Part shown: positions 1 through 64,000 of the stretch, piece by piece | Layout: every line of letters starts with the position of its first letter | How positions within the stretch are numbered: position 1 is the first letter of the stretch | Assembly (NCBI GenBank): GCA_016180135.1 | Contig: JACPBV010000009.1 | Location: 19,248-83,247, forward strand | DNA: 64,000 nucleotides | Direction of reading: 5' to 3' | Origin: Candidatus Woesearchaeota archaeon | GTDB taxonomy: Archaea > Nanobdellota > Nanobdellia > Woesearchaeales > JACPBV01 | Notes under the pieces: model-generated | What the model was told of the DNA's origin: nothing | The model's database searches: none | What the model saw: the letters and a program-made list of their open reading frames with translations, nothing else | Made by a program: the position numbers and the translations under genes

Positions 1-1302
1 AGCCAGGACTTTCTTTCCGGGATTGACCATTTTTGCAGCCATCGCCGTCGGCAGCCCTGCTCCCATCGTTGCCAATGCATTGTCAAGCAGGAAAGTTCCG
101 ATAGCATGAGTCTTGTAATGCCTCGAAAACCACAGCTTGTAGATCCCGTTGTCAAGGCAGAGGATATCCTGGGCCCCCATGGCTTTCCGGACATCTGCCA
201 CAACCCTTCTTGGCCTGAGGGGGAAAGAACCGTCATCCGCACCCTCTGAAAAGAGGAGCTTGTCAAGCATTTTTTTTATTGTGCTGCAATATGCTCCGTC
301 AAAGGCATATCCTTTGAGCGCCTCCCCCAGATGCTCCAGCGAGCTCCCAATATCTCCGACAACCTCAATCTGGGGATCATAATGCACCTCTGGCTCAGCC
401 GGAGTGAAATCAATATGAAGGATCTTTTTGTCAAGATGCTTGTTCCACACGCTCGGGGGATGCTCTTTTGTGGCATACCCTATCATGATCATCAGGTCTG
501 ATTTTTCAATCACGCAGTGCACATAATCTCTCTTGTGGAGCCCGAAAGCATACAGTGAATTCTTATGGTCATCTCCCAGCACGCCCTTGCCCAGCTGAGT
601 GTGGATCACAAACAGGTTTGTCTGGTCGCAGAACTTTTTCAGCTGCGAGCTTACTCTTGTCCTCTGCGCCCTTGAAGAGACGATGATAATTGGATGTTTT
701 GCTTTTTTGATCGCCTCGGCAGCAAGCTCTATCGCTTTGGCATCTGCGATCGGCCTGCGGACAGGGAACGGGCGGTGGGGCTTGAACTTCTCTTCCACCG
801 GCTCATCGGCAATGTCTTCAGGCAGCTCAATGTGGCATACTCCCTGCCGTTCTGTCGTCGCAATCTTGAATGCCGCCCTGATCTCATGGGGGATGTTTTT
901 TGGCGTCTGGATCTGTACTGCCCTTTTGGTGATCGGCTTCATCAGGCCGACGACATCCAGAACCTGAAAATTTGCCTGAAGGTTATCCCTGATCCCTTTC
1001 TGGCCCGTAATGGCGACGACAGGCATTCCTCCGAGCTGCGCATGCGCAATTCCCGTCACAAGATTGGTCGCTCCGGGCCCAAGCGTAGCCAGGCAGACCC
1101 CGGCCTTTCCTGTCAGCCTTCCGTAGGTTGCCGCCATGAATGCGGAAGCCTGCTCATGCCTGTTCACAATAAGCTTTATAGAAGACTTCCGGAGGCTTTC
1201 CAGAAGGTCAAGATTCTCCTCTCCGGGAATCCCAAAAACATATTCAACGCCCTCTGCTTCAAGGCATTTCACAAACAGATCAGAAGCTTTCTTTGTTGCC
1301 AT
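1..1302 (-). CDS. Acetolactate-synthase-like thiamine-diphosphate enzyme, large-subunit type (first 434 codons; 3' end lies beyond the window start)
   Basis: Absent from the ORF track because no stop lies in the window. My reverse-strand translation from the ATG (complement of 1300-1302) reads MATKKASDLFVKCLEAEGVEYVFGIPGEENLDLLESLRKSSIKLIVNRHEQASAFMAATYGRLTGKAGVCLATLGPGATNLVTGIAHAQLGG... At the window edge it reads ...LATMGAGLPTAMAAKMVNPGKKVLA. These are PYR- and PP-domain motifs of ALS-type TPP enzymes. The + strand ORFs 599..967, 694..1374 and 1136..1402 are antisense shadows. Confidence 0.8.
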   Translation of the reverse strand, partial: MATKKASDLFVKCLEAEGVEYVFGIPGEENLDLLESLRKSSIKLIVNRHEQASAFMAATYGRLTGKAGVCLATLGPGATNLVTGIAHAQLGGMPVVAITGQKGIRDNLQANFQVLDVVGLMKPITKRAVQIQTPKNIPHEIRAAFKIATTERQGVCHIELPEDIADEPVEEKFKPHRPFPVRRPIADAKAIELAAEAIKKAKHPIIIVSSRAQRTRVSSQLKKFCDQTNLFVIHTQLGKGVLGDDHKNSLYAFGLHKRDYVHCVIEKSDLMIMIGYATKEHPPSVWNKHLDKKILHIDFTPAEPEVHYDPQIEVVGDIGSSLEHLGEALKGYAFDGAYCSTIKKMLDKLLFSEGADDGSFPLRPRRVVADVRKAMGAQDILCLDNGIYKLWFSRHYKTHAIGTFLLDNALATMGAGLPTAMAAKMVNPGKKVLA

Positions 1303-1391
1303 CCTGCCTGTTCACCTCATAGCTTGTTGCCATTTCACTTGTTCACCGCATATTTTTTCCATCTCATTTGTTAACTGCATAGACATTCATC

Positions 1392-2768
1392 TCATTTGTT
1401 AACTGAATAGGCATTGATGCCCTTGATATTCACAAATTCCTTCAGCCCGTATTTTGAAAGCTCCCTTCCGATGCCGCTTTTCTTGACGCCGCCAAAAGGC
1501 ATCCTTGGGTCGGATTTAACGGTTGAATTGATAAAGACGCCTCCTGCCTCAATCTCTTTTGCAAGCCGAAGCCCTCTCCCTTCATCGCCAGTCCAGATGC
1601 ATGCCCCCAGCCCGAATTCAGTCTTATTGGCAGCAGCAGCAATCTTTTCATCAGAGGAAGCAGCAAACACAGGCGCAACGGGGCCGAAAACCTCTTCCTT
1701 CATCACATCCATAGTGGGCTTCACATCGGCGAGAACTGTCGGTTCGAAAAAAAATCCCTTCCCTTCTTTTCTTTTACCGCCGCACAGCACACTTGCCCCT
1801 TTCGAAACAGCATCAGCCACAAACGCTTCCATGCGCTTAACACCCTCTTCGTTAACTAGGGGGCCGACATCAGTTGTCATCTCCATAGGATCCCCAACCT
1901 TAAGCGCTTTGACATAGGCGGTAAATTTTTCTATAAAACTGCCGGCTATTTTCTTTTCAACAATAAATCTCTTTGCTGCGATGCAGCTCTGGCCGTTGTT
2001 CATCGTCCTGCCAACAGCCGCATTTTTTGCAGCAGCATCAACATCAGCATCATCAAGAACAATGAAAGGGTCACTTCCGCCCAGCTCCAGGACGCATTTC
2101 TTCAGGCTCTTCCCGGCAAGAGCAGCGACTCTTGCGCCTGCCTCCGTGCTTCCCGTCAGCGAGATGCCTGCAACAAGAGAGGATTTTATCAGCCCTGCAG
2201 CAGATGTATGGTCAGTAATCACCGTCGTAAAAACACCTTCAGGAAAACCGGCAAGCCTGAATGCTTCCTCGCATGCCATTGCGCATTGGGGAACAACATT
2301 CGAGTGCTTCAAAATACTGACATTTCCAGCTATGACTGTAGGGATTCCAAACCGGAACACTTGCCAATAAGGGAAATTCCACGGCATGATAGAAAAGATC
2401 ACTCCCAGCGGCTCACAGACGACCTTATGCATCTTGCCGTCTGCCTGCACTGCCTCCTCAGCAAGCCATTGCTCCGCATTGTCTGCATACACCTCGCACG
2501 TCCATGCGCACTTCTCAACTTCAGCAAGCGCCTGCTTCAGGGGCTTTCCCATCTCGAGAACGGCAAGCTTTGCATATCGTTCCTTATGCTCCCTCAAAAC
2601 GGCAGCAAGCTTCCTGAACAAGACTCCACGCTCCGCAAAGCTGGTTTTTTTCCACAAAGAAAACGATTCCTTTGCCTTCTTGGCAGCCTCAACCACCTTG
2701 TCCCTGGGCATATACTCATAGCTGGCAATAGCCTCTTCAGTCGCCGGATTGATTGTCGTAAAGCCCAT
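1392..2768 (-). CDS. NAD(P)+-dependent aldehyde dehydrogenase (succinate-semialdehyde dehydrogenase-like)
   Basis: 458-aa ORF with ALDH-superfamily motifs: ELGGSDPFIV (catalytic Glu region), NNGQSCIAAKRF (catalytic Cys) and PFGGVKKSGIGRE near the C-terminus. Confidence 0.85.
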   Translation of the reverse strand: MGFTTINPATEEAIASYEYMPRDKVVEAAKKAKESFSLWKKTSFAERGVLFRKLAAVLREHKERYAKLAVLEMGKPLKQALAEVEKCAWTCEVYADNAEQWLAEEAVQADGKMHKVVCEPLGVIFSIMPWNFPYWQVFRFGIPTVIAGNVSILKHSNVVPQCAMACEEAFRLAGFPEGVFTTVITDHTSAAGLIKSSLVAGISLTGSTEAGARVAALAGKSLKKCVLELGGSDPFIVLDDADVDAAAKNAAVGRTMNNGQSCIAAKRFIVEKKIAGSFIEKFTAYVKALKVGDPMEMTTDVGPLVNEEGVKRMEAFVADAVSKGASVLCGGKRKEGKGFFFEPTVLADVKPTMDVMKEEVFGPVAPVFAASSDEKIAAAANKTEFGLGACIWTGDEGRGLRLAKEIEAGGVFINSTVKSDPRMPFGGVKKSGIGRELSKYGLKEFVNIKGINAYSVNK

Positions 2769-2864
2769 GCTAATCCCTCAGGATATGCCTGAAAATCAAT
2801 ATCATATTTAAATGCAGCTATTCCATCAGGTCTTTGACCGTTGCCGAGGCAAAGCCGAGCGCAA

Positions 2865-3194
2865 CTAAGAAAATCCGAAGATTTTCTGTTGGTGGTTGGA
2901 ATCAGTTTCCACTTCCAGAATGGTTGCACTGAACATATTCCTTGTATTGGCACAATCTGTCAAATACGCCTTGCCATCAGCAGATACCAACTTCAGTTGT
3001 CCGATTTTTTCGGACACTTCAAAACCTTCATCTTGAAGCTTGGTTTTTAAGTCAGACCAATACTTTCTGGCTCTATCTGTTTGAGTTAATGCACCAATGA
3101 TGTCAACTACTGAGAACCACCATTCATCATTAAACCAAGTTCTTCTGATTTTCTTGCCTTGGAATACTACTAATGCTTTGTCTGAAATATTCAT
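2865..3194 (-). pseudogene. BRO-N/DinD-like domain protein, apparently truncated remnant
   Basis: 109-aa ORF. The block KIRRTWFNDEWWFSVVDIIGALT..ARKYWSDLKTKL..KAYLTDCANT matches the N-terminal part of ~270-aa BRO-N-type proteins as I remember them. The ORF stops about 25 codons later. A QPFWKW-like continuation sits in a different frame (ORF 2594..2953) that runs into the ALDH gene. Confidence 0.45.
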
Positions 3195-3524
3195 TTTTCA
3201 AAAACACCCTGATAAGTATATGCTCTGAGGCAAGGCCTAATGTTTATATAAATATTCCGATGAAGGATGGCGACAGATGGGCGCACTCAAACAAAACCTG
3301 TCGCCGGAAAAAAGGTAAAGTTCCTGTAAGTTCCAAAATTTTAGAAATCCTTAAATACTTCTCTTAAACGCCATTCATCAGCAACAAGGGCAAGGCAAGG
3401 GGAGGGTAGGCTCCGCCGGAGTCCCCGAGCAGGAAAAATGTTTCAGAAAAAAATTTGACCGTCGAGCCCCTTTTTGTTGTTGCAATCTTCTACCCTAACT
3501 TTAAAAACTATTTGGGGGATTTCC

Positions 3525-4529
3525 ATGATAAGAATAGCAATCAACGGTTTTGGAAGGATAGGAAGATTGGTTTTCAGGAGAGCATTCCAGGAAAAAGACA
3601 TCCAGATAGCTGCCATCAACGACATCACCAATGCTGATGCGCTTGCCTACATGCTCAAGTTTGATTCCGTCCACGGGAGATTCCCCGGGACAGTCGAGGC
3701 ACGAAAAGATGCGCTTATCGTCAACGGGAAAGAGGTTAAGGTCTGCATGGAAACTGACCCGTCAAAGCTGCCCTGGAAAAAAATTGGCGTTGACGTCGTG
3801 GTTGAATCCACCGGAAGATTCCGCACCAGGGAAGAGGTAGAGGTCCACATCCGGGAAGGGGCAAAAAAAGTCCTTCTCAGCGCGCCTGCAAAAGGCGAAG
3901 AAAAAATAAAAACAATCGTCATGGGGGTGAATGACAGCACCTACCAGGGAGAGAATATTGTCAGCAACGCATCCTGCACCACAAACTGCTTTACGCCGAT
4001 GGCGAAGATCCTGCACGACCACTATGGCATCGTTGATGGCGTTATGACTACTATCCATTCTTACACCAATGACCAGAGGCTTCTTGATACTCCCCATAAA
4101 GACCTGCGAAGGTCAAGGTCTGCGGCATTGAACATGGTTCCGACGTCAACAGGCGCCTCAGAGGCAGTTGCCTCTGTTATTCCTGACCTTGCAGGCAAGA
4201 TCATCGGCTCAGCCATCAGGGTTCCGACTCCAGACGGCTCATTGTGCCATTTTGTCGTTACCCTAGGCAAAGACAGGCACACCTGCAATAAGGAGGAAGT
4301 CAAATCATTGTTCAAAAAAGCATCTCAGGGAGCGATGAAGGGGATTTTAGAATACTCAGAAGATGCCTTAGTCTCTTCCGACATCATCGGCAACCCCAAT
4401 TCCTGCATCTTCGATGCCCAGTTGACCGACTGCATCGGCCAGAAGCTGGTCGTTGTCGGCTGGTATGACAACGAATGGGGCTACAGCTGCAGGATGATTG
4501 ACCTGATAAAGCTGATGATGAAGAAGTAA
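3525..4529 (+). CDS. gap: Glyceraldehyde-3-phosphate dehydrogenase, type I (bacterial/eukaryotic class)
   Basis: MIRIAINGFGRIGRLVFR Rossmann N-terminus, catalytic SNASCTTNC, and WYDNEWGYS near the C-terminus. I start at ATG 3525, in frame with track ORF 3474 and preceded by GGGGGAT. Confidence 0.9.
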   Translation: MIRIAINGFGRIGRLVFRRAFQEKDIQIAAINDITNADALAYMLKFDSVHGRFPGTVEARKDALIVNGKEVKVCMETDPSKLPWKKIGVDVVVESTGRFRTREEVEVHIREGAKKVLLSAPAKGEEKIKTIVMGVNDSTYQGENIVSNASCTTNCFTPMAKILHDHYGIVDGVMTTIHSYTNDQRLLDTPHKDLRRSRSAALNMVPTSTGASEAVASVIPDLAGKIIGSAIRVPTPDGSLCHFVVTLGKDRHTCNKEEVKSLFKKASQGAMKGILEYSEDALVSSDIIGNPNSCIFDAQLTDCIGQKLVVVGWYDNEWGYSCRMIDLIKLMMKK

Positions 4530-4571
4530 AAGATGATACAGAAGTAAAACTAATAAAAATAATAGGTTTGC

Positions 4572-5354
4572 CTAATTGGGGCTGAATGGGTGGATTTTAT
4601 TAATCCTTATCGGCTTGCCTGGCGCTTCACCCTGATATGGGGAATGGTGGTCTCCAGGAATTGGAACTACGATTTCTAAGATGGGCACTACCCTCCTCAA
4701 ATTTTCTAATCCTTGCTTGATAAAATAATCTTTTATTCTATGGATGTCTTTCAATCTTGGATCTTGGTTTGGAACCTTTCCAACTCCCCATGGTAAGGTG
4801 ATTTTAGCCATGTCATAGCCTTTCGGGGAAGTGAGGTGTAATGCCCTTTCTGAAACATTACTGCTGTAACGTTCTGTAAACCTGAGGAGAAAGTCCTTCC
4901 TGAGCACCATCTCAGCAAGAAGCTCATTATTAAAATCCCTATCCTTATAGGTTGGATGCTGCTCTGCGAATCTTTTAGCATCATCCATAATTCCCTCCTT
5001 CTCTGGCCCAAAAAGCTCAATACCAATCGGCCCACTAACTAAGCCGTCAATAGTTGCCCTCTTTCCATCTACTCTTAGGGGGGTTCCGTCCTCAATAGGT
5101 GCAACAAACCTCCAATAATTGGACACCGGTGGTTCAGTCTCTTGAACAACGCCCAGGATGTGCGCAATAAGAAATTCCTTCATCTCTCTTGTGCCCTCAA
5201 TGCCTTGGGTATAGTCCTCTATTTTCGCCTTCTTGACGATATAGAGCATTTCACCCTTAGGGGAAGGTTTGATGAGAGCCATCACTTCCCTTTGATCATT
5301 TGTATCAAGATAAAAGACTCCTAAGGGGTCATTAAGCTTTTCCAGAGGTTTCAT
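4572..5354 (-). CDS. Hypothetical protein (260 aa)
   Basis: Long uninterrupted ORF with normal amino-acid composition. No motif recognised. Confidence 0.6.
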   Translation of the reverse strand: MKPLEKLNDPLGVFYLDTNDQREVMALIKPSPKGEMLYIVKKAKIEDYTQGIEGTREMKEFLIAHILGVVQETEPPVSNYWRFVAPIEDGTPLRVDGKRATIDGLVSGPIGIELFGPEKEGIMDDAKRFAEQHPTYKDRDFNNELLAEMVLRKDFLLRFTERYSSNVSERALHLTSPKGYDMAKITLPWGVGKVPNQDPRLKDIHRIKDYFIKQGLENLRRVVPILEIVVPIPGDHHSPYQGEAPGKPIRINKIHPFSPN

Positions 5355-5386
5355 AGTTCTCTCTAAGAAAGGGCTCGCAGAGTATT

Positions 5387-6223
5387 TTAAAACCTATCGT
5401 TCCCAATAATGCCCTTGCCGATCTTCCTCTGCCAATACATTCTGTTGAACAGCCCCAGAAAGTAAACTCCCGCTATTGCATACCCCCAGACAAACCTCTG
5501 GTAGATCCAGTAATTCTTCACATAAAACAGGTAATTCCCAAAGATGACATTCTTGGCGAAGAGATGGATGAGCAGCAGTGCTCCCCCTAAACCTAAAATT
5601 ATCTTGAGATCCTGCCAAAGAAACCCAAGCGAGCCTTTCTTTATTGCCATAAAAAATACCCTGGCAGGATGCTCCTTCTCCTTAAGATAGGCGAAGTGGG
5701 CGATATTGACGGCAGCATAGGCAATCAGTGAGGCAATGATTGCGCTCAGCGAAGCCCCTAAAAACACAAGGAGCAGCATGATAGGGTCCTGAGCCTGGTT
5801 TGACTTCACACGAAGCATTCCCATCAGGTTCACCAGGATAAAAAAGTAAGCGAACAGCAGCGGCACCATAAGTTTGAGGTTGAAGATAATGAAAGGAAAA
5901 ACTCCTTTGAGCAGGCTCGGATACTTTGAAAAAATTCCCGCTGCTCCGTTTTCCAGAATCCATAAAATATGGTGCTTAAAGAATGAATAAAGGGCAGTAA
6001 TGATCCCTAACACGAGGATTGCCCCGGCAAGATATGCCCCGAGCCACGGCCAGTATGCCGTCTGTTCCCGCAGCCTATAAAAAAATTGGTCAAAGGAAAA
6101 CAGTAGCCCCCTCATCATATACATCAATAAGAAGAAAGCAGCGTCGATGCCAGCCATAAAAAAAAGAAGATAGGGATTTGAGAACATCTGCTTGATCCCC
6201 ACCCTAACATAGTTCTGCCGCAT
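5387..6223 (-). CDS. Polytopic membrane protein (278 aa as trimmed)
   Basis: Multiple hydrophobic helices (FFLLMYMMRGLLF, ILVLGIITALYSFF, LMVPLLFAYFFILVNLMGML, LLLVFLGASLSAIIASLIAYAAV, IILGLGGALLLIHLF). I trimmed the start to MRQNY (ATG complement of 6221-6223) because the upstream part of track ORF 5387..6400 overlaps the better-looking lipoprotein ORF. Confidence 0.6.
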   Translation of the reverse strand: MRQNYVRVGIKQMFSNPYLLFFMAGIDAAFFLLMYMMRGLLFSFDQFFYRLREQTAYWPWLGAYLAGAILVLGIITALYSFFKHHILWILENGAAGIFSKYPSLLKGVFPFIIFNLKLMVPLLFAYFFILVNLMGMLRVKSNQAQDPIMLLLVFLGASLSAIIASLIAYAAVNIAHFAYLKEKEHPARVFFMAIKKGSLGFLWQDLKIILGLGGALLLIHLFAKNVIFGNYLFYVKNYWIYQRFVWGYAIAGVYFLGLFNRMYWQRKIGKGIIGNDRF

Positions 6224-6227
6224 CGCC

Positions 6228-6422
6228 TTACAAAGCGCCTGTTGCCGAAGAGGCTGCCCCTTCCGCAGCATCAACTGTTGGCTCAGCAGGCATCTGTATC
6301 CCGCAGCCTCCTCCGACCGGCCCTGATGGCGGCTGGTAGCTTCCTGAATCCTGCTGAGTGCATCCGGCAGCAAATAGCGCCAAAATCGCAAGCAGCACAA
6401 CCGCTAAAGTTTTTGCATTCAT
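6228..6422 (-). CDS. Small secreted lipoprotein-like peptide (64 aa)
   Basis: MNAKTLAVVLLAILALFAAGC is a signal peptide plus lipobox-like cysteine, followed by a Gly/Pro/Ala-rich tail. The stop lies 4 nt before the start of the downstream membrane protein. Confidence 0.45.
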   Translation of the reverse strand: MNAKTLAVVLLAILALFAAGCTQQDSGSYQPPSGPVGGGCGIQMPAEPTVDAAEGAASSATGAL

Positions 6423-6456
6423 TGTCTCACCTTCAGTTTTTTATGCTTATCCCCGA

Positions 6457-7821
6457 TTATCCTTCGGGCTGGGCTTCAACAGGCTCAAACATGCTGTTGT
6501 TCCCGATGAATTTGAACCTCTGGTTCAGGACTTCAATCTTCCTGAAGATAAAAGACCCATCAGCCTCTATTGTCCCGACCTGCGGCCAGACTCTCACAAA
6601 CTGCTCATACCCCTTTGCTTCTGGAGAAAGCACGATGGTCGGCGCAGCAGAGATGCTGTATTTTTCAATCAGCTTTTTCCCCTCGCTGGAACTGATATCG
6701 ATGCTCTTCTCATCTTTGATTGCAACGCCGTATCTCCGTAAGATGCTCTTGTGCAGCGCAACATCATAACATGCTCTGCATGAAGAGTCATTGATCATCA
6801 CTAACGACACTAAGCCTGTAATCTTCCCGGTTGTTGCATTGGTGTAAGGCATCCCGGTCTCCCGCAGCACATGCATCCCGTCAGGCTCTATGGTGCCGAT
6901 GCTTTCCCATTCTTGGGTTACCTCGGGATACAGGGAGATATCTTCTGAAAGCAGGAGCGCAGGTATCTTTTCTATCCGGTATTTTCCTGCCAGCGCTTTT
7001 CCTTCGGCGCTTGCGAATTCCACCATTCTCTCCTTCCCTATAGCCGCTATCTTCTTGAGTTCAGCCATCGTGGTGTCAAGGTCGCTGCACAGTTGGCAGC
7101 TGCTGTCTACGAGCTGTGTTGCCGCAACGATGCCGACAATCCTTTTTGTCGGGACATCTGTATATGGCGCCTTTACCCCGGAAAAGATTAAAGCCCCATT
7201 GTTCTCTTCAAACTGCCCCAGGGAAGTTTTGTTCAGCTCTCCTGTGACGATGATTGCAGGAACCCTGCTGACAGCATAAGAGCTGAGAATTTTCTGCGCT
7301 TCCTTGCTGCTGATATCAAGATTTTCCTCCTTGGTGATATTCACCTTTCCGCTTTTGAGCGATGTGAGAATTTCCGAAATATCAAAACATTGCGGGCATT
7401 TTTTGTCAGTCACTGCAGTCAATGCGATTTTAGCCGGAACTGCCCGTTCCTTGGCCTCAGCGACTGCTTTTGCGATACTGCCCCCCATCGTTCCTGTCTG
7501 GACGGTGTTGATGAGGAGCAATGCTCCGAGGATTCCGGCAAGCGCGATCGTGATCCACCCTAAGTTCCTTCCCCCGGAGCTTGCGCTTTGATGGCGGTGC
7601 TCATAGGGATGCGCAGCATGATGGCCCCCCGCAGGTTTCACAGGTTTGGCAGTTCTTTTATGGGGCTCGGCGGTAACCGCTTCAGGGCCCAGTCCCGAAC
7701 TTCCGGAATCCGCTTCAGAAATCTTTTCAGGCGCACCTGTTTGCAGAGGACTGCTGTCTTCATTTTTTTCTTCGTTCAAGCAAAACACCTCTATGGATAC
7801 CAGATAAAGCCCCCAAAACAA
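6457..7821 (-). CDS. Membrane-anchored protein with three tandem thioredoxin-fold CxxC modules (extracytoplasmic thiol-disulfide oxidoreductase candidate)
   Basis: One TM helix (LGWITIALAGILGALLLINTV) is followed by three ~105-aa repeats. Each repeat has a CxxC (KKCPQCFD, SSCQLCSD, SSCRACYD) and a downstream [VIA]P[AT] cis-Pro-like position (SRVPAIIV, EKIPALLL, SAAPTIVL). Confidence 0.7.
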   Translation of the reverse strand: MFWGLYLVSIEVFCLNEEKNEDSSPLQTGAPEKISEADSGSSGLGPEAVTAEPHKRTAKPVKPAGGHHAAHPYEHRHQSASSGGRNLGWITIALAGILGALLLINTVQTGTMGGSIAKAVAEAKERAVPAKIALTAVTDKKCPQCFDISEILTSLKSGKVNITKEENLDISSKEAQKILSSYAVSRVPAIIVTGELNKTSLGQFEENNGALIFSGVKAPYTDVPTKRIVGIVAATQLVDSSCQLCSDLDTTMAELKKIAAIGKERMVEFASAEGKALAGKYRIEKIPALLLSEDISLYPEVTQEWESIGTIEPDGMHVLRETGMPYTNATTGKITGLVSLVMINDSSCRACYDVALHKSILRRYGVAIKDEKSIDISSSEGKKLIEKYSISAAPTIVLSPEAKGYEQFVRVWPQVGTIEADGSFIFRKIEVLNQRFKFIGNNSMFEPVEAQPEG

Positions 7822-8146
7822 AAAATTCCACCACCTATTTAAGCTTTGTGGAGATACCTCTATTTTAGTGTGATTAATTTAACTTTGAACAGAGCCGGAA
7901 TACCATTGTTTATGCTGAACCCTAATTATTGCCCATTTATAGATTTGAGCCCGTTTCCTGTTCAGTCCTCCTGGACTCCTAAACATTATTAAACCCTGGC
8001 TGAAAGATACATCGAAGAAATACGATGATTGAGGCTGCGCGCAATGTAATAAACTTCAATGCAATCCAAAGAACATTTAGCAGCCCTAGGAACCTTTAGC
8101 AATTCAAAAATCTTTTATCAATCCAAACACCTAAGGAAGTAGCCCA

Positions 8147-9226
8147 ATGGCAGAAAAAAAAATCGGGATGATCACCCCTTTCCCGCCGGAGCATGACGGC
8201 ATCGCTGTCTATGCTGATTCCCTCTGGCATGCGATGGGGAAGGGGAGGAAAAATGTCCGCATCATCGGAGGTATCCAGAGCAGGGCCCCTTTGAAAATTG
8301 ACAGCCGCTCGTTTGCCCTTAAAGCAAATCTCAATAAACTTATCGAAAAAGAGCATCTCAGCCTTCTCCACTTTCAGTATGTCCCTTCGTTGTTTGGCAG
8401 GCATACCCTGAACCTCAACCTCCTTGCAGCCATGGGCCTCCCGGTGAAGCGCATTGTCACCTTGCACGAAGTCCATGATGGGAAGGGCGGCCTTAAAAAC
8501 CGCATCCTCGAGCGCCTCCAGAGAGCCATAATTAAGAAAGCGGATGCTGTCATCGTCCACACCCCCGAGCAGAAGGAATTCCTCGATGAAAAATACCGCT
8601 CCAGTAACCTCCGCTGCATCCTTCAGGGAATGGAGGTAAGCTCCCGCCCGAAGGATTCCCCCAAAAAGAAAAACCTCTTGTTCTTTGGAATGATATCCTC
8701 TAAGAAAGGGGTGCCCTGCCTGATAGGAGCGATGCAGTATCTTCCTTATTACCACCTCCAGATTGCCGGAAGGTTTGTTGACCGTGGCGCAGAAGCCGAA
8801 GTGATGCAGGCGCTCAGGAAGCATGCGGCCCTGGCCCATCCCGGGAATATGCTTCCGCCCAATAATATTCAGACAGACTTTGGATGGATTTCAGAGCAAA
8901 AAAAATCAGAATACTACCAAAATGCCGATCTTGTTGTCCTTCCCTACACCTGGGCCCCTTACCAGTCCGCTGTGATGCAGGATGCCTTGGGCCACGGCCT
9001 TCCTGTCGTAGTCACCGACGTTGGTTATTTGCCGGAGATGGTCAGCATGTTCAATATCGGCGAGGTTGCAAGGCCGAACAACCCCTTCCTCCTTGCAGAA
9101 GCCATAATGAAAGTATTTTGCAGCTATAAAGAATACGGGAAGGGCATTTTGGCCTATCAGTCTAGGGCATCATGGAATGTGGTCGCAAAAGAGCACTTGC
9201 GCCTGTATAGGGAAGTTTTGCAATGA
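8147..9226 (+). CDS. Glycosyltransferase, GT-B fold, family 4-like
   Basis: N-terminus KKIGMITPFPPEHDGIAVYADSL. The C-terminal half reads FFGMISSKKG...DLVVLPYTWAPYQSAVMQDALGHGLPVVVTDVG, typical of GT4/GT1 enzymes. ORF 8096..8839 (-) is its antisense shadow. Confidence 0.85.
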   Translation: MAEKKIGMITPFPPEHDGIAVYADSLWHAMGKGRKNVRIIGGIQSRAPLKIDSRSFALKANLNKLIEKEHLSLLHFQYVPSLFGRHTLNLNLLAAMGLPVKRIVTLHEVHDGKGGLKNRILERLQRAIIKKADAVIVHTPEQKEFLDEKYRSSNLRCILQGMEVSSRPKDSPKKKNLLFFGMISSKKGVPCLIGAMQYLPYYHLQIAGRFVDRGAEAEVMQALRKHAALAHPGNMLPPNNIQTDFGWISEQKKSEYYQNADLVVLPYTWAPYQSAVMQDALGHGLPVVVTDVGYLPEMVSMFNIGEVARPNNPFLLAEAIMKVFCSYKEYGKGILAYQSRASWNVVAKEHLRLYREVLQ

Positions 9227-9311
9227 TCTCAAATCCCTCAAACCCATGTTAACTATAGTGAAGAAAGATTTATATATCCCAGCTTTATTAACATTCACGA
9301 GGTGATGTCCT

Positions 9312-9515
9312 ATGATGGGATGCAGAAAATGCATGGGAGTAAGCGGAGCAATCTTCCTTGTTTTAGGGTTGTTGTTCCTTTTGGTTGATTTGGGAATCTG
9401 GGACTTTTGGGGCATCCAGTGGTGGTCGGCAGTGCTGATTGTTTTAGGCATCGGCAAGCTGGCGATGAAGACGTGCCCGGACTGCATGGCGATTGCAACT
9501 GGAAAGAAGAAGTGA
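9312..9515 (+). CDS. Small membrane protein with paired CxxC motifs (67 aa)
   Basis: GCRKC...two hydrophobic helices...TCPDC. A GAGGTGAT-like sequence lies just upstream and a T-rich tract follows the stop. Confidence 0.5.
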   Translation: MMGCRKCMGVSGAIFLVLGLLFLLVDLGIWDFWGIQWWSAVLIVLGIGKLAMKTCPDCMAIATGKKK

Positions 9516-9518
9516 GTC

Positions 9519-9570
9519 TTTTCTTTATTCTTTTTTTATTTTGATTTTTCTTTAGTTTTTCCTTCAATTC
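9519..9570 (+). terminator. T-rich tract between convergent genes (archaeal oligo-T terminator candidate)
   Basis: gtcttttctttattctttttttattttgatttttctttagtttttcc lies directly after the stop at 9515 and before the transketolase stop at 9629. Confidence 0.4.
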
Positions 9571-9628
9571 TTTTGTTGTTTATTATCCCTTCCTCGCTTT
9601 GCTTTTTTCTAAAGTTGCCCCTGTTGCC

Positions 9629-11458
9629 CTATTTTTTCACTTCTTTAATAAACGCCTTTGCATCGATTCCCTCAAACTCCAGTAATTGCGCAGGCATCCC
9701 TGATTTCGGAACTTTTCTTACAGCGAGAGAAACAATGTCAACACCGGAATTAACCAAAGCGCCCGCAAGCATCTCTCCAATCCCGCCTTCCGGATAATGG
9801 TCTTCTGCCGCAATAACTTTGTTCCCGTGTTTCCTGGCAAAATCAATGAACTTTTTCCCGTTAAATGGCTTGATGCAAAAGAGGTCAATTACAGCAGCAT
9901 CAATACATTCTTTTTTCAGCTCATCATACGCCTTTACTGCCTCGTGCAGTGTTATTCCCGAGCCGCAAAGCACCGCTTTATCCTTCGATGATTCCTTAAC
10001 AACTTTAAACTCCCCTGGCTTGAACTGCTCTTTGCCGTCATACAAAACTGGCGTTTTTGCCCTCGTCGTCCGGATATATTTGACCCCGGGCAATGTCGCA
10101 GCCAAATGCACCAGCTTTTCGGCAGATACTGCGTCGGAAGGATAAAACACGGAACTATTTGGCAAAGCCCTGAACATCCCGATGTCCTCAAGCCCCATTT
10201 GCGATCCTCCATCCTCCCCAATGGAAACTCCAGCATGAGAGCCGCAGACAGTTATCGGAGGAGAGCTTAATGCCCCCATCCTGAGCTGGTCATGGGCTCT
10301 TGACAAAAACGCAGCAAACGTCGATGCAAACGGAACAAAGCCTCTTGAAGCGAGGCCTAGTGCCATCCCTATCATATTTTGCTCGGCAACAAAGCACTCC
10401 ACAAATTGCTCCGGTTTAACCTTCCTGACATCCTCGGCAAACGTGGAATTGCTTACCTCTGCATCAACCGCTAACACCGAGCTGTCAGCAAGCGCAAGCT
10501 GTGCAAGCGCTTTCCCATAAGCTTCCCTCGTTGCAGCAAGCTCCCCAATTTTGTAGGAGCTAAACCCGGCATCTCTCTTTTCCGCAGCCCGGATAAACTG
10601 CGCTTTTGGCTTTTCAATCTCAACGGCAGGCATTGCACTATCAGGAATTTCCTTCAATGCATTTTCCAGCTGGTCTTTCGGAACAGGCTTTCCATGCCAG
10701 CCGTCCTTATTCTCTAAAAACGAAACCCCTTTGCCCTTGAAAGTCTTGCAAATAATGACAATGGGCTGTTTTGAATTCCTCGCTTTAGAAAAAGCATCCA
10801 AAATCTCCCCTAAATTGTGCCCATCAATCAAATAAGCGTTCCATCCAAAGGCCTGAAACCTGTTCTTATACTGCTCAAGATGATGGCCCGGCATCGTCTC
10901 TCCGCGCTGCCCTAATCGGTTTGCATCGAGCACAGCAACTAAATTGTTCAGCTGGTAATGCGCAGCCAATTGCGCAGACTCATAAACACTTCCTTCTGCG
11001 CATTCGCTGTCTCCAAGTAAAACATAAGTCCTGAAATTCCTTTTCTGCAGCTTTCCGGCCAGCGCAACTCCAACGCCGATAGAAAGCCCCTGCCCTAAGC
11101 TTCCGGTGGCAAACTTCACCCAGTTTCCCGGATGAGGGACAGGATGCCCCTCTAAGATGCTCCCAAACTTTCGAAGAGAAAGTAAATCTGCCTTCAGGCA
11201 TCCAGCCCTCACAAGGCATGGATAAAGAATCGGAGCAGCATGACCCTTGCTGAGGATGAATTCATCATTATCAGGATTTTCAAAATTTTTCACATCATAT
11301 CTCATCTCATGGAAGAATAAGGCGGACATGATTTCAGCGCAGCTCATACAGGTTGTCGGATGCCCGCTCCCTGCCTCAGTCGTCATGCGCAAAGAATCTC
11401 TGCGGAGAATGTTGGCTATTGACTGGAGATCCTGAATGGATAGTTTTTTGTCGGGCAT
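9629..11458 (-). CDS. tkt: Transketolase (N- and C-terminal halves fused, 609 aa)
   Basis: GSGHPTTCMSCAEIMSALFF, LSKGHAAPILY, GSLGQGLSIGVGVALAGK, LLGDSECAEGSVYESAQLA, then the Pyr-domain motif FVECFVAEQNMIGMALGLASRGFVPFASTFAAF. Confidence 0.9.
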   Translation of the reverse strand: MPDKKLSIQDLQSIANILRRDSLRMTTEAGSGHPTTCMSCAEIMSALFFHEMRYDVKNFENPDNDEFILSKGHAAPILYPCLVRAGCLKADLLSLRKFGSILEGHPVPHPGNWVKFATGSLGQGLSIGVGVALAGKLQKRNFRTYVLLGDSECAEGSVYESAQLAAHYQLNNLVAVLDANRLGQRGETMPGHHLEQYKNRFQAFGWNAYLIDGHNLGEILDAFSKARNSKQPIVIICKTFKGKGVSFLENKDGWHGKPVPKDQLENALKEIPDSAMPAVEIEKPKAQFIRAAEKRDAGFSSYKIGELAATREAYGKALAQLALADSSVLAVDAEVSNSTFAEDVRKVKPEQFVECFVAEQNMIGMALGLASRGFVPFASTFAAFLSRAHDQLRMGALSSPPITVCGSHAGVSIGEDGGSQMGLEDIGMFRALPNSSVFYPSDAVSAEKLVHLAATLPGVKYIRTTRAKTPVLYDGKEQFKPGEFKVVKESSKDKAVLCGSGITLHEAVKAYDELKKECIDAAVIDLFCIKPFNGKKFIDFARKHGNKVIAAEDHYPEGGIGEMLAGALVNSGVDIVSLAVRKVPKSGMPAQLLEFEGIDAKAFIKEVKK

Positions 11459-11547
11459 GAAGAATAATAACTCTTGATTTATTTTAAAGGTTTGGGTTTT
11501 GCCTTAGGCGAGTGTGGCAGCTCTTCTATCCATCACCCAAATGATGC

Positions 11548-12573
11548 TCATTGATAAAACCTTGGCCCGGTGACTGAAATTTCCCCGCAGTAGTTTCGGT
11601 GGAGAAGGCTTTTTATAACTTCAATCTTTCTTTTTCCCCCATACTCTGTTGTCCTGCCCAAAGAATACATAAGCTTTTGGAGGCTGGTTTCGAGTGTCAT
11701 ATCCCCGCCCGGAATGGCCCCTGCTTTGATCGGTTCAGAACCGACTTCGTAGATGTTCATATCGGCTGCTCCCACAAGACAGCCTGTAACAACCAGCACT
11801 GGCTTTCCCAGTTCAGTCGCTTTTCTTATTCCGGGAATCAATCTGCTTTGGACGTTTCCTGCGCCGTAACCGACAACCACCATCCCATGGACATCTTTGT
11901 CTTCTATGGCCTTTTCAAAAATACTCGTGCTTGTTCCAGAGCCCTGATGATAGACCCCGACGTTAGTATCAAAATCTGTAAACAGTCTGGGATCCCCATT
12001 ATACCTTTTGATGCGGTGCTCCTTTAGGATCAGCTCAATTCCGTTCTCCCCTATCGGTCCTATTTTTGGCGACTCAAAGGCATTAAACCTTGATTCATGG
12101 ATCTTTACTGACCGATTTCCCCGAAGAAGGTATTCTCCAAAGCAAATGCAGACTTCCCCTAAATCCCCGGTTGCTGCCCTTACACTTCTGAAGATGTTGT
12201 GCTCGGCATCGGTGTCCGGCTCAAAGATTGAAATCTGGGAGCCGGTTAAAACGATAGGTTTTCCGAGATCCTGGACCATCAAGCTCAATGCCGCTGCCGA
12301 GTCTGCCATGGTGTCTGTTCCGTGGATGACCACAAATCCATCGTAGTCTGGATGTGATTGGAAAATGCGTTTTGCAACTTCAGCCCTTTGGCTCGTTGTC
12401 ATATTGGTGCTGTCAATGTTTGCAACCTGCTCAAAAGTAACTTCCGCATGCCTATCCAGATGGTGGACTCTGTTTATGTAAGGCTCATCGGCAGGCCTGA
12501 AAACGCCGTCTTTACAGCGCTTTTGGGATACCGTTCCCCCGGTTCCAAGCACAAGCACTTTAGGTTTTTTCAT
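11548..12573 (-). CDS. L-asparaginase, type I / GatD-related family (341 aa)
   Basis: KVLVLGTGGTVS (catalytic Thr region), VVIHGTDTMADSAAALS, VLTGSQ and a C-terminal VVVGYGAGN. The length fits cytosolic type I asparaginases and lacks the N-terminal extension of GatD. Confidence 0.8.
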   Translation of the reverse strand: MKKPKVLVLGTGGTVSQKRCKDGVFRPADEPYINRVHHLDRHAEVTFEQVANIDSTNMTTSQRAEVAKRIFQSHPDYDGFVVIHGTDTMADSAAALSLMVQDLGKPIVLTGSQISIFEPDTDAEHNIFRSVRAATGDLGEVCICFGEYLLRGNRSVKIHESRFNAFESPKIGPIGENGIELILKEHRIKRYNGDPRLFTDFDTNVGVYHQGSGTSTSIFEKAIEDKDVHGMVVVGYGAGNVQSRLIPGIRKATELGKPVLVVTGCLVGAADMNIYEVGSEPIKAGAIPGGDMTLETSLQKLMYSLGRTTEYGGKRKIEVIKSLLHRNYCGEISVTGPRFYQ

Positions 12574-13114
12574 TTATCTTTACCTCCAGTAATTTTTCCC
12601 CTAAAACTTCCCGAAGCGCTTCAAAGAGAAAGTAAGGATTGGCCAGTATCCCGCTCTCTCTGGTGATGGCGAACTCATACTTCTGCTCAGGATGCTTCTT
12701 TGCCGACTCCAGCATAGAACATGAGAACGCAACAAATGCGATGTTTTCAAGATTTGGAAGAAAAGGCGATATCTCACCTTCCTGCGCTCCCGCTATTTCA
12801 TAAAGTTCCCCCTGAAAAAACCTAACATCTGAATCCCTGGGAATTCCAAGTTCCTTTCTGAGTTGCCTAAATCTTATCTTATGGTCATGGACATAAAGGA
12901 AGCGAACTTTTCCCCCGCTATCTTCATATTCAAGGAGCGAGCCTTGCACAACAGGGATAGTTCCTGAGTCTTGGGGAGGAAAATGACGAGATAGCATCTC
13001 TCTTTTTTCCTCAACAGTAGATGTTTCGAAAGGATACTCATTGAGCCGATAATCTCTACAATCTCTGTTTAGCCTTTCCAAAACTGCATCCAGCGTTGAA
13101 TTGTTTTTGTCCAT
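12560..13114 (-). CDS. Hypothetical protein with weak YbaK/aminoacyl-tRNA-deacylase-like features (184 aa)
   Basis: The ORF overlaps the asparaginase start by 14 nt. The segment GGKVRFLYVHDHKIRFRQLRKELGI...EIAGAQEGEISPF parallels the YbaK pattern (internal Lys strand ... G-x-x-x-G-G-[IV]-S-P). The functional call is tentative. Confidence 0.45.
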   Translation of the reverse strand: MDKNNSTLDAVLERLNRDCRDYRLNEYPFETSTVEEKREMLSRHFPPQDSGTIPVVQGSLLEYEDSGGKVRFLYVHDHKIRFRQLRKELGIPRDSDVRFFQGELYEIAGAQEGEISPFLPNLENIAFVAFSCSMLESAKKHPEQKYEFAITRESGILANPYFLFEALREVLGEKLLEVKINEKT

Positions 13115-13249
13115 TTTAGTTAATCACTCCAAAGTAGTCATTAATACGGAAGAAAATACCAATAATATATAAATTTATTCCAAAAATAGTGGAAAAAAAG
13201 GAAATATTTATATACCATATCGGAAAATATTCCAATTAAGGAGAAGAAT

Positions 13250-13696
13250 ATGAAAAACCTCGACGACAAGGATTACCGCTTGCTGAACATCCTCAAGGAA
13301 AATGCAAAGCTGACGACAAAGCAGATTGCAAAAAAGACAGGCATGCCTATAACCACCATCCACAACAGGATAAAAAAGCTTGAGCGGACTGGCATCATTG
13401 AGAAGTATTCCGTTGTTATGAGCCATAATCTGTTGGGGGATGTGATGGCCTATGTCCTGGTTTCCGTGATGTATCACCTCCCTTCAGGAGTTGTGACTGA
13501 CCAGGCTGCATTGGCAAAAAAGGTGAGAGAAAACGAATTTGTTGAGGAAGCCTCCATCATTGCCGGCAGGTCTGATCTGCTGGTGAAAGTCAGGACAAAA
13601 ACAGTTGATGAGCTGAACGAATTTGTGATAAAGTTCTTGAGAAGCATCCCGGGCATCGAAAGGACAGAAACGCTTGTCGTTCTTCAGTCGGTGTGA
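13250..13696 (+). CDS. Lrp/AsnC-family transcriptional regulator
   Basis: LDDKDYRLLNILKENAKLTTKQIAKKTGMPITTIHNRIKKLERTGIIEKY (HTH) followed by a RAM/ACT-like C-terminal domain. 148 aa. Confidence 0.85.
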   Translation: MKNLDDKDYRLLNILKENAKLTTKQIAKKTGMPITTIHNRIKKLERTGIIEKYSVVMSHNLLGDVMAYVLVSVMYHLPSGVVTDQAALAKKVRENEFVEEASIIAGRSDLLVKVRTKTVDELNEFVIKFLRSIPGIERTETLVVLQSV

Positions 13697-13760
13697 TTGA
13701 GATTCAATGGGGCAATCTTACTCTTTCGCTCTTCATGCCCCCCGAACCCACTCCATCTGC

Positions 13761-14237
13761 TCAGGAAAGAATCTCTTCTTTGTCAGGGATAATGACTCGG
13801 TCTTTCTTTTCAATATCATAGCTAAGTTCTCTTAAAGATTGCTTTGGAATTATCTCCTTGAGAGAGAAAAGGATTGTCTGCAGATCAATAACTTCCAGTC
13901 GCAACTTTTCGGCAAAATGGATTGCTTTTAAATCGTTAGAAACAAAGACAGCATTTCGGCTTTTGGCAAGTGCAATGCCTTCCAACTCCCCCCTTCCGAG
14001 GTTTTGCTGTCCTGAAAAGCTGTTAAGCAATCCGGCTTCAGCATCAGTTAATTCTACAGAAGTAAACAAAGGCGAGGCAGCACTCTCACGGACTGTTTGG
14101 TGCTTGGACTTCCGCAAATCAATCCTGACCGCTGGTGGAACAAGGATTTTTTGCCTGCCAAATGCAGATTTGAGGAGAGAAAGCCTATTGACTTTGGCAA
14201 AGGTGCTGATGATGTCAGCATCAAGGACAAATTCCAT
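13761..14237 (-). CDS. PIN-domain protein (COG2405-type toxin candidate)
   Basis: FVLDADIISTFAKV N-terminal acidic motif, GELEGIALAK and VFVSNDLKA. Immediately downstream of a UPF0175-like partner gene. Confidence 0.7.
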   Translation of the reverse strand: MEFVLDADIISTFAKVNRLSLLKSAFGRQKILVPPAVRIDLRKSKHQTVRESAASPLFTSVELTDAEAGLLNSFSGQQNLGRGELEGIALAKSRNAVFVSNDLKAIHFAEKLRLEVIDLQTILFSLKEIIPKQSLRELSYDIEKKDRVIIPDKEEILS

Positions 14238-14240
14238 GCC

Positions 14241-14570
14241 CTATCTCCTTGCCTTGTCCAGGAGGGCTATCCCTTTTTTTCGTCGTTCCTGGCTCGATGG
14301 AAATTTCCTGGCAATCCCCCTGTCTGCAAGAATATCCTTGAAGTCTGCTGTGCTCATCTCAGCTATTTCTGCTGCTTTTCCCAGGCTGACCGTATCTGAT
14401 ATATACAGCTCAACTGCCGCAGTTATCTTGAGGTTAGGCTTATGCTCAAATAGGCAGCGCATGGCATCTTTGGCCACATCCGATTTGCTCGAGTAATGGC
14501 CGGATTTGACAAGAGCATCAATCTCGCTGCTCATCACTTCCGGAAGGCTGAACGTTTCTGCTTGTGCCAT
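14241..14570 (-). CDS. Antitoxin candidate: ribbon-helix-helix-like N-terminus plus UPF0175-like helix-turn-helix
   Basis: IDALVKSGHYSSKSDVAKDAMRCLFE (RHH-like), then ELYISDTVSLGKAAEIAEMSTADFKDILADRGIA (UPF0175-like). 3-nt gap to the PIN gene. Confidence 0.6.
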   Translation of the reverse strand: MAQAETFSLPEVMSSEIDALVKSGHYSSKSDVAKDAMRCLFEHKPNLKITAAVELYISDTVSLGKAAEIAEMSTADFKDILADRGIARKFPSSQERRKKGIALLDKARR

Positions 14571-14605
14571 ATGAACTATTAATATCTATTAATATTTAAA
14601 TCTTC

Positions 14606-15502
14606 CTACTTCTTCGGCTCCTCATGCCCCCCAAACTCATTCCGTATCGCAGAAATCAGCTTTGAGCCAAAGCTCTGCTTCCTCAGGCTCTTTTCCCTTT
14701 TCTTGATAGACATCTCCAGCAGAGCAAAATCGGCTTTAAACTTTTCTGCAGTTGCCAGAGCCCATCTGCCCGTCTCTCCTCCGCCAACCTTCCCCGACCA
14801 ATTCTTCAGATTTGGGTCTTTCTTGAAAGCCTCCGCTGCTAACTCAGTAAGCCACGACCTGATGACGCTGCCGTTGCTCCAGACTTTTGAAATTTTCTCA
14901 AAATCCAGCTTGTAGGGGCCATGCTTCAACACATCAAAACCCTCGCCATAACCCTCAAGCATGACATACTCAATCCCGTTGTGCACCATCTTGACAAAAT
15001 GCCCTGCACCGGAAGGGCCAGCATAAGCATAGCCGTCCTTAACAGCAATGTCTCGAAACAAAGGCTCTAACTCCAAAAAAACTTTTTCATCCCCACCGAT
15101 AGTTAGGCATGCCCCATTCCTCGCTCCCGTCAATCCCCCGGAAGTTCCCATATCGATAAAGTGTATCCCTTTTTTCTTCAACAGGTTATACCTCCGCACA
15201 GAATCCTCAAAAAAGGAATTTCCGCCGTCAATGATTATGTCACCGGAAGAAAGCAAAGGAACTAATTTTTCAATCATCTCATCGACGGGCTTTCCGGCAG
15301 TTACCATTAGTATTATTATCTTTTTCTTTGGAAGCCTTCCAACAAACTCCTCGAGAGAATAAGCCCCGATAGCCCCTTCTTTTTCAACTTCTTTGACGGG
15401 CTCCGGCGACCTGTTGAAGGCAACAACCTCATACCTCTGCTCAAGCAGATGCAATACAATATTCTTCCCCATCCTTCCTAGGCCGATAAAGCCAGTTTTC
15501 AT
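14606..15502 (-). CDS. 6-phosphogluconate dehydrogenase, short (~300 aa) decarboxylating Gnd-like form
   Basis: MKTGFIGLGRMGKNIVLHLL dinucleotide fold, IIIDGGNSFFEDSVRR, HFIDMGTSGG, GAGHFVKMVHNGIEYVMLEGYGEG. Confidence 0.8.
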   Translation of the reverse strand: MKTGFIGLGRMGKNIVLHLLEQRYEVVAFNRSPEPVKEVEKEGAIGAYSLEEFVGRLPKKKIIILMVTAGKPVDEMIEKLVPLLSSGDIIIDGGNSFFEDSVRRYNLLKKKGIHFIDMGTSGGLTGARNGACLTIGGDEKVFLELEPLFRDIAVKDGYAYAGPSGAGHFVKMVHNGIEYVMLEGYGEGFDVLKHGPYKLDFEKISKVWSNGSVIRSWLTELAAEAFKKDPNLKNWSGKVGGGETGRWALATAEKFKADFALLEMSIKKREKSLRKQSFGSKLISAIRNEFGGHEEPKK

Positions 15503-16642
15503 TTACCTCACCTCAACCACAACCTTCAGCCTCTTAGGGTCATGCACCGCAAACGCCTTCTCATACTCAGAAAGCTTAAACCGGTGCGTAAACATATTGT
15601 CCAAAACATTCCCAAACTTCTCATTGATGCGATGAATGTCCTTAATCGCCATCTCAAAATGATTCCTGTTGGAATTCACGCTGCCGACAATCACCTGATT
15701 ATATCTTACAATCTGCCGGACGAGGGTGTTCCCGTCAAAACAGGTAGTTAATTCACCCTGCGGAATTCCGGTCATAACATAGATGCTTGACCTTGACATA
15801 AAGGGAATCATCCCAATAACTAAATCGGCAGGCCCGCCGGCATCGAAGATGACATTTAATGGAACAGCGCTGCAGCAGATATTAAAAACATCCTGGGGCT
15901 TATTCTTCCTTGCGTCAATGTAATGTGCGCCGACTTTCTTCATAAGCTGTATTGCAAAAAAGCTCTCGTCCTTGTGCCCGACTACCCAAGTATCAACTTC
16001 AGCCAGCCTAAACAGGCACGTCGTCAAAAAAGCCAAAGGGCCCGTCCCGATAATCAATGCAGTCTTGCACCTTCCCCAGCGCTCAACATCAAACTTGTGG
16101 CCGGGATGCAGGCAGCTCCATGGCATCCTGCTCTGGATTATTTTTATCTGCTCTATCCCCTTTTCGGCGATGCTCAACGGCTCAATCAGCACCCCGTATT
16201 TCTCAATCCCTTCAGGGATCTTTATCACATGCCTCTCATCATCAACAGTATACTCTGTCAGAAAGCCGTTCGTCTTATGGATACCGTGCTCATCATATAA
16301 TCCAGTCATGCACATATCGCTCTGGTTATGCAGGCAGGGAGCGCATCTTCCGCATCCTCTTCGCACCGTCATCGTAACGCAATCACCGGGCTTTACCGTC
16401 TTCACTTTTTTTCCCACTTGTTCAACAATGCCCCAGAATTCGTGCCCAAGGACAATCAAATCTTTTCCGGGAGCGATGTCCTTCTTGTCGTGCTTCACCA
16501 TGTTGACATCTGTCCCGTCGATGCCCACCTCTTTGACTTTAATGAGAACATCAGTTTCTTTCTCAATCTTTGGCATTGGAATCCTAAAGCTCTGAATCCC
16601 CTTAATTTCCTTTTTCAGCCCGACTGCGAAGATGGTTTGCAT
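15503..16642 (-). CDS. Zn-dependent medium-chain dehydrogenase, archaeal glucose-1-dehydrogenase-like
   Basis: GHEFWGIVEQVG, structural-zinc region GRCAPCLHNQSDMC, LIEPLSIAEKGIEQ, GTGPLAF, GSVNSNRNHFEMAIKDI. The stop codon abuts the start of the 6PGDH gene with zero spacer. Confidence 0.75.
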   Translation of the reverse strand: MQTIFAVGLKKEIKGIQSFRIPMPKIEKETDVLIKVKEVGIDGTDVNMVKHDKKDIAPGKDLIVLGHEFWGIVEQVGKKVKTVKPGDCVTMTVRRGCGRCAPCLHNQSDMCMTGLYDEHGIHKTNGFLTEYTVDDERHVIKIPEGIEKYGVLIEPLSIAEKGIEQIKIIQSRMPWSCLHPGHKFDVERWGRCKTALIIGTGPLAFLTTCLFRLAEVDTWVVGHKDESFFAIQLMKKVGAHYIDARKNKPQDVFNICCSAVPLNVIFDAGGPADLVIGMIPFMSRSSIYVMTGIPQGELTTCFDGNTLVRQIVRYNQVIVGSVNSNRNHFEMAIKDIHRINEKFGNVLDNMFTHRFKLSEYEKAFAVHDPKRLKVVVEVR

Positions 16643-17014
16643 CTAATCCTTCTCCAAAGGCACTCTTTTTAAGCCTATCTTATCATAAATCTTGTCCGAG
16701 CTGATGATTATTCCATCTCCGCAAAATGAGGCGTGAAAAGCGTCAAAAATGTTAAAATGATATTTTTCAACATAAAATGCGGCTTCAAGAGTTAATTGGC
16801 GATGCTCTTCCAATAAGGGAAGTAGGGCGAATAGGTCGACATAGGATTTAACAACATTCAATCCTATTCTTTGGCAAACGATGCCAAATTCCAACAAGCA
16901 GGAAACTGAGGTGATAATCTCCTCTTTATGCCCTTTCAAAATATCAACTGCATTTCCTTTCAGCCAATCGGAAGGCTTCACAAGAGCAAGAAGGAAATCA
17001 GTATCGGCGAACAT
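16643..17014 (-). CDS. vapC: PIN-domain toxin (VapC-like)
   Basis: Trimmed to MFADTDFLLALVKPSDWL (first acidic residue of the PIN motif). DAFHASFCGDG lies near the C-terminus. The start overlaps the upstream AbrB-type gene by 17 nt. Confidence 0.7.
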   Translation of the reverse strand: MFADTDFLLALVKPSDWLKGNAVDILKGHKEEIITSVSCLLEFGIVCQRIGLNVVKSYVDLFALLPLLEEHRQLTLEAAFYVEKYHFNIFDAFHASFCGDGIIISSDKIYDKIGLKRVPLEKD

Positions 17015-17252
17015 GGCCCATTGCCTCCCTTTCGGCTTCTTCCCTTCCCATCTGTTTAAGCTCTTTGAGGGAATGCCTGTCAATGCCTGCTCTTTTTCCC
17101 ATCTCCTGAAGATGCCGAAGGGGATCCTTTGGAATTGGGATTAATACGAGTTCCCCTGCAGCTTCAATAAGGTAAAATTTTTTTCCGTACTTTTCAGTTA
17201 TCCCGGCGCCCAGTGTTACTCTTCCACGCCCGTCTGCAATGATCTGGCTCAT
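16998..17252 (-). CDS. vapB: AbrB/SpoVT-type antitoxin (VapB-like, 84 aa)
   Basis: Trimmed to MSQIIADGRGRVTLGAGITEKYGKKFYLIEAAGELVLIPI, a swapped-hairpin AbrB-like motif. The upstream part of track ORF 16998..17459 is low-complexity and unlikely to be coding. Confidence 0.6.
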   Translation of the reverse strand: MSQIIADGRGRVTLGAGITEKYGKKFYLIEAAGELVLIPIPKDPLRHLQEMGKRAGIDRHSLKELKQMGREEAEREAMGHVRRY

Positions 17253-17477
17253 GAAAACCACCTCGTGGGTAAAAAGTAAAATTTGTGGGTATAAAAGCTT
17301 TTTGGTGGGCAATAGGTTTTTTCGATTTTTTATATAGCAAAAGACACAAATGCTTAGACAATAAACATGTCTTTTGCTATTACGAACGGACAACTCTTGT
17401 TCAATAATTTTTGTCCGTAAGTATAGCTCTGAGTCGGCAGTATGGTATAGCCCACGCAAGAAAATAAACTTTTTCTC

Positions 17478-18281
17478 TTACTTTCCCCTCTCCACCCACC
17501 ACTCCGCCTCTAATGCAGCCATGCATCCTGTGCCCGCAGAAGTCACCGCCTGCCTGTATCGCGGATCCATCACATCTCCGGCAGCAAAAACCCCATCAAC
17601 AGAAGTTTTAACCAAATTCTTAATCTTAATCCCCTTCACAAACTTATCCCCTGAAACCTCTGCAACCTCGCTGTCCCAGATAACTGAAATCTTATCTTTC
17701 AATCCCAAAACCCTGTCCTGCATGATTTTGCTTGCCCTGAACTCATTTTTCCGGTGGATGATGGTGACTTTCTTTGCAAACTTGTAAAGTGCAAGGCTTT
17801 CCTCCATCGCGCTATCGCCGCCTCCGACAACAGCAACTTCTTTGCCCTGGAAGAGCGCAGCATCGCAGACAGCGCAGGTGCTTACCCCTTTCCCGAAAAA
17901 CTTCTCCTCGCCGGTAATCCCCAGTTTCCGTGCAGAAGCCCCTGTCGCAATGATGATTGTTTTCCCAAAAAACTTATTTTTCTGTGTAGAAACTTCAAAC
18001 CCGGCCTTAGCTGATTGAATTCCAGCAACATCCTCGCCGACTAATTCTGCTCCAAAGCGCTTTGCCTGCTCTTTTGCATTCTTCACCAGCTCAGGCCCCA
18101 TGATACCCTTGACAAAACCAGGATAATTTTCGACTTCAGAAGTTAAGCTAAGCTGGTCAAGCCCTTTCCCCGACACCACAAGAGGCTTCAAGCTTGCACG
18201 GGCAGTATAAAGCGCAGCTGTTAAAGCCCCCATGCCGCCGCCGATAATGATTACATTTCTCAATTCTTCTTTTGATGCCAT
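17478..18281 (-). CDS. trxB: Thioredoxin reductase-like flavoprotein, unusually short (267 aa)
   Basis: IIIGGGMGALTAALYTAR (FAD), redox-active CAVCD, VAVVGGGDSAMEE (NADPH), GVFAAGDV...YRQAVTSAGTGCMAAL. About 40-45 residues between the NADPH domain and the GD motif appear to be missing (see findings). Confidence 0.75.
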   Translation of the reverse strand: MASKEELRNVIIIGGGMGALTAALYTARASLKPLVVSGKGLDQLSLTSEVENYPGFVKGIMGPELVKNAKEQAKRFGAELVGEDVAGIQSAKAGFEVSTQKNKFFGKTIIIATGASARKLGITGEEKFFGKGVSTCAVCDAALFQGKEVAVVGGGDSAMEESLALYKFAKKVTIIHRKNEFRASKIMQDRVLGLKDKISVIWDSEVAEVSGDKFVKGIKIKNLVKTSVDGVFAAGDVMDPRYRQAVTSAGTGCMAALEAEWWVERGK

Positions 18282-18346
18282 AAGTGCAGATTCTTCCGTT
18301 TCTTTTTATAAGTTGTGTTGGGCAGGGTATTTCATTCAAGATGCCA

Positions 18347-18928
18347 TCAAATCTCTTCAAGGCTGCGCTTTCTGATCAGTTCATCAATCTGGCTGGCAAC
18401 CTCAAACTCACTTCTAATTGATCCAGTTATTATAGCATGCCTCCATTTTTCAAGTAACCCAATTGGCTGAAAACTTTGTTTCATCCTTTGGTAAAGCTCC
18501 CATCTTTTTTCCGGGCTGCTGACATGGCCTTTGTTTTCCATCATCCTCTTTTTTGCAACATTATCCGGGCAGGCTACCTCAACCATCATAATTCCTGTAT
18601 GGTATCTATGGGCCGTCGAATAAAGAATCTCCCTATATTCCTTCCTGTCGCACCCAGAAGCAAGTGCCACGCACGCATTGCCTTCAATGAGATTACCAAT
18701 AATATCCGCCTTAGCCATATAAAATTCCATCCTTCTCCTTTGAAGAGCCTCATCTGAAGAGCTTCCAAAATCGATTCCTCTAAAAAAGTCCGTCTTTTTT
18801 CCATATTCGTCGGAATCAAAGAAATAGCAATCCCTGAGCTTTTTAGCAAATAATTTGCAGGCAGTTGTTTTCCCTGTCCCAGGCAGGCCATAAAAAATCA
18901 CCAATATTTTCCTTTTTTTTTGAGCCAT
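18347..18928 (-). CDS. P-loop kinase-like protein (AAA_33/zeta-toxin-like fold candidate)
   Basis: ILVIFYGLPGTGKTTACKLFA Walker A near the N-terminus and FFDSDEY shortly after. 193 aa. Confidence 0.6.
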   Translation of the reverse strand: MAQKKRKILVIFYGLPGTGKTTACKLFAKKLRDCYFFDSDEYGKKTDFFRGIDFGSSSDEALQRRRMEFYMAKADIIGNLIEGNACVALASGCDRKEYREILYSTAHRYHTGIMMVEVACPDNVAKKRMMENKGHVSSPEKRWELYQRMKQSFQPIGLLEKWRHAIITGSIRSEFEVASQIDELIRKRSLEEI

Positions 18929-18938
18929 TGTTCCGCCT

Positions 18939-19790
18939 TCATCTGGATTTAATCCTATTTCTTAATTCAAAAACATAATCCCCTGCCTTTCTCAGGAAGT
19001 AATCTTTTTCCTTTTTTGAAAGAGCTTTTCCTTTTGCCCGAAAATCAATGCACAAATGGACAATATGCCTTTCCTCCTTTTGCAGGTGCTTCGCAAGCTT
19101 TTTGAACGAAGGGTCGAAGGTATAGCCGTAATGGAACTGGGCATCAGCATTGCAGAGCCTCAGGATTGTTTTGATGAAATCGCTGAATGGCCTGTTGAAT
19201 GTTCCTTGGCGGATAGATGCAATATTGCGCTCAGCAAACCGCAGCCAGTAGCCGATTTCTTCTCTAGGGGAAATACCGCTTGTTGGAAATCTTGTGAAAT
19301 CAATTTTCCTGCCCAACACCCTTTTGAAGTGGGGGAATTGCTTCACTAAAACGCGGATGGGGATGCTAAATGATTTTCCTGAAGTAATCCTGCTTTTTGG
19401 CTTCCCCCCTTCAAGCTCACTGAGCGGAATGCCATGAAATTTAACCTCTCTCCCGCCGCACAAGGAATCCTTTTGCTCTTTGAAGAATGCATTGATCTTA
19501 TCTTCCTGACTAAAATCAAATTCTGAGCCTACGATGCAGAAAAGGTCAATATCACTCTCGGGCGTCCTTTCAGGCGTTAAGATAGTGCCTGCCAAATACA
19601 CCGTGATCAAATCCCCCCTAATCTCGTTTACTAAAAATCTGGCAATCCCGTTGATAGTTTTCTTAATCTGCCGGGTTTCTTTTGAATCCCAGGGGTAGGT
19701 GCGGAGCATGAGGGATAAAATATTGGCGAACTTTAAAAGCCTTTCCCGGAATTTTTTCTCGCAGCGTTGCCCGATAACCCTCACTTCCAA
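18939..19790 (-). CDS. Nucleotidyltransferase-domain protein (AadA/ANT-like architecture)
   Basis: ITVYLAGTILTPERTPESDIDLFCIV is a G[ST]-x(n)-DxD pol-beta-type NTase motif. It is followed by a ~170-aa helical C-terminal domain. Confidence 0.55.
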   Translation of the reverse strand: MEVRVIGQRCEKKFRERLLKFANILSLMLRTYPWDSKETRQIKKTINGIARFLVNEIRGDLITVYLAGTILTPERTPESDIDLFCIVGSEFDFSQEDKINAFFKEQKDSLCGGREVKFHGIPLSELEGGKPKSRITSGKSFSIPIRVLVKQFPHFKRVLGRKIDFTRFPTSGISPREEIGYWLRFAERNIASIRQGTFNRPFSDFIKTILRLCNADAQFHYGYTFDPSFKKLAKHLQKEERHIVHLCIDFRAKGKALSKKEKDYFLRKAGDYVFELRNRIKSR

Positions 19791-19984
19791 TGATCAAACC
19801 TCTCAGGGTTTAGCAGCCTCAATCCATGGCCCCTGCAATAGCTGACGAGTTCTCCAATATTGGTTATCAATATTTTTGGAGCGGCATTAATGTTTACGCA
19901 CAAACCCTTACCAAACACCCAATGTGAACCAAATTCAATTTTCGCATAATATGCTGGAGAAGCCGTTATATCCCAACTCACCAA
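19781..19984 (-). CDS. Hypothetical small ORF (67 aa, TTG start), possibly the frameshifted 3' part of the upstream ORF
   Basis: Overlaps neighbours on both sides (7 nt and 10 nt). Its frame stays open upstream through a G-run (complement of ~20004-20015). Confidence 0.3.
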   Translation of the reverse strand: MVSWDITASPAYYAKIEFGSHWVFGKGLCVNINAAPKILITNIGELVSYCRGHGLRLLNPERFDHWK

Positions 19985-20349
19985 ATTAGCAGAAAATATG
20001 GAATACCCCTCCCCCCTAACCTTTTGATATAACCATCAGGCCCGAAGAGTTTTTCAGCAATATCAGCAAAGCCCTTGAATGAGATCGCTCTCGGGCGTAA
20101 TGGCGCAAAAGAATCCGTGTTCACATAAATATTCCCATGCAGGTCACTATCTGGATACCGAAAAGGAGAGTTGCCTGATACCTCTGAATAATCATAGCCA
20201 AATAGTTCCATCCTGCCCTTGCCATTTTTATTCTCAAGTTCCACCTTAATATAATTGAAGGGAGTTTCCTGAGGCGCTAAAGCTAACCTAAACAGCCCAT
20301 ACACATCAGCTGCGGTGATGGTGTTTTTATTCTTTGGTTTTGGTTTCAT
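19978..20349 (-). CDS. Hypothetical protein (123 aa)
   Basis: ORF translationally coupled (4-nt overlap) to the upstream 301-aa gene. No motif recognised. Confidence 0.45.
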   Translation of the reverse strand: MKPKPKNKNTITAADVYGLFRLALAPQETPFNYIKVELENKNGKGRMELFGYDYSEVSGNSPFRYPDSDLHGNIYVNTDSFAPLRPRAISFKGFADIAEKLFGPDGYIKRLGGRGIPYFLLIW

Positions 20350-21251
20350 TTTTCATTCCTCCCCAATAGGATTATTGATAACTCTTTTACTTTTACCTTG
20401 AGCTCCTGAAGCAGATTTGAACAGACTGTTACTGTATCTTCTGCCTGTAAAAGAAACGTTGGCGGTTTCATCAAGCCAGTTCCAGCCAAAATGATTGTAT
20501 TTTCTGGCAGAAACATCTTTCCTTCCATCATCTCAACCTGGATTTTTTTTGATGGCGGCAGATCTTCCCCATGTTGGGTGACAAGGCTGCCATAATCCTT
20601 CAAAACCTTATCAGGCAGGGCAGAAAACAATTCTTTTCTTCCCCTCTCACCCAAAGCAGTTGAATATTTATGGTCAAAAATAATATTTCCTGCCCTTTCA
20701 ACTTTTAGCCCGATAGAAAAATTGATTTTCTCTAGCTCCCCAATATCCACGACAGGCTTAAACTCGCCGATGGCGAGACTTCCATCCCACACTTTGCCAA
20801 AAAAAGTTCCATCATGCCAGTTCCCTTCCTTATCTTTACATCTGCCGCCATATTCAACCTCAGGAGCGGTCAAGTCAATAGCAAGCGCTACTGCAATGAT
20901 CTTATGCTTTTCCCCAAGCAGGAGGGCAAGTTCTGGCTCGGGCCAGCAGGAAACCTTTGGGTTCCCCGGGAAAAGATTTATGCTCTCTCCAACACCAATA
21001 GCCATTTTTTTTGACTTAAGGAAATAGGAAAAATCTTTTTTTTGTGCGCTGTAAAACTTTTCCTCTGGAAGCCCCTTTGTGGCGTTCTTTCTGACTGCAA
21101 GGCTTGTATGGTAGGTGTATGCACATCCAATAATCTGGGGGGACAATATTTTTTTTGGAGGGCTTCCCTTATCTTGCCCGATTTTATTATCCCTGCCCTT
21201 ATCTTCTCCAACATTTTTCCCCCCACCATTACCTCTGCTTTGAATTTCCAT
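20346..21251 (-). CDS. Hypothetical protein with weak fumarylacetoacetate-hydrolase-family-like motifs
   Basis: WPEPELALLLGEKHKII resembles the FAH [DE]-x-E-x-E-L-x-x-[VI]-G block. ILAGTGLMKPPTFLLQAEDTVTV resembles the C-terminal GTP-x-G...GD block. The N-terminal 35 aa are Gly/Lys/Asp-rich. The functional call is tentative. Confidence 0.45.
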   Translation of the reverse strand: MEIQSRGNGGGKNVGEDKGRDNKIGQDKGSPPKKILSPQIIGCAYTYHTSLAVRKNATKGLPEEKFYSAQKKDFSYFLKSKKMAIGVGESINLFPGNPKVSCWPEPELALLLGEKHKIIAVALAIDLTAPEVEYGGRCKDKEGNWHDGTFFGKVWDGSLAIGEFKPVVDIGELEKINFSIGLKVERAGNIIFDHKYSTALGERGRKELFSALPDKVLKDYGSLVTQHGEDLPPSKKIQVEMMEGKMFLPENTIILAGTGLMKPPTFLLQAEDTVTVCSNLLQELKVKVKELSIILLGRNEK

Positions 21252-21252
21252 C

Positions 21253-21912
21253 CTACATCCACCTCACTTTTTGCTTTCGTTTTGGAACAATCAGCTCTCC
21301 ACTGCTTATCCGGTATCTTGTTGGTTCCGTTGGGCCTATAGAAACTATTTTTGGCTTCTGCCGAGCGTAACCAAGCGCAATGATAGATGGAATTGCGAAC
21401 TTTTCAGGAATGTGAAGTGCTTCTTTAATTGCCCGCTCGTCGATTCCTGCAAGGACGCAGCTGCTGACACCTTCAAGCTCCGCCTGCACCACCATAAACC
21501 CGATAACAATTCCAATGCTGATGTCAATAGACCGCTTGGCTTTTTGCGCTTCTTTCCCACTATCCCGCCCATAAAATTTTTTAATGAGCCCATTGACTTC
21601 AACCTTGTCCGCCAGTGGAATGGTATAGGCACTTGGATGTTCACCATTCTTTGGGGCATAGCCTTGTACGCGCCTGGCCCATGAGATAGCCGGGAATATT
21701 TTCTTCCGTTTACTGTCGGATTGAACGACAAGGAATGATAGCGGCTGCAGGTTGCACGAAAATGGTGCATAGTGCGCGCTGTTAACAATCCGCTTCAGTA
21801 TCTGGAGCGGGATTCTCTCATCTTCCATGAACTTCCTTACAGACCTTCTTTTGCCCATTATCTCCAGCGTTTCTTTTGGGTCAACCATTTTGAATCTCAC
21901 CATACTCCTCAA
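21253..21912 (-). CDS. Nitroreductase-family flavoprotein
   Basis: ETLEIMGKRRSVRKF, AHYAPFSCNLQP and IIALGYA are canonical nitroreductase-fold motifs. The true start may be one of the internal Met codons at 21903 or 21888. Confidence 0.8.
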   Translation of the reverse strand: MRSMVRFKMVDPKETLEIMGKRRSVRKFMEDERIPLQILKRIVNSAHYAPFSCNLQPLSFLVVQSDSKRKKIFPAISWARRVQGYAPKNGEHPSAYTIPLADKVEVNGLIKKFYGRDSGKEAQKAKRSIDISIGIVIGFMVVQAELEGVSSCVLAGIDERAIKEALHIPEKFAIPSIIALGYARQKPKIVSIGPTEPTRYRISSGELIVPKRKQKVRWM

Positions 21913-23116
21913 TCAGCTTTTTTCTGATAGGTTCCTTGTACCGCAGGTTCGCCAGGTCATTCCCAAGCTTGCTTGCAAATTCCTCCTTTCCGATGTTCCC
22001 TTCCTGCACATGAAGGTATGCGTTGAGCGTTCTTCCCAGTAAGTGGATGATGGTCTGTGCAATCTGTGCGCTTAAAGCGGGATGTTCAGGAATTCTTAAT
22101 GAAAAGAATCTGACTTCTTTTTTCTGTGCAGCAAGGCTGATACGTCGCTCTATCTCTTTGTCTTGCTCAGTTGAAAAAAACAGGGCAATATCTCCTTCAG
22201 AGCTGTTGTCTGCAATCTCAATAGCATGATTGAAGCCATCGCCTCCGTCATTCCCTACACCGCTGAGGTGGATGAAGTCAAATCCTGAAATCACCATATT
22301 CGAAGGTCTTTTTTGGATGTGGGACAGCCCATCCCATTTGAGGTTGTGCATGCCGTGGTGTGCCTGGATAGCGACATTGCCCATGCAGGGAGCTTCAATG
22401 AAAACTTTCTGCCCATCTGTAAAAGCTTTTGCGATTGATGCAGAAGCCTCAACAATTTGATTAGGATCAATAAGCTGCAATTCCTTGTCAAGCATCTGTG
22501 CATAGTGCTTAATCTGCTCTAGAACATTTTGCTCATCTAACGTTGTAGAGCACGCAATCGAAGCCAGCTGGCAGGTAATCTGCAATGCAGCATGGGTGAT
22601 GTCCTCTGCTATCTGCTGGTCTGGTTCAGCGATGATTACCTGAAGGAGTGGCTTTGCTTCATAATCATTGCAGATCTTCCCGTTCTGTGAGATAGAAATA
22701 GGGACTATTTCTTTTTTCTTGCAGAGTTTTGATACATTAAGGATGTTTAAGGAGTTACCACTTGCAGAAATGAGAACTGCAACATCTCCCTTTCTCCCCT
22801 TTCTGATGACCTCTTGGTTGAACACAATCTCATTAGGCCATTTTATCGCCCGATGATAGGGGACATTGGCGTAGGAATCAAAGGGAAATTCCTGGGGAAT
22901 GCTAAAAATAAGGGAATCGATGAACTGCTCTGCCAATGCAGCGCTTCCCCCATTTCCGAAAGCAAAAACTCTCTGCCCCTGCTTGATGGCTTCAGCTATT
23001 GTGCAGGCTATTTGGATAAGCGCAGCGGGTTCCAATGCGAGTATTCCTTTCAGTAATCGGGGGGTATAATATTTCCAGGTGAAATCTGCTGTAGAGTTCT
23101 CATAAATATTTACCAT
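21881..23116 (-). CDS. Tandem SIS-domain (sugar isomerase/sugar-phosphate-binding) protein
   Basis: First half: QRVFAFGNGGSAALAEQF and DVAVLISASGNS (GmhA/DiaA-type). The second half repeats the layout (QKVFIEAPCMGN...DIALFFSTEQD). Confidence 0.7.
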   Translation of the reverse strand: MVNIYENSTADFTWKYYTPRLLKGILALEPAALIQIACTIAEAIKQGQRVFAFGNGGSAALAEQFIDSLIFSIPQEFPFDSYANVPYHRAIKWPNEIVFNQEVIRKGRKGDVAVLISASGNSLNILNVSKLCKKKEIVPISISQNGKICNDYEAKPLLQVIIAEPDQQIAEDITHAALQITCQLASIACSTTLDEQNVLEQIKHYAQMLDKELQLIDPNQIVEASASIAKAFTDGQKVFIEAPCMGNVAIQAHHGMHNLKWDGLSHIQKRPSNMVISGFDFIHLSGVGNDGGDGFNHAIEIADNSSEGDIALFFSTEQDKEIERRISLAAQKKEVRFFSLRIPEHPALSAQIAQTIIHLLGRTLNAYLHVQEGNIGKEEFASKLGNDLANLRYKEPIRKKLIEEYGEIQNG

Positions 23117-23357
23117 ACCTAAGTGGTTACATAATCTAGATTATTAATGTTATCACTATAATTATACTTTTATTCCAAAAAATATATAAATAAATAGATA
23201 AATGAGTAAGAATAATGCCAGAATTACCTACAATATACCTATAAATCAAGGCAATCATAATGGGTAATCCGTCAAATTTCACCAACTAAAAATCCAAAAC
23301 CTTTAAATACTTAATTTACTTGATATCACGTAAAATACTTAAAACGAGGTGAAAACT

Positions 23358-23576
23358 ATGCCGCATAACATGACCGTAACGATTGAAGACGACCTTTGGG
23401 AGGAGATGAAAAAGAACAACCAGGTGAGATGGAGCGCTGTTATGAGGGATGGTGCTAGGGAGAAGCTAAAGGCTTTGAAGGCTTTTGATGAGCTGGTGCA
23501 TAAAAACAAGCTGAGCGATGAAGAAATCAGGGAATTTGCAGTTTCCTTAGGAAAAAAGGTAACAGGGCGCAAATGA
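23358..23576 (+). CDS. Ribbon-helix-helix-type antitoxin candidate
   Basis: MPHNMTVTIEDDLWEEMKK...WSAVMRDGAREKLK. AGGTGA lies 7 nt upstream of ATG 23358. 4-nt overlap (ATGA) with the PIN gene. Confidence 0.6.
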   Translation: MPHNMTVTIEDDLWEEMKKNNQVRWSAVMRDGAREKLKALKAFDELVHKNKLSDEEIREFAVSLGKKVTGRK

Positions 23577-24025
23577 TTGTGATTGTTGATGCCAATATCC
23601 TAATCTCTGCATTAGTTGGCTCAAGAAGGGTTTTAGCTTTGTTGCTGTCAGAAAAATATTCGTTTTATACGCCAGGAAAGATAGCCCGGGAGGTTAGGAA
23701 ATACCGCCTGGAAATATGCAGGAAAGCGGGCTACTCAGAAGAAATTTTTGAAGGATACTTCAATTTTCTTTTTCTCTTTGTTAAGCTTGTTGATGAATTC
23801 TCTTATGTGGCTTGCATGCAGAAAGCAATATCGATTTTGGGGATGAGGGACATAAAAGACGCAGACTATCTTGCATCTGCCCTTAGCCTTAGTGCAGCCT
23901 TCATCTGGACAGACGACAAAGACTTCACTGCCCAGCATCTTGTCAAAGTTAAAACAACTGCCCAGTTCATTGCAGAGCATAAAGCCAAATCAGAAAACAA
24001 TGGAAACGACAATAGCGCCTCTTGA
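23573..24025 (+). CDS. PIN-domain toxin candidate
   Basis: MIVIVDANILISALVGS (first acidic motif), DIKDADYLASAL, FIWTDDKDF. Confidence 0.75.
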   Translation: MIVIVDANILISALVGSRRVLALLLSEKYSFYTPGKIAREVRKYRLEICRKAGYSEEIFEGYFNFLFLFVKLVDEFSYVACMQKAISILGMRDIKDADYLASALSLSAAFIWTDDKDFTAQHLVKVKTTAQFIAEHKAKSENNGNDNSAS

Positions 24026-24968
24026 TCTCCTCGACAAAAAGCTCATGTATGAGCTTGACCTAAATGCAAGGCTCTCGGCCTCAAAGCTTGCCAAAAAGCT
24101 CAGGAAAAGCAAAGAAACAGTCAACTTCAGGCTTAACCGCTTATTGAAGGAAGGCTGCATCAACTATTTCTACACTGTCTGCAACACCTCAAAGCTCGGC
24201 TACTATTACTATAAAATCTATGCTAAATTCAAGAATCTAACGCCGGAAAAAGAAAAAGAATTGTTTGCCTACATCCAAAAGCAGCCCCATCTTTCCTATC
24301 TTGCCAGCGTAGAGGGAGTTTACGATGCGGTTTTCCTGATCATGGTGAAGAGCCCCGGAGATATGAAATCATTCCTCGACCCTTTTATGGAAACTTATGG
24401 CGATTATGTCCAGGAAAAAGAGATTGTTGCGTTTTTAGAAACACACAGGCTTAACTGCCAGTTCCTCTATGCCGGCGAAGAGCATCGGGACACGTATCAC
24501 GCCGGAATTATCGAGAACTATGCATTGGATGAAACCGACAAAAAAATTCTTTCTCAGCTCTCCGTCAATGCGCGCATGCCAGTCATGAAGATGGCAAAAG
24601 CCCTCAGGATTGATCATAAAGCCATCGCTTACCGGATGAAAAAGCTTGAAAAATCCAACGTTATCATGCGTTATGTCACTTCCCCCAACTTTGAAAAGCT
24701 GGGCTTGCAGTTCTACCAGATGAACATTGCATTAAATGATCCCAGGGCAAAAAAATCGATCATAGACTTCTTTGCAGCAACAAAATCCTGCCTTTTTGCC
24801 ATCGAGCTGCTGGGAAAGTATGACTTATTGGTTGAGCTCCATCTCCCTTCCCATAAAGAGCTGCATGCCTTAATGGACAGCTTCAAGGCAAGATTTGTAG
24901 GCAGGTATAATTACTATGACATTCTGACAATTACCAAAGAATACCTCATGGTGTGGAATCCGTTCTGA
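24000..24968 (+). CDS. Lrp/AsnC-type regulator with two winged-helix modules (322 aa as trimmed)
   Basis: LDLLDKKLMYELDLNARLSASKLAKKLRKSKETVNFRLNRLLKEG, and a second copy LDETDKKILSQLSVNARMPVMKMAKALRIDHKAIAYRMKKLEKSN. Start trimmed to METT (ATG 24000). Confidence 0.7.
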   Translation: METTIAPLDLLDKKLMYELDLNARLSASKLAKKLRKSKETVNFRLNRLLKEGCINYFYTVCNTSKLGYYYYKIYAKFKNLTPEKEKELFAYIQKQPHLSYLASVEGVYDAVFLIMVKSPGDMKSFLDPFMETYGDYVQEKEIVAFLETHRLNCQFLYAGEEHRDTYHAGIIENYALDETDKKILSQLSVNARMPVMKMAKALRIDHKAIAYRMKKLEKSNVIMRYVTSPNFEKLGLQFYQMNIALNDPRAKKSIIDFFAATKSCLFAIELLGKYDLLVELHLPSHKELHALMDSFKARFVGRYNYYDILTITKEYLMVWNPF

Positions 24969-25124
24969 AAAATTCCTTTCTGGCGTTGATCCTCCAACAG
25001 AAAAAATCTCCGTTTTTTCCTCACTGCCCAGTCCAAACAGGTAAAAACCCCGTTCGAAAGATTTATATACTGCAGTATACCTTTCTCAATCTAACGTTTG
25101 GAGAGGTGGTGGGGGTTCGGGTTT

Positions 25125-25391
25125 ATGAACAATAAAGTCTTTAATGTATTCTTTAGAGAAAAGCCTGCAATGATGCTGGTCAACTTGAAGAACACCAAAG
25201 ATTCGACATATGCATCTTCGCTGGCAAAGCAGATTGACTGCACCTATTCCCATGTTGTCAAAATCCTGCAGCAGATGTCCGATGCCGGCCTGGTTAATTT
25301 CGAGAAGCAGGGCCGATTGAAGCTCCTTACCCTGACAAAAAAAGGCCAGGAAGTAGCCGACAACATCGACACGATAAGGGTGGCGCTGTAA
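25125..25391 (+). CDS. Small winged-helix (MarR/ArsR-like) DNA-binding protein
   Basis: STYASSLAKQIDCTYSHVVKILQQMSDAGLVNFEKQGRLKLLTLTKKGQEVA. A GAGAGGTGGTGGGGG purine-rich tract lies before ATG 25125. Confidence 0.6.
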   Translation: MNNKVFNVFFREKPAMMLVNLKNTKDSTYASSLAKQIDCTYSHVVKILQQMSDAGLVNFEKQGRLKLLTLTKKGQEVADNIDTIRVAL

Positions 25392-25392
25392 G

Positions 25393-25650
25393 ATGGCGCT
25401 GACAATCGAAAGGCGGAATGCAAATGGTGTTAGCATCACTTTTCCAGTATATCACTCTATTGAAGAATTAGCGAATAACCCCCCTGCTATTGGTCATTGG
25501 ATAAGCTTTCCAGACCCAACCTGCCACAACCAAACAAGATATGCAGTTATCGTTGATATAGGTGGTTCTCCTTACATTGCTTCTTATGAGGCGCTTGGGG
25601 GGAGACTACATCTTATGGGTTTAGTGAGAGAGACACACCCTTGGAGATAA
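25393..25650 (+). CDS. Hypothetical protein (85 aa)
   Basis: The start is separated by 1 nt from the preceding stop (TAAGATG). No motif recognised. Confidence 0.4.
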   Translation: MALTIERRNANGVSITFPVYHSIEELANNPPAIGHWISFPDPTCHNQTRYAVIVDIGGSPYIASYEALGGRLHLMGLVRETHPWR

Positions 25651-25668
25651 TCATTCCCCTTTGAAAAA

Positions 25669-25803
25669 ATGCCAGCCGAATGCCGAGAGCCAAACTGCGA
25701 AAAGCCTGCCACTAAAGTCTGGAATGGCCGCAATGTCTGCGCAGACCACTTTGACAAATATCAGGACCAGCACGAAGAGATGTTAAGGGATTTGCATCAT
25801 TAG
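25669..25803 (+). CDS. Possible small zinc-ribbon-like protein (44 aa; below ORF-track cutoff)
   Basis: My translation is MPAECREPNCEKPATKVWNGRNVCADHFDKYQDQHEEMLRDLHH, with C-x4-C...C-x2-H spacing. Third ORF in the same orientation after the wHTH gene. Confidence 0.3.
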   Translation: MPAECREPNCEKPATKVWNGRNVCADHFDKYQDQHEEMLRDLHH

Positions 25804-25827
25804 AACAGGGCCCACCTGCACATACAA

Positions 25828-27243
25828 TCAGTTCACAACCTCCTCCCTCGCCCTGCTCTCTAATACCATTTGCGCTTCTTTCATGAAATCTTCAACCTTT
25901 TCCCCTTTGATCATCGCTCCGGCAGCATACATATGCCCTCCTGCCTCCCCGCCTGCTTTTTCAGCGATTCTTTTGATGACATCCCTCAGGTCTATCCCGT
26001 TCCTTCCTGTCATGCGGAGCGAAACCTTGTAATTGCCGTCAAGCAGGTCAGCCATTGACATGATGAATGTCCCTTTCCTGAGCTTAGTGGATTTTGAAAG
26101 AATGGAAGCCATCGTCCCGATCATGCTTGCCTTGATGTCGCTCCCCGCATTGATGATAAGATATCCATCTCCTTTCATGACTTTCCCGCCATCCTTGTTT
26201 TCATCAAACCATCTCATCGCATTGATGATCATCTTCTTGTACCCTACCAGGCTGGCCATTGCCCTTTCTTTCGCTTTTTTATCCCCCAGGCATGCGCCGA
26301 TCCCCAGCGAGGCCTTATCCAGCCTCCCGCAGGCATTGAGCAAAGTCGAGAATTCTTTCATATCACGGAAAGGGCTTTCTTTTTCCTCTTCATTCAGGAT
26401 ATAGACATTCCCCAGCACATCTTCCGGCTTCTCTTCCCCCAATCTTCTGATGATGATCCCGGAAACCAGTTTTTTTATCTCTTCCTGGTCAAGGTGCACA
26501 ATCTTTCTCCATTCATTCCCATTCTTTGCCTGGATGCCCGTCTCATGCAAAAACTGGATTGCACCGGACTCGCTTCCGCTCACTCCGGGAATAAAAGGGT
26601 CAGTGCAGTATTCCAATACTTTATGCAGCGGCCTGGTCTGCGCCCCAAAAATACGGAGCCCTGTGATTACCTTTACTTTTCCGTTCCGGACAGCAATATC
26701 CAGGATTTCTTTGTTTAGTGTCAAAAATCCTTTCCCGTCTTCCTGGACATCCCCAGTTGCCCCCACAAGGGCGATCCCTGCGAGATCCTCAACTGCCTTG
26801 TTCAGGCCTTTTACAAAGAGATAGACAACTCCTGCCCCGGAAATCTCCTTGCCGCCATCAATCCCGAAGAGGTGCGGATTGACATGCACAAAACTGCTGG
26901 GCAGCTTGATCTTTTCCGGCTCATGATGGTCAAGCACGATCACCTGCCGGTCAAAAAGATGTTTCTTCAAAAAACTTAACTGCCCGGACCCAAGATCCGT
27001 AAAGATAAAATGTTCGTAAGGCTCTTTGCTCAATCCAAGGATGACATCATCGGTAAGCTGCTGCACGATGCTCAGAGAATATTTCCTGTTGTCTGTGTTC
27101 AGTGCCTTGACCATGATGGAGCATGCGCATATCCCGTCGGCATCAAGATGCGACACCAGCCGTATAGTCTCTTTCCGGTCAATCTCCTTAAACTTTTCAA
27201 GGCAGACAGCCATATACTCCTTGAATTGCGAATAGTTGTCCAT
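25828..27243 (-). CDS. DHH/DHHA1 phosphoesterase, archaeal RecJ/GAN-like nuclease
   Basis: SHLDADGICACSIM (motif I), FTDLGSG (II), VLDHHEP (III), GATGD (IV), and the DHHA1 motif GGHMYAAGA. Confidence 0.85.
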   Translation of the reverse strand: MDNYSQFKEYMAVCLEKFKEIDRKETIRLVSHLDADGICACSIMVKALNTDNRKYSLSIVQQLTDDVILGLSKEPYEHFIFTDLGSGQLSFLKKHLFDRQVIVLDHHEPEKIKLPSSFVHVNPHLFGIDGGKEISGAGVVYLFVKGLNKAVEDLAGIALVGATGDVQEDGKGFLTLNKEILDIAVRNGKVKVITGLRIFGAQTRPLHKVLEYCTDPFIPGVSGSESGAIQFLHETGIQAKNGNEWRKIVHLDQEEIKKLVSGIIIRRLGEEKPEDVLGNVYILNEEEKESPFRDMKEFSTLLNACGRLDKASLGIGACLGDKKAKERAMASLVGYKKMIINAMRWFDENKDGGKVMKGDGYLIINAGSDIKASMIGTMASILSKSTKLRKGTFIMSMADLLDGNYKVSLRMTGRNGIDLRDVIKRIAEKAGGEAGGHMYAAGAMIKGEKVEDFMKEAQMVLESRAREEVVN

Positions 27244-27322
27244 GAAAACACCTTAAATAAAATTGAGTAAAACAAATTTTTCCGGGCAAGCTTATATTTA
27301 TAACTTTGTAATCATTGATAGG

Positions 27323-27494
27323 GAAAGATTACATTTCGGAAGAAATGCTAATCTTGAAGAAATGTCTCAATACATTTCGAAAGATTACCTTTCCGAAGAA
27401 AGGCTAATCTTGAAGAAATGTCTCAATACATTTCGAAAGATTACCTTTCCGAAGAAAGGCTAATCTTGAAGAGATGCGACCGCAGGAGCATTTC
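27323..27494. repeat. 56-bp tandem direct repeat, about 2.7 copies
   Basis: Units start at 27323, 27379 and 27435. Units 1 and 2 differ at 3 of 56 positions. Unit 3 is identical to unit 2 for 40 nt and then diverges. Unit junctions create the palindrome TTTCGAAA. Confidence 0.9.
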
Positions 27495-27819
27495 GAAATG
27501 ACCTAAACCGCTAATTTTGCACATTTGTGATTTGAAAGGGGCACAAATTGAATCGGCATATAAAGAAACAATCCATCCCCCATGGTGTATTCAGATGATT
27601 TCTCTTTCGTTGAAAATGCCCTACTCACCACTTCAAAGGGAGCAGTCCCCGACAAATCGGTACTTTGGAAAGATTGTTTACGAATCCAACAACATCGGCG
27701 AGGCGAGGGCAGGGGTTGTTGCCGACCAAAGGGAGCGCAACTAGAAAAAAGCGTTAGCTTTTTGCGTGCTGCTAACCCGGGCGAAGCGAGATTTTGAACA
27801 GAGCCACCAAAAGATAAAC

Positions 27820-27827
27820 TTTAAATA
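27820..27827 (+). promoter_or_regulatory. TATA-box candidate for the giant surface-protein gene
   Basis: TTTAAATA is centred ~40 nt upstream of ATG 27864. GGTGTGGGG lies between it and the ATG. Confidence 0.35.
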
Positions 27828-27863
27828 CTTCACCTTTCAAGATTAAAAAAAGATGGTGTGGGG

Positions 27864-30800
27864 ATGAAAAAAGGGGCAATCCTCTTTGTCATTGCGCTTC
27901 TTGGTGCAGGCGCAATCTTGTTCTTTTCGAGTTTGAGCTACGCTGCATCATGCTGGACTTATGCTTCCAATACGACTTGCACAGTTGAAAATGGCTGCGC
28001 ATGGAAATCAGATGCTTGGGGAAGCTGGTGCCAGGAGCTTTCCTGCTGGAGCCTGGAAAACCAGACAGCCTGCACAGGAACAGTTGTCCCGGGAAAGAAT
28101 TGCACATGGACCCCTGGCCACGAATCTTTTTTTTGCACCGAAACAGACTGCTGGAATGGTTTTTCCGGAACGTCTGCCTCCGGATGTGAAAATAACACCC
28201 AAAACTTCAGCTGCAAATGGGCATCTTCCTGTTATAGCATAGGAGGCACCGGGTGTTACAATAAACTTACTCAGGAAGGTTGCACGAATGCGACAGGATG
28301 TGCATGGGGCCAATGCATGCAGAAGAATTGTTATGAATATTCAGATCAGAGCACCTGCAGGGCATCCAAAGGATTTAACAGCCTTAACTGCACTTGGGAC
28401 AGCTCAAATAATTACTGCCGTGAAACAAGCTGCTGGGACTCAAAGATTTACCCCAACCAATCAACCTGCGACGGCGCCGAGAATGGGCTTTGCCTCTGGA
28501 AGTGGGGTTCATGCCAGCAGAAAGCCTGCTACGGCTATGATTTTACCAATGCTTCTGCCTGTGAAAATAACACTGCCGGCCTAAAATGCCTTTGGTCCTC
28601 AGGCTCGTTTTGTGACACTGACACCTGCTGGAAATCAACGACGAATGCAACCTGCGCTGCCAAGCCTAAATGCCTATGGAAGGGCTACAAGAGTTCCGGC
28701 TGGTGTGAGGAAGTGAACTGCTGGAATTGGGACGAGGCCGATGGCTATAATGAAAGCGCTTGCGTGGAAAATCCGTATGGTATCAGCTGTGTGTGGAGCG
28801 GTAATGGGACGGGGACAGGCACCTGCAGCAAGAATATTGCCCAGGTAAAATGCTCCAACATAACGACAGAAAGGTCCTGCATGGACACTTATTATTGCTG
28901 GTGGGAATATTCAAGCTTCAACAACCTGAGCGCAGGTGGCCTCTGTAAGGAGCCTTCATGGGGAAACGGCTCTTTTTCCAGCGGAAGTATCATCAATGAC
29001 TGGAATCCCGGATGCTACATCTTTGACTTTAATGAATCCAACTGCAACAAGACGCTGGGATGCAATTTCACCGGCAGCGTTTGTGACGAGGCCATAAACA
29101 CTTATGGAAGCAACATCTCTGCCGATGGCATCGATTGCTCTTTTATCAACAGCTCGGACTTATGCTCAAGCATTGCTGTGTTGTCCTCTTGCTGCACATG
29201 GAATAATGGGACGTGCCAGAAAGAGACTTATGGCTCCTCATGCTACAATCAGCTGTCCCAGACCCCTGGCGGTGAAAAGTCCTGTGAAGATGCAGAGGCT
29301 AAGGGAAATTGTGAAAAAATTGCCGGCTCTCCGTGGTATATGCCCTGCAAATGGGAGAACTCTTCCCAAAAATGCACCCTGAAATCTGATCAGGTTTTTG
29401 GGAACACATCATCAAAAAGCCTCGTTACCATCGAAAACCAAAAGACCTGTGAGTATGCTGGCGGCAAGTGGGTGACTGAAAATTATTGCGAGGGCAACAT
29501 TTCTGTCCCGACAGGAAGGTGCGAGTACAAGTTTGACGATGAGGAAAATTGCGACAAGGCTTGCTTTGCCTGCGAAAAAAGAGACAGCGATGGCAACACC
29601 ATCAACAGCAGCAACGCAAAAACGGCATGTGAAGCCAGCAATCTGGGCTTCTGTGAATTTACGGGAAGCGCCAATGCTCCTAACACCATTGGTTTCTGCA
29701 AGGCAAAGGAAGAATGGAAGAAAGGGCTTGCAGGGGATTGTGATGCGAATTGCGCTGACTGCACCTTCAAGGGGAATTCTGCCTCGAATGACACGACCAA
29801 GATCCCCAGCCATTATTGCCTGAACAGCAAGGCTAATTCCGCTGGCGGCGGCTGCAAATGGATTGCAGACAACACGACAGGGACCGGAGGCTATTGCATG
29901 AACAAAGGTGAAAAGACCTGTGAGGACGCCTGTGACCGCTGCAAGGCCCAGACGGATTGCGCTAATCTGGGAAGGACGAGTGTGGCTAATCAGACAGGAA
30001 GCTGCAAGTGGGAGGGGACAGAGACTGAGGGCTCTTGTGCCGCAAATATCGGCGAAGATGTGGAGACTTGCTGGGATGGAGTCGATAATGATAATGATGA
30101 GCTGGTTGACTGCGCAGATCCTGCCTGTTTTGCTGATTCTTTCTGCGGTCTTGTGGATGGGGACTGCTTTGGATGGACTGATAACACAAGCTGCAAGACG
30201 AATGGCTGTGAATGGATCAGTGATAAATGGGGAAGCTGGTGCGACTTCAAGGGCAGCAATTGCTGGAAATATGACACAAACAGCTCATTGTGCCAGGATC
30301 AGTCATCGTGCATCTGGAATAATGGTACTGGAAATTCCTATTGCGAGCGTGACTGGAGTATCGCTGAGCAATGCACAGCCCTGAATGAAACTCCATGCCT
30401 GGCAAACTCGGTATGCTCCTGGACGAATGATACTTGGTGTGAGAGCAGCGGAAAAGGCACGAGCTGGTGCGCTTCATCAGGAGGCTGGTGTGACCATAAT
30501 GATTTCAAGCCAAAGAACTGTTGGCAGTATGCCAACAAGGGAAACTGCTCTTCGCAGGCAGGCTGCTCCTGGAAGAGAAATGCTTATTCAAATCCTTACT
30601 GCTCTGTTGATTGGAGCGGCAATTGCTGGAATAATTATAATAATGCCTCATGCAGCAGCGCAGGATGCGCATGGAGGAACGAAACTATTGGCGGAACCTC
30701 AAACAGGTCAGCGTGGTGCGAGAACAATATGAGCATCTGCTGGTGGAAATCGTCAAGAGGGGACTGTGAGGGTATATCTGGTGGGAAATGCAGTTGGAGC

Positions 30801-33800
30801 ACCCAGAGTTGGGGAAGTTATTGTGATGCAGGATGTTATGCGGTCAATGTTACGGGAAACCAGACAAACTGCCAGGGCATTTCAGGCTGTTCGTGGATAG
30901 ATGAAAGCGGATGGTGCGAGGAGCAGCAGTCCACAACCTGTTATAATTCTTCAAATGCAAATAACCAGGCTAATTGTTCAGCCGCTTCCGGCTGCAGGTG
31001 GAAAAATTCAGGGTGGTGCTCCCCAAGAGAAGGCTTCAGCCCGGGAGCAGTTTCATCAGCAGGAGGCATTGGAACTTCCTTTGGCTCGGAATGTTATAAC
31101 AACAAAAACAAGTCTGCCTGTAAAAATAACACCCAGAATATCAGCTGCGGCTGGTTTGCGGAAACAAATCCATTCTGTGATGTTGATTGGGGAAAGAACT
31201 GCTGGAACCAAAGCTCTCAGGCCAACTGCGTAGGCAGTGGCTGCTGGTGGAGCAACAATTCCTACGGCTCAAGCTGCATGACCCTTTATGACCAGTGTTA
31301 TATGAACATGACCCTTCAGAACAATCTTACTTTATGCAGGCAGAACCAGTATTGCAAGAACTCAAGCTGGAGCACCTGTGAGCCCGTCTGTTCAGCAAAC
31401 GCTACTGAATCTTCATGCAATGGGCAGTCAGGCTGCAAATGGGTAGCCGGATGGTGCAATCCCGGAAGCATGAATGACATCTTTGACAAGATTGAAGGGG
31501 GTGCTCCCGTTGTTATCGGGTATGACCTCTGCGTCAATGACACTCCTCAGGCGAGCGTCGATATCTGCGGCTTTGGCATGAAAGACATGGAAGATTCTTT
31601 CGGCTTTGGCGTGGATGTAAAGGACTTCAGCAATGCTTCAGTCTGCAACAAGGAGAAAATCCTGACAGAAGGCTCTGAAATATTTGGCGCAGGTAATGAG
31701 AGTGTTGAATTGTTTGTCTATCTGGATACGGACGGCTCTTCGGCCGGCGGCTGTGCATTAAGCGATAATATCACTGCTGAGGGCTATGAGTTCCGCTTCA
31801 GGTATTCAAGCGCCTGGAGCACCAACAAGAGCAAGGCAGTTGAGACCTTTAACGCCTACCAGTGCGACAGCTCAAAATGGGCGAGCACCGATATCAAGAT
31901 CAGCGCATGGAAAAAATTGATGTGCTCGGATATTGGCGGGGCGATGGTAGCCATCAAGAAGGGCGATTTGGCAAAATATCCGACATTGTATAACTCTAAG
32001 AAAGACATGAGAATCTATGTTTCAACGGTTGGGAACACCGGGAATGCCTCCAGCCCGAGCGATACTGCCGGCCCCGGTTATATCAGCCCTGGCTCCGTTG
32101 ATTTTGAGATAACCGACGTCTTTTCTTATGGGGCCGATGTGGCTAAATTTGAGGATATCCTTAAGAAAGGCTATGTCCAGTATGAGGATTGCTTTAACGG
32201 CATTGATGATGACACGGATAACTCGACAGACTGCTTTGATTGGGACTGCCAATACTCATCCAAGTGCACCGGTTCCGGAATCAATGGCGCAGGCTTCAAT
32301 GACACCAGCTCTCCGTTGGTGACTGGGGTGAAGATTGAGGAGTATCCTGACAGTGCTTTGGTGATGTATGATACCAACAAGCCGACGAATGGCTCTTTGA
32401 AATTCTACGCTAATGACAGCAAGTGCACAACCCTGAACGCCACGGTCAGGGACATCGGCATTACAAGCGCCTCGATGCGGGATTACAAGCTTTGGCATAC
32501 TGCAGACATCTATAATGATACCCTCGGCTATGCATTGGCAAACGAGACAAAATATTATTTCAAGCTGGAAGTCTGTGACTCCGGAGGCAAGTGCGCCCTG
32601 AGCAAATGCTCTTCACTGAAGACTGCCAAGAAGGGGAAGTGCGGGTTCTGCAGTTTTGTGGCAAGGATAAAATCCCCCGAAGGCTGGTCTGTGGGCTTTG
32701 ATGCTGACAGGGACGGAACCTATGAGCACATACAGGGCACAGTCTGCGGTCCGAAGGCAGGCATGAAGATGAACTACACCTTGGGGAGAAAGGTCAATAT
32801 CAAGATTAACAATTCAGATGGCTCAATTTATTTTGAATTTATTAATGCCTCGCTGACAAAGACCGGCTTGAATGACAAGGTGAGGAGCATCAGCGATTCC
32901 GGCGACATTATCGGGACGAGCGCGATAGCCGGCTTTACCTCTGAGACAAGGGACAAGCTCATCAACAACCTCCATCCTGAAACCTGCCGTGTCAAGATTC
33001 CTTTTTCAGGAACCTGTGATGCTATCTTCCACTGTGATGACAGCGGTGCAAATTGTGTGAACCGCACCAATGTTTCCACCTTGATCAATGCGACAACCTG
33101 CGCATGGGAAATTCCTTTCTGTGAGTTCTCAACTTATAGGGAGGCTGCTGCAGCAGGCGGAAGCAGCAGTAGCAGCAGTTCAAGTGGCGGTGGCGGTGGA
33201 GGCGGTGGTGGAGGCGGAGGTGGCGGTGGCGGTGCCGCGGTTGGCTCAAAGGGAAAGTCCGAAACGGTCAACTCAGGAAAATTCAATGCAGGCGAGACTA
33301 AGGTTGTAGATATTGTGTCCTCGCAAATAGCAGTGGATGAGATTGAACTGACACTAAAAAACACAATCACTGCCTCGACGGTTACGGTTATAGATGCTTT
33401 GGAGGATAACCTCGATTCAACTTCCCCTCTTTCACCTGGCGATGGGAAGGCAGTTTACCATTACCTGAAGATTACCCTGGGAAAGATCTCAAACGCCGCT
33501 CTTGCCAAAGCCATCGTCAGGTTTAAGGTTCCAAGAGTGGAGTTTTTTGACCCGTCAAGCGTCGTGCTCAAAAGATACGGCAGTTCTGAAAAGTCCTGGA
33601 CAACCCTTCCGACGGCATTCGTCAGAGAAGATGCTTTGTTTCAGTATTATTCCGCCGAGACCCCTGGGTTCTCAGTCTTTGCGATTGTGGGTAGCAAAGT
33701 CCCCGTTGAACAGAGGGCAGCTTCCGGGGCCGCTGAAGATGCAATCCAGCCTCAGGCTGAGGACCTGCAGCCTGCTGCGCCGGAAAATGCTTCCGCCCCT

Positions 33801-33929
33801 GACGATCCTTCCGAAATTCAGGAAACAAGCGCTGGGAACCCTCTGGGAAAGTTATATGTGCTGATTCTTGTGTTATTATCTCTTATCATAATCTCAGCCG
33901 TTATCAAAAAGAAAAAACTGCAGAAATAA
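27864..33929 (+). CDS. Giant secreted, C-terminally membrane-anchored cysteine-rich surface protein (~2021 aa) with a PGF-pre-PGF-like domain
   Basis: Signal peptide MKKGAILFVIALLGAGAILFFSSLSYAAS. There are dozens of C-x(4-10)-C-x-W-x(2-9)-C-x4-C-[WY] modules up to about aa 1230, and many N-x-[ST] sequons. A Ser8/Gly16 hinge is followed by a domain ending ...YYSAETPGFSVFAIVG. The C-terminus is a TM helix plus KKKKLQK. Confidence 0.9.
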   Translation: MKKGAILFVIALLGAGAILFFSSLSYAASCWTYASNTTCTVENGCAWKSDAWGSWCQELSCWSLENQTACTGTVVPGKNCTWTPGHESFFCTETDCWNGFSGTSASGCENNTQNFSCKWASSCYSIGGTGCYNKLTQEGCTNATGCAWGQCMQKNCYEYSDQSTCRASKGFNSLNCTWDSSNNYCRETSCWDSKIYPNQSTCDGAENGLCLWKWGSCQQKACYGYDFTNASACENNTAGLKCLWSSGSFCDTDTCWKSTTNATCAAKPKCLWKGYKSSGWCEEVNCWNWDEADGYNESACVENPYGISCVWSGNGTGTGTCSKNIAQVKCSNITTERSCMDTYYCWWEYSSFNNLSAGGLCKEPSWGNGSFSSGSIINDWNPGCYIFDFNESNCNKTLGCNFTGSVCDEAINTYGSNISADGIDCSFINSSDLCSSIAVLSSCCTWNNGTCQKETYGSSCYNQLSQTPGGEKSCEDAEAKGNCEKIAGSPWYMPCKWENSSQKCTLKSDQVFGNTSSKSLVTIENQKTCEYAGGKWVTENYCEGNISVPTGRCEYKFDDEENCDKACFACEKRDSDGNTINSSNAKTACEASNLGFCEFTGSANAPNTIGFCKAKEEWKKGLAGDCDANCADCTFKGNSASNDTTKIPSHYCLNSKANSAGGGCKWIADNTTGTGGYCMNKGEKTCEDACDRCKAQTDCANLGRTSVANQTGSCKWEGTETEGSCAANIGEDVETCWDGVDNDNDELVDCADPACFADSFCGLVDGDCFGWTDNTSCKTNGCEWISDKWGSWCDFKGSNCWKYDTNSSLCQDQSSCIWNNGTGNSYCERDWSIAEQCTALNETPCLANSVCSWTNDTWCESSGKGTSWCASSGGWCDHNDFKPKNCWQYANKGNCSSQAGCSWKRNAYSNPYCSVDWSGNCWNNYNNASCSSAGCAWRNETIGGTSNRSAWCENNMSICWWKSSRGDCEGISGGKCSWSTQSWGSYCDAGCYAVNVTGNQTNCQGISGCSWIDESGWCEEQQSTTCYNSSNANNQANCSAASGCRWKNSGWCSPREGFSPGAVSSAGGIGTSFGSECYNNKNKSACKNNTQNISCGWFAETNPFCDVDWGKNCWNQSSQANCVGSGCWWSNNSYGSSCMTLYDQCYMNMTLQNNLTLCRQNQYCKNSSWSTCEPVCSANATESSCNGQSGCKWVAGWCNPGSMNDIFDKIEGGAPVVIGYDLCVNDTPQASVDICGFGMKDMEDSFGFGVDVKDFSNASVCNKEKILTEGSEIFGAGNESVELFVYLDTDGSSAGGCALSDNITAEGYEFRFRYSSAWSTNKSKAVETFNAYQCDSSKWASTDIKISAWKKLMCSDIGGAMVAIKKGDLAKYPTLYNSKKDMRIYVSTVGNTGNASSPSDTAGPGYISPGSVDFEITDVFSYGADVAKFEDILKKGYVQYEDCFNGIDDDTDNSTDCFDWDCQYSSKCTGSGINGAGFNDTSSPLVTGVKIEEYPDSALVMYDTNKPTNGSLKFYANDSKCTTLNATVRDIGITSASMRDYKLWHTADIYNDTLGYALANETKYYFKLEVCDSGGKCALSKCSSLKTAKKGKCGFCSFVARIKSPEGWSVGFDADRDGTYEHIQGTVCGPKAGMKMNYTLGRKVNIKINNSDGSIYFEFINASLTKTGLNDKVRSISDSGDIIGTSAIAGFTSETRDKLINNLHPETCRVKIPFSGTCDAIFHCDDSGANCVNRTNVSTLINATTCAWEIPFCEFSTYREAAAAGGSSSSSSSSGGGGGGGGGGGGGGGGAAVGSKGKSETVNSGKFNAGETKVVDIVSSQIAVDEIELTLKNTITASTVTVIDALEDNLDSTSPLSPGDGKAVYHYLKITLGKISNAALAKAIVRFKVPRVEFFDPSSVVLKRYGSSEKSWTTLPTAFVREDALFQYYSAETPGFSVFAIVGSKVPVEQRAASGAAEDAIQPQAEDLQPAAPENASAPDDPSEIQETSAGNPLGKLYVLILVLLSLIIISAVIKKKKLQK

Positions 33930-33957
33930 ACTGCCGGAATAACATATCTGAAAAAAG

Positions 33958-34010
33958 ATTCTAAAGAAAAATACTAAAGAAAATTACTAAAGAAAGATAC
34001 TAAGGGAAAC
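33958..34010. repeat. 13-bp tandem repeat x4 (ATACTAAAGAAAA-like)
   Basis: CTAAAG/CTAAGG recurs at 33961, 33974, 33987 and 34000. Confidence 0.85.
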
Positions 34011-34070
34011 AGTCACTTTTGGGCCATAGCTGACGGCAATCTTTACGCTGCCCCTCTACTCTTTTCTCCC

Positions 34071-34754
34071 TCACTCCCCAAACCTTCTCTCCCTCCGGGA
34101 AAATTCCTCCAAACACCCGAAAAAGTCTTCTTTGGAAAACTCCGGCCACATCGCATCTAAAAACATCAGCTCAGCATAAGCGCTCTGCCAGAGGAGAAAA
34201 TTGCTCAGCCGCTTCTCGCCGCCCGGCCGTATCAGCAGATCGACATCATCGGGAACGCTGAGGGACTGACTAACATCTTCCTCCGCCACAGGATTCGCTG
34301 CCTTTTCCTTAAGGATCCCAAGCGCATCCGCAATCTCCATCCTTGCCCCATACGCCATCGCAAGGTTGAGCTTAAATCCCCCATTTGCTCTTGTCTCCTC
34401 CATAATCCTGAGCATCTCTTTTTGAAGCTCCCTGGGAAACATTGATATTTTTCCGATAACAGAGATTTTAACCCCATGCTCCCTGATGACGGGATCTTTG
34501 CTGAACCCCGATATTTTCTTTTGGAACATCCTGAACAAAAAGTCTATCTCATCCTTACCCCGCTTGAAGTTCTCCGTAGAAAAGCAATACAGCGTCAGCT
34601 CTTTTACTCCGGCTTCGATGCACCACAGCATCGCTTCTTTGATCTTCTCCAGCCCTCGTTCATGCCCCTTTGATGCAGGCAGCCCGTGTGCTTTTGCCCA
34701 CCGCCTGTTCCCGTCAAGGATGATTGCAACGTGCGAAGGTATTTTCCTGCCCAT
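34071..34754 (-). CDS. uppS: Undecaprenyl/tritrans,polycis-prenyl diphosphate synthase (cis-prenyltransferase)
   Basis: HVAIILDGNRRWA, TLYCFSTENFKR, RPGGEKRLSNFLLWQSAYAEL. Start trimmed to MGRKIPSH. Confidence 0.9.
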   Translation of the reverse strand: MGRKIPSHVAIILDGNRRWAKAHGLPASKGHERGLEKIKEAMLWCIEAGVKELTLYCFSTENFKRGKDEIDFLFRMFQKKISGFSKDPVIREHGVKISVIGKISMFPRELQKEMLRIMEETRANGGFKLNLAMAYGARMEIADALGILKEKAANPVAEEDVSQSLSVPDDVDLLIRPGGEKRLSNFLLWQSAYAELMFLDAMWPEFSKEDFFGCLEEFSRRERRFGE

Positions 34755-34887
34755 AGTGATGAAAAACAATCTCGCCTATATATGCTTTCCTGAGATATAT
34801 TGGGGGCCAACAATACTGGAGCATTATGAAGCTTGGCAGAGCCCCGCTCCGAGGGGAGCTTAATAAATACTGAGAACGATTTTTCTA

Positions 34888-35451
34888 TCACGGGAGCATA
34901 AGTTTACTATCCCCATCCCCCGCAGTATCGAGAACAAACTTTTCAGCTAATGCCACAAACATCTCCTGGGTGATATTGATGCCCGCTTTGACAAGCGCTT
35001 TGGCAAACAGCCTCCCCCGTTCTTTTTCATCCCCTCTCCCCCTGAAGTTGATCAGCTCATCAAGAGTCTCCCTGCACAGAAACCCTTCGTTCATCTGCAG
35101 CACAATCCTCTCAGGCTTGCCGTTTTTTGTTGCTGCTAATCCTTCAGGAGTGAACATGATCTCAATATCTCCCTCCCTGTATATTTCATTCCAAACGACA
35201 AATCCATGGTTGAGAAGCTCTCTTTTTACAAGGTCAAGCATTGCAGCCTTAAAATTATCACCTTCGAAAGGGTGTTCAAGGATGACTGGCCTCTCTTTAA
35301 CCTTCTGGAGCTCATATACTCTCCCAAGATAGCTCAAAACTTTCTGCCGGGATCCCTTCGCCCTTTTTTTATAGCAATTTTCCACGAGATAGGCATAAGG
35401 GTAACATTCCCCCTTTTTTGTCTTGATCTTTTTGATTCGGATGTAAGCCAT
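34888..35451 (-). CDS. Hypothetical protein (187 aa)
   Basis: Clean ORF with a basic N-terminus (MAYIRIKKIKTKKGECYPYAYLVENCYKKRAKGSRQKVLSYLGRV). No confident family assignment. Confidence 0.6.
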   Translation of the reverse strand: MAYIRIKKIKTKKGECYPYAYLVENCYKKRAKGSRQKVLSYLGRVYELQKVKERPVILEHPFEGDNFKAAMLDLVKRELLNHGFVVWNEIYREGDIEIMFTPEGLAATKNGKPERIVLQMNEGFLCRETLDELINFRGRGDEKERGRLFAKALVKAGINITQEMFVALAEKFVLDTAGDGDSKLMLP

Positions 35452-35508
35452 AATCCCTCCAATTCAAAAGTGAATCCTGAATTTGGTATTATTGATGTTG
35501 CCCCAATA

Positions 35509-35579
35509 GGTATACCTCAATCGATAAACTCTAATAGATAAACTCTAATCGATAAACTCTAATCGATATAACTTTAATT
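35509..35579. repeat. 14-bp tandem repeat, 3 near-perfect plus 2 degenerate copies (GATAAACTCTAATC)
   Basis: Units start at 35523, 35537, 35551 and 35565, with a degenerate copy at ~35509. They lie 60-130 nt upstream of the start at 35451. Confidence 0.85.
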
Positions 35580-35830
35580 GGATTATGATTTCAATCTATC
35601 TTTTTTCTGTTAGGCACCACACATTTTTATGCTTTTCGATTAAAAAACAGTCATTATAGGGGCTATAACAAAAGAATTTTACAAGGAAAATCGGAAATAG
35701 GAGTATACAAAAACACCTAAAGAGTATACTGAACCCTCAAAAAGAACACCGAACCACCAAAAAAGAACTGAACTCCTAAAAGGAACTGCTGAAACACATA
35801 AAGAGCCTATTGACTTATCTGTTCCTGCCC

Positions 35831-36097
35831 TTACTTAATCTCTTTCTTGACTTCAGAAGCAAATTTCTCATTAGCCTTTTTCAGCCTGGAGCATCCTGAT
35901 ATAATCGCCTTCCGTGGATCATCTGCCTCGACAATCATCCGGGGTTTTCCCACAAGCGGATGTTTCACAAATATAGTGGCAACTTTGACGTCTTTGTCAT
36001 TCCACAATTCATTTTTGAGCGCATGGAGAAATCCGGTATTCTCATCAACCTCAAATATAAGTTTGTCTTTTTTTTCCTCGATAACAGTCATTTCCAT
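35831..36097 (-). CDS. rpoL: DNA-directed RNA polymerase subunit L (Rpo11)
   Basis: 88 aa. KLIFEVDENTGFLHALKNELWNDKDVKVATIFVKHPLVGKPRMIVEA aligns position-by-position with archaeal RpoL (E-x-H-T-L-x-N-x-L...HPL...). Confidence 0.75.
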   Translation of the reverse strand: MEMTVIEEKKDKLIFEVDENTGFLHALKNELWNDKDVKVATIFVKHPLVGKPRMIVEADDPRKAIISGCSRLKKANEKFASEVKKEIK

Positions 36098-36175
36098 GAT
36101 AAACTCCTCGATGCCTGAAGAAAATATGGCTTATTTAAAAAGCTTTCTTAATTCCATTTTTATCAGCCCCCATCC

Positions 36176-36880
36176 TTATCCTAAACAGTATCCTCCTCCA
36201 GTGCTGTGCCGCTCTTTGCATAGCTGCCCTCCCCCCCTCTCGAAATAAAAAGAGCTGACCCTTATCCGGTGTATTTTCCGTCGGTGGAAGCTCAGGGAAG
36301 CCTTTAAGGGAAAATTAAAATCCTTAACTTCTATTGCCGAAAATCCATGCCGGGATCCAAAGCCTGTGATGAACTCTTTTGTTGAGCTTTTATGGAAACT
36401 ATAAACTGAATCCCCCAGAGAAAACGCCTTTTCAAGGAACTCTTTGTCTGCATGCTCACTTTTTGTCCCAAAAGGCGGGTTCATGACAACTGTATCAACA
36501 CAATGCACGAATCTGCTGATATCCCCAGCCAGAAAATGGGTTTGGGATGCGCTTTTGCACTCACTTTTAATCTGGGGGGCGTTTTCCCTTGCAACCTCAA
36601 GTGACTCAGGATCGGCATCTACAAAATACACTTCACGTGCCTCTAAGAGGATGCACCCTATCCCTAATATCCCGCTCCCGCACCCGAGATCCGCTATGGT
36701 TTTCCCTTTTATATGCCCCCTCAAATAAGCATCCCAAAGGACTGTGGCAGCTATCTCAGGATCAGTAATATACTGCTCAAGTCTCACTTTTGGCTCATTT
36801 ACCCACCCTATCATCGAAAGAGCTTTAGCTAAACCCCCCTTGCTAAGCTTAATTGGTGTTTTTAATTGCGCCATAAACAC
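36176..36880 (-). CDS. Class I SAM-dependent N6-adenine-type methyltransferase (COG2263/METTL5-like)
   Basis: IADLGCGSGILGIGC (motif I), VYFVDAD, and VVMNPPFG (NPPF motif IV). The last ~35 codons look like a non-conserved extension. Confidence 0.75.
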   Translation of the reverse strand: MFMAQLKTPIKLSKGGLAKALSMIGWVNEPKVRLEQYITDPEIAATVLWDAYLRGHIKGKTIADLGCGSGILGIGCILLEAREVYFVDADPESLEVARENAPQIKSECKSASQTHFLAGDISRFVHCVDTVVMNPPFGTKSEHADKEFLEKAFSLGDSVYSFHKSSTKEFITGFGSRHGFSAIEVKDFNFPLKASLSFHRRKIHRIRVSSFYFERGGGQLCKERHSTGGGYCLG

Positions 36881-37608
36881 TTTCTTTCTCCGTTATTCAA
36901 CCCTAGGCTGAAAAGCATTACGATTCAATCACAAATAAGTTTATATAATCCGAACAGCCACTTATTTGTACCATTTTCTTTCTCTAAGGCATGTCTTGAA
37001 GACAAAACAATAAGAATTAACTCTCACTTTTTATACTTTTCCCATCCTATTATGGTTCCTCAAACCAATATAATTTATGGCCTAAGTCATTCAACTCAAA
37101 CTAATATCTATAAACCCTTATCCCCCCTCATCAATTTGGACCTTATCAAAAGCCGCATCTTTACGCCAATTAATGGTTCTATCTAACCAAAAGTCATAAT
37201 AACCAACAATGATTTTCTATAAAACTAGGCGCAATAGAGCGGATAATTTAACAATTTATTAATATGCAAGGCACAATAATACGCCTATACAACCTCCTTT
37301 CAACTCTTTTTCCATATTTAACTGTTACTCTTTAACTCACACTTTCACCAAAAAAATATTTCCAAAAAAGGCTCTAAAAACCTTAAAAAATATTACAAAA
37401 AAATTCTCCAGGATCATGCAAATCTTAATCTCTTTGAACCTCATTTTTTTGCCAACTCCGCTAAATTTTTCTTTCAAAAAATCATACAAAAAACCACCGC
37501 CCGGGCCGCCTTTGTTAACCCAAACCACCTCAGAAATCCAACAAAAAAGGACAATTTTTTTATGACTCTTCTGCTGCCCCCACACTTTTAATCCCTCATA
37601 CCCTCCCC

Positions 37609-37751
37609 TCCCCCCCCATTCCCGCCCAAGTCCCAGCGCAGTCCCATTTGATTCCCAGGACAATCCCACATAAGTCCCAAAAATGTACACACTACCGTCG
37701 GAAAGATATTCCCAATTTAGTCCCATAATCTTCCCAAAATATTCCCAGGAA
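37609..37751. repeat. 11-bp-phased array of A[GT]TCCCA (9 perfect TCCCA cores plus 2 degenerate)
   Basis: TCCCA starts at 37631, 37642, 37653, 37664 and 37675, then at 37710, 37721, 37732 and 37743. Degenerate TCCCC/TCCCG copies at 37609 and 37620 are in phase. The array ends 14 nt before a TATA box. Confidence 0.9.
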
Positions 37752-37760
37752 AGGACAAGA

Positions 37761-37768
37761 TTTAAATA
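37761..37768 (+). promoter_or_regulatory. TATA-box candidate (leaderless spacing) for the 289-aa coiled-coil/wHTH gene
   Basis: TTTAAATA is centred ~27 nt upstream of ATG 37792. Confidence 0.45.
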
Positions 37769-37791
37769 GTTCCGGTTCTCATACCCAAAAA

Positions 37792-38661
37792 ATGCCGCCA
37801 TTCAGGAGCTCAAAAAAAGTAGAACGGGCAATCCTGCACATCGAACAGCTTCACCATCTCCTGGGAAACTCATTCCAGAATGTTCATAAGGACATCCAGC
37901 TCATCTTCGCCAGGATGGAAAATCTTGAGCAGAAGCATGCCTCGGGAAAAGCCCATTCAGAGAAAGTATTGCGCCATCACAACTCTCTTTTTGCAACGGT
38001 TCAGGAGCTCAGGAAATTAGCCCTTTCACAGCACCACCATCTCAAGAATCTTTATCAGAAAATTGCCTCGCAGAGCCTTGAGATTGCCGGAATGAAAACA
38101 GATATAGAATCATCGAGATTATCTAAGGAAAAAGTCAGGGAGATCATCGATGAGGTCCTCGGGTTAGACAGCCTCAATCAATCCATACAGGCAACTCAGG
38201 AGGAGATAGCCGAGCTGAGGAAGCATCACTCCGAGCTCTTGAGGAGCCATCTAGAATTGGCTCAGAAGCATCACGAATTTGCCGCCGTCCAGGCCCAGGC
38301 TTTGCCCCAGCAGCAGCCCCGGCTTGAGATGAAAGAACTCACTGAAAAACTTGGCAGGCTGGTGGAAAGGCGCTCTCTTGCCCACGAAAAGATCCTTAAG
38401 AAGATCGCTAAAAACACAAAGGCTTATGTCCATACTATTGCCTTAAGCCTCATCAAAAAATACGGCCAGCGCACTGCCTCCCAGCTGAAAGAGATGATAG
38501 TGGACGAGCAGGGCCTTTGCTCGAAATCTTCCTTCTACCGCCTTCTGGAGGAGATTGAGCAGGACCCCGACATCGCCGTCATCAGGGAAGGGCGCGAAAA
38601 GAAGTATCTTGCGAAGCTCCCTGTTGCTCAAAAAGTGAGAGAAAAACCGAGGAAAAAGTAG
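37792..38661 (+). CDS. Coiled-coil protein with C-terminal winged-helix DNA-binding domain (289 aa)
   Basis: Heptad-rich, His/Gln-rich N-terminal 190 aa. C-terminus: IALSLIKKYGQRTASQLKEMIVDEQGLCSKSSFYRLLEEIEQDPDIAVIREGREKKY (wHTH-like). Confidence 0.65.
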   Translation: MPPFRSSKKVERAILHIEQLHHLLGNSFQNVHKDIQLIFARMENLEQKHASGKAHSEKVLRHHNSLFATVQELRKLALSQHHHLKNLYQKIASQSLEIAGMKTDIESSRLSKEKVREIIDEVLGLDSLNQSIQATQEEIAELRKHHSELLRSHLELAQKHHEFAAVQAQALPQQQPRLEMKELTEKLGRLVERRSLAHEKILKKIAKNTKAYVHTIALSLIKKYGQRTASQLKEMIVDEQGLCSKSSFYRLLEEIEQDPDIAVIREGREKKYLAKLPVAQKVREKPRKK

Positions 38662-38675
38662 CCATCAAACGCTCC

Positions 38676-38825
38676 TGCATACTCAATGGTAAACTGACAA
38701 CATTGAGGGGGGTGAGGTTGAGCTCTTCTGTCCAAATCTCGTGCATACTCAAAGGTAAACTGACAACCGAAGTCAGAACCCTAACTGGAATCAGAACCAT
38801 AACCGAATTCAGAACCCTCGCAGCC
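38676..38825. repeat. Composite direct repeats: 26-bp x2 (66-bp period), then 18-bp x3
   Basis: TGCATACTCAA[T/A]GGTAAACTGACAAC occurs at 38676-38701 and 38742-38767. TCAGAACC cores lie at 38773, 38791 and 38809. Confidence 0.85.
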
Positions 38826-38991
38826 AATCAGGCCACACGCTCCTCCTTACTCACCTGAAAACTCGGCATAGATTGTTGCCATACTGAAAAATATTCTCCA
38901 ACCTATATACTCCACAATAACAATCTATTTAAACCCCTCCGAGCAGAAAAAGCCTCCCGCGTCACAGCGGAAAAAATTTGGGGGTGTGCAT

Positions 38992-39534
38992 ATGTTAAGT
39001 GATGAAAGGAAAGCTAGGCTCTACTATGAGCTGTTTACAGACGATAACCGGAAGCTGCAGGATGCATTCTGCCAGGTCCGCGATGAATTCGAAGAGCATT
39101 TGACGGCAATCAACGAAAATACTGCCGAAGTGCAGGCAGCCAACGAATTCTTGATCAACGTTGAGCAGAAGATGGCCAAGATTGAGGATAGGCTCGACAA
39201 GCTCTGCCTTTTCTTTGAAAAAGCCGGTCTCCCTATCGAGCAGGAGCAGGAATTCCAGCCGATTAAGCTAACCAAGCGTGAACAGGAAGTTTTTTTGGTC
39301 CTCTACACTCAGGAAGACATTAAAGGCTCTTTGACGTACCTTGACATCGCCCACTGTACAGGCCTGCCTGAAGACCTTGTTGCGTCCTACCTTTCAAGCA
39401 TGATGGGCAAAGGTGTCCCGATAAGGAAAAACTACGTCCATAATCAGGCCCATTTCAGCTTAAATCCAAAGTTTAAGACTGTCCAGGCGAAGGAAAACCT
39501 CCTTCAGATAGAGCAGAAGATGCTGGTGTATTGA
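38992..39534 (+). CDS. Coiled-coil protein with C-terminal winged-helix/HTH domain (180 aa from ATG 38992)
   Basis: The N-terminal helical region has a LINVEQKMAKIEDRLDKL heptad pattern. C-terminus: LTKREQEVFLVLYTQEDIKGSLTYLDIAHCTGLPEDLVASYLSSMMGKGVPI. GGGGGTG lies upstream of the ATG. Confidence 0.65.
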   Translation: MLSDERKARLYYELFTDDNRKLQDAFCQVRDEFEEHLTAINENTAEVQAANEFLINVEQKMAKIEDRLDKLCLFFEKAGLPIEQEQEFQPIKLTKREQEVFLVLYTQEDIKGSLTYLDIAHCTGLPEDLVASYLSSMMGKGVPIRKNYVHNQAHFSLNPKFKTVQAKENLLQIEQKMLVY

Positions 39535-39539
39535 CACCA

Positions 39540-39585
39540 TTTTTTTTAATTTTTTGTCTTCTTCTCAATTTTTTCTATCGCCTGT
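39540..39585 (+). terminator. Oligo-T terminator candidate
   Basis: T8 at 39540-39547, T6 at 39550-39555 and further T-runs lie directly after the stop at 39534. Confidence 0.45.
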
Positions 39586-39930
39586 CATTTTTTCTTATCC
39601 TTCTTTTATCCGGAAAACTCTCCCCAATTCTCCTTTTTTGGAAGCATGATTTTTCAGAAAAAAACAGATTAAAACTTTCGGCAAAAACTTAAAATATCTA
39701 ATATTGACAAATGCCTACAACTTATAACAAAAAACTAAAACATTTAATCAACAGAATTCACAGGTTTTCAGTCCAATCTCTGCCCCAAAAATGCATTTGA
39801 TCTTCCAAGAATTCTTTATCTAACAATCCACGAGTAAAAATGTCGTCTAATGCAAATTGTACGACCTTTTCGAAAAATTTAAATAAGAAATGGCAAAAAT
39901 GCATAAATCAGATTAAAATCAGGTAACCTC

Positions 39931-40037
39931 AAGCCAATAATTGGAATTAAGCCAATGATGGGGTTTAAGCCCAGATGAGAATTAATCCAATGATGAGAAT
40001 CAAGCCAATGATGAGAATTAATCAAAAGATAAGATTA
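39931..40037. repeat. 18-bp tandem repeat x6 (AAGCCAATGATGAGAATT-like)
   Basis: Units start at 39931, 39949, 39967, 39984, 40002 and 40020. The array ends 12 nt before the GTG start of the recombinase. An in-frame TAG at 40047-40049 excludes an N-terminal extension of that gene. Confidence 0.85.
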
Positions 40038-40049
40038 ACCTTCGATTAG

Positions 40050-40937
40050 GTGATTAAAATCCAAAAAGATCTTTTCCAGGAGTTTGAAACTGAACTGAGG
40101 ATTAGGGCATACAGTCCAAGGACAATCGAGAGCTATCTCTATGAGACAAAGCGTTTTTTTGATTTCCTCAGCCTTGGAAAGGCGGCATCGGAGTTCCAGA
40201 GCTCTTTGCTCGACGAAGCCTCAAGGCCGGTTCAAAGCATATCCCAAAAGGACCTGAAATCCTACCTCGCAAAACTGATGGCTGAAAAAAAGCTCAAACC
40301 AGCTTCAATTCACCTTATCCTTTCGGCTTTAAAGTTTTTTTTCAGGGAGATAGCAAAAAGAGACATCTTTGAAGGCATAAAAATGCCGAAAAAGCAGCGA
40401 AAACTGCCTGAAATCTTATCGAAAGAAGAAATCGTTTTACTGATGGAAAAAATAAAAAATAAAAAGCACCGCATCCTTATTGACCTTCTTTATGGCTCCG
40501 GATTGAGAGTTTCTGAAGCAGTAAGCCTTAAAATCTCTGATATTGACCAAAATCAAAAGATAAACATTCTCAAAGGCGGCAAGGGCGGCAAGGACCGCAG
40601 GATTATCCTCTCAGCCAAGCTAAGGAAGTCTATTGATTCATACGTGAAAAGGAGAAAAGACAGGAATCCCTACCTTTTTCACTCCAGAACCACCCATCTA
40701 ACCTCAAGGCAAGCGCAAAGGATCGTGAAAAAAGCAGCTGAGAGGGCAGGTATAAAAAGAAGAGTCCACTGCCACATGTTAAGGGCAAGTTTTGCCACTC
40801 ATCTGCTCAATGCAGGCGTCGATATCCGCAAAATCCAGGTCCTGTTAGGCCACGAAAAAATCTCAACGACGGAAATCTACACAAAAGTTTCAACTGAAGG
40901 GCTGGAAAACATAACCTCGCCGATGGATAAGCTCTAA
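40050..40937 (+). CDS. xerA: Tyrosine recombinase, XerA/XerC/D-like (295 aa, GTG start)
   Basis: N-terminal SAM-like core-binding domain (RIRAYSPRTIESYLYETKRFFDFL). Catalytic residues: GSGLRVSEAVSL (Arg), HMLRASFATHL (H-x-x-R), LLGHEKISTTEIYTKV (His, Tyr). Confidence 0.85.
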   Translation: MIKIQKDLFQEFETELRIRAYSPRTIESYLYETKRFFDFLSLGKAASEFQSSLLDEASRPVQSISQKDLKSYLAKLMAEKKLKPASIHLILSALKFFFREIAKRDIFEGIKMPKKQRKLPEILSKEEIVLLMEKIKNKKHRILIDLLYGSGLRVSEAVSLKISDIDQNQKINILKGGKGGKDRRIILSAKLRKSIDSYVKRRKDRNPYLFHSRTTHLTSRQAQRIVKKAAERAGIKRRVHCHMLRASFATHLLNAGVDIRKIQVLLGHEKISTTEIYTKVSTEGLENITSPMDKL

Positions 40938-41169
40938 GATAATATTTTGTTTTAACCGCATTTTAACCGCATTAGAACCATTTTCAGATAGGCAAAAAAC
41001 TTTTATCATGAAAATCTATTTAATCTTTTTTTGCTGCATCCTTGAACCTCTAATTGAGAAATTTGATTTGAAAAAGATTTTATTAACCACTTGCCAATAT
41101 TGCTCTGCCCACTCTTTTCAGCACTAAGAAAGTCAAAAAATATTATTTAAATATTTCTGAAAAGAAAGA

Positions 41170-41367
41170 TTATCTGACAGTCAAGATTCTCATCATCGCT
41201 TCTTCCATCCGCTCAATCCTTGCTTCCAGCCGTTCTATCTTTTTTTCAATTTCTTTATCTCTGCCGTCGAGAGAAATAATCCAGCCATGGACATTGTTCT
41301 TCAGCTCCTGAAGCTCACGTTTCGCTTTTTTGAACGAGTTAACAACATTCCATTTGAAATTAATCAT
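41170..41367 (-). CDS. Small coiled-coil protein (65 aa)
   Basis: KEIEKKIERLEARIERMEEAMMRI heptads. An isolated ORF with AT-rich flanks. Confidence 0.4.
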   Translation of the reverse strand: MINFKWNVVNSFKKAKRELQELKNNVHGWIISLDGRDKEIEKKIERLEARIERMEEAMMRILTVR

Positions 41368-42062
41368 AGATAGTCACTATAAAGTAGAATTAAATCTGTT
41401 TTAAAAACATTTGCATTTTGAAACTGAGTTTTTTAAAAGTATATCCTACAATCTATATACCCCAAAATACATAACATAAACTATATACCCAAGAACTAAT
41501 TTCTACCAAAAATAATCCATTCAATATTGAAAAAAAAAGATTAGCTCATACGGCAATTGAGAAAAAAGTGAGAGTTAAAACCTCGAGTTATGAAACACCT
41601 TCTTTAATCCACCACAAATGCCAAAACAAAAGCCGGAAGTCACCAAAAAAGTCAGCATAAAACCAAAGATTCGCCAAAGCTTTAGAGAATCTTCTGTTAG
41701 GCACCATTGATGTTAAAACGTAATTCCAGGTTATAACGCTTATAACCTCAAATATTTGGCTGATTAAACTTTTGGGAATCTTTTGAAAAAAGAAATAAAC
41801 CCTAATTTCAATAAAAACCTGTTTCTTGGGAAGATCTTACTGCCCAACTCAAGCCTAAATGCCAGATGCTGAACTTGGCCGCCTTTTTCACAAACAATGG
41901 CTAGAATAACCTTAATATCCGATATGCATTTAAGCTACAATTACTGGATAATTTTGGAAAGTGAGGGATGATAAAGGCCAGGAGATAAATAGAATAATCT
42001 AAACCCCCTCAAACAGGAGAAAATCTTCATTTAGGGAAGAAATCCCATTATCTTTGCAACCA

Positions 42063-43571
42063 TTATTTTTTAGCCTTTTTCTTGATATCAATCAAAACAT
42101 TTTTTGCAAAATCTCGTAACCTATCTTTCTTTTTTGATAGTTTAGTTCCTTTTTTTTCAAGGGAAAGGAGTTTTTCATGAATTTCCTTAACATGTTTAAG
42201 ATTATCCCCTCTAAACCGAAACCAGCCAGTTTTTGGAAATAATTGTTCCAACCGCCTATTCATCTTATCCACATCACTTGAGATATAGGCATAGGGGAGA
42301 TTAAAATTGGCTTTTGATAGGCTTTCAAGGTTTGTTTTGATTCCTTCAAGAAGCTGGGCCTGTTGAACCAACTTTATTTGCTCTCTATTCTCCCCCTCCG
42401 ACGCCTCTTGTTCTGATTTTGCTTCCTGTTCTAAGAGCTTTTTGGTTTTCTCGTCAAGAATTTCTTCCTTTTTCTCTTCGTTAATAATTGTCTTTGTATC
42501 AGAAGGGCTAAAGCTTTGATCATACAACGAGGCAACCTCTCCTTCTGCTGCAAAAACCTCTTTTGCTTTTTGTTCACTAACTGCCTCAGCTTTGAAGATG
42601 TTTGGAAGGGTTGCATAAGTTGCAGATTCTAACGCCTTTCTCTGCTCATTCAGGCTGGACATTTCCTTAATCTTTCTCTCCATATTGGGAATAAGTCCAT
42701 CAACCACTTTCCTTTCCAAAGATTCAATCCATTCCTTGTTAACTCTTAAGCGATAAAGAAGGTCTTTTTTTGCAGGATTATCTTGGTATTCCTTTAGCTG
42801 TTTTTCAAAAGAAGCTTTTAATTCTCTTAACTTAATCAAATCTTTCTCAAGATCAGATTTCATTTGTCCAAGGAGTTTTTCATCTTCGTAAGACAAGTTA
42901 TCAATCTCCGTTTGTTTTAAAAGTGTTGCTTCCCCATATCGTTGCAAGCTTTTACTATAAGCTTCAATCTTTTCTTCATCCTCCATCTCAGTTTCAACTT
43001 CTCCCTCAACATCTTTTAAGTTAGCTCTCCCTTCCCTCCACGACTTAATCTTGTTCAGTATCGGGCTCTTCTCCCAATCCACCATCCTGCTCCCAAATGC
43101 TTTGGCGCCATACGTCCCGCCCCATGCCGCAGAAGCCCCTGCGCCGGCCTTCCCCCACCCCCACTTCAAGGGCCTTCCTGCCTGGCCTAAACCCCACTTC
43201 CCCAACCTTCCACCCTGGTTCCAAATCCATCCCCTCGGCCTCGAGGTTAATCCCCATCCTAATCTTCCCAGCCCTTTTACACCTTTTCCAACTGCCATAG
43301 TTCCGCCGATTCCCATCCCAATCCCCAGCCCGGCAGCTCCCACGCCGAGTTTTGCCAGCGTTCCTCCTCCCAAAGCCCGATACTCGTCCCTTGAATTTAT
43401 CCCCGGATGCCCGCTCTCATGCTTCGAAAAAAAATAACTAAAGATAAATATCATCGTTAATCCAAATCCGATGCTTGTCAGAATTCCCGTCGTCTCAGAA
43501 GCAAAAAACGCCGCAGACACCGCAGGCAGGCTCAGAAGAAAAGCCAATAGGACAACAATCCTCTTTCCCAT
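42063..43571 (-). CDS. Signal/TM-anchored protein with Gly/Trp/Arg-rich repeat region and long coiled coil (502 aa)
   Basis: MGKRIVVLLAFLLSLPAVSAAFFA plus a second hydrophobic helix. Then GLGRLGWGLTSRPRGWIWNQGGRLGKWGLGQAGRPLKWGWGKAG, followed by ~300 aa of Glu/Lys-rich helix. Confidence 0.65.
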   Translation of the reverse strand: MGKRIVVLLAFLLSLPAVSAAFFASETTGILTSIGFGLTMIFIFSYFFSKHESGHPGINSRDEYRALGGGTLAKLGVGAAGLGIGMGIGGTMAVGKGVKGLGRLGWGLTSRPRGWIWNQGGRLGKWGLGQAGRPLKWGWGKAGAGASAAWGGTYGAKAFGSRMVDWEKSPILNKIKSWREGRANLKDVEGEVETEMEDEEKIEAYSKSLQRYGEATLLKQTEIDNLSYEDEKLLGQMKSDLEKDLIKLRELKASFEKQLKEYQDNPAKKDLLYRLRVNKEWIESLERKVVDGLIPNMERKIKEMSSLNEQRKALESATYATLPNIFKAEAVSEQKAKEVFAAEGEVASLYDQSFSPSDTKTIINEEKKEEILDEKTKKLLEQEAKSEQEASEGENREQIKLVQQAQLLEGIKTNLESLSKANFNLPYAYISSDVDKMNRRLEQLFPKTGWFRFRGDNLKHVKEIHEKLLSLEKKGTKLSKKKDRLRDFAKNVLIDIKKKAKK

Positions 43572-43722
43572 CCTTCCACCAATAAGAAAGACCTATTTAA
43601 TGGTTGCTCTTTTGCGCCCTTATCGTCAATTCAAGAAGCCGTTTAACTCTTATGAAAAATTTGTCAGTCAAGATTCCGTTAACTATTTAAACTTTGAAAG
43701 ATTTAATCCAGAAGATTTGAAG

Positions 43723-43860
43723 ATGCAGGAGACCATAACAATACTAAAGGAAGAATACGACCGCCTCAAGAAGCTGGAGATGGTGGAGTGGGATCTCGTG
43801 CATAGCTTTAAAAATAGCCTTGACGACCTGAAATCAGGAAGGGTAAAACGAGTCAGGTAA
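43723..43860 (+). CDS. Possible small antitoxin-like ORF (45 aa)
   Basis: MQETITILKEEYDRLKKLEMVEWDLVHSFKNSLDDLKSGRVKRV. The ...SLxDLKxGRV ending resembles small archaeal antitoxin C-termini. The rest of track ORF 43471..43860 is antisense to the 502-aa gene. Confidence 0.3.
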   Translation: MQETITILKEEYDRLKKLEMVEWDLVHSFKNSLDDLKSGRVKRVR

Positions 43861-44170
43861 ATTTTATAAGCTCCCCGATTAGCCTTTTAAACTCTGGAAG
43901 GTACACCTTAATTTCTTCAATGGTTGCCTGTTGGGTCTTTTTGTCGCTGATGGAAACCATAAGGGCGGCGCGGTATTCTTCATAAACAAGAAAATAAACC
44001 CTTTTTCCGGAAATTCTTTTTTCCCTGATGAATGGGTATCCTAATGGGTCTCCTGTTATCCCTTTTTCTGCAATCTCCCCTTCAATGTTTTCAACTCTCA
44101 GCATTTCCTCCGGAGTCAGCAGCTTTCCCATCAATTTCTCAAACTCATCAGTCCTAAAAACTTTAAACAT
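43853..44170 (-). CDS. RelE/HigB-superfamily toxin candidate (Gp49/PF05973-like)
   Basis: FIREKRISGKRVYFLVYEEYRAALMVSISDKKTQQATIEEI fits the R-x-x-Y-f...l-x-x-f-x-KKTQK-x-P-x-x-EI pattern as I remember it. 105 aa. Confidence 0.55.
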   Translation of the reverse strand: MFKVFRTDEFEKLMGKLLTPEEMLRVENIEGEIAEKGITGDPLGYPFIREKRISGKRVYFLVYEEYRAALMVSISDKKTQQATIEEIKVYLPEFKRLIGELIKFT

Positions 44171-44208
44171 GGTTGCAGTCCCGTATCGATGGGTTGTTCT
44201 TCCCGAGC

Positions 44209-44919
44209 TTATCCCACATAGCTCATCTTCTTCTTCTCGCTCAACTCCTGCATCTTGTTGCTCTGCTCAAGGATGCCGGAGAGCTTTTCCTCAAACTTCT
44301 CCGCCTGCTTCAGCAGCGGCTGGTAGTCAATCTCAAGCCCAAGATACTTGTCCAATGCCTCGATGATCCTTGCGGCAGCCTTGCTGTCCGGCAGATTCGA
44401 TGCGGTGTCAGCAAAGAAAGCGCACTTCGGAAAAGCTTTGTCTTTCAGCAGCAGTGCCCCGGTGACTCCCATGATAATCCCCTCTTTCAGCGGCTTCAGC
44501 CCGATATGGCTTAAAAAATCAAGCTTGTTGTTTTGGTTGGTATAATAAAATGCATCCGGGCTCAGCTTCAGCCCTGTCGAGCCAACTCCCTCAATGCTTA
44601 AGATCTCACGGGCATCAAGCTGTTTCGCTATCTGTATCAGCGCATCTGCAAGCTTCCATTCAAATCCCGACGATGCGGTGATGGCATGCAGCATCACGAT
44701 ATTGTGCTTCTTGTTGTAGAAAATCCCCAACGGCTCAACAACCTTGCCGTCATGGATAGCTGCCATCGGCGGCATCTCTTCAAGCATGATCCTTCCGATC
44801 TGCTCGCACTCAAGGTGGTCTATCAGGAATTCTGTAGCAATCGTCCCGACTAATCCAAATCCCGGAAATCCCTCGATGACGATGGGATTCTTTGGCTTTT
44901 TCTCAAGGATGATGTCCAT
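44209..44919 (-). CDS. PAC2-family (proteasome assembly chaperone 2-like, COG1938) protein
   Basis: PIVIEGFPGFGLVGTIATEFLIDHL N-terminal motif. 236 aa with an acidic/helical C-terminal tail. Confidence 0.7.
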   Translation of the reverse strand: MDIILEKKPKNPIVIEGFPGFGLVGTIATEFLIDHLECEQIGRIMLEEMPPMAAIHDGKVVEPLGIFYNKKHNIVMLHAITASSGFEWKLADALIQIAKQLDAREILSIEGVGSTGLKLSPDAFYYTNQNNKLDFLSHIGLKPLKEGIIMGVTGALLLKDKAFPKCAFFADTASNLPDSKAAARIIEALDKYLGLEIDYQPLLKQAEKFEEKLSGILEQSNKMQELSEKKKMSYVG

Positions 44920-45048
44920 AATGCCTCTTTTTTTGGCGGTGAAGGAACAGGCCCCCGTCTGTGGCTGGGGGGTGGTCGGATTTCTTTTGAATTACTGAGG
45001 AACAAACTTGGCCCTTTATTCTGGCGCACAGCCTAAACCAAAATGGGA

Positions 45049-45438
45049 TTACAGCTCCATCGCAAACGTCGCAATCATCAAAAACAGCCCCATCACGACA
45101 AAGATGATGTTGAAAAATATCCCTGAAATCCACCCCATCGCCAAAAACCCGGAAACAACCCCGAACTGCCCCAGCACCTGCATAACCCCGATAGATGTTA
45201 CTGCTGCAGCGGTGATGAACGAAGGCCAGCCGATGACGTTGCTGTTGGTTACTTCAATGATAGAGTTGATAGCAAGATAGAATCCCCCAAGGGCAATCAC
45301 CCAAGAAAGCAAAGCCACAGGGAGGCTGAAGTCAAACCAGCCCGGCCCGATGCCCACCCTGTTCAGGATAGGCAGCAGCCCAAGGAGGAAGATAAGCGTT
45401 CCCGCCCCTCCGCTAAGCCAATCTTTCATCTGCATCAT
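45049..45438 (-). CDS. Small polytopic membrane protein (129 aa, ~4 TM)
   Basis: Four hydrophobic stretches (GTLIFLLGLLPIL, ALLSWVIALGGFYLAI, FITAAAVTSIGVMQVLG, IFFNIIFVVMGLFLMIATFA). Confidence 0.55.
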   Translation of the reverse strand: MMQMKDWLSGGAGTLIFLLGLLPILNRVGIGPGWFDFSLPVALLSWVIALGGFYLAINSIIEVTNSNVIGWPSFITAAAVTSIGVMQVLGQFGVVSGFLAMGWISGIFFNIIFVVMGLFLMIATFAMEL

Positions 45439-45512
45439 GGTCTATCCCTCTTTTTTTAATGCCAACTGCCCCGGTATAAAAAAATAAATTTCCCTGTAAA
45501 AGATTACCCTCT

Positions 45513-46514
45513 TTATGCAGCCATCCTCAGCTCTGCGCTTGCCTCTTTTTCAAGCTTTTCTTCGCTTGCGATGATTCTCCTGAATCCCTGCGCAAGGACT
45601 TGGAGCTTTTTCTGGAGCCTCTCCTTTAGCTCTTCAATCTTCTCTTTATGACTGTCTTCAAGCGCCTTGGGCATATAATGCTGGATGACATACTGCTGCA
45701 TCTGTTTTTCTTCATCGTTCAGCAGGTTAAGGTCAGTAAGGCACAGCAGGAAATCCCTCCTGAGCAGGTAGTAAGCGCCCTCGAATGCCTTTTTCATATT
45801 TGCTTCAATGTCTTTGAAAAGCCGCCCCAGCTCCTTAATGGCTTGCCCGTGATCTTTTTCCGTCCCTTTTTGAACAAGCTTTCGAAGCTCGCCATTGATT
45901 TTCTTCTCTTTTGCTTTTAATGCGATTACTCCACTTTTAATTGCCTGGATAGTCAATCTTCCTCCAAGCCTGCCAAGATTGGAAACTTGTTCCTTTTCCT
46001 TCATGAACTGGGCAACCTTTGCCATGAGGTTCGGATCGCTCGCTGCACCTTTGCCTGCATATCCAATGATTGCAGCAAGTTCCCCAAGATACAGCCCCCT
46101 TTCCTGTTTTTCAACTTCATCAGTTTGTTCCTCCATACTCAGCTGGAATTTTCTCCCAAGCTCTTTGATTTCTTTAGTAAATTTTCCCGGATGATTTCTT
46201 CGAGCATCAGAAATATCCGTTTCAATCTTGTGCAGGTAATCTAACCCCTCAGACATCTCGATCTGAGTATTGAAGCCCAGCTTCACAACATTCTCCCCGA
46301 CAATTTCAGCATAGTCCTCGGCATTGCCCTGATCCTTTGAAGCTGCTTCGATATCATGCTCATCCAGCACATCGTGGGGTATTCTGACTACAACTTCTCT
46401 TTTAAGGCGGTTCACGTTTTTAATGCCTCTTCGGATCTCCATTCTTTTCTTAAAAGCGAGAATTCCCCCTGTCTTATGAAACACCATAATATAATAGTTT
46501 TTGACCCATCCCAT
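45513..46514 (-). CDS. Hypothetical helical/coiled-coil protein (333 aa)
   Basis: Clean ORF, Lys/Glu-rich helices, no motif recognised. Confidence 0.6.
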   Translation of the reverse strand: MGWVKNYYIMVFHKTGGILAFKKRMEIRRGIKNVNRLKREVVVRIPHDVLDEHDIEAASKDQGNAEDYAEIVGENVVKLGFNTQIEMSEGLDYLHKIETDISDARRNHPGKFTKEIKELGRKFQLSMEEQTDEVEKQERGLYLGELAAIIGYAGKGAASDPNLMAKVAQFMKEKEQVSNLGRLGGRLTIQAIKSGVIALKAKEKKINGELRKLVQKGTEKDHGQAIKELGRLFKDIEANMKKAFEGAYYLLRRDFLLCLTDLNLLNDEEKQMQQYVIQHYMPKALEDSHKEKIEELKERLQKKLQVLAQGFRRIIASEEKLEKEASAELRMAA

Positions 46515-46637
46515 TTTCCTTCCACCTCGATTGTGTTTTTCTCAAGCCTCTTTTTTATCTCTTTTGAGTTTGAATGTATTTAAAGGTTCTGATTTCTTTT
46601 GCAAATATTGGTATGTGGGCCAGTTCCTCCTGTCTTT

Positions 46638-48278
46638 TCATTTTTTTCCTTCTTTCTTATCAATATGCGCTTGAATTAACTTTGCTATGTCTTCATGCCC
46701 ACTTTCATTTGCCCGATCTATTGCCGTTTTCCCATATTTATCTTTGGCAAGAGGATCAGCTCCATTCTCTAACAAAATTTTTACAACCTCAAGAAATCCT
46801 AGTCCAGCAGCATTCACTATACAGGGTTTCTGGTACCTATTGGCAATATTCGGATCAACCCCCTTCCCCAGCAAAATTTTTACTATCTCAGGCTTGCCAT
46901 ATTCTACTGCTTGGACTAAATAAGCTTCTCCTGATTGACCAATGCTTTTTTGATCAACGCCCTTTTCGAGAAGCTTTTCAACAACGTTGGTGCGTCCTAT
47001 GTAAATTGCCCATTCAATTGCGGTTAAGTTGTTCTTTTCATCAATAGCGGCCGGATTAGCTCCTGCTTCAAGCAATTTTCCTACAATATCCGCATAACCC
47101 CCTATGGCTGCCGTAATTAGGGGTGTAATTTGGTATTTTTCAGTTACAGCATCAACATTGATACCTTTGGCTGACAACAATTTTTCAACAGTTAAGGGCA
47201 TTTTCCATCTTGCAGCATAATGCAGGCATGACTCTCCATCGAGCAAAATGTTTGGATCAGCCCCTTGACTGAGCAGCTCTTCAACCTCTTGATCGCGATT
47301 CCACCGGACTGCCTCACTCAGTTTAGTATTTAAATCAGCCTTTTCCTCAGCGCTATCAATCTCTCTCTTTTCCGTATCTCCTTTGGCATCAGGAGGGGCT
47401 TTGGGGCTTTCACCTTCAGGCTGCTTTTGTGGAGTTTCATCAGCTTTTTCTTTTTCATTTTTTGCCGAAATCTCCTTTGCTTTGTCAAGGATAATTTGAA
47501 TCTCATTTTGGGCAGATTTAAGTTTTTCTTCAATTTCCGGAAGTTCTTTCTCATCAATAGTTTTTTTATGTGCTCTAATTGAATTTGATAATCTGTTTCT
47601 GAAATCCAAAAGGTTTCCTAACACTCCTTTTTGCTTAAATCCATTAATCAGGGTTTTGAGCTCATCGCCCCCCTCTGCCGCTATAAGAGACCTAGCCGTT
47701 TTAAGATTATCAGTTAGTTTGGAAATTCCATTTTCAAGATTCCGGATTCTGCCTATAAATGCAATAATTTCCTCATCCTGCTGGTCATTGGGTGTTTCCT
47801 TTAATTTAAGGTAGTTGGTATAGCGTTGAAATGCAGAATTCAAGTATCCCTGCTTCCTGGATGCATCTCCCCTTATCCTTAAAGTAATTGCCTTTTGGCT
47901 GTTCGATAGCTTATTCCAAACCTCACCGGACAATAATCTGTCAGTAGAGAAATCACAATCCTGGTATCTCCCAAGCATATAATAAATTCTTGCAAGGAGC
48001 AGTTCTGCAAAATAATCATCAGGATTAGCGCCAAGATGCAATTTAAGCGACTTCCGGTATTTATCTTGTTTTATCACTTTTATGATGCGGGTATCAAAAA
48101 CCTCCATCTTATTGAGCATATAATCCGTATATTTTTCTCTGGACTGGAGTATAGGGAGCCGGAGTGTAAGCAACTTTAGCCCCTCTCTCCCCAGCTCTTC
48201 CTCCATTACTTTGACTGTAAAATAGTCTCCTTTCTCAGGCTTCACTTCGACTGTAAGGTTTTTTTGTTCTTTTCCCAT
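46638..48278 (-). CDS. TPR-like plus coiled-coil plus ankyrin-repeat protein (546 aa)
   Basis: At least six C-terminal ankyrin repeats (CLHYAARWKMPLTVEKLLSAKGINVDA; TPLITAAIGGYADIVGKLLEAGANPAA; LTAIEWAIYIGRTNVVEKLLEKGVD; YLVQAVEYGKPEIVKILLGKGVDPN; IVNAAGLGFLEVVKILLENGADPLA; KTAIDRANESGHEDIAKLI). The start codon overlaps the stop of the 1720-aa gene by one nucleotide at 48278. Confidence 0.85.
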   Translation of the reverse strand: MGKEQKNLTVEVKPEKGDYFTVKVMEEELGREGLKLLTLRLPILQSREKYTDYMLNKMEVFDTRIIKVIKQDKYRKSLKLHLGANPDDYFAELLLARIYYMLGRYQDCDFSTDRLLSGEVWNKLSNSQKAITLRIRGDASRKQGYLNSAFQRYTNYLKLKETPNDQQDEEIIAFIGRIRNLENGISKLTDNLKTARSLIAAEGGDELKTLINGFKQKGVLGNLLDFRNRLSNSIRAHKKTIDEKELPEIEEKLKSAQNEIQIILDKAKEISAKNEKEKADETPQKQPEGESPKAPPDAKGDTEKREIDSAEEKADLNTKLSEAVRWNRDQEVEELLSQGADPNILLDGESCLHYAARWKMPLTVEKLLSAKGINVDAVTEKYQITPLITAAIGGYADIVGKLLEAGANPAAIDEKNNLTAIEWAIYIGRTNVVEKLLEKGVDQKSIGQSGEAYLVQAVEYGKPEIVKILLGKGVDPNIANRYQKPCIVNAAGLGFLEVVKILLENGADPLAKDKYGKTAIDRANESGHEDIAKLIQAHIDKKEGKK

Positions 48279-51200
48279 CAGCTATCCCTTTTGAAAGTTA
48301 AAGCGTATTTCCGTACTCCGGAGGATACAGTTACTGGTTTTCCATCAAGCTTGGCAGGAAGCTCATCAGATTGCGCCTGTTGGATGATGTCTTGAGCCTT
48401 TTCCGGAGAAATTTCTTCTTGTGCAGCAGGAAGCGCATAATCCGATGTCGGGTTGGGGATTTTATTAAACTTTTTGACCGGAATAACAATAATAGTGGCT
48501 TCATCTAAAAGCCTATTATCCTTCTGATTTAAGCATTCAACGATATAATTCCCGGAAAATAATGGGCCCACCTCAACTTCTCCAGTCTTTCCAGGCTTGA
48601 TTTCCTGTGTTATTTGCCGTTCGACCCGATAAAGCCCGGGTCGTGTCGGAATAAATCTTTTTAATTTCCATAAGACCTGAAACCCCTTTCCCCCCGCATT
48701 GGCAACAATAGTGGAGAGTAATGTGCTTGAGGGAACCTGGACGGTCTTATGCAATGGGACTGGGTATGCTCTTCCCCCGATAACAATCTGGGAGATAGAA
48801 AATTCAGGATTTACCAATATCACTATTGTTGCAGTTTGCTGGCCGGTAATATACCATGAATCAATCCCCCCATACTCTTTAACTCTGCGTAATGCCTCAA
48901 AAGTCACCGTATATTCCCCAGGCTTTTCAAAAGTACGCAATGTTGTGAATATCTCCTTCCCATGATAGGGAAAAAATGTCGGGGTTCCTTGTATATCTGA
49001 CCAGACCCATCGGTATCCATCAGGTCTTTCCTTTAATTTCAGGGGAACTGTAATCTCAAGGGTCTCTCCAAGTTTTGCCTTAAATGCCTTACCATCCCTG
49101 AAAACCGCCCCTTTTGACTGCGTGCTGCGAACCATAACCTCCCCAAGAACTATCTTTCCTCGCTTAGCTTCCCTTTTTGGGATCGTCGGAGAAGGCTGCT
49201 TAATCTGCGTTTGGGCAAAAGGCACTTTTTCTTCGTGCCTGCCGACTGAAAGATAGGCTCTTTTTACCTGTGTGCTAAATCCAATTGGCGTGAAGATGAT
49301 TTCATATTCTCCTTTGGGGAGGCGCGTATCGGGATAAACAATAACTTCTGAAGAGGAAGATTCACCTTCTTCGGGTTTGCGGTGGTTTCTTCGCATTGGT
49401 AAGATAACTGCTGAATAAAAGAATTTCCTTGGGGGATTCTTAACTGAAATGCTGAAATCAACAACATCTGTCGGAAGGAGTCTATACCCTATAACTTCTT
49501 TTTTTTGATATTGAATCCATGCTGGATCCAACCTTTTTCCATTAACTCTCGGTATGATTGGGCCAAGGCTCAGAGGAGGGGGTTCTTCCGTTTGATAATC
49601 TGCGCTTTCTCTTGATATCTGTTCCTGCATCTTTTCGACAGAATCAGATTCCTTATCCTCAGGTATTGCATCTACAGATTTTTTCCTGGATTCACTTGGG
49701 CTTGAAGCCTCATCTTCGTTTACCTTGCCTTCACCCCCCATTTTCTTTTTTTGCCGTTTTGGGCCGGGTTTCTCCATGAAAGAAATAATCGATTGGATGT
49801 CCTCTAGTACTGTTTTTACATTCCTGGCTGTTTGCTCAATAATAAGATTCTGCCATTCTCTATACCAACTTAATAGATGTTTATGGGCAAAATCCCAGTT
49901 AAATGAAAGCACCATGCTTCCAATTAATCGTTGCATCTCTTCAACAATCTCGGGAGAGATTATCTCCTGCGTTTCTTGTATTGCTTTGTCAAGAGGGGTA
50001 GGATATTCTTTCAGACGGGAAATCTCAGTTTTAAGTGCAACAATCCATTCATAGGAATCCTTGAATTCAGCCTTTTTATTTCTTATCTTTGGATAAACCT
50101 CAAGGAATTTTGCGATCGCATCTGTTACTGGCTTCAATCCTTGGTCAATAGCTGCCCCCCACCCCCCTCCAATGGAGAGGAGTTCTTTTAATTCTTTGTC
50201 AATCTTTTCTACGAATACTTTATATCCTACACCATCAAAAACATTTCCGTTTTTTTTCCATTCCTCTTCACCGACGTAATCACGGATACCCTCGTTGATA
50301 AAATCTTTGGGACCCGTAAATTTCCCTTGTGCCCTTCCTCGGATATATTCTTTAATAGAGCCAAGGGGCTGTTTTGAAAGCTCGACAGCAAATTTTTTTC
50401 GGAAGGCTTCAAACTTTCCTTGATCGGCTTTAGCTACAGGGAACTTGTTCCTGATGTTCTCCAAAAATTCCTTGTTTGCTCGTTTCTCAAGATTGTTTAT
50501 TGCCTGCTTTAGTTTTTCCTCAATGTCCTGGGGCATCAACTTTAGTTTATGTTCCAGCTCAAGGAGCCTTGACGACTGGTAGACTCTGATGCTATGAATC
50601 AACCTTCTTAACATATCCCTGTGCATCGATTCAACATCTTCCTGAGATTCCCGGTCTTTACCGCCTGGGTCATCAAATCTTCTTTGTCTCCTCAATTTTT
50701 CTTCAATCCCCCTCTGCCTTGCCTGTTTCCTTTCTTCCTTCTTAACCACTTCATAAGGCAGTTCCGGAGTTTCAGGTCTTTTTAATATGACCTGAACTTC
50801 AGCTTGGTTGAATGGAATGAATTCATCAATAACTGTGGCGGTAACTTTTAATTTTGCATGTCCAGGGGCATGATCCGATGCGATCGGAAGAGAGCTTGGA
50901 CTGCTTCGCAGGAATCTTCCTTCATGAAGAAGCTTTTCTTTTCCATTATGGTCTTGTATATACCAGCGGTATTTGAATTTCTGTTCATCATGGAAATAGC
51001 TTGGATAGGCCCCCTCAAAATCCGCTTCCAAATCATATACTGGCTGTCCAATGATTAGTTCAGCGTTGTCCCTCGGTCTGACAACTACCATCTCATTCCT
51101 AACCACGGTGATGGGCACTTCAGCAAACGCGCGGGTTTGGTTGTTTTCAAATTCATAAAGTATTACATGAATAATTCCCTTTCCAGAAACCTGGGGCGGT

Positions 51201-53440
51201 AATATTGCTGGATTGTCTTTATTGGATTCATGCCCATCAAAAAATGGAATCCCCTCCCCTTTCTGGCTAATAAAGAACCATCGGAAAGAAAACCTTTTTG
51301 TGTTGTAGAACTCATCGGGGAACGGCCCAGTTACAGCTGCTTTAAGGTGAGTCAAAGGCACTCCGGAGAAAAGCACTTCCCCTTTTCCGGGTTTTTCTAT
51401 TGCAAGCCCCATGACTCTCACAGGAACTTCGGTGAAGGCAAAATTGTTCCGTTCACCATTGACTATCTCAAAGGCATACAAAGAAACTTTAGCATTTCCT
51501 ACTTGAGAACTAGGACTGATTATCTTGCTCTGGTTCTTTTGAAGGGTGGATAGCCCATTAAAAAGATGTTGTGTGTGTGGGTTAGATTCTTGTAGATACC
51601 ATTGAAAGAAGAATTCCTGGTGCTTAAATGGCTTAACCGGCTTATGGAACTCTGCCTGCAACTTCGGGATAGGCATCCCCGCAAAAACAGGATCATTTGG
51701 CTTCGGATGAATAATCTCAAGGGCATTTTGTTGCTTTGGTTCAACAACAAAATATGCAGCTTTTTGGACAGCGCCTTCCCCCTTCTGAGGATAAGGGAAA
51801 GCAGCCACTCTGATGTAATGGATTCCCCTTTCTGAAAATTTTACTTCGGTTGTAAGCTCAGGGTCGTTGTTGTAGGGGAATCTTTTTATATCACTTTTTC
51901 CTTTTTTGCTTTTTGGCATCCCGTAGTCCCAAGATATCTCCTCAGGAGAGCCGTCAAGAACTTTGGATATAGCAGTAATCCAGGTATTCTGGGGAACTCT
52001 GTAGAAATTTCGGTTTTTCTGCACACCTTCACCTTCGATTCGTAAATCTGCCAATATAATTGGTGCTTTCTCTAAATCTGGCAATTGCAGCCTCCTAAGC
52101 GGTATCACCACCTGGCTGTTCTCAAAGTTAAAATCTGTTGTATGCAAATAATGGCCAGGAATCCCGCCAAAATCCTTGAGAATGTGCCATCCCAGATGCA
52201 TCGCATCAATCGGCGTTGTGCCAGTGAATGCAACCACAAGGACAGCTTTCTTGCCGATGGGAATCTGGAAATCAAACTCTCGGTCATAGGGGACAGGAAG
52301 GAATTGGGTTTCACCCCCGGTGGGTGTCTTTATCCTCAAGGCCGCCTGGAATATTCTCCGGTCAGGTTGTCCAGTTTTGAGCCATTCTTCCAATAATGAA
52401 AGAATCTCCGGTGTGCAGTTTTCAACAGCAAAAATCGTAACTGTAGAGAACTTCCAGGGGTCTTTCGGATCGACTTTTACAGTTATTGTTGAAGTCGGCG
52501 GCCCAGTAGGTGGTGAAGGAGTTTGTGGCTTAGGCTCAGGTGGTGGCTCTTGAGCCCCTCCATCTCCCCCAGACCCCCCATCTCTCTCATCCTGACCTCG
52601 TTCCACAACCTCTTTATGAGTGGCAGTTTGTTTTTCTTCGGCAGGCACATCTTTATTTTCCTGAGGCTCTTGTTTGGGTTGCGGAGTATCCCCTTCATCT
52701 AGATCCCCGCCCTCACCTTGCCCTTTTTCTGTAGGTGTGCCAGAAATGGTTGCATCATCTGATTGGGGGGAAGTTGTTCCTTTCAGATTCTCATCCGTTA
52801 CATCTTCGGTTGGCGATTCACCGGATGAATCTTTCTCTGTAGCAGGTTCGAGTTCAGAATCTTCCGTGGCTGTAAAATCCCTTTTAATGAGTTTCAGTTC
52901 TTCGGGAGTTAAAATTGTTCCAGATTCAGATTCTTGACTTGTGTTTGGGACAGAATCTTTAGGTTGGCCTTTTGATTTATTGAATTCTTCTCTCTGCCCT
53001 GCAATAGTGTGCATGGTGCGAGAGAATGGTTGACCTTCTAATATACCAGATTCTTCTCTTCCCTCACCTGCCTGAGGAAACACTCGGCCTAAAGACAAAA
53101 TGAGGCCGTTAATCTTTAAACTCAAATCCTGCTGATCAATAGGATTATCAGTCCCCTTAAACTCAATTGTTTGTAAATTGGTTAGGGTGGCTTTTGCATC
53201 TTCCCTTTCATCCCCTTTAAGCTTTTCTATCAACATCTCTTTTAGCCTACTAAGATAACTCACCTCCTCAGGGGATAGGCTTCTGTTTACCGCAATATTC
53301 GCAGCCCCAGCTAAAGCCTCAATCGCATCCTCAGAGGTTTTAATTTCTTTGTTAATATCAAGCATTGTGGCATTCTCTTCAGTAACATGGGGGATCTCTC
53401 TTTCCCGACCTGCGATAGTGCTTGGGTTTGATATTGCCAT
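48278..53440 (-). CDS. Giant hypothetical protein (1720 aa), no N-terminal signal peptide; acidic/Pro-rich N-terminus, beta-rich repeat modules, central helical region
   Basis: Uninterrupted 5.2-kb ORF. Acidic low-complexity aa ~150-300 and a PPPEPKPQTPSPPTGPPTS linker. Three tandem ~105-aa repeats (nt ~50780-51720). The C-terminal third contains further beta-sandwich-like segments. Confidence 0.85.
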   Translation of the reverse strand: MAISNPSTIAGREREIPHVTEENATMLDINKEIKTSEDAIEALAGAANIAVNRSLSPEEVSYLSRLKEMLIEKLKGDEREDAKATLTNLQTIEFKGTDNPIDQQDLSLKINGLILSLGRVFPQAGEGREESGILEGQPFSRTMHTIAGQREEFNKSKGQPKDSVPNTSQESESGTILTPEELKLIKRDFTATEDSELEPATEKDSSGESPTEDVTDENLKGTTSPQSDDATISGTPTEKGQGEGGDLDEGDTPQPKQEPQENKDVPAEEKQTATHKEVVERGQDERDGGSGGDGGAQEPPPEPKPQTPSPPTGPPTSTITVKVDPKDPWKFSTVTIFAVENCTPEILSLLEEWLKTGQPDRRIFQAALRIKTPTGGETQFLPVPYDREFDFQIPIGKKAVLVVAFTGTTPIDAMHLGWHILKDFGGIPGHYLHTTDFNFENSQVVIPLRRLQLPDLEKAPIILADLRIEGEGVQKNRNFYRVPQNTWITAISKVLDGSPEEISWDYGMPKSKKGKSDIKRFPYNNDPELTTEVKFSERGIHYIRVAAFPYPQKGEGAVQKAAYFVVEPKQQNALEIIHPKPNDPVFAGMPIPKLQAEFHKPVKPFKHQEFFFQWYLQESNPHTQHLFNGLSTLQKNQSKIISPSSQVGNAKVSLYAFEIVNGERNNFAFTEVPVRVMGLAIEKPGKGEVLFSGVPLTHLKAAVTGPFPDEFYNTKRFSFRWFFISQKGEGIPFFDGHESNKDNPAILPPQVSGKGIIHVILYEFENNQTRAFAEVPITVVRNEMVVVRPRDNAELIIGQPVYDLEADFEGAYPSYFHDEQKFKYRWYIQDHNGKEKLLHEGRFLRSSPSSLPIASDHAPGHAKLKVTATVIDEFIPFNQAEVQVILKRPETPELPYEVVKKEERKQARQRGIEEKLRRQRRFDDPGGKDRESQEDVESMHRDMLRRLIHSIRVYQSSRLLELEHKLKLMPQDIEEKLKQAINNLEKRANKEFLENIRNKFPVAKADQGKFEAFRKKFAVELSKQPLGSIKEYIRGRAQGKFTGPKDFINEGIRDYVGEEEWKKNGNVFDGVGYKVFVEKIDKELKELLSIGGGWGAAIDQGLKPVTDAIAKFLEVYPKIRNKKAEFKDSYEWIVALKTEISRLKEYPTPLDKAIQETQEIISPEIVEEMQRLIGSMVLSFNWDFAHKHLLSWYREWQNLIIEQTARNVKTVLEDIQSIISFMEKPGPKRQKKKMGGEGKVNEDEASSPSESRKKSVDAIPEDKESDSVEKMQEQISRESADYQTEEPPPLSLGPIIPRVNGKRLDPAWIQYQKKEVIGYRLLPTDVVDFSISVKNPPRKFFYSAVILPMRRNHRKPEEGESSSSEVIVYPDTRLPKGEYEIIFTPIGFSTQVKRAYLSVGRHEEKVPFAQTQIKQPSPTIPKREAKRGKIVLGEVMVRSTQSKGAVFRDGKAFKAKLGETLEITVPLKLKERPDGYRWVWSDIQGTPTFFPYHGKEIFTTLRTFEKPGEYTVTFEALRRVKEYGGIDSWYITGQQTATIVILVNPEFSISQIVIGGRAYPVPLHKTVQVPSSTLLSTIVANAGGKGFQVLWKLKRFIPTRPGLYRVERQITQEIKPGKTGEVEVGPLFSGNYIVECLNQKDNRLLDEATIIVIPVKKFNKIPNPTSDYALPAAQEEISPEKAQDIIQQAQSDELPAKLDGKPVTVSSGVRKYALTFKRDS

Positions 53441-53464
53441 TTTTTTCAGTTTTTTTTATTTGGA

Positions 53465-56077
53465 TTATTTGTTATTAGGTTGTCCACTCTGCTTCCATTT
53501 AAGCGAGGAAGCTTCTTGGGGAATTCTTAACTGGCCATTTCCCATTTCTGCATATCTTTTATTGAGGTCTGGAACATCGCTCGGCCCTTGCTCTCGAGCC
53601 ACCACCTCACTCCAGACTTGTTGAATAGTTACATCCTCACCCCTAATTTTTCGTCTTCTAAACTCCTCTCGGACAATTTCCCCTATTCTTGGATTACTTC
53701 TTTGCCCGTCATCTTGTTTATGGTCACCCCGAGCGTTTATGATGGTTGGGGCTAAATATCCATAGGAATCAATTGGTACCATTCCTCCCCCCCGGGGGAT
53801 ATAGTTCACCATCCCCCGTTGGGTTGTTGGCTTTCCTTCTATGACTTTACCTTTAAACGTCACATAATTTCCTCTCAGCACAAGAGGGACTTTTATATTA
53901 TCAATAAGCCCCGTGATAGTAGGTATTGGATTCAATCCTGAGCCCCCAAGCGCAGTATTTGTGTGATAGCCAATTCCAAGGGCATCTTCATGGTAAGCAA
54001 TGACAATAATATTCTTTGTCCCAGCTTTAACCCCATCAATGATGAACCCCCCATCATTTTCGGTTTTTTTGTTAGCATTGAAGCGGGGTCTATTCTCTAA
54101 AGCCTTTTCAAGTTCTTGTTTTGTTATGAGCGTCTTATTTCCTAATCTTTGGATAAGGCCGGGAAATGCCTCTGCCGCAATAACTTCCGCATTTCCAACG
54201 CCTTCATCAGTATTCGCCTTGATGACTTTTCCAGAAATGCGGGAATCGTAAGTGAAAGCCTTTTCTAATGTTGCCTTGAAAGTATTAGCTTCAATAACAA
54301 GGTCAACGGTCTGTCCGGGAGGGCCTGCAGGAGTCACTCCTTTGATAGAGGTTCCCTTGAGGTCTATCTGGACATTAGTTAAAGGATTGCTTCCTAACAG
54401 GATTCTCGTTGCCTGGCCGATATTAGCGCAATAGATGGTAACTGTTGTGCCCCCGGAAGCAGGGCCACGATTAGGATTAACAGAAAAAATAGTTGGCTTT
54501 TTAATCTCACTTAAAGATTTTAAAATTTTGATTTGTTCATTTAATTTTGTTATCATTAAGTTAATGAAATGAAATTGGCAATCAGTTGTTAGGTGTGTCA
54601 CGTCAAATGGAGTAGTTGTTGTCTTAAGACAAGATTCTATTATTTGTTTTATAGCCTCAACTCTTGTTTTTGCCCATTTGCCAGATAACCTGTCTTCCAG
54701 CCTTTTTTCAAACGCAGCTTGTGATTCTCCTAGGGCTTTTTGTTCATTGAGATGAATAAGTTCGGTATCTGTAACCCCCTCTTCCTGTTTGAGGGGTATT
54801 TTTATCTTTCCAGCAAAGCCTATAACCTCATTGCAGATTGAAATTCCACCTTCTAATACTTTTATCTCTCTAAGAATTTGTCCAACAATATAATTATCGT
54901 GCCCTACTTTTTTTAATACATCATTCAATCTATCTTTGTTATCAGTAAACATTTTCAGGTAACCATTCTCCATCCTTTCTATATGGTTAATTCCTTGGTT
55001 AAGCTGTTTGATTCGTTCTTTATTATCGAGCTGGAGAAACCAGAGCTGCCATACTGTCTCGTAAAGGTGTTTTCTCAGGATGAACTTTTTGACAGCATGG
55101 CCAACTAAATATGTCGGCGGCCTGAGATAAGCTCTCCAGTTATCAGAATCTGCGCCCATTAATCCCTGTTTTGGGGGTTTTTCCCTAATGTCCCACATCT
55201 TCTCAAGGAGCTTTTTCTTACCATCCTGTATATTTGTTAACTCGTCTATTGCTTTTTTCTTTCCTTCGATAGAAATAGCCAATGGTGTTAGAGGTGGAAT
55301 CTTCCCCTTATGTTTCCAAAACAGCAATAACAGCAAAAGCACCACCGCCAACAGCCCTCCCCCGCCATACCCGGCTATCTTCCCCCACGGAAGGCCGTCT
55401 TCTTTTTTCTCCTCTTTTTTAGGCGTCGCTTCTTCTTTTTTCTCCGGTCTGTCCGGCGTTGGAACTGGAACTGGCTGAATTCCGCCGTCAGGAGGCGTAG
55501 TTCCCTGATATGGCGCAGGCGCTAATGGCCCGCCCCTGCCTCCGAATCTTCCGCCCAATCCTGAAAACCAGTCCAAAAATCCAGTCCCAAATCTTCCTTC
55601 CTGGGTCATGTACCATGCCCACAGCACCAGCAAAGTCGCTATCAGGAAAGCCAAAAACAAAGCCCATCCTTTGTGGTTCTCCAACCCCATCTTCAGCAGC
55701 AGCAGATAAATAATCAAAACAAGGATCAAATACGCCAGCCCGAGTGCGATATACCCAAAATTGATGAGCTTGAACTTATTCGTCACAACAAGGATGATGG
55801 AAGCGAGCATCGCAGCTGCCAAACAGAACACCGTTACCGGCTTAGTGATCTCGCCGAACGCGGTCTTTGAGCCGATGAGGAACGCAGCAAAGAAAAGGAA
55901 GAACAGCAGCAAAAATCCGAGCGTTGCCTCATACCGTTCCCAGCCGCTCTGGAAAAAATTTTCCATCGAATCCCATACATTGAAGAAAGCATCCCCGATT
56001 GCCCCAAAAGCAAAAGGCGCGAGCGTGATAGCTAGGAAAATCCCCAGCGCCAAAATTCCGATCATCTTCCTGCTCAT
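53465..56077 (-). CDS. Polytopic membrane protein with IPT/TIG-like and carboxypeptidase-regulatory-like beta domains (870 aa)
   Basis: About 5 N-terminal TM helices, a Gly/Arg and Pro-rich linker and one further TM (GGGGLLAVVLLLLLLFW), then a helical region. IFSVNPNRGPASGGTTVTIYCANIG...GVTPAGPPGQTVDLVI is IPT/TIG-like (nt ~54250-54490). ISGKVIKANTDEGVGNAEV follows. Confidence 0.85.
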   Translation of the reverse strand: MSRKMIGILALGIFLAITLAPFAFGAIGDAFFNVWDSMENFFQSGWERYEATLGFLLLFFLFFAAFLIGSKTAFGEITKPVTVFCLAAAMLASIILVVTNKFKLINFGYIALGLAYLILVLIIYLLLLKMGLENHKGWALFLAFLIATLLVLWAWYMTQEGRFGTGFLDWFSGLGGRFGGRGGPLAPAPYQGTTPPDGGIQPVPVPTPDRPEKKEEATPKKEEKKEDGLPWGKIAGYGGGGLLAVVLLLLLLFWKHKGKIPPLTPLAISIEGKKKAIDELTNIQDGKKKLLEKMWDIREKPPKQGLMGADSDNWRAYLRPPTYLVGHAVKKFILRKHLYETVWQLWFLQLDNKERIKQLNQGINHIERMENGYLKMFTDNKDRLNDVLKKVGHDNYIVGQILREIKVLEGGISICNEVIGFAGKIKIPLKQEEGVTDTELIHLNEQKALGESQAAFEKRLEDRLSGKWAKTRVEAIKQIIESCLKTTTTPFDVTHLTTDCQFHFINLMITKLNEQIKILKSLSEIKKPTIFSVNPNRGPASGGTTVTIYCANIGQATRILLGSNPLTNVQIDLKGTSIKGVTPAGPPGQTVDLVIEANTFKATLEKAFTYDSRISGKVIKANTDEGVGNAEVIAAEAFPGLIQRLGNKTLITKQELEKALENRPRFNANKKTENDGGFIIDGVKAGTKNIIVIAYHEDALGIGYHTNTALGGSGLNPIPTITGLIDNIKVPLVLRGNYVTFKGKVIEGKPTTQRGMVNYIPRGGGMVPIDSYGYLAPTIINARGDHKQDDGQRSNPRIGEIVREEFRRRKIRGEDVTIQQVWSEVVAREQGPSDVPDLNKRYAEMGNGQLRIPQEASSLKWKQSGQPNNK

Positions 56078-56601
56078 CTTCTTGCCTTCCGGATAGCTTC
56101 TAAGATCATCTCTTCGCCGAACAGCGCTTTTCCTTTTGCAAGGATGCCCGCAACATCCGCTTCTTTTTGGATCAAAGCTGCACTGAACTGCTCTTCAGTC
56201 TTGCAGATAACATTCACTTCCTTCATCTCCCTGTAGATTGCGCTCTTCACCTTTTCAGCCTGAGAAGTCACAACAAGCAGCTGTTTTCCGTCAAAGATCG
56301 CAGCTTTGCTTTCGTGGGCGATGCTTAAGAAAGGAATCTCAGCGGCTTCAGCCTTCTCCAGCAGCGCTATCGCTCCCAGGTGAAATGCTTTTCTCTCGTT
56401 AAGGTTGACCTCATAGAACAGCCCAGTCCCAAGCTTCTCTGCCTTGACTATGCCGTTGCTCTCTAATTTCTTCAGAGCCGCATGCGCCCCTGCTGCGCTG
56501 AGCCCCATCTTCACAGCAAGCTCGTTGATAGTATGCCTTTGGGAGAAGTTTCTAAGCAAAAATCCGATTATCGCAAATTCGTTCTTGCTTATCGAGAGCA
56601 T
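56074..56601 (-). CDS. Winged-helix transcriptional regulator (175 aa) heading the operon
   Basis: FAIIGFLLRNFSQRHTINELAVKMGLSAAGAHAALKKLESNGIVKAEK. 4-nt overlap with the 870-aa gene start. Confidence 0.7.
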   Translation of the reverse strand: MLSISKNEFAIIGFLLRNFSQRHTINELAVKMGLSAAGAHAALKKLESNGIVKAEKLGTGLFYEVNLNERKAFHLGAIALLEKAEAAEIPFLSIAHESKAAIFDGKQLLVVTSQAEKVKSAIYREMKEVNVICKTEEQFSAALIQKEADVAGILAKGKALFGEEMILEAIRKARR

Positions 56602-56639
56602 TATCCGTTTTTACCTGATAAGGCATCATTATTATTGAG

Positions 56640-56935
56640 GTATTATATAAATATTATGATTTACAATACAAAGAAGCTTATTGAACCTACTAATTAAAAA
56701 CTAGCTAATATTAAAAATATGGAGTCTAATCATAAAATTAAAGAGTATAATACTAAAAATAAAATGCATAGTAATAAAAAGATGTATGCCTAGTGATATA
56801 AATACTAAAAATATAAATAAAAATAGGTTAATAATATTAAAAAAACTAATAATTAATAATAAAAAATGTTCGTTTATACTAAAAAAATTACTAATATAAA
56901 TCACCACTAAATAATAGTCACAAAAACCAAAGCTT
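56640..56935. promoter_or_regulatory. Extremely AT-rich divergent intergenic core (roughly 80-85% A+T by eye)
   Basis: Lies between the divergent starts at 56601 (-) and 56965 (+). ATACTAAAAA recurs at ~56750, 56802 and 56876, and there are many CTAATA words. Track ORF 56701..56907 here is an AT-composition artefact. Confidence 0.6.
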
Positions 56936-56964
56936 TAAATAGCCGTAATAATTCTTCCCACCCT

Positions 56965-57108
56965 ATGAAGCACCGCATCTCGGTCTCAGTAGAAGAAAGC
57001 ACCATAAAAGCCGTTCAGGATACCTTAAGGACGGGAAAGTTCAGGAACAAATCGCACATCATCGAATTTGCGGTGCAGCAGTTCCTCGGAGGAAAAAATG
57101 GCCGATGA
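56965..57108 (+). CDS. Ribbon-helix-helix (CopG/Arc/MetJ-type) DNA-binding protein (47 aa; below ORF-track cutoff)
   Basis: My translation is MKHRISVSVEESTIKAVQDTLRTGKFRNKSHIIEFAVQQFLGGKNGR, a beta-strand/helix/helix pattern typical of RHH proteins. It overlaps the next gene's ATG (57098) by 11 nt. Confidence 0.55.
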   Translation: MKHRISVSVEESTIKAVQDTLRTGKFRNKSHIIEFAVQQFLGGKNGR

Positions 57109-57853
57109 TCACGGACATGATGCTCCAGCCCATGATGCCCATGGCGCTGCTCCGGCAGCTCCCTCAGCAAGCCCGGCAGCAGTCGGAAACTTCTTGGAAG
57201 ACCTGGTAAAAGGCACCGAAAGCCTATGGGAAGGCGTTAAAGGTATTCCTGAAGTTGGGAAAGACGTTATGAGAGTTTCTTGGGATGTCTCGATAGCGCT
57301 TGGCTCAGTAGGATTAAGCTATTCTTGTGTTGGCATGGACGCTTTGATCCTTGGAGGTGGCTTTGGGACCGGAACTCTGGTAAAAAACCTTATCAAAGGA
57401 GAATCTCCTTCCTTAAACGAGCTTTCAAAATCAATCCGTGTTGGCGCTATCCTTGCAATCCCTACCCATTACACATTTGAAGGTGTTGGCATGGCCGGAG
57501 CATGGGCAAAAGCCCATTATGGCAGGACAGCAGGCATCGCCGCAAGGGCGGCATTAGGCGTTGCAAACATCCCCCCGTTCATTGAGATTGACGAGATGAT
57601 AAGGAGAATGATGATTGCTGATTACAAGCCAGTTCCATGGGAAGAGCGCTGGAGAAAGAACCTGGCAACAACGGCAATGTTCTCCCCTCTTGTAGCCGTT
57701 AACCTTAACCTCCCTGAGTTTTTCCCAGGTTACAACCCCATGTTCGGCGCAGCATTCAACACAACAGTCTATTCAGCCGCCTTTGGAGTCCCAAGACAGA
57801 AGAAGGAAGATAAGCCTGCCCACGCATCAGTCGGGCCTCAGGAGCATAATTAG
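57098..57853 (+). CDS. Hypothetical membrane-associated protein with His/Asp-rich N-terminus (251 aa from ATG 57098)
   Basis: MADDHGHDAPAHDAHG..., then Gly/Ala-rich hydrophobic segments (ALGSVGLSYSCVGMDALILGGGFGTG, VGAILAIP, GMAGAWA). No family recognised. Confidence 0.6.
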   Translation: MADDHGHDAPAHDAHGAAPAAPSASPAAVGNFLEDLVKGTESLWEGVKGIPEVGKDVMRVSWDVSIALGSVGLSYSCVGMDALILGGGFGTGTLVKNLIKGESPSLNELSKSIRVGAILAIPTHYTFEGVGMAGAWAKAHYGRTAGIAARAALGVANIPPFIEIDEMIRRMMIADYKPVPWEERWRKNLATTAMFSPLVAVNLNLPEFFPGYNPMFGAAFNTTVYSAAFGVPRQKKEDKPAHASVGPQEHN

Positions 57854-58020
57854 GAAACAATGGTGTTGAAATGTATCTATTTCTTGAAAACAATAACATT
57901 GAAAGGTATCTATTTCTTGAAAACAATGGCATTGCAATGGAGCTGTTTTTGAGAAATGATGAATTAGGATGTGCCTAAATCTTTAAACTTGGCACTGAAA
58001 TAAGCTCATTTCTGAAGAAT
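57854..58020. repeat. ~33-bp tandem repeat, 2 good plus ~3 degenerate copies
   Basis: Units start at 57854, 57886 and 57919 and then decay. The shared core is TTGAAA[T/G]GTATCTATTTCTTGAAAACAAT. A T8 run follows at 58039-58046. Confidence 0.8.
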
Positions 58021-58090
58021 GACTCCGCCCCACCCTGATTTTTTTTGGTATCCCCTTTATTTATGTTTTGATTAAGTTTATGGTCAGAAT

Positions 58091-60100
58091 TTAACTTTTA
58101 TCCCCCCTCAATTTTTTGTTTATTGAAGTGATGTCTATGCTAAACGGATCCATATTGAGATCACTCCCAAAAATGCGCGGACCATAATCGAACCCCAAAG
58201 TTTCTTTGGCAGCATGTTGGAGGTCATGATGTATCTCTTCAATCTTTTTCCCATTCCGGCAAATGTATTCTATAAAAAACATAGACATGCCTCTGGTTGT
58301 AAGGACGGGAGAAATTTGCTCATTTTTGGGGACATTCTCAACATGCTCATAATATCTTTTTTTTCCAATATACATAAATCCCAATAATCCTTCTTCCATA
58401 AGATGCTCAGATAAAACTCTAAAATCGCATGCGGGATTTAGGTTAGTTGCCTCCCTTGTCGGGGATACCTCATTGAAAGTATCTCCCTTCTTTGTTGTGT
58501 GGGGATGACGAAATCTTAAAGTGTAATCCCTAAATGATTTGCGCCCCGGCATTGGCGGATCTGCAAGCTTTTTAGCTGCCTCGATATTTTTTCCTTTATT
58601 TTGCCTAAACACAGGTACATCAACAAAATCCCACGCACCTTCTGGTGTGGGATTATTTGCCATAATATAATCCATGACGGTTAGGCTGTGGGGGTGATAC
58701 CTGCCATCCCTCAGATCATCACGGTATTCATCCCACTCATTAAATATATAATTCACCATCTCAAGGGCATCAACATCAGTGATCAAATCATGATATTCTT
58801 CGGGGATGACTCTCCATTGACCTCCTCGATCAACATAGTCTGAATCAGGAAAACTGAATACGTCCAGAAGAAAAGTGCCTTTCTTTAATCTCTTTTTTTT
58901 ATATTCAAGGCTTCCATCAGGGGTTTTTGTAATGCGTTTAAATTCATAATCTTCATTAGCAACTTCAAACTCCATGCCATATTCATCCAAAAGATACTCC
59001 ACTTCCTCAATCTCTTGTCCTCTGTTATCCTTATTAAGATCTAATGCCCCGCCTTTGCTTTTACTGCGAATCAATTTATTTCTCTCAAAAAGGGTTTTTA
59101 GCTCAGTAATTTTTATCTTTTCTTTAATTCCCTTCTCACTAATATCGAGGGAACTCGTTTTTATTGTTTCATATGTGTGCCTGTATAAAATGTTTTGGGG
59201 AATATTCGATTTAACCATTATCCGATAATTCCTAAGCTCCTTATGAAGATTTATCAACCCATCCAAAAATGATTTGTGTTCTTGCTCACGCACAACAATA
59301 GATTTGTATCCGGTTGATTCCCATTCACCAAAAAAAGTGGCTAACTGACTTATAATCTCCTCGATACCTGATTTGAATCCACCAAAAAAAATTCCCCTCT
59401 GTTCATCAATAGTATTTAAGTTCGGCGCCGGTATGTTTGTCCTAATCCAATGTTCAACATGCAGATTAATCTTATCAATTATACCGGTGTAAATCTTTTT
59501 TAGAGCTTCATGATGATCATAACCGAAGTATCTTACCCGTTGCACATATCCTGAGGGGAAGGTTATTTCAACTTCTCGCGGAATTGGAACTCCAAATTTC
59601 TTCCCAAGAATCTCAAAAGGCTCAGCTTTAATCTTACTCCCACGTATAGCACTTTCTTTCCCCGTTGATTTATGGATGATAATTTTTTCAAAATCCTCTT
59701 CAAATTCGTAATACTCACCTTCATTAACGCTTGTTGCTTCTTCAAAACCAGTCCCACCCCTTAAAGAATATTCGCTCTCAACAACATCTGGGTGCGTGTA
59801 AGGTCCAAGTTTAGCATAAATCCCAGCTATGTTTGGTCTTAAATCCTCCTCAATATTATAATACGTGGGAAATTCTTTGCTTGGGTTTTCAATAAGCTTT
59901 AAATGTTCGTTTAGTTTGTTTAAAATTGAAAATAACTCCTCAATGTCTAGGGTGGGTTCAAGACTCTTTTTACCAGCCCTGCTAAATCTAAAATTTAGCC
60001 CAAAACGCCTAAATGGTTTCGTAAACCTCCTTAAACCAGCTTTTATTTTGTCTCCAACCCACCCAGCGTATTGGTTTCTTTCGCTTCCAGCTTCAGACAT
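58091..60100 (-). CDS. Hypothetical protein (669 aa from MSEAGS), paralogue of the 610-aa protein; G-R-Y-HPHSL motif
   Basis: Clean ORF. Start trimmed to ATG 60100, giving an 8-nt overlap with the upstream gene. The motif GRYHPHSL is encoded at ~58682-58705. Confidence 0.8.
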   Translation of the reverse strand: MSEAGSERNQYAGWVGDKIKAGLRRFTKPFRRFGLNFRFSRAGKKSLEPTLDIEELFSILNKLNEHLKLIENPSKEFPTYYNIEEDLRPNIAGIYAKLGPYTHPDVVESEYSLRGGTGFEEATSVNEGEYYEFEEDFEKIIIHKSTGKESAIRGSKIKAEPFEILGKKFGVPIPREVEITFPSGYVQRVRYFGYDHHEALKKIYTGIIDKINLHVEHWIRTNIPAPNLNTIDEQRGIFFGGFKSGIEEIISQLATFFGEWESTGYKSIVVREQEHKSFLDGLINLHKELRNYRIMVKSNIPQNILYRHTYETIKTSSLDISEKGIKEKIKITELKTLFERNKLIRSKSKGGALDLNKDNRGQEIEEVEYLLDEYGMEFEVANEDYEFKRITKTPDGSLEYKKKRLKKGTFLLDVFSFPDSDYVDRGGQWRVIPEEYHDLITDVDALEMVNYIFNEWDEYRDDLRDGRYHPHSLTVMDYIMANNPTPEGAWDFVDVPVFRQNKGKNIEAAKKLADPPMPGRKSFRDYTLRFRHPHTTKKGDTFNEVSPTREATNLNPACDFRVLSEHLMEEGLLGFMYIGKKRYYEHVENVPKNEQISPVLTTRGMSMFFIEYICRNGKKIEEIHHDLQHAAKETLGFDYGPRIFGSDLNMDPFSIDITSINKKLRGDKS

Positions 60101-61703
60101 TGGTTCCCACCCCAGAATGAGTTTCATCCAAAATGGCGAAATATCCAATCAATTCTTTGGATTTTTCCAATATCTCAACTCCTTTAGAAATTATCTCCTT
60201 TGAAAGTTCGCTAGTTTTTTGGACTATCCCCCCTACCTGCTCCTCGGAATTTTTTTCTAAAGAGTGCAGACCTGTAAAATACCCCAACAACGAGTAATTT
60301 AACATTAACAGCGTTCTCGTATTCTTCGCTCTAAAACTTTTGCTTGCTGCTTTAGTTCTTCCTAACATCCCCACCATGCCTGAGGAATCTTCTTCGAGGA
60401 GCCTTATTCTGGAATCAAAATCCACCTCTTGATTGAAAACTAGTAATCTGTTCATAAATTCCGCCTTCAGCCCTAGTAGGGTATCCTCTTTTTTTAAGAA
60501 TAGTTTTCGAAGTGAATATAACTTTCGAATAAGCTCCTTCTTCTTATCTTTTGCAATTCTTCTTAGCAATAGTATTTGGGGTCTTGAAATGGATAAACCC
60601 CTTTTCAGAATCTGTAAAAAACTATCTTTAAGTTCATTAAAGCTTTTTTCTGCCTTTGTTTCAACTGCTTCATTGGACAGGTTAAAAAGAGCAAGAAGGC
60701 TTTGTTGGCCATCATAAATTATTTGGCTCGAATTTTCTAATGAGTATATCATTTTTTTAAGCTTTTCTTCCCATTTAAGGGGCTGTTGGCCATATGAGGC
60801 ATGATCCTTTAATGCAGCCTGGAGTTCGTTGGAAGCAACAGGATCATGGTAATACTCAAATACCCTTTTATAAATATGTTTCATATTCCCATAAACCTGG
60901 AGAAAGCTCTTCCATTCTGCCTCATCTTTGCCAATCTCAATCCTTCTCAATATATCCTTAAGAAATAAAATTTCCTCTTTAAGAAGTGAGAAATGCTCCA
61001 ATCTCTGGTCCCTTAGAAGAGAATCTATATCTGGGTTAGCAAATGACTTTAATATCTCTTGGTAATGTTTGGCTTCTTCAATATACTCTGAAAGATACCT
61101 TTCAGACAGCCTCCATCTTTTAACCTTTTCCTCAAAGGAAAAGATATACCTCCTTTGCTGGCCTCTTTTGATCATTATCTCCCTAAAAGCATTAATAAAT
61201 TGGATAAACCTTAATCTCAAGTCCTTTTGAGTTATTTTACCAATTTGTTCGGTAATCTGACTTGCGGAAGACCTTAGGAAAATTTCGAGTTTTTCTTTTG
61301 TGCTTTGCATGAATTCGTTATAAACGGATAACACTTCTTTTGGGATTTTTGAAAGGCTTGCTATATCAGTTGCCCTTTCAGCAAGCTCAGGATCAGATTC
61401 TCGAATTGGGCCTATTTGGTTTAGAAGAGCATCAACAAAACCCCTTTCATCTTTCTTGTGATGTTTAAACGTATTTAAAATGGTCTCGCACGCAATCAAT
61501 TGTGGAAAAAACTTAGCCTGATTTTTTTCATCAAAGATAAATCTTCTTATGAATTTAATCTTTTCTTCAGTAACTCTTAACGGTTTAAGGATGTGATTAA
61601 CGATTATCAAGTATGTTCGTTTTATTGAGAAATGTAAAGAATCTCCTAGACTACTGCGATCTTCTCCAATTTTTTCTGGGCGGTTAGTATTCGTCATTAT
61701 CAT
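60093..61703 (-). CDS. Hypothetical all-helical protein (536 aa)
   Basis: Clean ORF, Lys/Glu/Leu-rich, no TM and no motif recognised. The start codon directly abuts the stop of the 610-aa gene. Confidence 0.8.
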   Translation of the reverse strand: MIMTNTNRPEKIGEDRSSLGDSLHFSIKRTYLIIVNHILKPLRVTEEKIKFIRRFIFDEKNQAKFFPQLIACETILNTFKHHKKDERGFVDALLNQIGPIRESDPELAERATDIASLSKIPKEVLSVYNEFMQSTKEKLEIFLRSSASQITEQIGKITQKDLRLRFIQFINAFREIMIKRGQQRRYIFSFEEKVKRWRLSERYLSEYIEEAKHYQEILKSFANPDIDSLLRDQRLEHFSLLKEEILFLKDILRRIEIGKDEAEWKSFLQVYGNMKHIYKRVFEYYHDPVASNELQAALKDHASYGQQPLKWEEKLKKMIYSLENSSQIIYDGQQSLLALFNLSNEAVETKAEKSFNELKDSFLQILKRGLSISRPQILLLRRIAKDKKKELIRKLYSLRKLFLKKEDTLLGLKAEFMNRLLVFNQEVDFDSRIRLLEEDSSGMVGMLGRTKAASKSFRAKNTRTLLMLNYSLLGYFTGLHSLEKNSEEQVGGIVQKTSELSKEIISKGVEILEKSKELIGYFAILDETHSGVGTNV

Positions 61704-63536
61704 TTATGAATGCCCTCCTTCTGTTTTTGTCTTGGCGGGTGCCCCAACAAAGACTTCCTTCGAAGTTGGGCCCCCCCAAATAAATTTCCCAGCCTGAGCT
61801 TTGCCAAATTGGTCTGCAAAATGTGAAAGGTAGCTTCCAACAAATGCGCTAATCCCCGAAGTTGTTAGCGTTGGATAGGGGTTTGCAGGCTCATTTTTAA
61901 TAAGGGATTCTTCAACTTTTCCAATATCTTTGATTCCCCAATAAATAAATTTTCCTGAATCTTTGAGAGCCTCTAAATCAAATGCAGGGTTTCCATCTTG
62001 AGCTTCTCCGGCTTGATGGATATCCTTAAAAATAATGCTTTTTCTGTCTAATAATTCCTCATAGCTAATTGCAAGAAGGCTATGGGGATGGAATGTACCA
62101 TGGATAACATCTCTCACAAAATAATGCCAATCACGTTCCATAGTTGCTAGCGGGATAGTCATATCAGGATGATCAATAATATTGTTGATAATGACCCTTT
62201 TTCCACCGACAATAATATATTCCACGGGCTTAATCCTGTAGAGTGGGATTGTCTCATCTCCACTATATCTGATTTGGTTCAACTGCTTAATAAAATACCC
62301 ATCTAAGTCAACCTCGTAATCAAGGATATTCCCAATCTTATACCTATCGGGGTCTCTCTGAGATTTGTTGCCCACAACCCCCTCTTCATGTTCCCCGGAT
62401 ATTTTTATAGTATAAAAAACATCACTCCCCTCCTTTTTGACAGTATAGGTTACTTTATATTTGGTTGCACCAGCTCTTGCAAACTTATAGAAATGGCAAA
62501 ACTTTCCAAACATCAGGTATTGATTAAAAATAATCAGCCTTGCATTCTTAAGCTGGTTATGGCCAGAATATCTCTTAAACTCCCCAGGATACCTTTTCTC
62601 AGCTGTTCCTTTTGGTCCTTGAAATGCAAGAAGGTTTCCATTCATCTCTCTGATTAGGTCCCCCTCATTTCTTTTTTCGCCCATTTTTAGATCCATAAAA
62701 ATATGTTTATCCGATGCTCCTCCCGCAGATGGGGGGGTTAAAAATTTTTTAATATTGCTAAAAAAAGTTAAGATCACAATATGATTTGCCATTCCTCCAT
62801 AAAGTGTTTGGAAGCTTTGATTATTTAGAAAATCTCCATTATTTTCTACATAATAACCCTCTTTCCTAGGTAAAAGGTCTATCGATTCCCCAAAATTTTT
62901 ATTGTCGTATTTCCAACCCCATTTCAATATATCATACCTCAACTCAACTCTTCTTGGATCATAATAAGCAAGGGCGGTACCTCCTTCATCTTTTTCTTCA
63001 GTGTAAGTGGTAGTGTAAATTTGAGATATTTCCTTAGACTTCCCACTAACATAATTTGCTTTTCCAAAATAAACTTCAAGCCTAAGCATGTAATTCATGT
63101 TTGCCCAAAAAAGGGCCCAAAGCTGCCTTATTGTTGGATTAAGCTCTTCATCTGTCGTACCGCCAGCATTAGTTGTATACTTTAATCCCCATTGCTGGAT
63201 GAACCACCTTATAACTCCCCAATCCAAACGATGGAGATTTTTTGTAAACTCTTTAATATTGTAAGAGAGGTCATCCATAAACCCACGTTTTGCTTTTTCT
63301 TTTGCCTCCCCTTTCCCGATTGACATCAGCATCACAACAATGACAGCTAGCATCACTAATCCGCCAATCAAAGTCCCCACTATTTTAAACGCCCCGGAAA
63401 ACTGCCCGCTCCCCTCACCAGTAACTCCTGCGCTTTTCAGGGAAAGGACAATAATCCCGGTGATGACAGCAGTAGCTACTAGAGTAAGAATCCATCCTTC
63501 CATGCTGTCCGGGTCCTTAAACTTTCCAATGTCCAT
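61704..63536 (-). CDS. Hypothetical protein with two N-terminal TM helices (610 aa), paralogue of the 669-aa protein; G-T-F-HPHSL motif
   Basis: WILTLVATAVITGIIVLSL and IVGTLIGGLVMLAVIVVMLMSI are the TM helices. GTFHPHSL is encoded at 62076-62099. GAGG lies upstream of the ATG. Confidence 0.8.
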   Translation of the reverse strand: MDIGKFKDPDSMEGWILTLVATAVITGIIVLSLKSAGVTGEGSGQFSGAFKIVGTLIGGLVMLAVIVVMLMSIGKGEAKEKAKRGFMDDLSYNIKEFTKNLHRLDWGVIRWFIQQWGLKYTTNAGGTTDEELNPTIRQLWALFWANMNYMLRLEVYFGKANYVSGKSKEISQIYTTTYTEEKDEGGTALAYYDPRRVELRYDILKWGWKYDNKNFGESIDLLPRKEGYYVENNGDFLNNQSFQTLYGGMANHIVILTFFSNIKKFLTPPSAGGASDKHIFMDLKMGEKRNEGDLIREMNGNLLAFQGPKGTAEKRYPGEFKRYSGHNQLKNARLIIFNQYLMFGKFCHFYKFARAGATKYKVTYTVKKEGSDVFYTIKISGEHEEGVVGNKSQRDPDRYKIGNILDYEVDLDGYFIKQLNQIRYSGDETIPLYRIKPVEYIIVGGKRVIINNIIDHPDMTIPLATMERDWHYFVRDVIHGTFHPHSLLAISYEELLDRKSIIFKDIHQAGEAQDGNPAFDLEALKDSGKFIYWGIKDIGKVEESLIKNEPANPYPTLTTSGISAFVGSYLSHFADQFGKAQAGKFIWGGPTSKEVFVGAPAKTKTEGGHS

Positions 63537-63562
63537 TTTTTTTCCTCTTAAGGATGTGTTGC

Positions 63563-64000
63563 TCAGGGGGGTGTACCGCCGCCCGCAGCTGCTCTTGCTC
63601 CGATTATCCTTTGAATGAACCTCACGATGAAAAAGATAATGGCCCCTATGATAAGGGTTGCAATGTAGATATTGCTAAACACCCATTTGATAATCCCCCA
63701 AATCCCATCAATAAACACTGCATGCAGTATTCCCCCCGTCGAGGGAAATGCAAGATTTGCAAGCAGCAGGACCAATATCACTGCCCCAATGCCTGCAGCC
63801 TGGTTATTCCCAAAAGTGCTCTTGAGCTGCGTAAAGAACAACAGCCCAAACACAATCTCCCCGAAGGCAATCACCATCTCAACCCCTGTTTTGGGCGAAT
63901 TAGCCATCGAATAAGCGATGATTATTGCCATCATCCAGTTTAGCCCTTTGATTTCTCCTCCCACTTTGAGGATATTGGAGATTAAAAGCAGTGTCACCAG
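63563..64000 (-). CDS. Polytopic membrane protein (at least 144 aa; reading frame still open at the window end)
   Basis: Hydrophobic helices (WMMAIIIAYSM, VIAFGEIVFGLLFF, IGAVILVLLLANLAF, IYIATLIIGAIIFFIV) and a Gly/Ala/Pro tail. First gene of the operon as seen here. Confidence 0.6.
   Translation of the reverse strand: MVTLLLISNILKVGGEIKGLNWMMAIIIAYSMANSPKTGVEMVIAFGEIVFGLLFFTQLKSTFGNNQAAGIGAVILVLLLANLAFPSTGGILHAVFIDGIWGIIKWVFSNIYIATLIIGAIIFFIVRFIQRIIGARAAAGGGTPP

What the first reader, a model, noticed from the sequence alone, without database searches (positions are those of the whole stretch)
27864..33929. 2021-aa surface protein built from dozens of four-cysteine C-x-W...C-x4-C-[WY] modules
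After a signal peptide, about 1200 residues are tiled with a ~26-30-aa module. Examples are C TVENG C AWKSDAWGSW C QELS C W, C ENNTAGLK C LWSSGSF C DTDT C W and C SSQAG C SWKRNAYSNPY C SVDWSGN C W.

The consensus is C-x(4-10)-C-x-W-x(2-9)-C-x(4)-C-[WY]. The modules form two blocks (about aa 32-540 and 765-1230) separated by a differently spaced Cys-rich segment. N-x-[ST] sequons are very dense (NQT, NAT, NCT, NTS...).

Such a disulfide-dense, glycosylated giant is unusual for an archaeon. It implies an efficient extracytoplasmic oxidative-folding capacity (see the triple-thioredoxin protein at 6457-7821). I do not recognise the module as a named domain.
Basis: seen in the sequence. Interest (0 to 1): 0.6.

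Follow-up and report, generated by a model that had tools for sequence, protein, structure and literature searches.

The report
Giant disulfide-rich DPANN surface glycoprotein
This gene encodes a real 2,021-residue, membrane-anchored, heavily glycosylated surface protein of a tiny (Woesearchaeota-type) archaeon, built mostly from about 27 copies of an unnamed two-disulfide mini-domain; it belongs to a widespread but undescribed family that close relatives can lack, so it is more likely an accessory surface coat or contact fibre than the basic cell wall.

Summary
The ORF (27864-33929, +) is real: 2021 aa, 152 Cys, 73 Trp, 72 N-glycosylation sequons (about 30 expected). More than 120 full-length relatives exist in DPANN archaea. 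Among the 97 closest, all 152 cysteines are conserved, which rules out an assembly chimera.

The repeat is a ~33-aa unit, C[WY]-x7-8-C-x4-9-C-x-W-x5-15-C. There are 15-16 canonical and about 11 degenerate copies. AlphaFold models each as a short helix plus a beta-hairpin. Paired cysteine loss points to 1-3/2-4 disulfides. Pfam, NCBIfam, PDB and BFVD give no significant match for the module. It recurs only in DPANN proteins and in choanoflagellate mucin-like membrane proteins.

Downstream lie three 6-Cys units, two acidic Ca-type knots, three beta-sandwich domains, a Ser/Gly hinge, a PGF-pre-PGF domain and a TM anchor. There is no PGF signal and no archaeosortase.

A same-family genome has an empty site where this gene sits. 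The gene tree conflicts with taxonomy. I therefore favour an accessory outer coat or contact fibre over the primary S-layer.

The proposed link to the triple-thioredoxin protein is not supported by co-occurrence. VKOR occurs in half of the ortholog-bearing genomes but not in this one.

The parts
27820..27827 (+). Consensus archaeal TATA box (TTTAAATA), about 36 nt upstream of the start codon. A GGTG Shine-Dalgarno-like element lies at 27855-27858.
   Evidence: Read directly from the sequence. A similar TTTAAATA precedes the distant homologue in L027.
27864..27950 (+). Sec-type signal peptide, aa 1-29 (MKK, hydrophobic core, SYAAS|C).
   Evidence: Sequence. All full-length homologues start with an equivalent signal peptide.
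27951..29519 (+). Cys-module block 1, aa 30-552. It holds 56 Cys, equal to 14 four-Cys units. The first 8-9 are canonical and the rest degenerate.
   Evidence: Regex and profile HMM. AF2 gives pLDDT of about 80-90, with each unit a 3-10 turn, a short helix and a beta-hairpin.
29520..30068 (+). Middle region, aa 553-735. It contains three 6-Cys repeats starting with C-[DE]-x-[AN]-C-x2-C. Non-Cys/Trp identity to homologues is 55%.
   Evidence: Cys spacing, conservation, lower AF2 confidence.
30069..30164 (+). Acidic double-disulfide knot 1, aa 736-767 (CWDGVDNDNDELVDCADPACFADSFC). Probably binds Ca2+.
   Evidence: NCBIfam NF033662 scores 39.7 bits against a cut-off of 41. The family profile matches the teneurin-4 fragment 7plp at E 0.006.
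30165..31457 (+). Cys-module block 2, aa 768-1198. It holds 50 Cys, about 12 units, 7-8 of them canonical. It is the most indel-prone part.
   Evidence: Paired loss of C1176 and C1191 in six homologues points to a C1-C3 bond.
31458..32183 (+). Beta-sandwich domain A, aa 1199-1440. Contains the C1223-C1235 pair.
   Evidence: AF2 pLDDT of about 90. Generic beta-sandwich matches only. Paired Cys loss.
32184..32273 (+). Acidic double-disulfide knot 2, aa 1441-1470 (CFNGIDDDTDNSTDCFDWDCQYSSKC).
   Evidence: Second stretch of NF033662. Invariant Cys and Asp columns.
32274..32651 (+). FN3/Ig-like beta-sandwich domain B, aa 1471-1596.
   Evidence: AF2. Foldseek FN3 matches at E 4e-4 to 1e-2.
32652..33143 (+). 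Domain C, aa 1597-1760, with 13 strands and 1 helix. It ends in the near-invariant motif C-x-W-x2-P-x-C-E-F-S-T-[YW].
   Evidence: AF2. The motif is present in 110 of 117 homologues. The whole C-terminal model gave a Foldseek match to the BAI3 GAIN+HormR structure 4dlo (prob 1.0, E 5e-3, 162-166 columns). The aligned region was not shown, so assigning that match to this domain is my inference and only a lead.
33144..33254 (+). Ser8/Gly16 flexible hinge, aa 1761-1797.
   Evidence: Sequence. AF2 pLDDT below 50.
33255..33698 (+). PGF-pre-PGF beta-sandwich domain, aa 1798-1945. It is part of a genome-specific stalk cassette.
   Evidence: TIGR04213 at E 4e-18, 65.9 bits against a cut-off of 28. It is 41-48% identical to the stalks of two other proteins in this genome (C15, C26; the C42 paralogue ends in a similar hinge-and-anchor stalk), but about 7% identical to the stalks of orthologues.
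33699..33833 (+). Acidic, Pro/Ala-rich linker, aa 1946-1990.
   Evidence: Sequence. AF2 pLDDT below 50.
33834..33929 (+). C-terminal TM helix (about aa 1996-2014), KKKKLQK tail and stop codon. There is no PGF tripeptide.
   Evidence: Sequence, AF2 helix. No PGF-CTERM hit. No archaeosortase in the genome, with positive controls working.

Best explanation
This is a Sec-exported type-I membrane glycoprotein that forms part of the outer coat of a Woesearchaeota-type DPANN cell.

Shown or strongly indicated:
- There is a signal peptide and a C-terminal TM anchor with a Lys tail.
- A stalk of Ser/Gly hinge plus PGF-pre-PGF domain is reused by other surface proteins of the same genome.
- The base is conserved. 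It comprises three beta-sandwich domains, two acidic 4-Cys knots and three 6-Cys units.
- About 27 mini-domains of roughly 33 aa make up the rest.
- The closest subfamily has a fixed even number of cysteines (152).
- About 40 sequon positions are conserved.

Inferred:
- The 152 cysteines form 76 intradomain disulfides, 1-3/2-4 in each mini-domain.
- AglB glycosylates the conserved sequons.
- The chain of mini-domains forms a stiff, protease-resistant, glycan-covered rod or canopy tens of nanometres long that projects beyond the membrane-proximal base.
- The conserved base makes the protein-protein contacts. The variable module surfaces (33% identity outside Cys/Trp) face the environment or a host cell.

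Because close relatives lack the gene and its tree conflicts with taxonomy, I read it as an accessory coat, spacer or contact fibre rather than the indispensable lattice-forming S-layer subunit.
For: - The ORF, signal peptide, anchor and domain hits come.
- The family has more than 120 full-length homologues at 40-58% identity, all from DPANN.
- All 152 Cys are conserved in at least 80% of 97 homologues, and 150 of them in at least 90%.
- Paired Cys losses occur at 1176+1191, 1223+1235 and 1593+1596.
- Sequons are 2.4-fold enriched and positionally conserved. The genome has two AglB genes.
- AF2 models give mean pLDDT 74 (N-terminal part) and 81 (C-terminal part). Modules fold as helix plus hairpin and the base as beta-sandwiches.
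- Conservation falls in a gradient: base 55-59%, modules 33%, stalk 7%.
- The stalk cassette is shared within the genome.
- The same module occurs in choanoflagellate type-I mucin-like membrane proteins.
- Module number varies: about 41 in P0123, and one module is deleted in three homologues.
- Same-family genome G117 has an empty site between DHH/GAN and UppS. Closed genomes lack the ectodomain.
- The gene tree is incongruent with family and order labels.
Against: - There is no expression, localisation or binding data.
- Codon adaptation is unremarkable, at the 46th percentile.
- Strict conservation of architecture, neighbours that are housekeeping genes, an acidic pI of 4.7 and a consensus TATA box would also fit a primary S-layer subunit.
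- Rod length and extended shape are inferred only.
- No recognised adhesin or lectin domain was found.
Confidence: 0.5

Rival explanations
1. It is the principal lattice-forming S-layer (cell-wall) protein of those Woesearchaeales/Pacearchaeales that carry it. The conserved base would tile the surface and the Cys-module region would form an outer canopy.
For: - No S-layer protein has been determined for any DPANN, and proposed candidates are unrelated Ig-fold proteins (Kato et al., bioRxiv 10.1101/2023.10.27.564410).
- The protein is large, acidic (pI 4.7), sequon-rich and TM-anchored through a stalk.
- There is one orthologue per genome.
- Neighbours are housekeeping genes and the TATA box is consensus.
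- The base domains are strongly conserved.
Against: - A same-family genome has an empty syntenic site and no homologue.
- Closed genomes of the order lack the ectodomain.
- Only about 48 of 301 sampled genomes show the N-terminal part.
- The gene tree conflicts with taxonomy.
- There is no codon-usage signal.
- The genome has another large, sequon-rich protein (1574 aa, 88 sequons) on the same stalk cassette.
Confidence: 0.27
2. It is a two-part surface protein made by self-cleavage. Domain C would be a GAIN-B-like autoproteolytic module that cuts at the invariant E-F|S. The 1,730-residue ectodomain would then stay non-covalently bound to the stalk, by analogy with adhesion GPCRs and polycystin-1. 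This could coexist with either reading above.
For: - The whole C-terminal model matches the BAI3 GAIN+HormR structure 4dlo_A/B in Foldseek (prob 1.00, 162-166 aligned columns, rmsd 5.5-6 A).
- Domain C has 13 strands and one helix and is about 165 aa long. From my own knowledge, GAIN subdomain B is of similar size and strand count.
- The motif C-x-W-x2-P-x-C-E-F-S is present in 110 of 117 homologues, exactly at the junction between the conserved ectodomain and the variable stalk.
- An acid / hydrophobic / Ser sequence parallels the His-Leu|Thr of GAIN cleavage sites.
Against: - The Foldseek E-value is only 5e-3, TM normalised to the target is 0.28, and the aligned region was not shown.
- Pfam hits nothing on this segment, including the GPS and GAIN models in that library.
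- The helical GAIN subdomain A is absent.
- The paralogue and distant relatives have G-F-S-T-Y or G-Y-S-T-Y without the acidic residue. F-S-T-Y may therefore simply be the last beta-strand.
Confidence: 0.1
3. Some or all of the cysteines bind metals (Zn knuckles, or Fe-S at the three C-x3-C-x2-C motifs) rather than forming disulfides. The protein would then be an extracellular redox or metal-binding scaffold.
For: - The C-x3-C-x2-C spacing occurs three times in the middle region.
- AF2 confidence is lowest in that region.
- No VKOR or DsbB was detected in this genome.
Against: - The leader is Sec-type, which is the route for proteins exported unfolded.
- The Cys number is even and Cys are lost in pairs.
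- The four-Cys units fold confidently without a ligand in AF2.
- There is no CxxCH or ferredoxin motif (sequence; Pfam).
- VKOR is present in 12 of 25 genomes with orthologues.
Confidence: 0.05
4. The long ORF is an assembly artefact, a chimera across repeats.
For: None found.
Against: - 97 full-length collinear homologues come from independent NCBI, JGI, ENA and Logan assemblies, with every Cys column conserved.
- The repeats are only about 30-40% identical to one another. That is too diverged to misassemble.
Confidence: 0.01

Closest known systems
Unnamed 4-Cys module of loricate choanoflagellate type-I membrane proteins (Savillea parva EP00038_P027267, Stephanoeca diplocostata EP00041_P037619)
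   Same: The pattern is the same: C-[FW]-x3-[ND]-Q-x2-C-x4-5-C-x-W-x6-9-[FWY]-C. hhalign gives 94.5% probability and E 8e-8. These proteins are among the few non-DPANN hits in 1.84 billion representative proteins.
   Different: In choanoflagellates the modules are separated by Ser/Thr/Pro mucin-like linkers rather than abutting. The proteins lack the DPANN base domains. Neither side has been described. Homology, transfer and convergence cannot be told apart here.
Rod-forming disulfide mini-domain arrays: EGF-like, laminin-EGF and TNFR/furin-type Cys-rich repeats; protist coat proteins (Giardia VSP, Paramecium surface antigens, Pfam PF01508)
   Same: Both have tandem 30-45-aa units with two or three disulfides, N-glycans and a type-I membrane anchor, and form a surface coat. 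1-3/2-4 pairing is common in such modules. Paramecium_SA gives a sub-threshold hit (17 bits against 21.2, E 0.008).
   Different: No Pfam model reaches threshold. The helix-plus-hairpin unit has no Foldseek relative. The CXXC motifs and CRGKA tail of VSPs are absent.
Archaeal PGF-CTERM/archaeosortase-sorted surface glycoproteins (e.g. Haloferax volcanii S-layer glycoprotein)
   Same: Both have a signal peptide, dense N-glycosylation, acidic character and a C-terminal hydrophobic anchor. This protein also has a PGF-pre-PGF domain (TIGR04213).
   Different: It has no PGF tripeptide and no PGF-CTERM hit, and the genome has no archaeosortase. It presumably stays anchored by its TM helix. The ectodomain is Cys-module based, not a chain of Ig-like domains.
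Teneurin-4 fragment (PDB 7plp) and NCBIfam NF033662, the acidic double-disulfide repeat
   Same: The two knots share the motif C-x-D-x2-D-N-D-x-D-x-L-[IV]-D-C-x-D-x2-C.
   Different: These are marginal scores (E 0.006; 39.7 bits against a 41-bit cut-off). Only about 30 residues of a 2021-residue protein are involved. Ca2+ binding is inferred, not shown.
Proposed DPANN S-layer proteins (NEQ300 of Nanoarchaeum equitans, MJ1_0160 of Nanobdella aerobiophila, Micr_00292 of Micrarchaeum harzensis)
   Same: All are large, N-glycosylated, secreted envelope proteins of DPANN archaea.
   Different: Those are about 1000 aa and built of Ig-like folds. They are not described as Cys-rich, and MJ1_0160 was reported to have no C-terminal TM helix. 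I did not compare the sequences directly because they were not available to the tools.

Membership tests
PGF-pre-PGF domain proteins (TIGR04213) | HMM score above the curated cut-off | tested here: met
   65.9 bits against a cut-off of 28, E 3.9e-18, aa 1801-1943.
PGF-CTERM / archaeosortase A substrates | A PGF tripeptide at the start of the C-terminal TM helix (TIGR04126) and an archaeosortase in the genome | tested here: not met
   The C-terminus reads ...NPLGKLYVLILV...KKKKLQK with no PGF. There is no PGF-CTERM hit in NCBIfam. The genome has no TIGR04178 or PF09721 hit, while the TIGR04178 search hit its Haloferax, Methanosarcina and Methanocaldococcus controls. The genome is only 88% complete.
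Acidic double-disulfide repeat (NF033662) | HMM score above the curated cut-off | tested here: inconclusive
   39.7 bits against a cut-off of 41, with two stretches. The motif is clearly present twice and is conserved in homologues.
Named Cys-rich repeat families (EGF, PSI PF01437, VSG C-terminal PF10659, Paramecium_SA PF01508, and others in Pfam) | Pfam HMM match at or above the gathering score | tested here: not met
   The whole protein and module segments were scanned at E up to 10. The only hit was Paramecium_SA at 17 bits, below its 21.2-bit cut-off. PSI and VSG-CTD, suggested by earlier notes, did not appear.
Known archaeal S-layer protein families | Sequence or structural match to a characterised S-layer protein, and lattice formation | tested here: not met
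   No Pfam or NCBIfam S-layer model hit. The PDB profile search and the top 50 Foldseek matches contain no S-layer structure. Lattice formation cannot be tested with these tools.
GAIN domain (autoproteolytic, GPS motif) | GAIN-B fold plus a C-x-C-x-H-L|T GPS motif, with Pfam GPS or GAIN match | tested here: inconclusive
   Foldseek matches 4dlo at prob 1.0 but E 5e-3 and target TM 0.28, with the aligned region unknown. There is no Pfam hit. An invariant C-E-F-S stands in place of C-x-H-L-T. Cleavage was not testable.
Giardia VSP-type coat proteins | Frequent CXXC motifs and a conserved CRGKA cytoplasmic tail | tested here: not met
   Cys spacings are mostly 4-11 residues and CXXC occurs only four times. 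The tail is KKKKLQK.

The most novel reading that the evidence does not exclude
The family could be the missing cell-envelope protein of a large part of the Woesearchaeales/Pacearchaeales. That would be a new architectural class of archaeal envelope. A disulfide-stapled, glycan-coated 'fur' of about 27-41 mini-domains would stand on a conserved, Ca-stabilised base. It might be released from its genome-specific stalk by GAIN-like self-cleavage at the invariant E-F|S. The mini-domain would be shared with choanoflagellate surface mucins.
Probability: 0.2. Interest if true: 0.8.

Novelty: new variant of a known kind. Interest (0 to 1): 0.55.

Why it matters
- Woesearchaeota and Pacearchaeota are among the most widespread uncultured archaea. 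Nothing is known experimentally about their envelope or about how they contact other cells.
- The family is conserved, easy to recognise and absent from Pfam and the PDB. Its 76 predicted disulfides and roughly 40 conserved glycosites make it a concrete target for envelope proteomics, antibodies or FISH-type labelling, and structural work.
- It defines a new mini-domain that should be added to domain databases.
- It raises a real question: how do mostly anaerobic, genome-reduced cells oxidise so many extracellular cysteines? VKOR is present in only about half of the carriers.
- The presence/absence polymorphism and the tree incongruence suggest that surface-coat genes are exchanged or lost among DPANN lineages. 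This bears on host range and on virus or predator pressure.

Tried and rejected
- **Pfam:** scans of the whole protein, nine segments (five C-terminal and middle, four module-block), two single modules and three homologues gave nothing above threshold.
- **Structure search:** Foldseek of the N-terminal model against PDB and BFVD found no match with E below 0.05.
- **Phages:** tblastn of block 1 against 50,697 phage records found no match.
- **PDB profile search:** only the teneurin knot and low-complexity linker noise appeared.
- **Conserved partner gene:** none was found. UppS is adjacent only here and in one other locus. DHH/GAN is adjacent in 3 of 18 loci.
- **Codon adaptation as an expression proxy:** 46th percentile, uninformative.
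- **Homology to Nanoarchaeales S-layer candidates:** a 1402-aa relative from a 0.5-Mb genome carries no name in the collection, so the link could not be made.
- **Archaeosortase:** the first search (PF09721) had a weak control, so it was repeated with TIGR04178.
- **Disulfide map from the models:** model coordinates are not exposed. Connectivity had to be inferred from paired Cys loss.

Full report
**1. The observation**

The + strand ORF from 27864 (ATG; an in-frame GTG lies at 27858) to 33929 encodes 2021 aa. It contains 152 Cys, 73 Trp and 72 N-x-S/T sequons.

In the ectodomain, several features are enriched over 2000 composition-preserving shuffles:
- Sequons: 71 observed against 29.5 +/- 4.7.
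- C-x-W: 27 against 6.4 +/- 2.4.
- C-[WYF]: 29 against 17 +/- 3.7.

A looser pattern matches 15 times. A profile built from 14 units finds 15-16 canonical copies and about a dozen degenerate ones.

By cysteine count, aa 30-552 hold 56 Cys (14 units) and aa 768-1198 hold 50 Cys (about 12 units). 'About two dozen' describes it better than 'dozens'.

The natural phase begins at C-[WY], immediately after the predicted signal-peptide cleavage site (AAS|CW).

The middle segment (553-735) is three 6-Cys repeats that open with C-[DE]-x-[AN]-C-x2-C. An acidic 4-Cys knot follows at 736-767.

**2. Not an artefact, and not a singleton**

The search for homologous proteins returned more than 120 near-full-length relatives of 1850-2150 aa at 40-58% identity. 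Nearly all that carry a name are labelled Woese-, Pace-, Aenigm- or Nanoarchaeota MAG proteins (one partial hit carries a bacterial MAG label), annotated 'hypothetical' or 'PGF-pre-PGF domain-containing'.

In my MAFFT alignment of 97 full-length members, every one of the 152 Cys columns is conserved in at least 80% of sequences, and 150 of them in at least 90%. Most members have exactly 152 Cys.

Across the wider family, taken from genome loci, the Cys count ranges from 138 to 206. Some members carry about 41 modules, for example P0123 at 2543 aa.

The modules within the protein are only about 30-40% identical to each other. Independent assemblies give collinear proteins. Together these exclude a repeat-collapse chimera.

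**3. Architecture**

- NCBIfam finds a PGF-pre-PGF domain at aa 1801-1943 (TIGR04213, 65.9 bits). It also finds two copies of the acidic double-disulfide repeat (NF033662, 39.7 bits, just under the 41-bit cut-off).
- Pfam finds nothing in the whole protein or in segments. The only exception is a sub-threshold Paramecium surface-antigen hit.
- AlphaFold2 with a 61-sequence alignment models aa 29-1228 at mean pLDDT 74 and pTM 0.36. Each unit is a 3-10 turn, a short helix carrying the second Cys, and a beta-hairpin carrying C-x-W and the fourth Cys.
- The C-terminal model (aa 1199-2021) has mean pLDDT 81 and pTM 0.66. In order, it shows:
  - a beta-sandwich (about 1213-1418);
  - the second acidic knot;
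  - an FN3-like sandwich (1486-1590);
  - a 13-strand domain (1597-1760);
  - a disordered Ser8/Gly16 hinge;
  - the PGF-pre-PGF sandwich;
  - a disordered acidic/Pro linker;
  - a TM helix.
- Foldseek finds no relative for the N-terminal model in PDB or BFVD. For the C-terminal model it finds only generic FN3/Ig matches, plus one notable hit to the BAI3 GAIN+HormR structure.
- A family profile searched against PDB sequences matches only a teneurin-4 fragment (7plp), at the first acidic knot, with E 0.006. I take that fragment, from my own knowledge, to be the teneurin cysteine-rich, Ca-binding region.

**4. Disulfides and glycans**

Model coordinates are not exposed, so I inferred connectivity from evolution.
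- Six homologues lose C1176 and C1191 together. These are the first and third Cys of the last module.
- Eighteen or nineteen homologues lose C1223 and C1235, largely the same sequences.
- One homologue loses C1593 and C1596.

This supports 1-3 pairing in the module, and hence 2-4. It also supports disulfides rather than metal sites. It rests on one module and is an inference.

Forty of the 72 sequons sit in the same alignment column in at least half of the homologues, and 25 in at least 70%. Many lie at a fixed place just before the second Cys of a module. The genome encodes two AglB/STT3 oligosaccharyltransferases.

**5. Anchoring**

The C-terminus has a TM helix and a KKKKLQK tail but no PGF tripeptide. 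No PGF-CTERM model hits. The genome is 88% complete and has no archaeosortase by TIGR04178, a search whose positive controls worked. The protein therefore most likely stays anchored by its TM helix.

The hinge, PGF-pre-PGF domain and TM form a 'stalk'. This stalk is 41-48% identical to the C-termini of two other exported proteins in the same genome: a 1574-aa protein with 88 sequons and a 421-aa protein. The 1773-aa paralogue on contig C42 ends in a similar hinge-and-anchor stalk. By contrast, the stalk is only about 7% identical to the stalks of orthologues. It is a genome-specific anchoring cassette.

**6. Where else the module occurs**

A 33-position profile of the module was searched against 1.84 billion representative proteins. 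It gave only 76 hits at E <= 1e-3.
- The ten I looked up comprise eight DPANN or unnamed metagenomic proteins and two type-I, mucin-like membrane proteins of the loricate choanoflagellates Savillea parva and Stephanoeca diplocostata.
- In the choanoflagellate proteins the same four-Cys unit stands alone between Ser/Thr/Pro linkers.
- hhalign between the two module sets gives 94.5% probability and E 8e-8.

The 'phage tail fibre' part of that note was not reproduced. Within this genome the module occurs only in this protein.

**7. Core or accessory?**

Arguments for a core structural role:
- Homologues sit among housekeeping genes, including aEF-2, ribosomal proteins and LeuRS.
- The promoter has a consensus TTTAAATA box.
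- The mature protein is acidic, with pI 4.7 and a mass of 215 kDa before glycans.
- The base is strongly conserved.

Arguments against:
- Only 76 of 301 sampled genomes of the phylum match at E <= 1e-20. About 48 of these include the Cys-module part.
- Closed genomes of the same order lack the ectodomain.
- The same-family genome G117 keeps the local gene order (DHH/GAN, UppS, hypothetical, methyltransferase and onward). There, DHH/GAN and UppS lie 142 bp apart, with no giant gene between them and no homologue elsewhere.
- In a maximum-likelihood tree of 19 orthologues plus the paralogue, the window's protein groups with 100/100 support with one same-order genome and two genomes of other orders. 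Families f12 and f32 are split. Well-supported branches force at least three label changes. This indicates horizontal exchange, or old paralogy followed by loss.
- Codon adaptation is average.
- No partner gene is conserved.

**8. Oxidative folding**

It is plausibly an extracytoplasmic, PDI-like oxidoreductase.

However, it occurs in 70 of 301 genomes and in only 4 of the 25 genomes with strong orthologues. VKOR occurs in 12 of those 25 genomes, some apparently as longer ORFs of about 280 aa. It was not found in this genome. Ten of the 25 show neither protein.

The genome also encodes other giant Cys-rich exported proteins, with 131, 100, 98 and 87 Cys. Extracellular disulfide formation is therefore a general need of this organism. 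Its machinery is only partly identified.

**9. Interpretation**

The safest statement is that this is a membrane-anchored, N-glycosylated, disulfide-stapled component of the cell surface.

The conservation gradient runs from 55-59% in the base, to 33% on module surfaces, to 7% in the stalk. This fits a model in which the base makes conserved protein contacts and the chain of mini-domains is the exposed part.

By analogy with EGF- and TNFR-type arrays, which span about 2-3 nm per 40 aa (established knowledge, not measured here), 27 units could span several tens of nanometres.

Three observations lead me to favour an accessory coat, spacer or contact fibre (0.5) over the primary S-layer subunit (0.27):
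- the gene can be absent from a near relative;
- its tree conflicts with taxonomy;
- its module number varies.

The near-invariant C-x-W-x2-P-x-C-E-F-S motif lies at the junction between ectodomain and stalk (110 of 117 homologues). Together with the GAIN-like Foldseek hit, it gives a testable side hypothesis of self-cleavage (0.1). That hypothesis is weakened because the paralogue and distant relatives keep only F/Y-S-T-Y.

**10. Literature**

Full-text searches were run on DPANN, Woesearchaeota or Pacearchaeota combined with S-layer, surface protein, cysteine-rich or disulfide, and on 'PGF-pre-PGF'. They found no description of this family.

A 2023 preprint on Nanobdella states that no DPANN S-layer protein has been determined. 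The candidates it lists (NEQ300, MJ1_0160, Micr_00292) are about 1000-aa Ig-fold proteins.

Two earlier follow-ups in this scan examined orthologues in other genomes and reached similar descriptive conclusions.
- the paired-loss evidence for disulfide connectivity;
- the positional conservation of sequons;
- the genome-specific stalk cassette;
- the empty site in a near relative and the tree incongruence;
- the VKOR and triple-Trx distribution;
- the E-F-S/GAIN lead.

Noticed in passing
window 6457-7821 (-): A membrane-anchored protein with three extracytoplasmic thioredoxin-like domains (CPQC, CQLC, CRAC) and sequons, giving a PDI-like architecture. Homologues occur in 70 of 301 genomes of the phylum. 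They are not co-distributed with the giant protein (4 of 25 genomes with strong orthologues).
   Followed up: partly
own genome, contigs C40:55487-61612, C18:30428-35215, C44:9158-15685, C42:2642-7963, C28:20451-38933, C44:74366-89332: The 1.5-Mb genome encodes several other giant exported or membrane proteins. Four are Cys-rich (2041 aa with 131 Cys; 1595 aa with 100; 2175 aa with 98; 1773 aa with 87, which is the paralogue). Two exceed 4900 aa. None carries the CW module.
   Followed up: partly
window 33144-33929; own genome C15:8126-12850, C26:33409-34674, C42:2642-7963: The Ser/Gly hinge, PGF-pre-PGF domain, linker and TM helix form a genome-specific cassette. It is 41-48% identical between this protein and the C15 and C26 proteins of this genome, and the C42 paralogue ends in a similar stalk. 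Between orthologues in other genomes it is only about 7% identical. This suggests intragenomic homogenisation or cassette swapping.
   Followed up: partly
L033 (G117:C2) 7922-10135, compared with window 25828-34769: In a same-family genome the DHH/GAN gene and UppS are 142 bp apart and downstream synteny is kept. This is an empty site where the 6.7-kb giant-gene region sits in the window.
   Followed up: yes
window 33120-33134 (aa 1753-1757, C-E-F-S-T): The motif C-x-W-x2-P-x-C-E-F-S is near-invariant and lies at the end of the conserved ectodomain, immediately before the variable hinge. It might be a self-cleavage site of the GAIN or GPS type. Only a weak structural hit supports this.
   Followed up: partly
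P0134, P0141, P0156 (choanoflagellate proteins): The same four-Cys/Trp module occurs 6-9 times per protein, separated by mucin-like linkers, in type-I membrane proteins of Savillea parva and Stephanoeca diplocostata. P0156 has the same architecture, but its source was not looked up.
   Followed up: partly
window 27323-27494: A 56-bp tandem repeat (about 2.7 copies) lies in the 620-bp divergent intergenic region between the DHH/GAN gene and the giant gene. It is already listed as a separate first-stage finding.
   Followed up: no
window 34071-34769 (-) and 8147-9226 (+): A cis-prenyltransferase (UppS family, for the dolichol or undecaprenol carrier) lies directly downstream of the giant gene, and a GT1/GT4 glycosyltransferase lies nearby. 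UppS adjacency recurs in only one other homologue locus (L007).
   Followed up: partly
own genome C40:43221-46841: The aEF-2 ORF is 1206 aa. Residues 1-47 and 477-1201 align to a 723-aa EF-2, leaving an insert of about 430 aa near the GTP-binding region. This may be an intein.
   Followed up: no
G236, G057, G294, G133, G097 (VKOR hits): Several ortholog-bearing Woese/Pacearchaeales genomes have VKOR in ORFs of about 280 aa, against about 135-165 aa elsewhere. These may be fusions of VKOR to a second domain.
   Followed up: no

Follow-up and report, generated by a model that had tools for sequence, protein, structure and literature searches.

A split array of 11-bp TCCCA repeats, conserved in the Woesearchaeales, as a candidate docking platform for the winged-helix protein encoded beside it

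Introduction

Tandem direct repeats beside a promoter are known from several systems. In the Pho box, winged helices of the PhoB-OmpR type sit head-to-tail against the core promoter on direct repeats of 11 bp, in which 7 positions are conserved and 4 vary. In iteron plasmids, the Rep protein binds the iterons and, at inverted half-sites, represses the promoter of its own gene.

Among the closest described layouts are those of parC and tubC. R1 parC has two groups of five 11-bp iterons on either side of a 39-bp spacer. Each iteron is bound by one ParR dimer, and parC doubles as operator and centromere (PMC2241845). tubC, which is also split into blocks, always lies upstream of tubR. The complex of tubC with the winged-helix protein TubR covers and represses the promoter, and in tubC of the C. 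botulinum prophage c-st, TTGAC pentamers are spaced by 6 bp, that is, with an 11-bp period (PMC6009700).

Very little is known about chromosome organization, segregation and regulation in the DPANN archaea, which have chromosomes of roughly 1 Mb, and the Woesearchaeales genomes that we examined are all from uncultured organisms. We describe an array of 11-bp repeats in one of these genomes. Judged by its conservation, the array is a real cis-element, maintained across the order, for which we found no prior description in the searchable literature. We think it probable that the array is a chromosomal docking platform to which the adjacently encoded 289-aa protein binds cooperatively, autoregulating its own leaderless promoter.

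Results

Two blocks of 11-bp units precede a TATA box

The window (the whole stretch of 64,000 nucleotides that was analyzed) comprises positions 19248-83247 of contig C24 in a 1.51-Mb assembly of 44 contigs that is 88% complete. We found nine copies of TCCCA in two runs, a distal run of five and a proximal run of four (Table 1). Within each run the copies start exactly 11 bp apart, and the proximal run begins after a 35-bp step. Two degenerate units extend the distal run in the same 11-bp register, and the 10-mer ATTCCCAGGA is present twice (37651 and 37741). These features had been noted in an initial annotation of the window and were confirmed by reading the sequence.

Two further claims of that annotation stood in part. 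All sites had been placed on one face of the DNA. The spacing within runs is exactly 11 bp, as this claim implies; however, the inter-block step is 2 bp off a multiple of 11 (32-36 bp at most orthologous loci), so the two blocks are only approximately in phase with each other. The array does lie directly before the TATA box, but the last TCCCA ends 13 nt before it and not 14 bp as claimed.

The regularity of the array is not a product of chance, as had been argued from its nine copies. The pattern TCCCA-N6-TCCCA-N6-TCCCA (the TCCCA triple) had five matches in the window, all within the array, and none in 100 dinucleotide-preserving shuffles. The word TCCCA was not itself enriched in the window (168 observed vs 181 expected). 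A genome-wide search found a single array: across the whole 1.51-Mb assembly, the triple occurred at this locus alone. There was also no sign of a regulon. Pairs of TCCCA at 11 bp were found 7 times in the whole genome outside the array, vs 4 pairs at 10 bp and 7 at 12 bp, so that 11-bp pairs were no more frequent than these controls. Tandem Repeats Finder detected the 11/22-bp periodicity weakly, because the core alone is conserved.

We rejected a coding function for the array because its conserved period of 11 is no multiple of 3 and the number of units differs among relatives. A 154-aa open reading frame on the minus strand (37337-37801) is an artefact of the G-poor plus strand. Nor did the region resemble an RNA element. 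There was no Rfam match at E<=1 between 36700 and 40100, and RNA folding gave no signal on either strand (fold z-scores of +0.25 and -0.79).

Table 1. Features of the array locus (window coordinates)
Feature	Position	Strand	Remarks
Methyltransferase gene, divergent	36176..36880	-	Other boundary of the ~900-bp gene-free region
Two degenerate distal units (TCCCC 37609, TCCCG 37620)	37609..37630	+	In register with the array; within a C-run
Distal block, five head-to-tail 11-bp units (TCCCA at 37631, 37642, 37653, 37664, 37675)	37628..37682	+	4-7 units at orthologous loci
Spacer with second conserved motif ACACTACCGTCGGAAAGA, core CCGTCGG (37695-37701)	37683..37706	+	Counterpart at the same position in relatives
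Proximal block, four 11-bp units (TCCCA at 37710, 37721, 37732, 37743)	37707..37751	+	Four-unit block conserved at orthologous loci
BRE-like purine stretch, then TATA box TTTAAATA (37761-37768)	37752..37768	+	Putative promoter
289-aa protein gene	37792..38661	+	Conserved N-terminal motif, long helices, C-terminal winged helix; likely array ligand
180-aa coiled-coil/winged-helix protein gene	38992..39534	+	Conserved neighbour; in 129/151 genomes of the order
xerA, archaeal chromosome-dimer-resolution recombinase	40050..40937	+	NCBIfam NF040815, 247 bits vs cut-off of 220; Pfam Phage_integrase; third gene of the conserved cluster

The array is part of a conserved chromosomal locus

The array forms the right-hand end of a gene-free, G-poor region of ~900 bp between the methyltransferase gene and the 289-aa gene, and a gene-free stretch of ~700 bp that is A-rich and G-poor adjoins it. 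The neighbours encode the methyltransferase, RpoL, the 180-aa winged-helix protein, XerA, a 65-aa coiled coil and PAC2. We found the gene order uppS, 187-aa protein (p187), rpoL, methyltransferase, then (across the gene-free region) 289-aa protein, 180-aa protein, xerA in nine genomes of the family. The central genes of this synteny were kept in most loci at the level of the order. By its conserved gene order, this is a core chromosomal locus and not an island. The conserved synteny, together with a recombinase that scores as XerA, led us to reject a mobile element or an integrated plasmid. No partition NTPase of the ParA, ParM or TubZ type was found in the conserved cluster.

Near xerA, we considered the palindrome GGTTATAACGCTTATAACC (41731-41749), which occurs once in the genome by the pattern used, as a dif-like site. 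It was rejected because the pattern is absent at the equivalent place in relatives and because its 3-bp spacer is unfit for Xer sites.

The layout is conserved upstream of orthologous genes

The 289-aa gene is present in 11 of the 14 genomes of the family, and we compared the upstream regions of nine usable orthologues. All nine had the block-spacer-block-TATA-ATG layout, as did about 26 of the 30 best order-level loci. Whether orthologous loci carry the array had been a point for checking in the initial annotation; of 38 loci drawn from many families of the order, about 35 had the same layout upstream of the 289-aa orthologue. Its parts follow one another as a distal block with 4-7 units, a step of ~35 bp, four proximal units in a block and ~18 bp up to the TATA box. 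In several relatives, contig ends fall within the array, which breaks assemblies.

The distances to the gene were conserved as well. In about 24 of the 38 loci, a four-unit proximal block began 80-83 bp ahead of the ATG, and a TATA box lay 30-33 bp before the ATG in nearly all of them. In the orthologues of the family this box is TTTAAATA or TTTATATA, with the ATG about 31 bp past its start. The TATA-ATG spacing is as expected from known promoter geometry for a leaderless mRNA, and the 289-aa gene is presumably transcribed as one.

A matrix of 277 units gave the consensus Y-A-K-T-C-C-C-A-n-n-A, in which the bases between cores vary freely. Conservation extended to positions that had not been used to select the units: Y at -3, A at -2 (84%), K at -1 and A at +7 (74%). 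About nine of a unit's 11 positions thus carry information, in keeping with the footprint of a single winged-helix domain. Variant units (AGTCTCA, AGTCCTA and AGTCTTA) also occur in relatives.

Other parts of the layout were shared to different extents. The spacer of relatives contains a TTTTCTCGTCGR-AAA-like motif in the same place as the spacer motif of the window, and in some genomes additional [TCCCA]n-motif-[TCCCA]n modules farther upstream contain more copies of the spacer motif. An inverted TGGGA was present 10 nt past the TATA start in about 11 of the 38 loci; the window has TCCGG there.

These comparisons make it extremely improbable that the array works with no specific protein, as intrinsically curved DNA, a histone-positioning sequence or a satellite generated by slippage. 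An 11-bp period would phase any bend, and in many relatives A-tracts follow each TCCCA. Slippage does occur, as the distal edge in relatives L007 and L009 has recently expanded into perfect tandem copies of 11-bp or 10-bp units. However, the conserved part of the unit is a specific heptamer rather than an A-tract, and the spacers between cores in the window are not A-tracts. Cores are kept while spacers vary across families with 30-45% protein identity, and both the block size and the distance to the TATA box are fixed.

The array and the 289-aa gene occur together

We found that, among the genomes sampled, the array is limited to this order and tracks the 289-aa gene. The strict TCCCA triple was present in 37 of 151 genomes of the order, vs 0/151 in a reversed-sequence control. 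In a sample of the phylum, 39 of 401 genomes had the triple, all of them in this order (2 matches in the control); it was found in none of about 118 genomes from sister orders in the sample. Matches clustered at one locus within each genome.

By profile search, the 289-aa family was present in 83 of the 151 genomes, and about 51 of these have true orthologues adjacent to the 180-aa gene. Members occurred in 36 of the 37 array-positive genomes vs 47 of the 114 others (Fisher p=1.3e-10). The one exception, G027, is array-positive by pattern, but what matched there is a TGGGACTTTTC tandem unrelated to the array.

About half of the order does not have the module. Where a genome has the 180-aa gene and lacks the 289-aa gene, the methyltransferase and 180-aa genes diverge directly, and the spacer of ~90-140 bp between them contains no array. 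This indicates that gene and array come and go as one unit. A small variant is found in G068, in which a 149-aa mini-version of the protein keeps the N-terminal motif and the winged helix and is preceded by a clean 4+4 array and a TATA box. No 180-aa gene was detected in G068.

The distribution of the array and its linkage to the gene are the strongest computational argument for the 289-aa family as the partner of the array. The initial annotation had suggested an autoregulatory operator for the adjacent winged-helix protein or proteins. This suggestion is supported by the conserved array-TATA-ATG geometry and by the way the array tracks the 289-aa gene.

Another factor, such as the 180-aa protein, a protein that binds the spacer motif or a different regulator, could instead use the array as an activating or repressing site, with the 289-aa protein as the regulated product. 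Like the 289-aa protein, the 180-aa protein combines a coiled coil with a winged helix, and its gene is a close neighbour in nearly all loci. The four proximal units abut the BRE, which is where archaeal activators usually bind, and the presence of a spacer motif points to one or more additional binding specificities. We nevertheless regard this reading as quite unlikely. Of the 129 genomes (among 151) with the 180-aa family, most have no array, the association between the two is not significant (p=0.10), and G068 has an array without a 180-aa gene. A single genomic target is most simply bound by the protein encoded beside it, which again points to the 289-aa protein.

The 289-aa protein is predicted to be a winged-helix protein on a long coiled coil

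The 289-aa gene is single-copy in the genome. Its start is misplaced by gene callers, and the called version (P0001) has 248 aa and begins at Met42. We favour the start given in Table 1 because, counted from there, both the N-terminus and the TATA-ATG spacing are conserved.

Searches of Pfam, NCBIfam and PDB sequences with the 289-aa protein returned coiled-coil noise only. There are >300 homologues, and Woesearchaeota or Nanoarchaeota labels are attached to homologues in public records. In an alignment, a conserved N-terminal motif (SFxNVxxDT..I..WL.YL) is followed by a helical middle of variable length and by a strongly conserved C-terminal region of ~85 residues, in which LCSKSSFYRLLEE is almost invariant.

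An AlphaFold model of the protein (mean pLDDT of 85) has helices at residues 6-107, 112-169 and 178-207, followed by a winged helix with the order H-S-H-H-S-S. Foldseek matched this C-terminal domain only. All matches were DNA-binding winged helices and all were weak (best E=0.008); they included Hop2, ArsR/SmtB, BlaI/MecI, SSV1 F-112 and two proteins that bind centromeres, TubR and AspA. The TubR structure 3m8e was found at E about 0.056, amid many generic winged helices, and by sequence the putative binder had no match in Pfam, NCBIfam or the PDB. The structural model supports the winged-helix fold class for the C-terminal domain and assigns it to no family.

The 180-aa protein consists of one long helix and a winged helix. 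Homology between it and the 289-aa protein was not detected by BLASTP (E=3.7) or by comparison of profiles with hhalign (probability of 4.7%).

The recognition helix, SKSSFYR, is almost invariant in the 289-aa family, like the TCCCA core of the array. No covariation between helix and motif was found that would tie the helix to the site, because protein and motif are both nearly invariant; the helix is also unchanged in relatives with variant units. The 289-aa protein itself is the most likely ligand of the array.

A canonical origin of replication lies elsewhere

The initial annotation had offered a replication or partition locus as an alternative to an operator. In its replication form, the array would be an iteron-type second origin, independent of Orc1, with the winged-helix protein as a Rep-like initiator. 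The array does resemble iteron plasmids in having direct repeats and, in about one relative in three, an inverted copy across the promoter, and the gene-free ~700-bp stretch alongside is A-rich and G-poor.

However, a canonical ORB origin exists on another contig, C18. Inverted ORB elements CTCCACAGGAAACGGTGGGGTC and CTCCACAGGAAACCATAGGGTGG (CTCCACAGGAAAC...GGGGT) surround a very AT-rich tract of ~160 bp (G000:C18:35729-36150), directly upstream of the only orc1/cdc6 gene of the genome. Each of eight genomes examined had one orc1/cdc6 gene, which was never at the array locus. Genome G029, which is closed and 1.30 Mb in size, has cdc6 at 765 kb and the 289-aa gene at 437 kb, about 330 kb away. 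Cumulative GC skew had no turning point in the window, including at 37.7 kb, although the skew signal of small archaeal genomes is weak. At 11 bp, the units differ from iterons (17-22 bp), the protein has one winged helix and a coiled coil vs the two-domain Rep fold, and about half of the order has no such module. A replication-origin reading is disfavoured by these observations, and a second origin of the iteron type seems very improbable.

In some genomes the element stays with an inverted gene

In six genomes (G089, G029, G026, G045, G105 and G155) the 289-aa gene is inverted, so that it and the 180-aa gene diverge. Beyond the 3' end of the inverted gene, TCCCA/TGGGA units form a cluster that contains 11-bp runs, TGGGAcagTCCCA palindromes and a TTTTATCGACGG-type (CGTCG) motif. 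About 17 units are kept in three blocks in G089, and the TATA box that usually follows is gone. A cluster in this position cannot serve there as a simple promoter operator. That the element stays with the inverted gene is a hint that it has its own role. This argument carries limited weight, because the protein tree could not settle whether the inversion was a single old event.

The array might then be primarily a centromere-like site or landmark, coated by the 289-aa protein for chromosome pairing, anchoring or segregation, with promoter control as a by-product. In favour of this are the split-block 11-bp layout upstream of the binder's gene, as in R1 parC (PMC2241845) and tubC (PMC6009700), the single array locus per genome, the xerA gene in the cluster, and the persistence of the motif cluster and CGTCG motif away from the promoter in the six genomes above. 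We consider this reading rather unlikely. The conserved cluster encodes no ParA-, ParM- or TubZ-type NTPase, roughly one half of the order does without the module, and the locus in closed or near-closed relatives lies neither close to cdc6 nor opposite to it. The tree, moreover, cannot show that the inverted arrangement is old. One specific form, a single landmark beside xerA in which a wrapped complex of this lineage-specific protein on 9-20 phased TCCCA sites would act as a centromere or anchor without a known partition NTPase, and autoregulation would be a side effect, we likewise judge unlikely.

Discussion

If the array is a docking platform for the 289-aa protein, its binder, stoichiometry, cooperativity and regulatory outcome are what we infer from the locus, and the following steps are those that seem plausible to us. 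One winged-helix domain would occupy each 11-bp unit, with neighbours head-to-tail on one face of the helix. The recognition helix would read TCCCA in the major groove and the wing would contact the A/T-rich 5' flank. The coiled coils could hold the domains together, leading to oligomerization and cooperative binding. With 11 bp per unit vs about 10.5 bp per turn, the path of the protein would be shallow and left-handed, favouring wrapping or a ring.

As expected of an operator, the sites lie just before the BRE-like stretch and TATA box of the gene whose product is predicted to bind them. The proximal block ends at the BRE, and its occupancy should help or hinder TBP and TFB. Occupancy beside the BRE and TATA box would feed back on transcription of the 289-aa gene; we leave the sign of this feedback unspecified. 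Where an inverted TGGGA follows the TATA box, as in about a third of relatives, it would add to the feedback and should hinder TBP and TFB.

Our results define a two-part module in which a unique, ordered DNA platform and a small protein family travel together, with a minimal version of 149 aa. If the array is an autoregulated operator only, it is still unusually large and regular in comparison with the archaeal operators known to us. If it is truly centromere-like, it would be, as far as we know, the first such candidate for this group, and would represent parC/tubC-type architecture on a cellular chromosome.

Comparison with known systems

The array shares repeated recognition elements, a long intergenic region and occurrence once per genome with archaeal oriC (ORB/mini-ORB). 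It differs in sequence, in neighbourhood and in orientation, as the A[GT]TCCCA units are direct repeats rather than inverted copies flanking a DUE. Iteron replicons (RepA of pPS10, RepE of F, pi of R6K) have direct repeats, an adjacently encoded winged-helix protein and possibly an inverted copy at the promoter in common with the array. Their iterons, however, are 17-22 bp long and Rep has two winged-helix domains. Unlike Rep initiators, the 289-aa protein has one winged helix, placed after about 200 residues of helix, and the array module is dispensable in half of the order.

The Pho box and PhoB-OmpR proteins share with our proposal the head-to-tail winged helices on 11-bp repeats beside a core promoter. 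PhoB-OmpR proteins are response regulators with receiver domains that act at many promoters, whereas the 289-aa protein has no receiver domain and one site per genome.

tubC/TubR (pBtoxis and c-st) likewise combines a winged-helix binder with split blocks of direct repeats upstream of the binder gene. There is no TubZ GTPase gene at the array, TubR is small and without a coiled coil of ~200 residues, the structural similarity is generic (E about 0.06), and TubR systems belong to bacterial plasmids and phages.

The arrangement of R1 parC/ParR is similar in having two blocks of 11-bp direct repeats (5+5, here 5(+2)+4) separated by a non-repeat segment of 35-39 bp, upstream of the binder gene. 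It differs in that ParR is a ribbon-helix-helix protein, whereas the 289-aa protein is predicted to be a winged helix on a long coiled coil, and in that the R1 promoter lies between the blocks, whereas the TATA box of the array follows the proximal block. The array is also chromosomal, archaeal and restricted to one order, and has no ParM-like ATPase. It resembles parC and tubC on paper but, without a ribbon-helix-helix protein, ParM or TubZ, belongs to neither type of locus.

The 289-aa gene and its upstream region

We found that the N-terminal motif and the TATA-ATG spacing of the 289-aa coiled-coil/winged-helix gene are both conserved, which indicates that ATG 37792 is the true start. The public gene call for this protein (P0001) begins at Met42 and is 248 aa long (the region concerned is window 37792-37914).

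A conserved TATA-like element of the CTATTTAAA[CT] type is present upstream of the 11-bp TCCCA array in 7 of the 10 family genomes. In the window it is absent or degenerate. Because its minus-strand reading is similar to the 289-aa promoter, this element may be a divergent promoter.

Perfect young tandem expansions were found just distal to the array at two orthologous loci in relatives: six copies of the 11-bp CCTCATCCCAG at L007 (G005, contig C9) and five copies of the 10-bp GCCCCTCCAT at L009 (G006, contig C33). In the window, the corresponding position at the distal edge holds degenerate units and a C-run. Judged from these sequences, slippage at this end appears to be how the array lengthens. 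Contigs end inside or adjoining the array in several relatives (G135, end of C12 and start of C21; G081, start of C45; G150, C184; G114, C364), and the array therefore appears to break short-read assemblies.

The 180-aa gene, xerA and their repeats

Nearly all genomes of the order encode the 180-aa coiled-coil/winged-helix protein: an order-level search recovered it from 129 of 151, and among the 115 high-quality genomes the figure is 102. Its gene and the methyltransferase-rpoL genes are usually arranged divergently. The protein itself, so far uncharacterised, is a near-core predicted DNA-binding protein in its own right.

The gap between the 289-aa and 180-aa genes is ~325 bp in the window, against just ~80-160 bp for the majority of relatives, and for this reason the composite repeats within it look lineage-specific. 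Two further repeats flank xerA: the AAGCCAATGATGAGAATT units stop about 28 nt upstream of its GTG start, and the TTTTAACCGCA repeat begins 13 nt past its stop codon.

We rejected the palindrome 3' of xerA as an Xer dif site, as its 3-bp spacer does not fit. The pattern used to look for it, TTATAA-N3-TTATAA, matched once more in the genome, on contig C9, where the flanking sequence differs; at the corresponding position in relatives it gave no match.

Repeats and other elements in the window and related genomes
Feature	Position	Description
Tandem repeat 5' of xerA	window 39931-40021	five 17-18-bp units, AAGCCAATGATGAGAATT
11-bp unit TTTTAACCGCA	window 40950-40982	about three copies
Composite repeats, 289-aa/180-aa intergenic gap	window 38676-38825	24-nt repeat x2, then 18 bp x3
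CTATTTAAA[CT]-type element	237-560 bp upstream of 289-aa ATG	G001, G002, G005, G007, G008, G009, G010
Perfect palindrome GGTTATAA-CGC-TTATAACC	window 41731-41749	gene-poor region 3' of xerA
Candidate canonical replication origin	source genome (G000), contig C18:35729-36200, outside window	inverted ORB elements, AT-rich tract, orc1/cdc6

A candidate replication origin on another contig

Contig C18 of the source genome contains an inverted pair of ORB elements (CTCCACAGGAAAC plus a GGGGT-type G-string). Between them is a very AT-rich tract of ~160 bp, immediately 5' of the sole orc1/cdc6 copy in the genome. In its arrangement of elements, this region looks like a canonical replication origin.

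Follow-up and report, generated by a model that had tools for sequence, protein, structure and literature searches.

In the eukaryotic membrane skeleton, ankyrin links membrane proteins to giants of the spectrin, filamin or titin type, and filamin and titin use Ig-like repeats. By analogy, the archaeal operon analysed here may combine an integral membrane protein (870 aa), a huge cytoplasmic repeat or rod protein (1720 aa) and an ankyrin adaptor (546 aa), all non-enzymatic, but the homology is limited to generic ankyrin and Ig folds, and the operon lacks spectrin repeats, ZU5, UPA and death domains, and actin-binding domains. Bacterial polar or landmark hubs of the HubP/FimV, TipN and PopZ type offer a second likeness, as they are membrane-anchored or membrane-associated, fast-evolving and lineage-restricted, and their coiled coils and long, acidic disordered stretches recruit clients. 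However, they lack Ig-like and ankyrin modules, and the operon contains neither a LysM domain nor the FimV C-terminal domain and is not matched to these families by Pfam. In bacteria, some secretion and septal systems have membrane scaffolds that bear FHA (YscD/EscD, EssC, T6SS Fha and FraH). One orthologue of the 870-aa protein (in locus L014) resembles these in joining TM helices to a cytoplasmic FHA domain and additional β domains, but FHA is found in this relative only and is absent from the window, there are no ATPase or secretion-system genes nearby, and none of these families is matched by sequence. The SPEARE proteins of Nanohaloarchaeota are DPANN giants that carry adhesion-type domains and have a proposed role in host interaction; they are mostly extracytoplasmic and TM-helix-anchored, with serine protease and restriction-endonuclease domains (PMC6642349). 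The 1720-aa protein, in contrast, has no TM segment, signal peptide or detected enzymatic domain.

Pfam, NCBIfam, PHROGs, PADLOC, PDB sequences and PDB folds yielded no enzyme, defence or phage match and no described system, in line with a preliminary description of the locus, which knew of no described counterpart. No catalytic domain was detected in any protein of the operon: anchor, giant and ankyrin protein are made solely of protein-binding modules, an arrangement that nothing described matches. We tentatively favour, with slightly less than even confidence, a non-enzymatic scaffold that is lineage-specific, diversifies fast and is tethered to the cytoplasmic face of the membrane.

The window, a stretch of 64,000 nt from a Candidatus Woesearchaeota genome (metagenome assembly), carries all six ORFs on its minus strand, to which all coordinates below refer, and direct reading upheld every coordinate, overlap and gap of the preliminary description. 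A wHTH regulator gene (56074-56601; 175 aa) overlaps the 870-aa gene (53465-56077) by 4 nt (ATGA), the ATG of the 1720-aa gene (48278-53440) follows after 24 nt, and the latter overlaps the 546-aa gene (46638-48278) by 1 nt (TGATG). Gaps of 123 and 74 nt precede the 333-aa gene (45513-46514) and the 129-aa gene (45049-45438), respectively. Read from the sequence, the first four genes are supported as a translationally coupled functional unit, and the locus is best explained as a pair of neighbouring modules restricted to a DPANN lineage of the Woesearchaeales type. The 1720-aa ORF is not an assembly artefact, because it is identical on four contigs of the collection, from NCBI and Logan sources.

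Upstream of the regulator lies an AT-rich, divergent intergenic region of ~360 bp (56602..56965), with a TATA-like box, TTTATATAA, at 56643-56651, ~45 nt upstream of the wHTH ATG. Alignment with L006, L011 and L014 shows that relatives, too, have an intergenic region of comparable size in which TATA-like elements are conserved, and we infer that this is a promoter region. The regulator (56074..56601) combines an N-terminal winged helix, already called in the preliminary description and matched above cutoff in Pfam (MarR_2, 29.5 bits; HTH_24, 29 bits), with an uncharacterised C-terminal domain of ~100 aa. Orthologues 51-55% identical occupy the equivalent position in L006, L011 and L014, and a different HTH regulator does so in L016. 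The wHTH protein presumably controls the operon.

The first 256 residues of the 870-aa protein (55310..56077) form a membrane anchor, delimited by hydropathy and family alignment, in which a signal peptide or TM1 is followed by four TM helices, an extracellular Pro/Gly-rich loop of ~70 aa and TM6; the six hydrophobic segments found by hydropathy agree with the ~6 TM helices reported earlier. The anchor family aligns with proteins of L005, L006, L011, L014 and L016 at ~40% identity. NCBI annotates the gene as 741 aa, but conservation of both the 4-nt overlap and the N-terminal signal peptide in relatives supports the longer start. Residues 257-527 (54497..55309), helical in a low-confidence full-length AF2 model (pLDDT 39.6), have no relatives, even among the related loci, and from the topology would lie on the cytoplasmic side. 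An IPT/TIG Ig-like domain follows at residues 528-610 (54248..54496), with one Pfam TIG domain (E = 4.6e-8; 33.4 bits vs cutoff 20.9), a PDB sequence match to a plexin IPT domain (E = 2.6e-4) and 34% identity to the TIG repeats of L014. The C-terminal part (aa 611-870; 53465..54247), which ends in a basic tail, has no Pfam match, and BLAST aligns residues 528-730 along the L014 TIG array (E = 5e-9); a second, degenerate Ig-like domain is probable within it. Of the β domains previously attributed to this protein, the IPT/TIG domain thus has Pfam support, whereas the CarboxypepD_reg-like domain has no Pfam hit and was dropped.

The 1720-aa ORF cannot extend further upstream, and hydropathy reveals no hydrophobic segment, in accordance with the earlier description of a giant without signal peptide or TM helix. 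Its N-terminal region (aa 1-312; 52505..53440) is acidic (pI 4.3-4.7) and low in aromatic residues, with 42% P/G/S/T at aa 131-312, and is likely disordered. The aromatic-rich aa 313-572 (51725..52504), presumed β domains, match no family in Pfam or the related loci. Next come three tandem 'WY' repeats of ~105 aa each (aa 573-890; 50771..51724), the only part of the protein common to relatives. An HMM built solely from repeats outside the window finds the 1720-aa protein with a full-sequence E-value of 4.9e-10 and three domains, the next best hit being at 0.22; the AF2 model of one repeat (pLDDT 84.1) shows an Ig-like β-sandwich, for which Foldseek returns Ig-like domains (TM 0.4-0.5). The basic, K/E/R-rich central region (aa 891-1235; 49736..50770) has no relatives in the related loci and is presumed to be helical or coiled coil. 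From its composition, the remainder (aa 1236-1720; 48278..49735) consists of an acidic linker, ~360 aa of presumed β domains and a tail. A candidate PKD domain at aa 1457-1516 was not accepted (Pfam 18.4 bits vs cutoff 23.5).

The 546-aa protein (46638..48278) joins a unique helical N-terminal half (aa 1-312) to an ankyrin C-terminal half (aa ~313-546). It had been described as a TPR/ankyrin protein; the ankyrin part holds (Pfam Ank_2, E = 2.4e-38, repeats at about aa 315-540), but TPR finds no Pfam support (TPR_2, 13.4 bits vs cutoff 27).

Related loci, retrieved via neighbouring genes, share a constant frame: the wHTH gene, a 4-nt overlap, a polytopic anchor with signal peptide, a variable middle, the 333-aa gene and the 4-TM 129-aa gene. 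In L006, L011 and L014, a u685-like gene and a divergent p261-like gene precede the wHTH gene, the 4-nt overlap and the anchor, so that the regulator-anchor pair and flanking genes are syntenic, as the preliminary description had proposed to check. The middle changes. In L014, a fused protein of 1403 aa carries the anchor, a helical region, one WY repeat, an FHA domain (32.3 bits) and three IPT/TIG domains (E = 1.6e-33), with FHA placed after the WY repeat and before the IPT/TIG domains, and in L016 the middle is split into five genes (327, 504, 384, 960 and 446 aa), of which the fourth has six WY repeats and the fifth, directly after it, encodes an ankyrin-repeat protein and is the positional analogue of the 546-aa gene. 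This Rosetta-stone evidence shows that modules undergo fusion and fission among relatives. The 1720-aa protein itself, whose absence from close relatives was to speak against the preliminary reading, is missing from every relative found, with only its three central repeats in common, and we therefore take it to be lineage-specific cargo, not a conserved component.

PAC2 is 70% identical among relatives in which the middle genes are unrecognisable. Divergence this extreme is unusual for a housekeeping structural element, which counts against a scaffold. Conserved flanks around a middle that differs in every relative would also suit a hypervariable cassette that is regulated by the wHTH protein and targets viruses or mobile elements. 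The regulator has weak Csa3/CasR-like PADLOC hits, and some candidate defence systems include ankyrin proteins (PDC-M72A in PADLOC; an MzaA repeat hit in NCBIfam). However, PADLOC matches nothing beyond the HTH and the ankyrin repeats, Pfam, NCBIfam and PADLOC detect no nuclease, ATPase, protease, NTase, TIR, Sir2 or other effector domain, no DGR-type repeats were found, and the variable proteins consist of structural modules only, all of which makes a defence island distinctly unlikely.

The locus is also patchy, being missing beside PAC2 in two relatives (L003 and L004). The 1720-aa and 870-aa proteins match only themselves among 1.84 billion representative proteins, and neither there nor in the related loci are there relatives of most of the cytoplasmic part of the 870-aa protein, of ~80% of the giant or of the ankyrin protein's N-terminal half, so conservation cannot vouch for most of the middle proteins. 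They could accordingly be fast-evolving, lineage-specific ORFans without joint function, neighbours by chance in a variable genome region. We regard this as highly improbable, given the overlapping start and stop codons, the constant order in which the module types recur in relatives, with fusion in one, and an intact 5.2-kb ORF, identical across contigs, in a genome of 43% GC.

Translational coupling of the regulator gene to the anchor in four lineages, the different HTH regulator of L016 and the FHA domain of L014 could instead point to a membrane signalling assembly, in which the small outer loops of the anchor sense an envelope or membrane cue that phospho-dependent FHA and ankyrin/Ig contacts pass to the wHTH protein. 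Yet Pfam detects no kinase, phosphatase or other signalling enzyme in the locus, FHA is confined to that one relative, and a 1720-aa scaffold is oversized for a relay; such a role is very unlikely.

On which side of the membrane the binding modules lie was assessed from hydropathy and the positive-inside rule. Every anchor homologue has K/R-rich loops after TM2, TM4 and TM6, and everything past the last TM helix should therefore be cytoplasmic, leaving only loops of ~25 and ~70 aa outside. Because the L014 protein has no TM segment past residue 247, its FHA, TIG and WY domains would share one side. FHA domains, like ankyrin domains, work mainly inside cells. The 1720-aa protein contains 7 N-X-S/T sequons (0.41 per 100 aa) and 2 Cys, whereas the window's 2023-aa surface giant, which bears a signal peptide, contains 72 sequons (3.56 per 100 aa) and 152 Cys. 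From loop charge, the FHA fusion, the ankyrin partner, the missing signal peptide and composition, we infer that the binding modules are most likely turned towards the cytoplasm and not towards a host.

These observations turn against the envelope, cell-cell contact or host-interaction apparatus put forward in the preliminary description. In a scheme of this kind, the giant and the IPT/TIG domain would be exported non-classically for host attachment, or effector-like Ank/Ig proteins delivered into the host via a cytoplasmic bridge. In its favour, the genome is that of a DPANN archaeon, and the middle of the locus diversifies as fast as expected of interaction interfaces. Ankyrin proteins are also well known as effectors aimed at hosts, and NCBIfam returns Legionella Ank effectors, with the match limited to the repeats. 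Domains of the Ig-like, PKD-like and IPT/TIG kinds characterise adhesins and in prokaryotes are more often extracellular, which counts against a cytoplasmic scaffold. Nevertheless, host contact appears unlikely for a giant with neither signal peptide nor TM segment and a composition unlike that of the secreted giant, for an anchor that exposes mere loops, and for a fused homologue with WY, FHA and TIG domains after an inward-facing TM6 and no later TM; no secretion-system genes were found among the scanned ORFs of the window.

In the favoured inner-face scaffold, the first module (wHTH, 870-aa, 1720-aa and 546-aa genes) would build a non-enzymatic structure beneath the cell membrane. The 870-aa protein would enter the membrane through its signal peptide and five further helices, exposing short loops alone, while its C-terminal helical stalk and IPT/TIG domain reach into the cytoplasm. 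There the signal-less 1720-aa protein, with a disordered acidic head, Ig-like β-sandwiches including the WY repeats and a central helical rod, would dock on the anchor, and the ankyrin protein may act as an adaptor recruiting further partners, the three forming a putative physical assembly. Candidate roles are membrane or cortex organisation, a localisation landmark for other proteins and the inner base of a contact site.

The two trailing genes share the position and orientation assigned to them earlier, but are a separate conserved module, not a mere operon tail. The 333-aa protein (45513..46514) is all-helical and represents a new family, whose profile has no Pfam or PDB match. In 16 of 18 informative metagenomic loci, and in both genome loci with a 129-aa gene, a member of this family immediately precedes the 129-aa homologue. 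A TTTAAATA box within the 123-nt gap suggests that the 333-aa gene probably has its own promoter. Together the two make up a more conserved membrane pair that usually adjoins the first module. The 129-aa protein (45049..45438) has four hydrophobic segments by hydropathy, as its description as a 4-TM protein implied, and is the product of the best-conserved gene of the locus (~60% identity), with 22 homologues in related loci and an invariant IE-x-TNSN motif in their alignment.

The six minus-strand open reading frames (ORFs) of the operon were confirmed at the positions assigned to them in the preliminary description: a winged helix-turn-helix (wHTH) gene (56074–56601), followed by genes for proteins of 870 aa (53465–56077), 1720 aa (48278–53440), 546 aa (46638–48278), 333 aa (45513–46514), and 129 aa (45049–45438). 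The junctions, read from the sequence, likewise agree with that description. The wHTH stop and the 870-aa start lie within a single ATGA, the ATG of the 1720-aa gene comes 24 nt after the 870-aa stop, and the 1720-aa stop and the 546-aa start have one base in common (TGATG); coupling among these four genes is tight. The 333-aa and 129-aa genes are preceded by gaps of 123 and 74 nt, respectively. An AT-rich region of ~360 bp containing TATA-like boxes lies ahead of the wHTH gene, and comparable elements are kept in relatives; a scan for bacterial-type promoters and terminators, a type of scan not applicable to archaea, gave background level only. NCBI lists the operon products as hypothetical proteins of Candidatus Woesearchaeota archaeon (locus tag HYU14_02650 for the 1720-aa giant), and an identical 1720-aa product occurs on four contigs in the collection (NCBI and Logan), with one Logan copy coming from run SRR4343430. 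The remaining window carries ordinary archaeal genes, including those for PAC2, a GAN/RecJ-like DHH protein, a Xer-type integrase, and sugar-metabolism enzymes, and contains no tRNA or Rfam elements.

By profile, the first gene product is, as had been proposed, a predicted winged-helix regulator; its type is MarR/ArsR (Pfam MarR_2, 29.5 bits with a cutoff of 27; HTH_24, 29 bits with a cutoff of 21.9); no equivalog-level NCBIfam match was found. Hydropathy confirms six hydrophobic segments in the 870-aa protein, whose membrane part (aa 1–256) we call the anchor. The IPT/TIG domain suspected in this protein is borne out at aa 528–610 (PF01833, 33.4 bits against a cutoff of 20.9) and matches plexin IPT domains in the PDB (E = 2.6e-4). 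The proposed CarboxypepD_reg-like domain has no Pfam match at E <= 0.1; the region in question aligns instead with an array of TIG domains in L014, one of the related loci described below. NCBI annotates the protein as 741 aa starting at Met130, which cuts off the signal peptide and three to four N-terminal transmembrane (TM) helices. The sequence evidence supports the 870-aa start over the annotated one, because both its 4-nt overlap with the wHTH gene and the N-terminus are conserved in relatives. A full-length AF2 model computed without an alignment reached a pLDDT of 39.6 and was discarded with no fold search. A profile of the anchor family retrieved nothing meaningful from the PDB; matches to ATP synthase b (E = 0.004) cover only a TM-plus-helix segment and were read as compositional, not as homology. 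In the 546-aa protein, ankyrin repeats occupy the C-terminal half (Pfam Ank_2, E = 2.4e-38; four stretches, aa ~315–540), whereas the TPR repeats also reported for it are reduced to a single 18-residue stretch below threshold (TPR_2, 13.4 bits against a cutoff of 27).

Relatives of the locus were retrieved by way of its neighbours. GTDB species genomes, scanned with the adjacent PAC2 protein, yielded five loci, and a scan of metagenomes with an alignment of the 129-aa family yielded 19 more; the ORFs of these loci were compared by local phmmer and jackhmmer. Three loci (L006, L011, and L014) share the order of a homolog of the 685-aa protein encoded upstream of the wHTH gene, a divergent homolog of the Gly/Ala-rich protein p261, a wHTH gene (51–55 per cent identical), and an anchor gene, with a 4-nt overlap between the wHTH stop and the anchor start. 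The first 200–250 residues of their anchors are ~40 per cent identical to the 870-aa protein. Across the locus, identity grades from 56–70 per cent for PAC2 through ~60 per cent for the 129-aa family to ~30 per cent for the 333-aa family, and among these relatives it is undetectable for the genes between the anchor and the 333-aa gene.

This middle part is of a similar kind throughout, in an architecture that differs from locus to locus. L014 encodes a fused 1403-aa protein that consists, in order, of the anchor, a helical region, one copy of a ~105-aa β repeat with a conserved x-F-x-W-Y strand (the WY repeat), an FHA domain (32.3 bits), and three IPT/TIG domains (E = 1.6e-33). In L016, which derives from the same population as L002, the module parts are separate genes: a 327-aa anchor, a 504-aa helical protein, a 384-aa TM-plus-helical protein homologous to residues 228–540 of the L014 protein, a 960-aa protein with six WY repeats, and a 446-aa protein that ends in ankyrin repeats and whose start lies inside the stop region of the WY-repeat gene. 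L006 and L011 have a shorter form, in which the anchor and one helical protein are followed by two opposite-strand genes. Because L014 and L016 both come from metagenome Ga0233437, the fused 1403-aa version and the fully split five-gene version coexist in one community. It is unlikely that the operon genes are unrelated neighbours; the L014 fusion ties the WY repeat physically to the anchor and TIG domains. In the more distant L005 (5154–10708, Nanoarchaeota RS_5_44), two tandem anchor paralogues flank an 87-aa mini-wHTH gene, and a 336-aa protein (SPFH/band-7-like by eye) and a 152-aa helical protein take the place of the 333/129 pair just upstream of PAC2.

The last two genes of the operon form a conserved pair of their own. 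Of the 18 informative metagenomic loci, 16 have a member of the 333-aa family immediately ahead of the 129-aa one, as do both genome loci with the 129-aa gene (L002 and L006). The 129-aa protein has four hydrophobic segments by hydropathy, in agreement with the four TM helices originally assigned to it. No Snf7 or PspA_IM30 match, which would point to ESCRT-III or PspA-Vipp1, was detected at E <= 0.1 in 13 members of the 333-aa family, and the family profile retrieved only designed helical repeats from the PDB (E ~0.1); the alignment of this family lacks a conserved stretch that could serve as a query. Downstream of the 129-aa gene, most relatives carry a second helical family and then PAC2; this family was considered as a paralogue of the 333-aa family, and a relation is not demonstrable (hhalign probability of 10 per cent). 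A TTTAAATA box sits in the 123-nt gap ahead of the 333-aa gene. In L006, L011, and L013, two genes on the opposite strand lie between the anchor module and the 333/129 pair, and L008 has the pair with no anchor nearby. We therefore read the locus as two modules, wHTH–anchor–cargo and the 333/129 pair, which are often adjacent but do not constitute one obligatory operon.

A C-terminal Ala-Ala is found in 9 of 17 members of the 333-aa family (...ELRMAA in the window protein), in 7 of 10 members of the second helical family, and in 2 of 4 members of the p261 family; among ~211 other distinct ORFs of the same loci it is found in none. This ending could be a degron or a sorting signal. The locus adjoins the gene for PAC2, a proteasome assembly chaperone.

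The giant itself is nearly without sequence relatives. In a word-indexed search of 5.8 billion clusters, the giant and the 870-aa protein matched only themselves, and a concatenated profile of the anchor, 333-aa, and 129-aa proteins retrieved only the window's own proteins and one 88 per cent identical 129-aa fragment. The word index is evidently blind to relatives of 30–60 per cent identity, which do exist in public contigs. An exhaustive phmmer search with residues 451–1650 of the giant against 1.84 billion representatives also recovered only the giant, and across the operon only the HTH, TIG, and Ank modules were matched in NCBIfam, PHROGs, PADLOC, and PDB sequence searches. A PKD domain (PF00801, aa 1457–1516) stays below threshold (18.4 bits against 23.5). 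From its composition, the giant has an acidic, probably disordered head. A WY profile built from seven repeats, all from outside the window, matches the giant with E = 4.9e-10 (the next best match has E = 0.22) and delineates three WY domains (residues 572–628, 679–730, and 784–871); no further ORF of the window or the loci contains the repeat. An AF2 model of the third repeat, computed from an alignment with the other two window repeats, has a pLDDT of 84.1 and a pTM of 0.77. On this model, we assign the WY repeat to the Ig-like domains, with no specific known family, because Foldseek returned from the PDB only generic Ig-like β-sandwiches (Izumo1 Ig-like, TCR/antibody V domains) with TM scores of 0.4–0.5. 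What recurs in relatives is the core repeat type, its position, and the ankyrin-repeat protein that follows; the giant is therefore not conserved as a whole protein and is lineage-specific cargo.

The preliminary description tentatively placed the assembly at the envelope, at cell-cell contacts, or at the host interface. Its claim of a linked and novel set of genes stands, whereas the proposed location does not agree with the predicted topology. Every anchor homolog begins with a signal-peptide-like segment. The loops after TM2, TM4, and TM6 are K/R-rich, and those after TM3 and TM5 contain few positively charged residues; in L016, four Cys lie in the TM5 loop, which is long and Pro/Gly-rich. 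Under the positive-inside rule, this pattern places everything past TM6 in the cytoplasm, and since the L014 protein has no hydrophobic segment beyond residue 247, its WY, FHA, and TIG domains would share that side. FHA and ankyrin domains are mainly intracellular modules.

An exported or host-delivered set of adhesins or effectors is a less likely alternative. Hydropathy finds zero hydrophobic segments in the giant, as first described, and its ORF has no signal peptide and no possible upstream extension. It contains 7 N-X-S/T sequons, which equals the chance expectation, and 2 Cys; it thus has neither the signal peptide or membrane anchor nor the sequon and Cys enrichment of a surface, S-layer, or adhesin protein. 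A 2023-aa protein elsewhere in the window (27858–33929, plus strand) has a signal peptide, a C-terminal TM anchor, no Pfam match, 72 sequons (2.4 times expectation), and 152 Cys, and is probably the genome's real giant surface protein. Known giant proteins of DPANN host interaction, the SPEARE proteins, are mostly extracytoplasmic, TM-anchored, and enzymatic, and are recognized by serine protease, laminin-G or other adhesion, and restriction endonuclease domains together with a TM anchor (PMC6642349). The 1720-aa protein differs in every defining feature, as it has no TM segment and none of the SPEARE domains (Pfam and NCBIfam). Topology, domain types, and composition together make a cytoplasmic location of the modules the better-supported reading, and probably the correct one.

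The best-supported model, ahead of a signalling relay as an alternative role, is a non-enzymatic scaffold that would be tethered to the membrane on its cytoplasmic face. The anchor protein would supply a stalk and an Ig-like domain, the giant a rod made up of helical and Ig-like segments plus the acidic head, and the ankyrin protein an adaptor, with the wHTH protein as the putative regulator of the scaffold. In logic, the locus comes closest to the eukaryotic ankyrin-spectrin/filamin membrane skeleton and to bacterial landmark hubs (such as HubP/FimV), although homology to either is limited to generic folds. The very fast turnover of modules is the strongest point against a plain housekeeping skeleton and therefore keeps a conflict- or host-related role in play. 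As for a defence island, PADLOC returned HTH and Ank-repeat matches only, with no match to the anchor or the giant.

Three other origins were considered and set aside. A viral origin has no support from PHROGs, where matches arise only via Ank repeats and a weak wHTH match, and the 129-aa family is absent from viral contigs (IMG/VR). Diversification by a diversity-generating retroelement (DGR) was rejected, as direct repeats of at least 40 nt are absent in and near the operon. Mobility through the nearby integrase was rejected as well, as homologs of the integrase and its neighbours also flank PAC2 in L005.

As the preliminary description had surmised, searches of the Woesearchaeota and DPANN literature yielded no described counterpart or account of the locus, and its novelty rests on the absence of a match to described systems. 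We know of no proteins assigned to the cytoplasmic side of DPANN–host contact sites, and archaeal cortical or landmark scaffolds are, to our knowledge, poorly known. We consider it rather unlikely that the locus encodes an archaeal counterpart of a membrane skeleton or the base plate of a contact site in an episymbiotic DPANN cell, with the polytopic anchor tethering the Ig-repeat/coiled-coil giant and the ankyrin adaptor beneath the membrane. If it did, the assembly would organize the cortex or the cytoplasmic side of a host-attachment or cytoplasmic-bridge site, and the fast shuffling of modules would represent adaptation to different hosts. The locus is one uncharacterized DPANN gene cluster among many, with a predicted scaffold role. 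It offers a concrete, testable candidate: a conserved regulator–anchor frame, adjoining the strongly conserved pair of helical and 4-TM proteins, on which Ig-like, FHA, IPT/TIG, and ankyrin modules, predicted to be cytoplasmic, are interchangeable. It also adds four new families (the anchor, the WY Ig-like repeat, the 333-aa helical protein, and the 129-aa membrane protein), which gene fusion and fission link in a clear natural example.

Several other genes of the window were characterized. The 685-aa (58091–60148) and 610-aa (61704–63536) proteins, both on the minus strand, are distant paralogues with a common C-terminal region that carries an HPHSL motif, and no family match was found for either; homologs of the 685-aa protein (455–813 aa) are conserved upstream neighbours of the wHTH–anchor module in L006, L011, and L014. 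The divergent p261 gene (57068–57853, plus strand) belongs to a family kept in the same position in these three loci, and the start of the gene is closely preceded by a conserved TATTTAAAG element. A 502-aa protein encoded near the locus (42063–43571, minus strand) is another membrane-anchored helical protein, with no family match; it has a signal peptide or TM segment, a stretch rich in Gly/Trp, and a presumed coiled coil that is long and K/E-rich. The gene for the 2023-aa protein contains a 42-nt internal repeat at 27990 and 30201. Between it and the DHH/RecJ-like gene, a 56-nt unit occurs three times in tandem (27323–27490), with 95 and 71 per cent identity of the later copies to the first.
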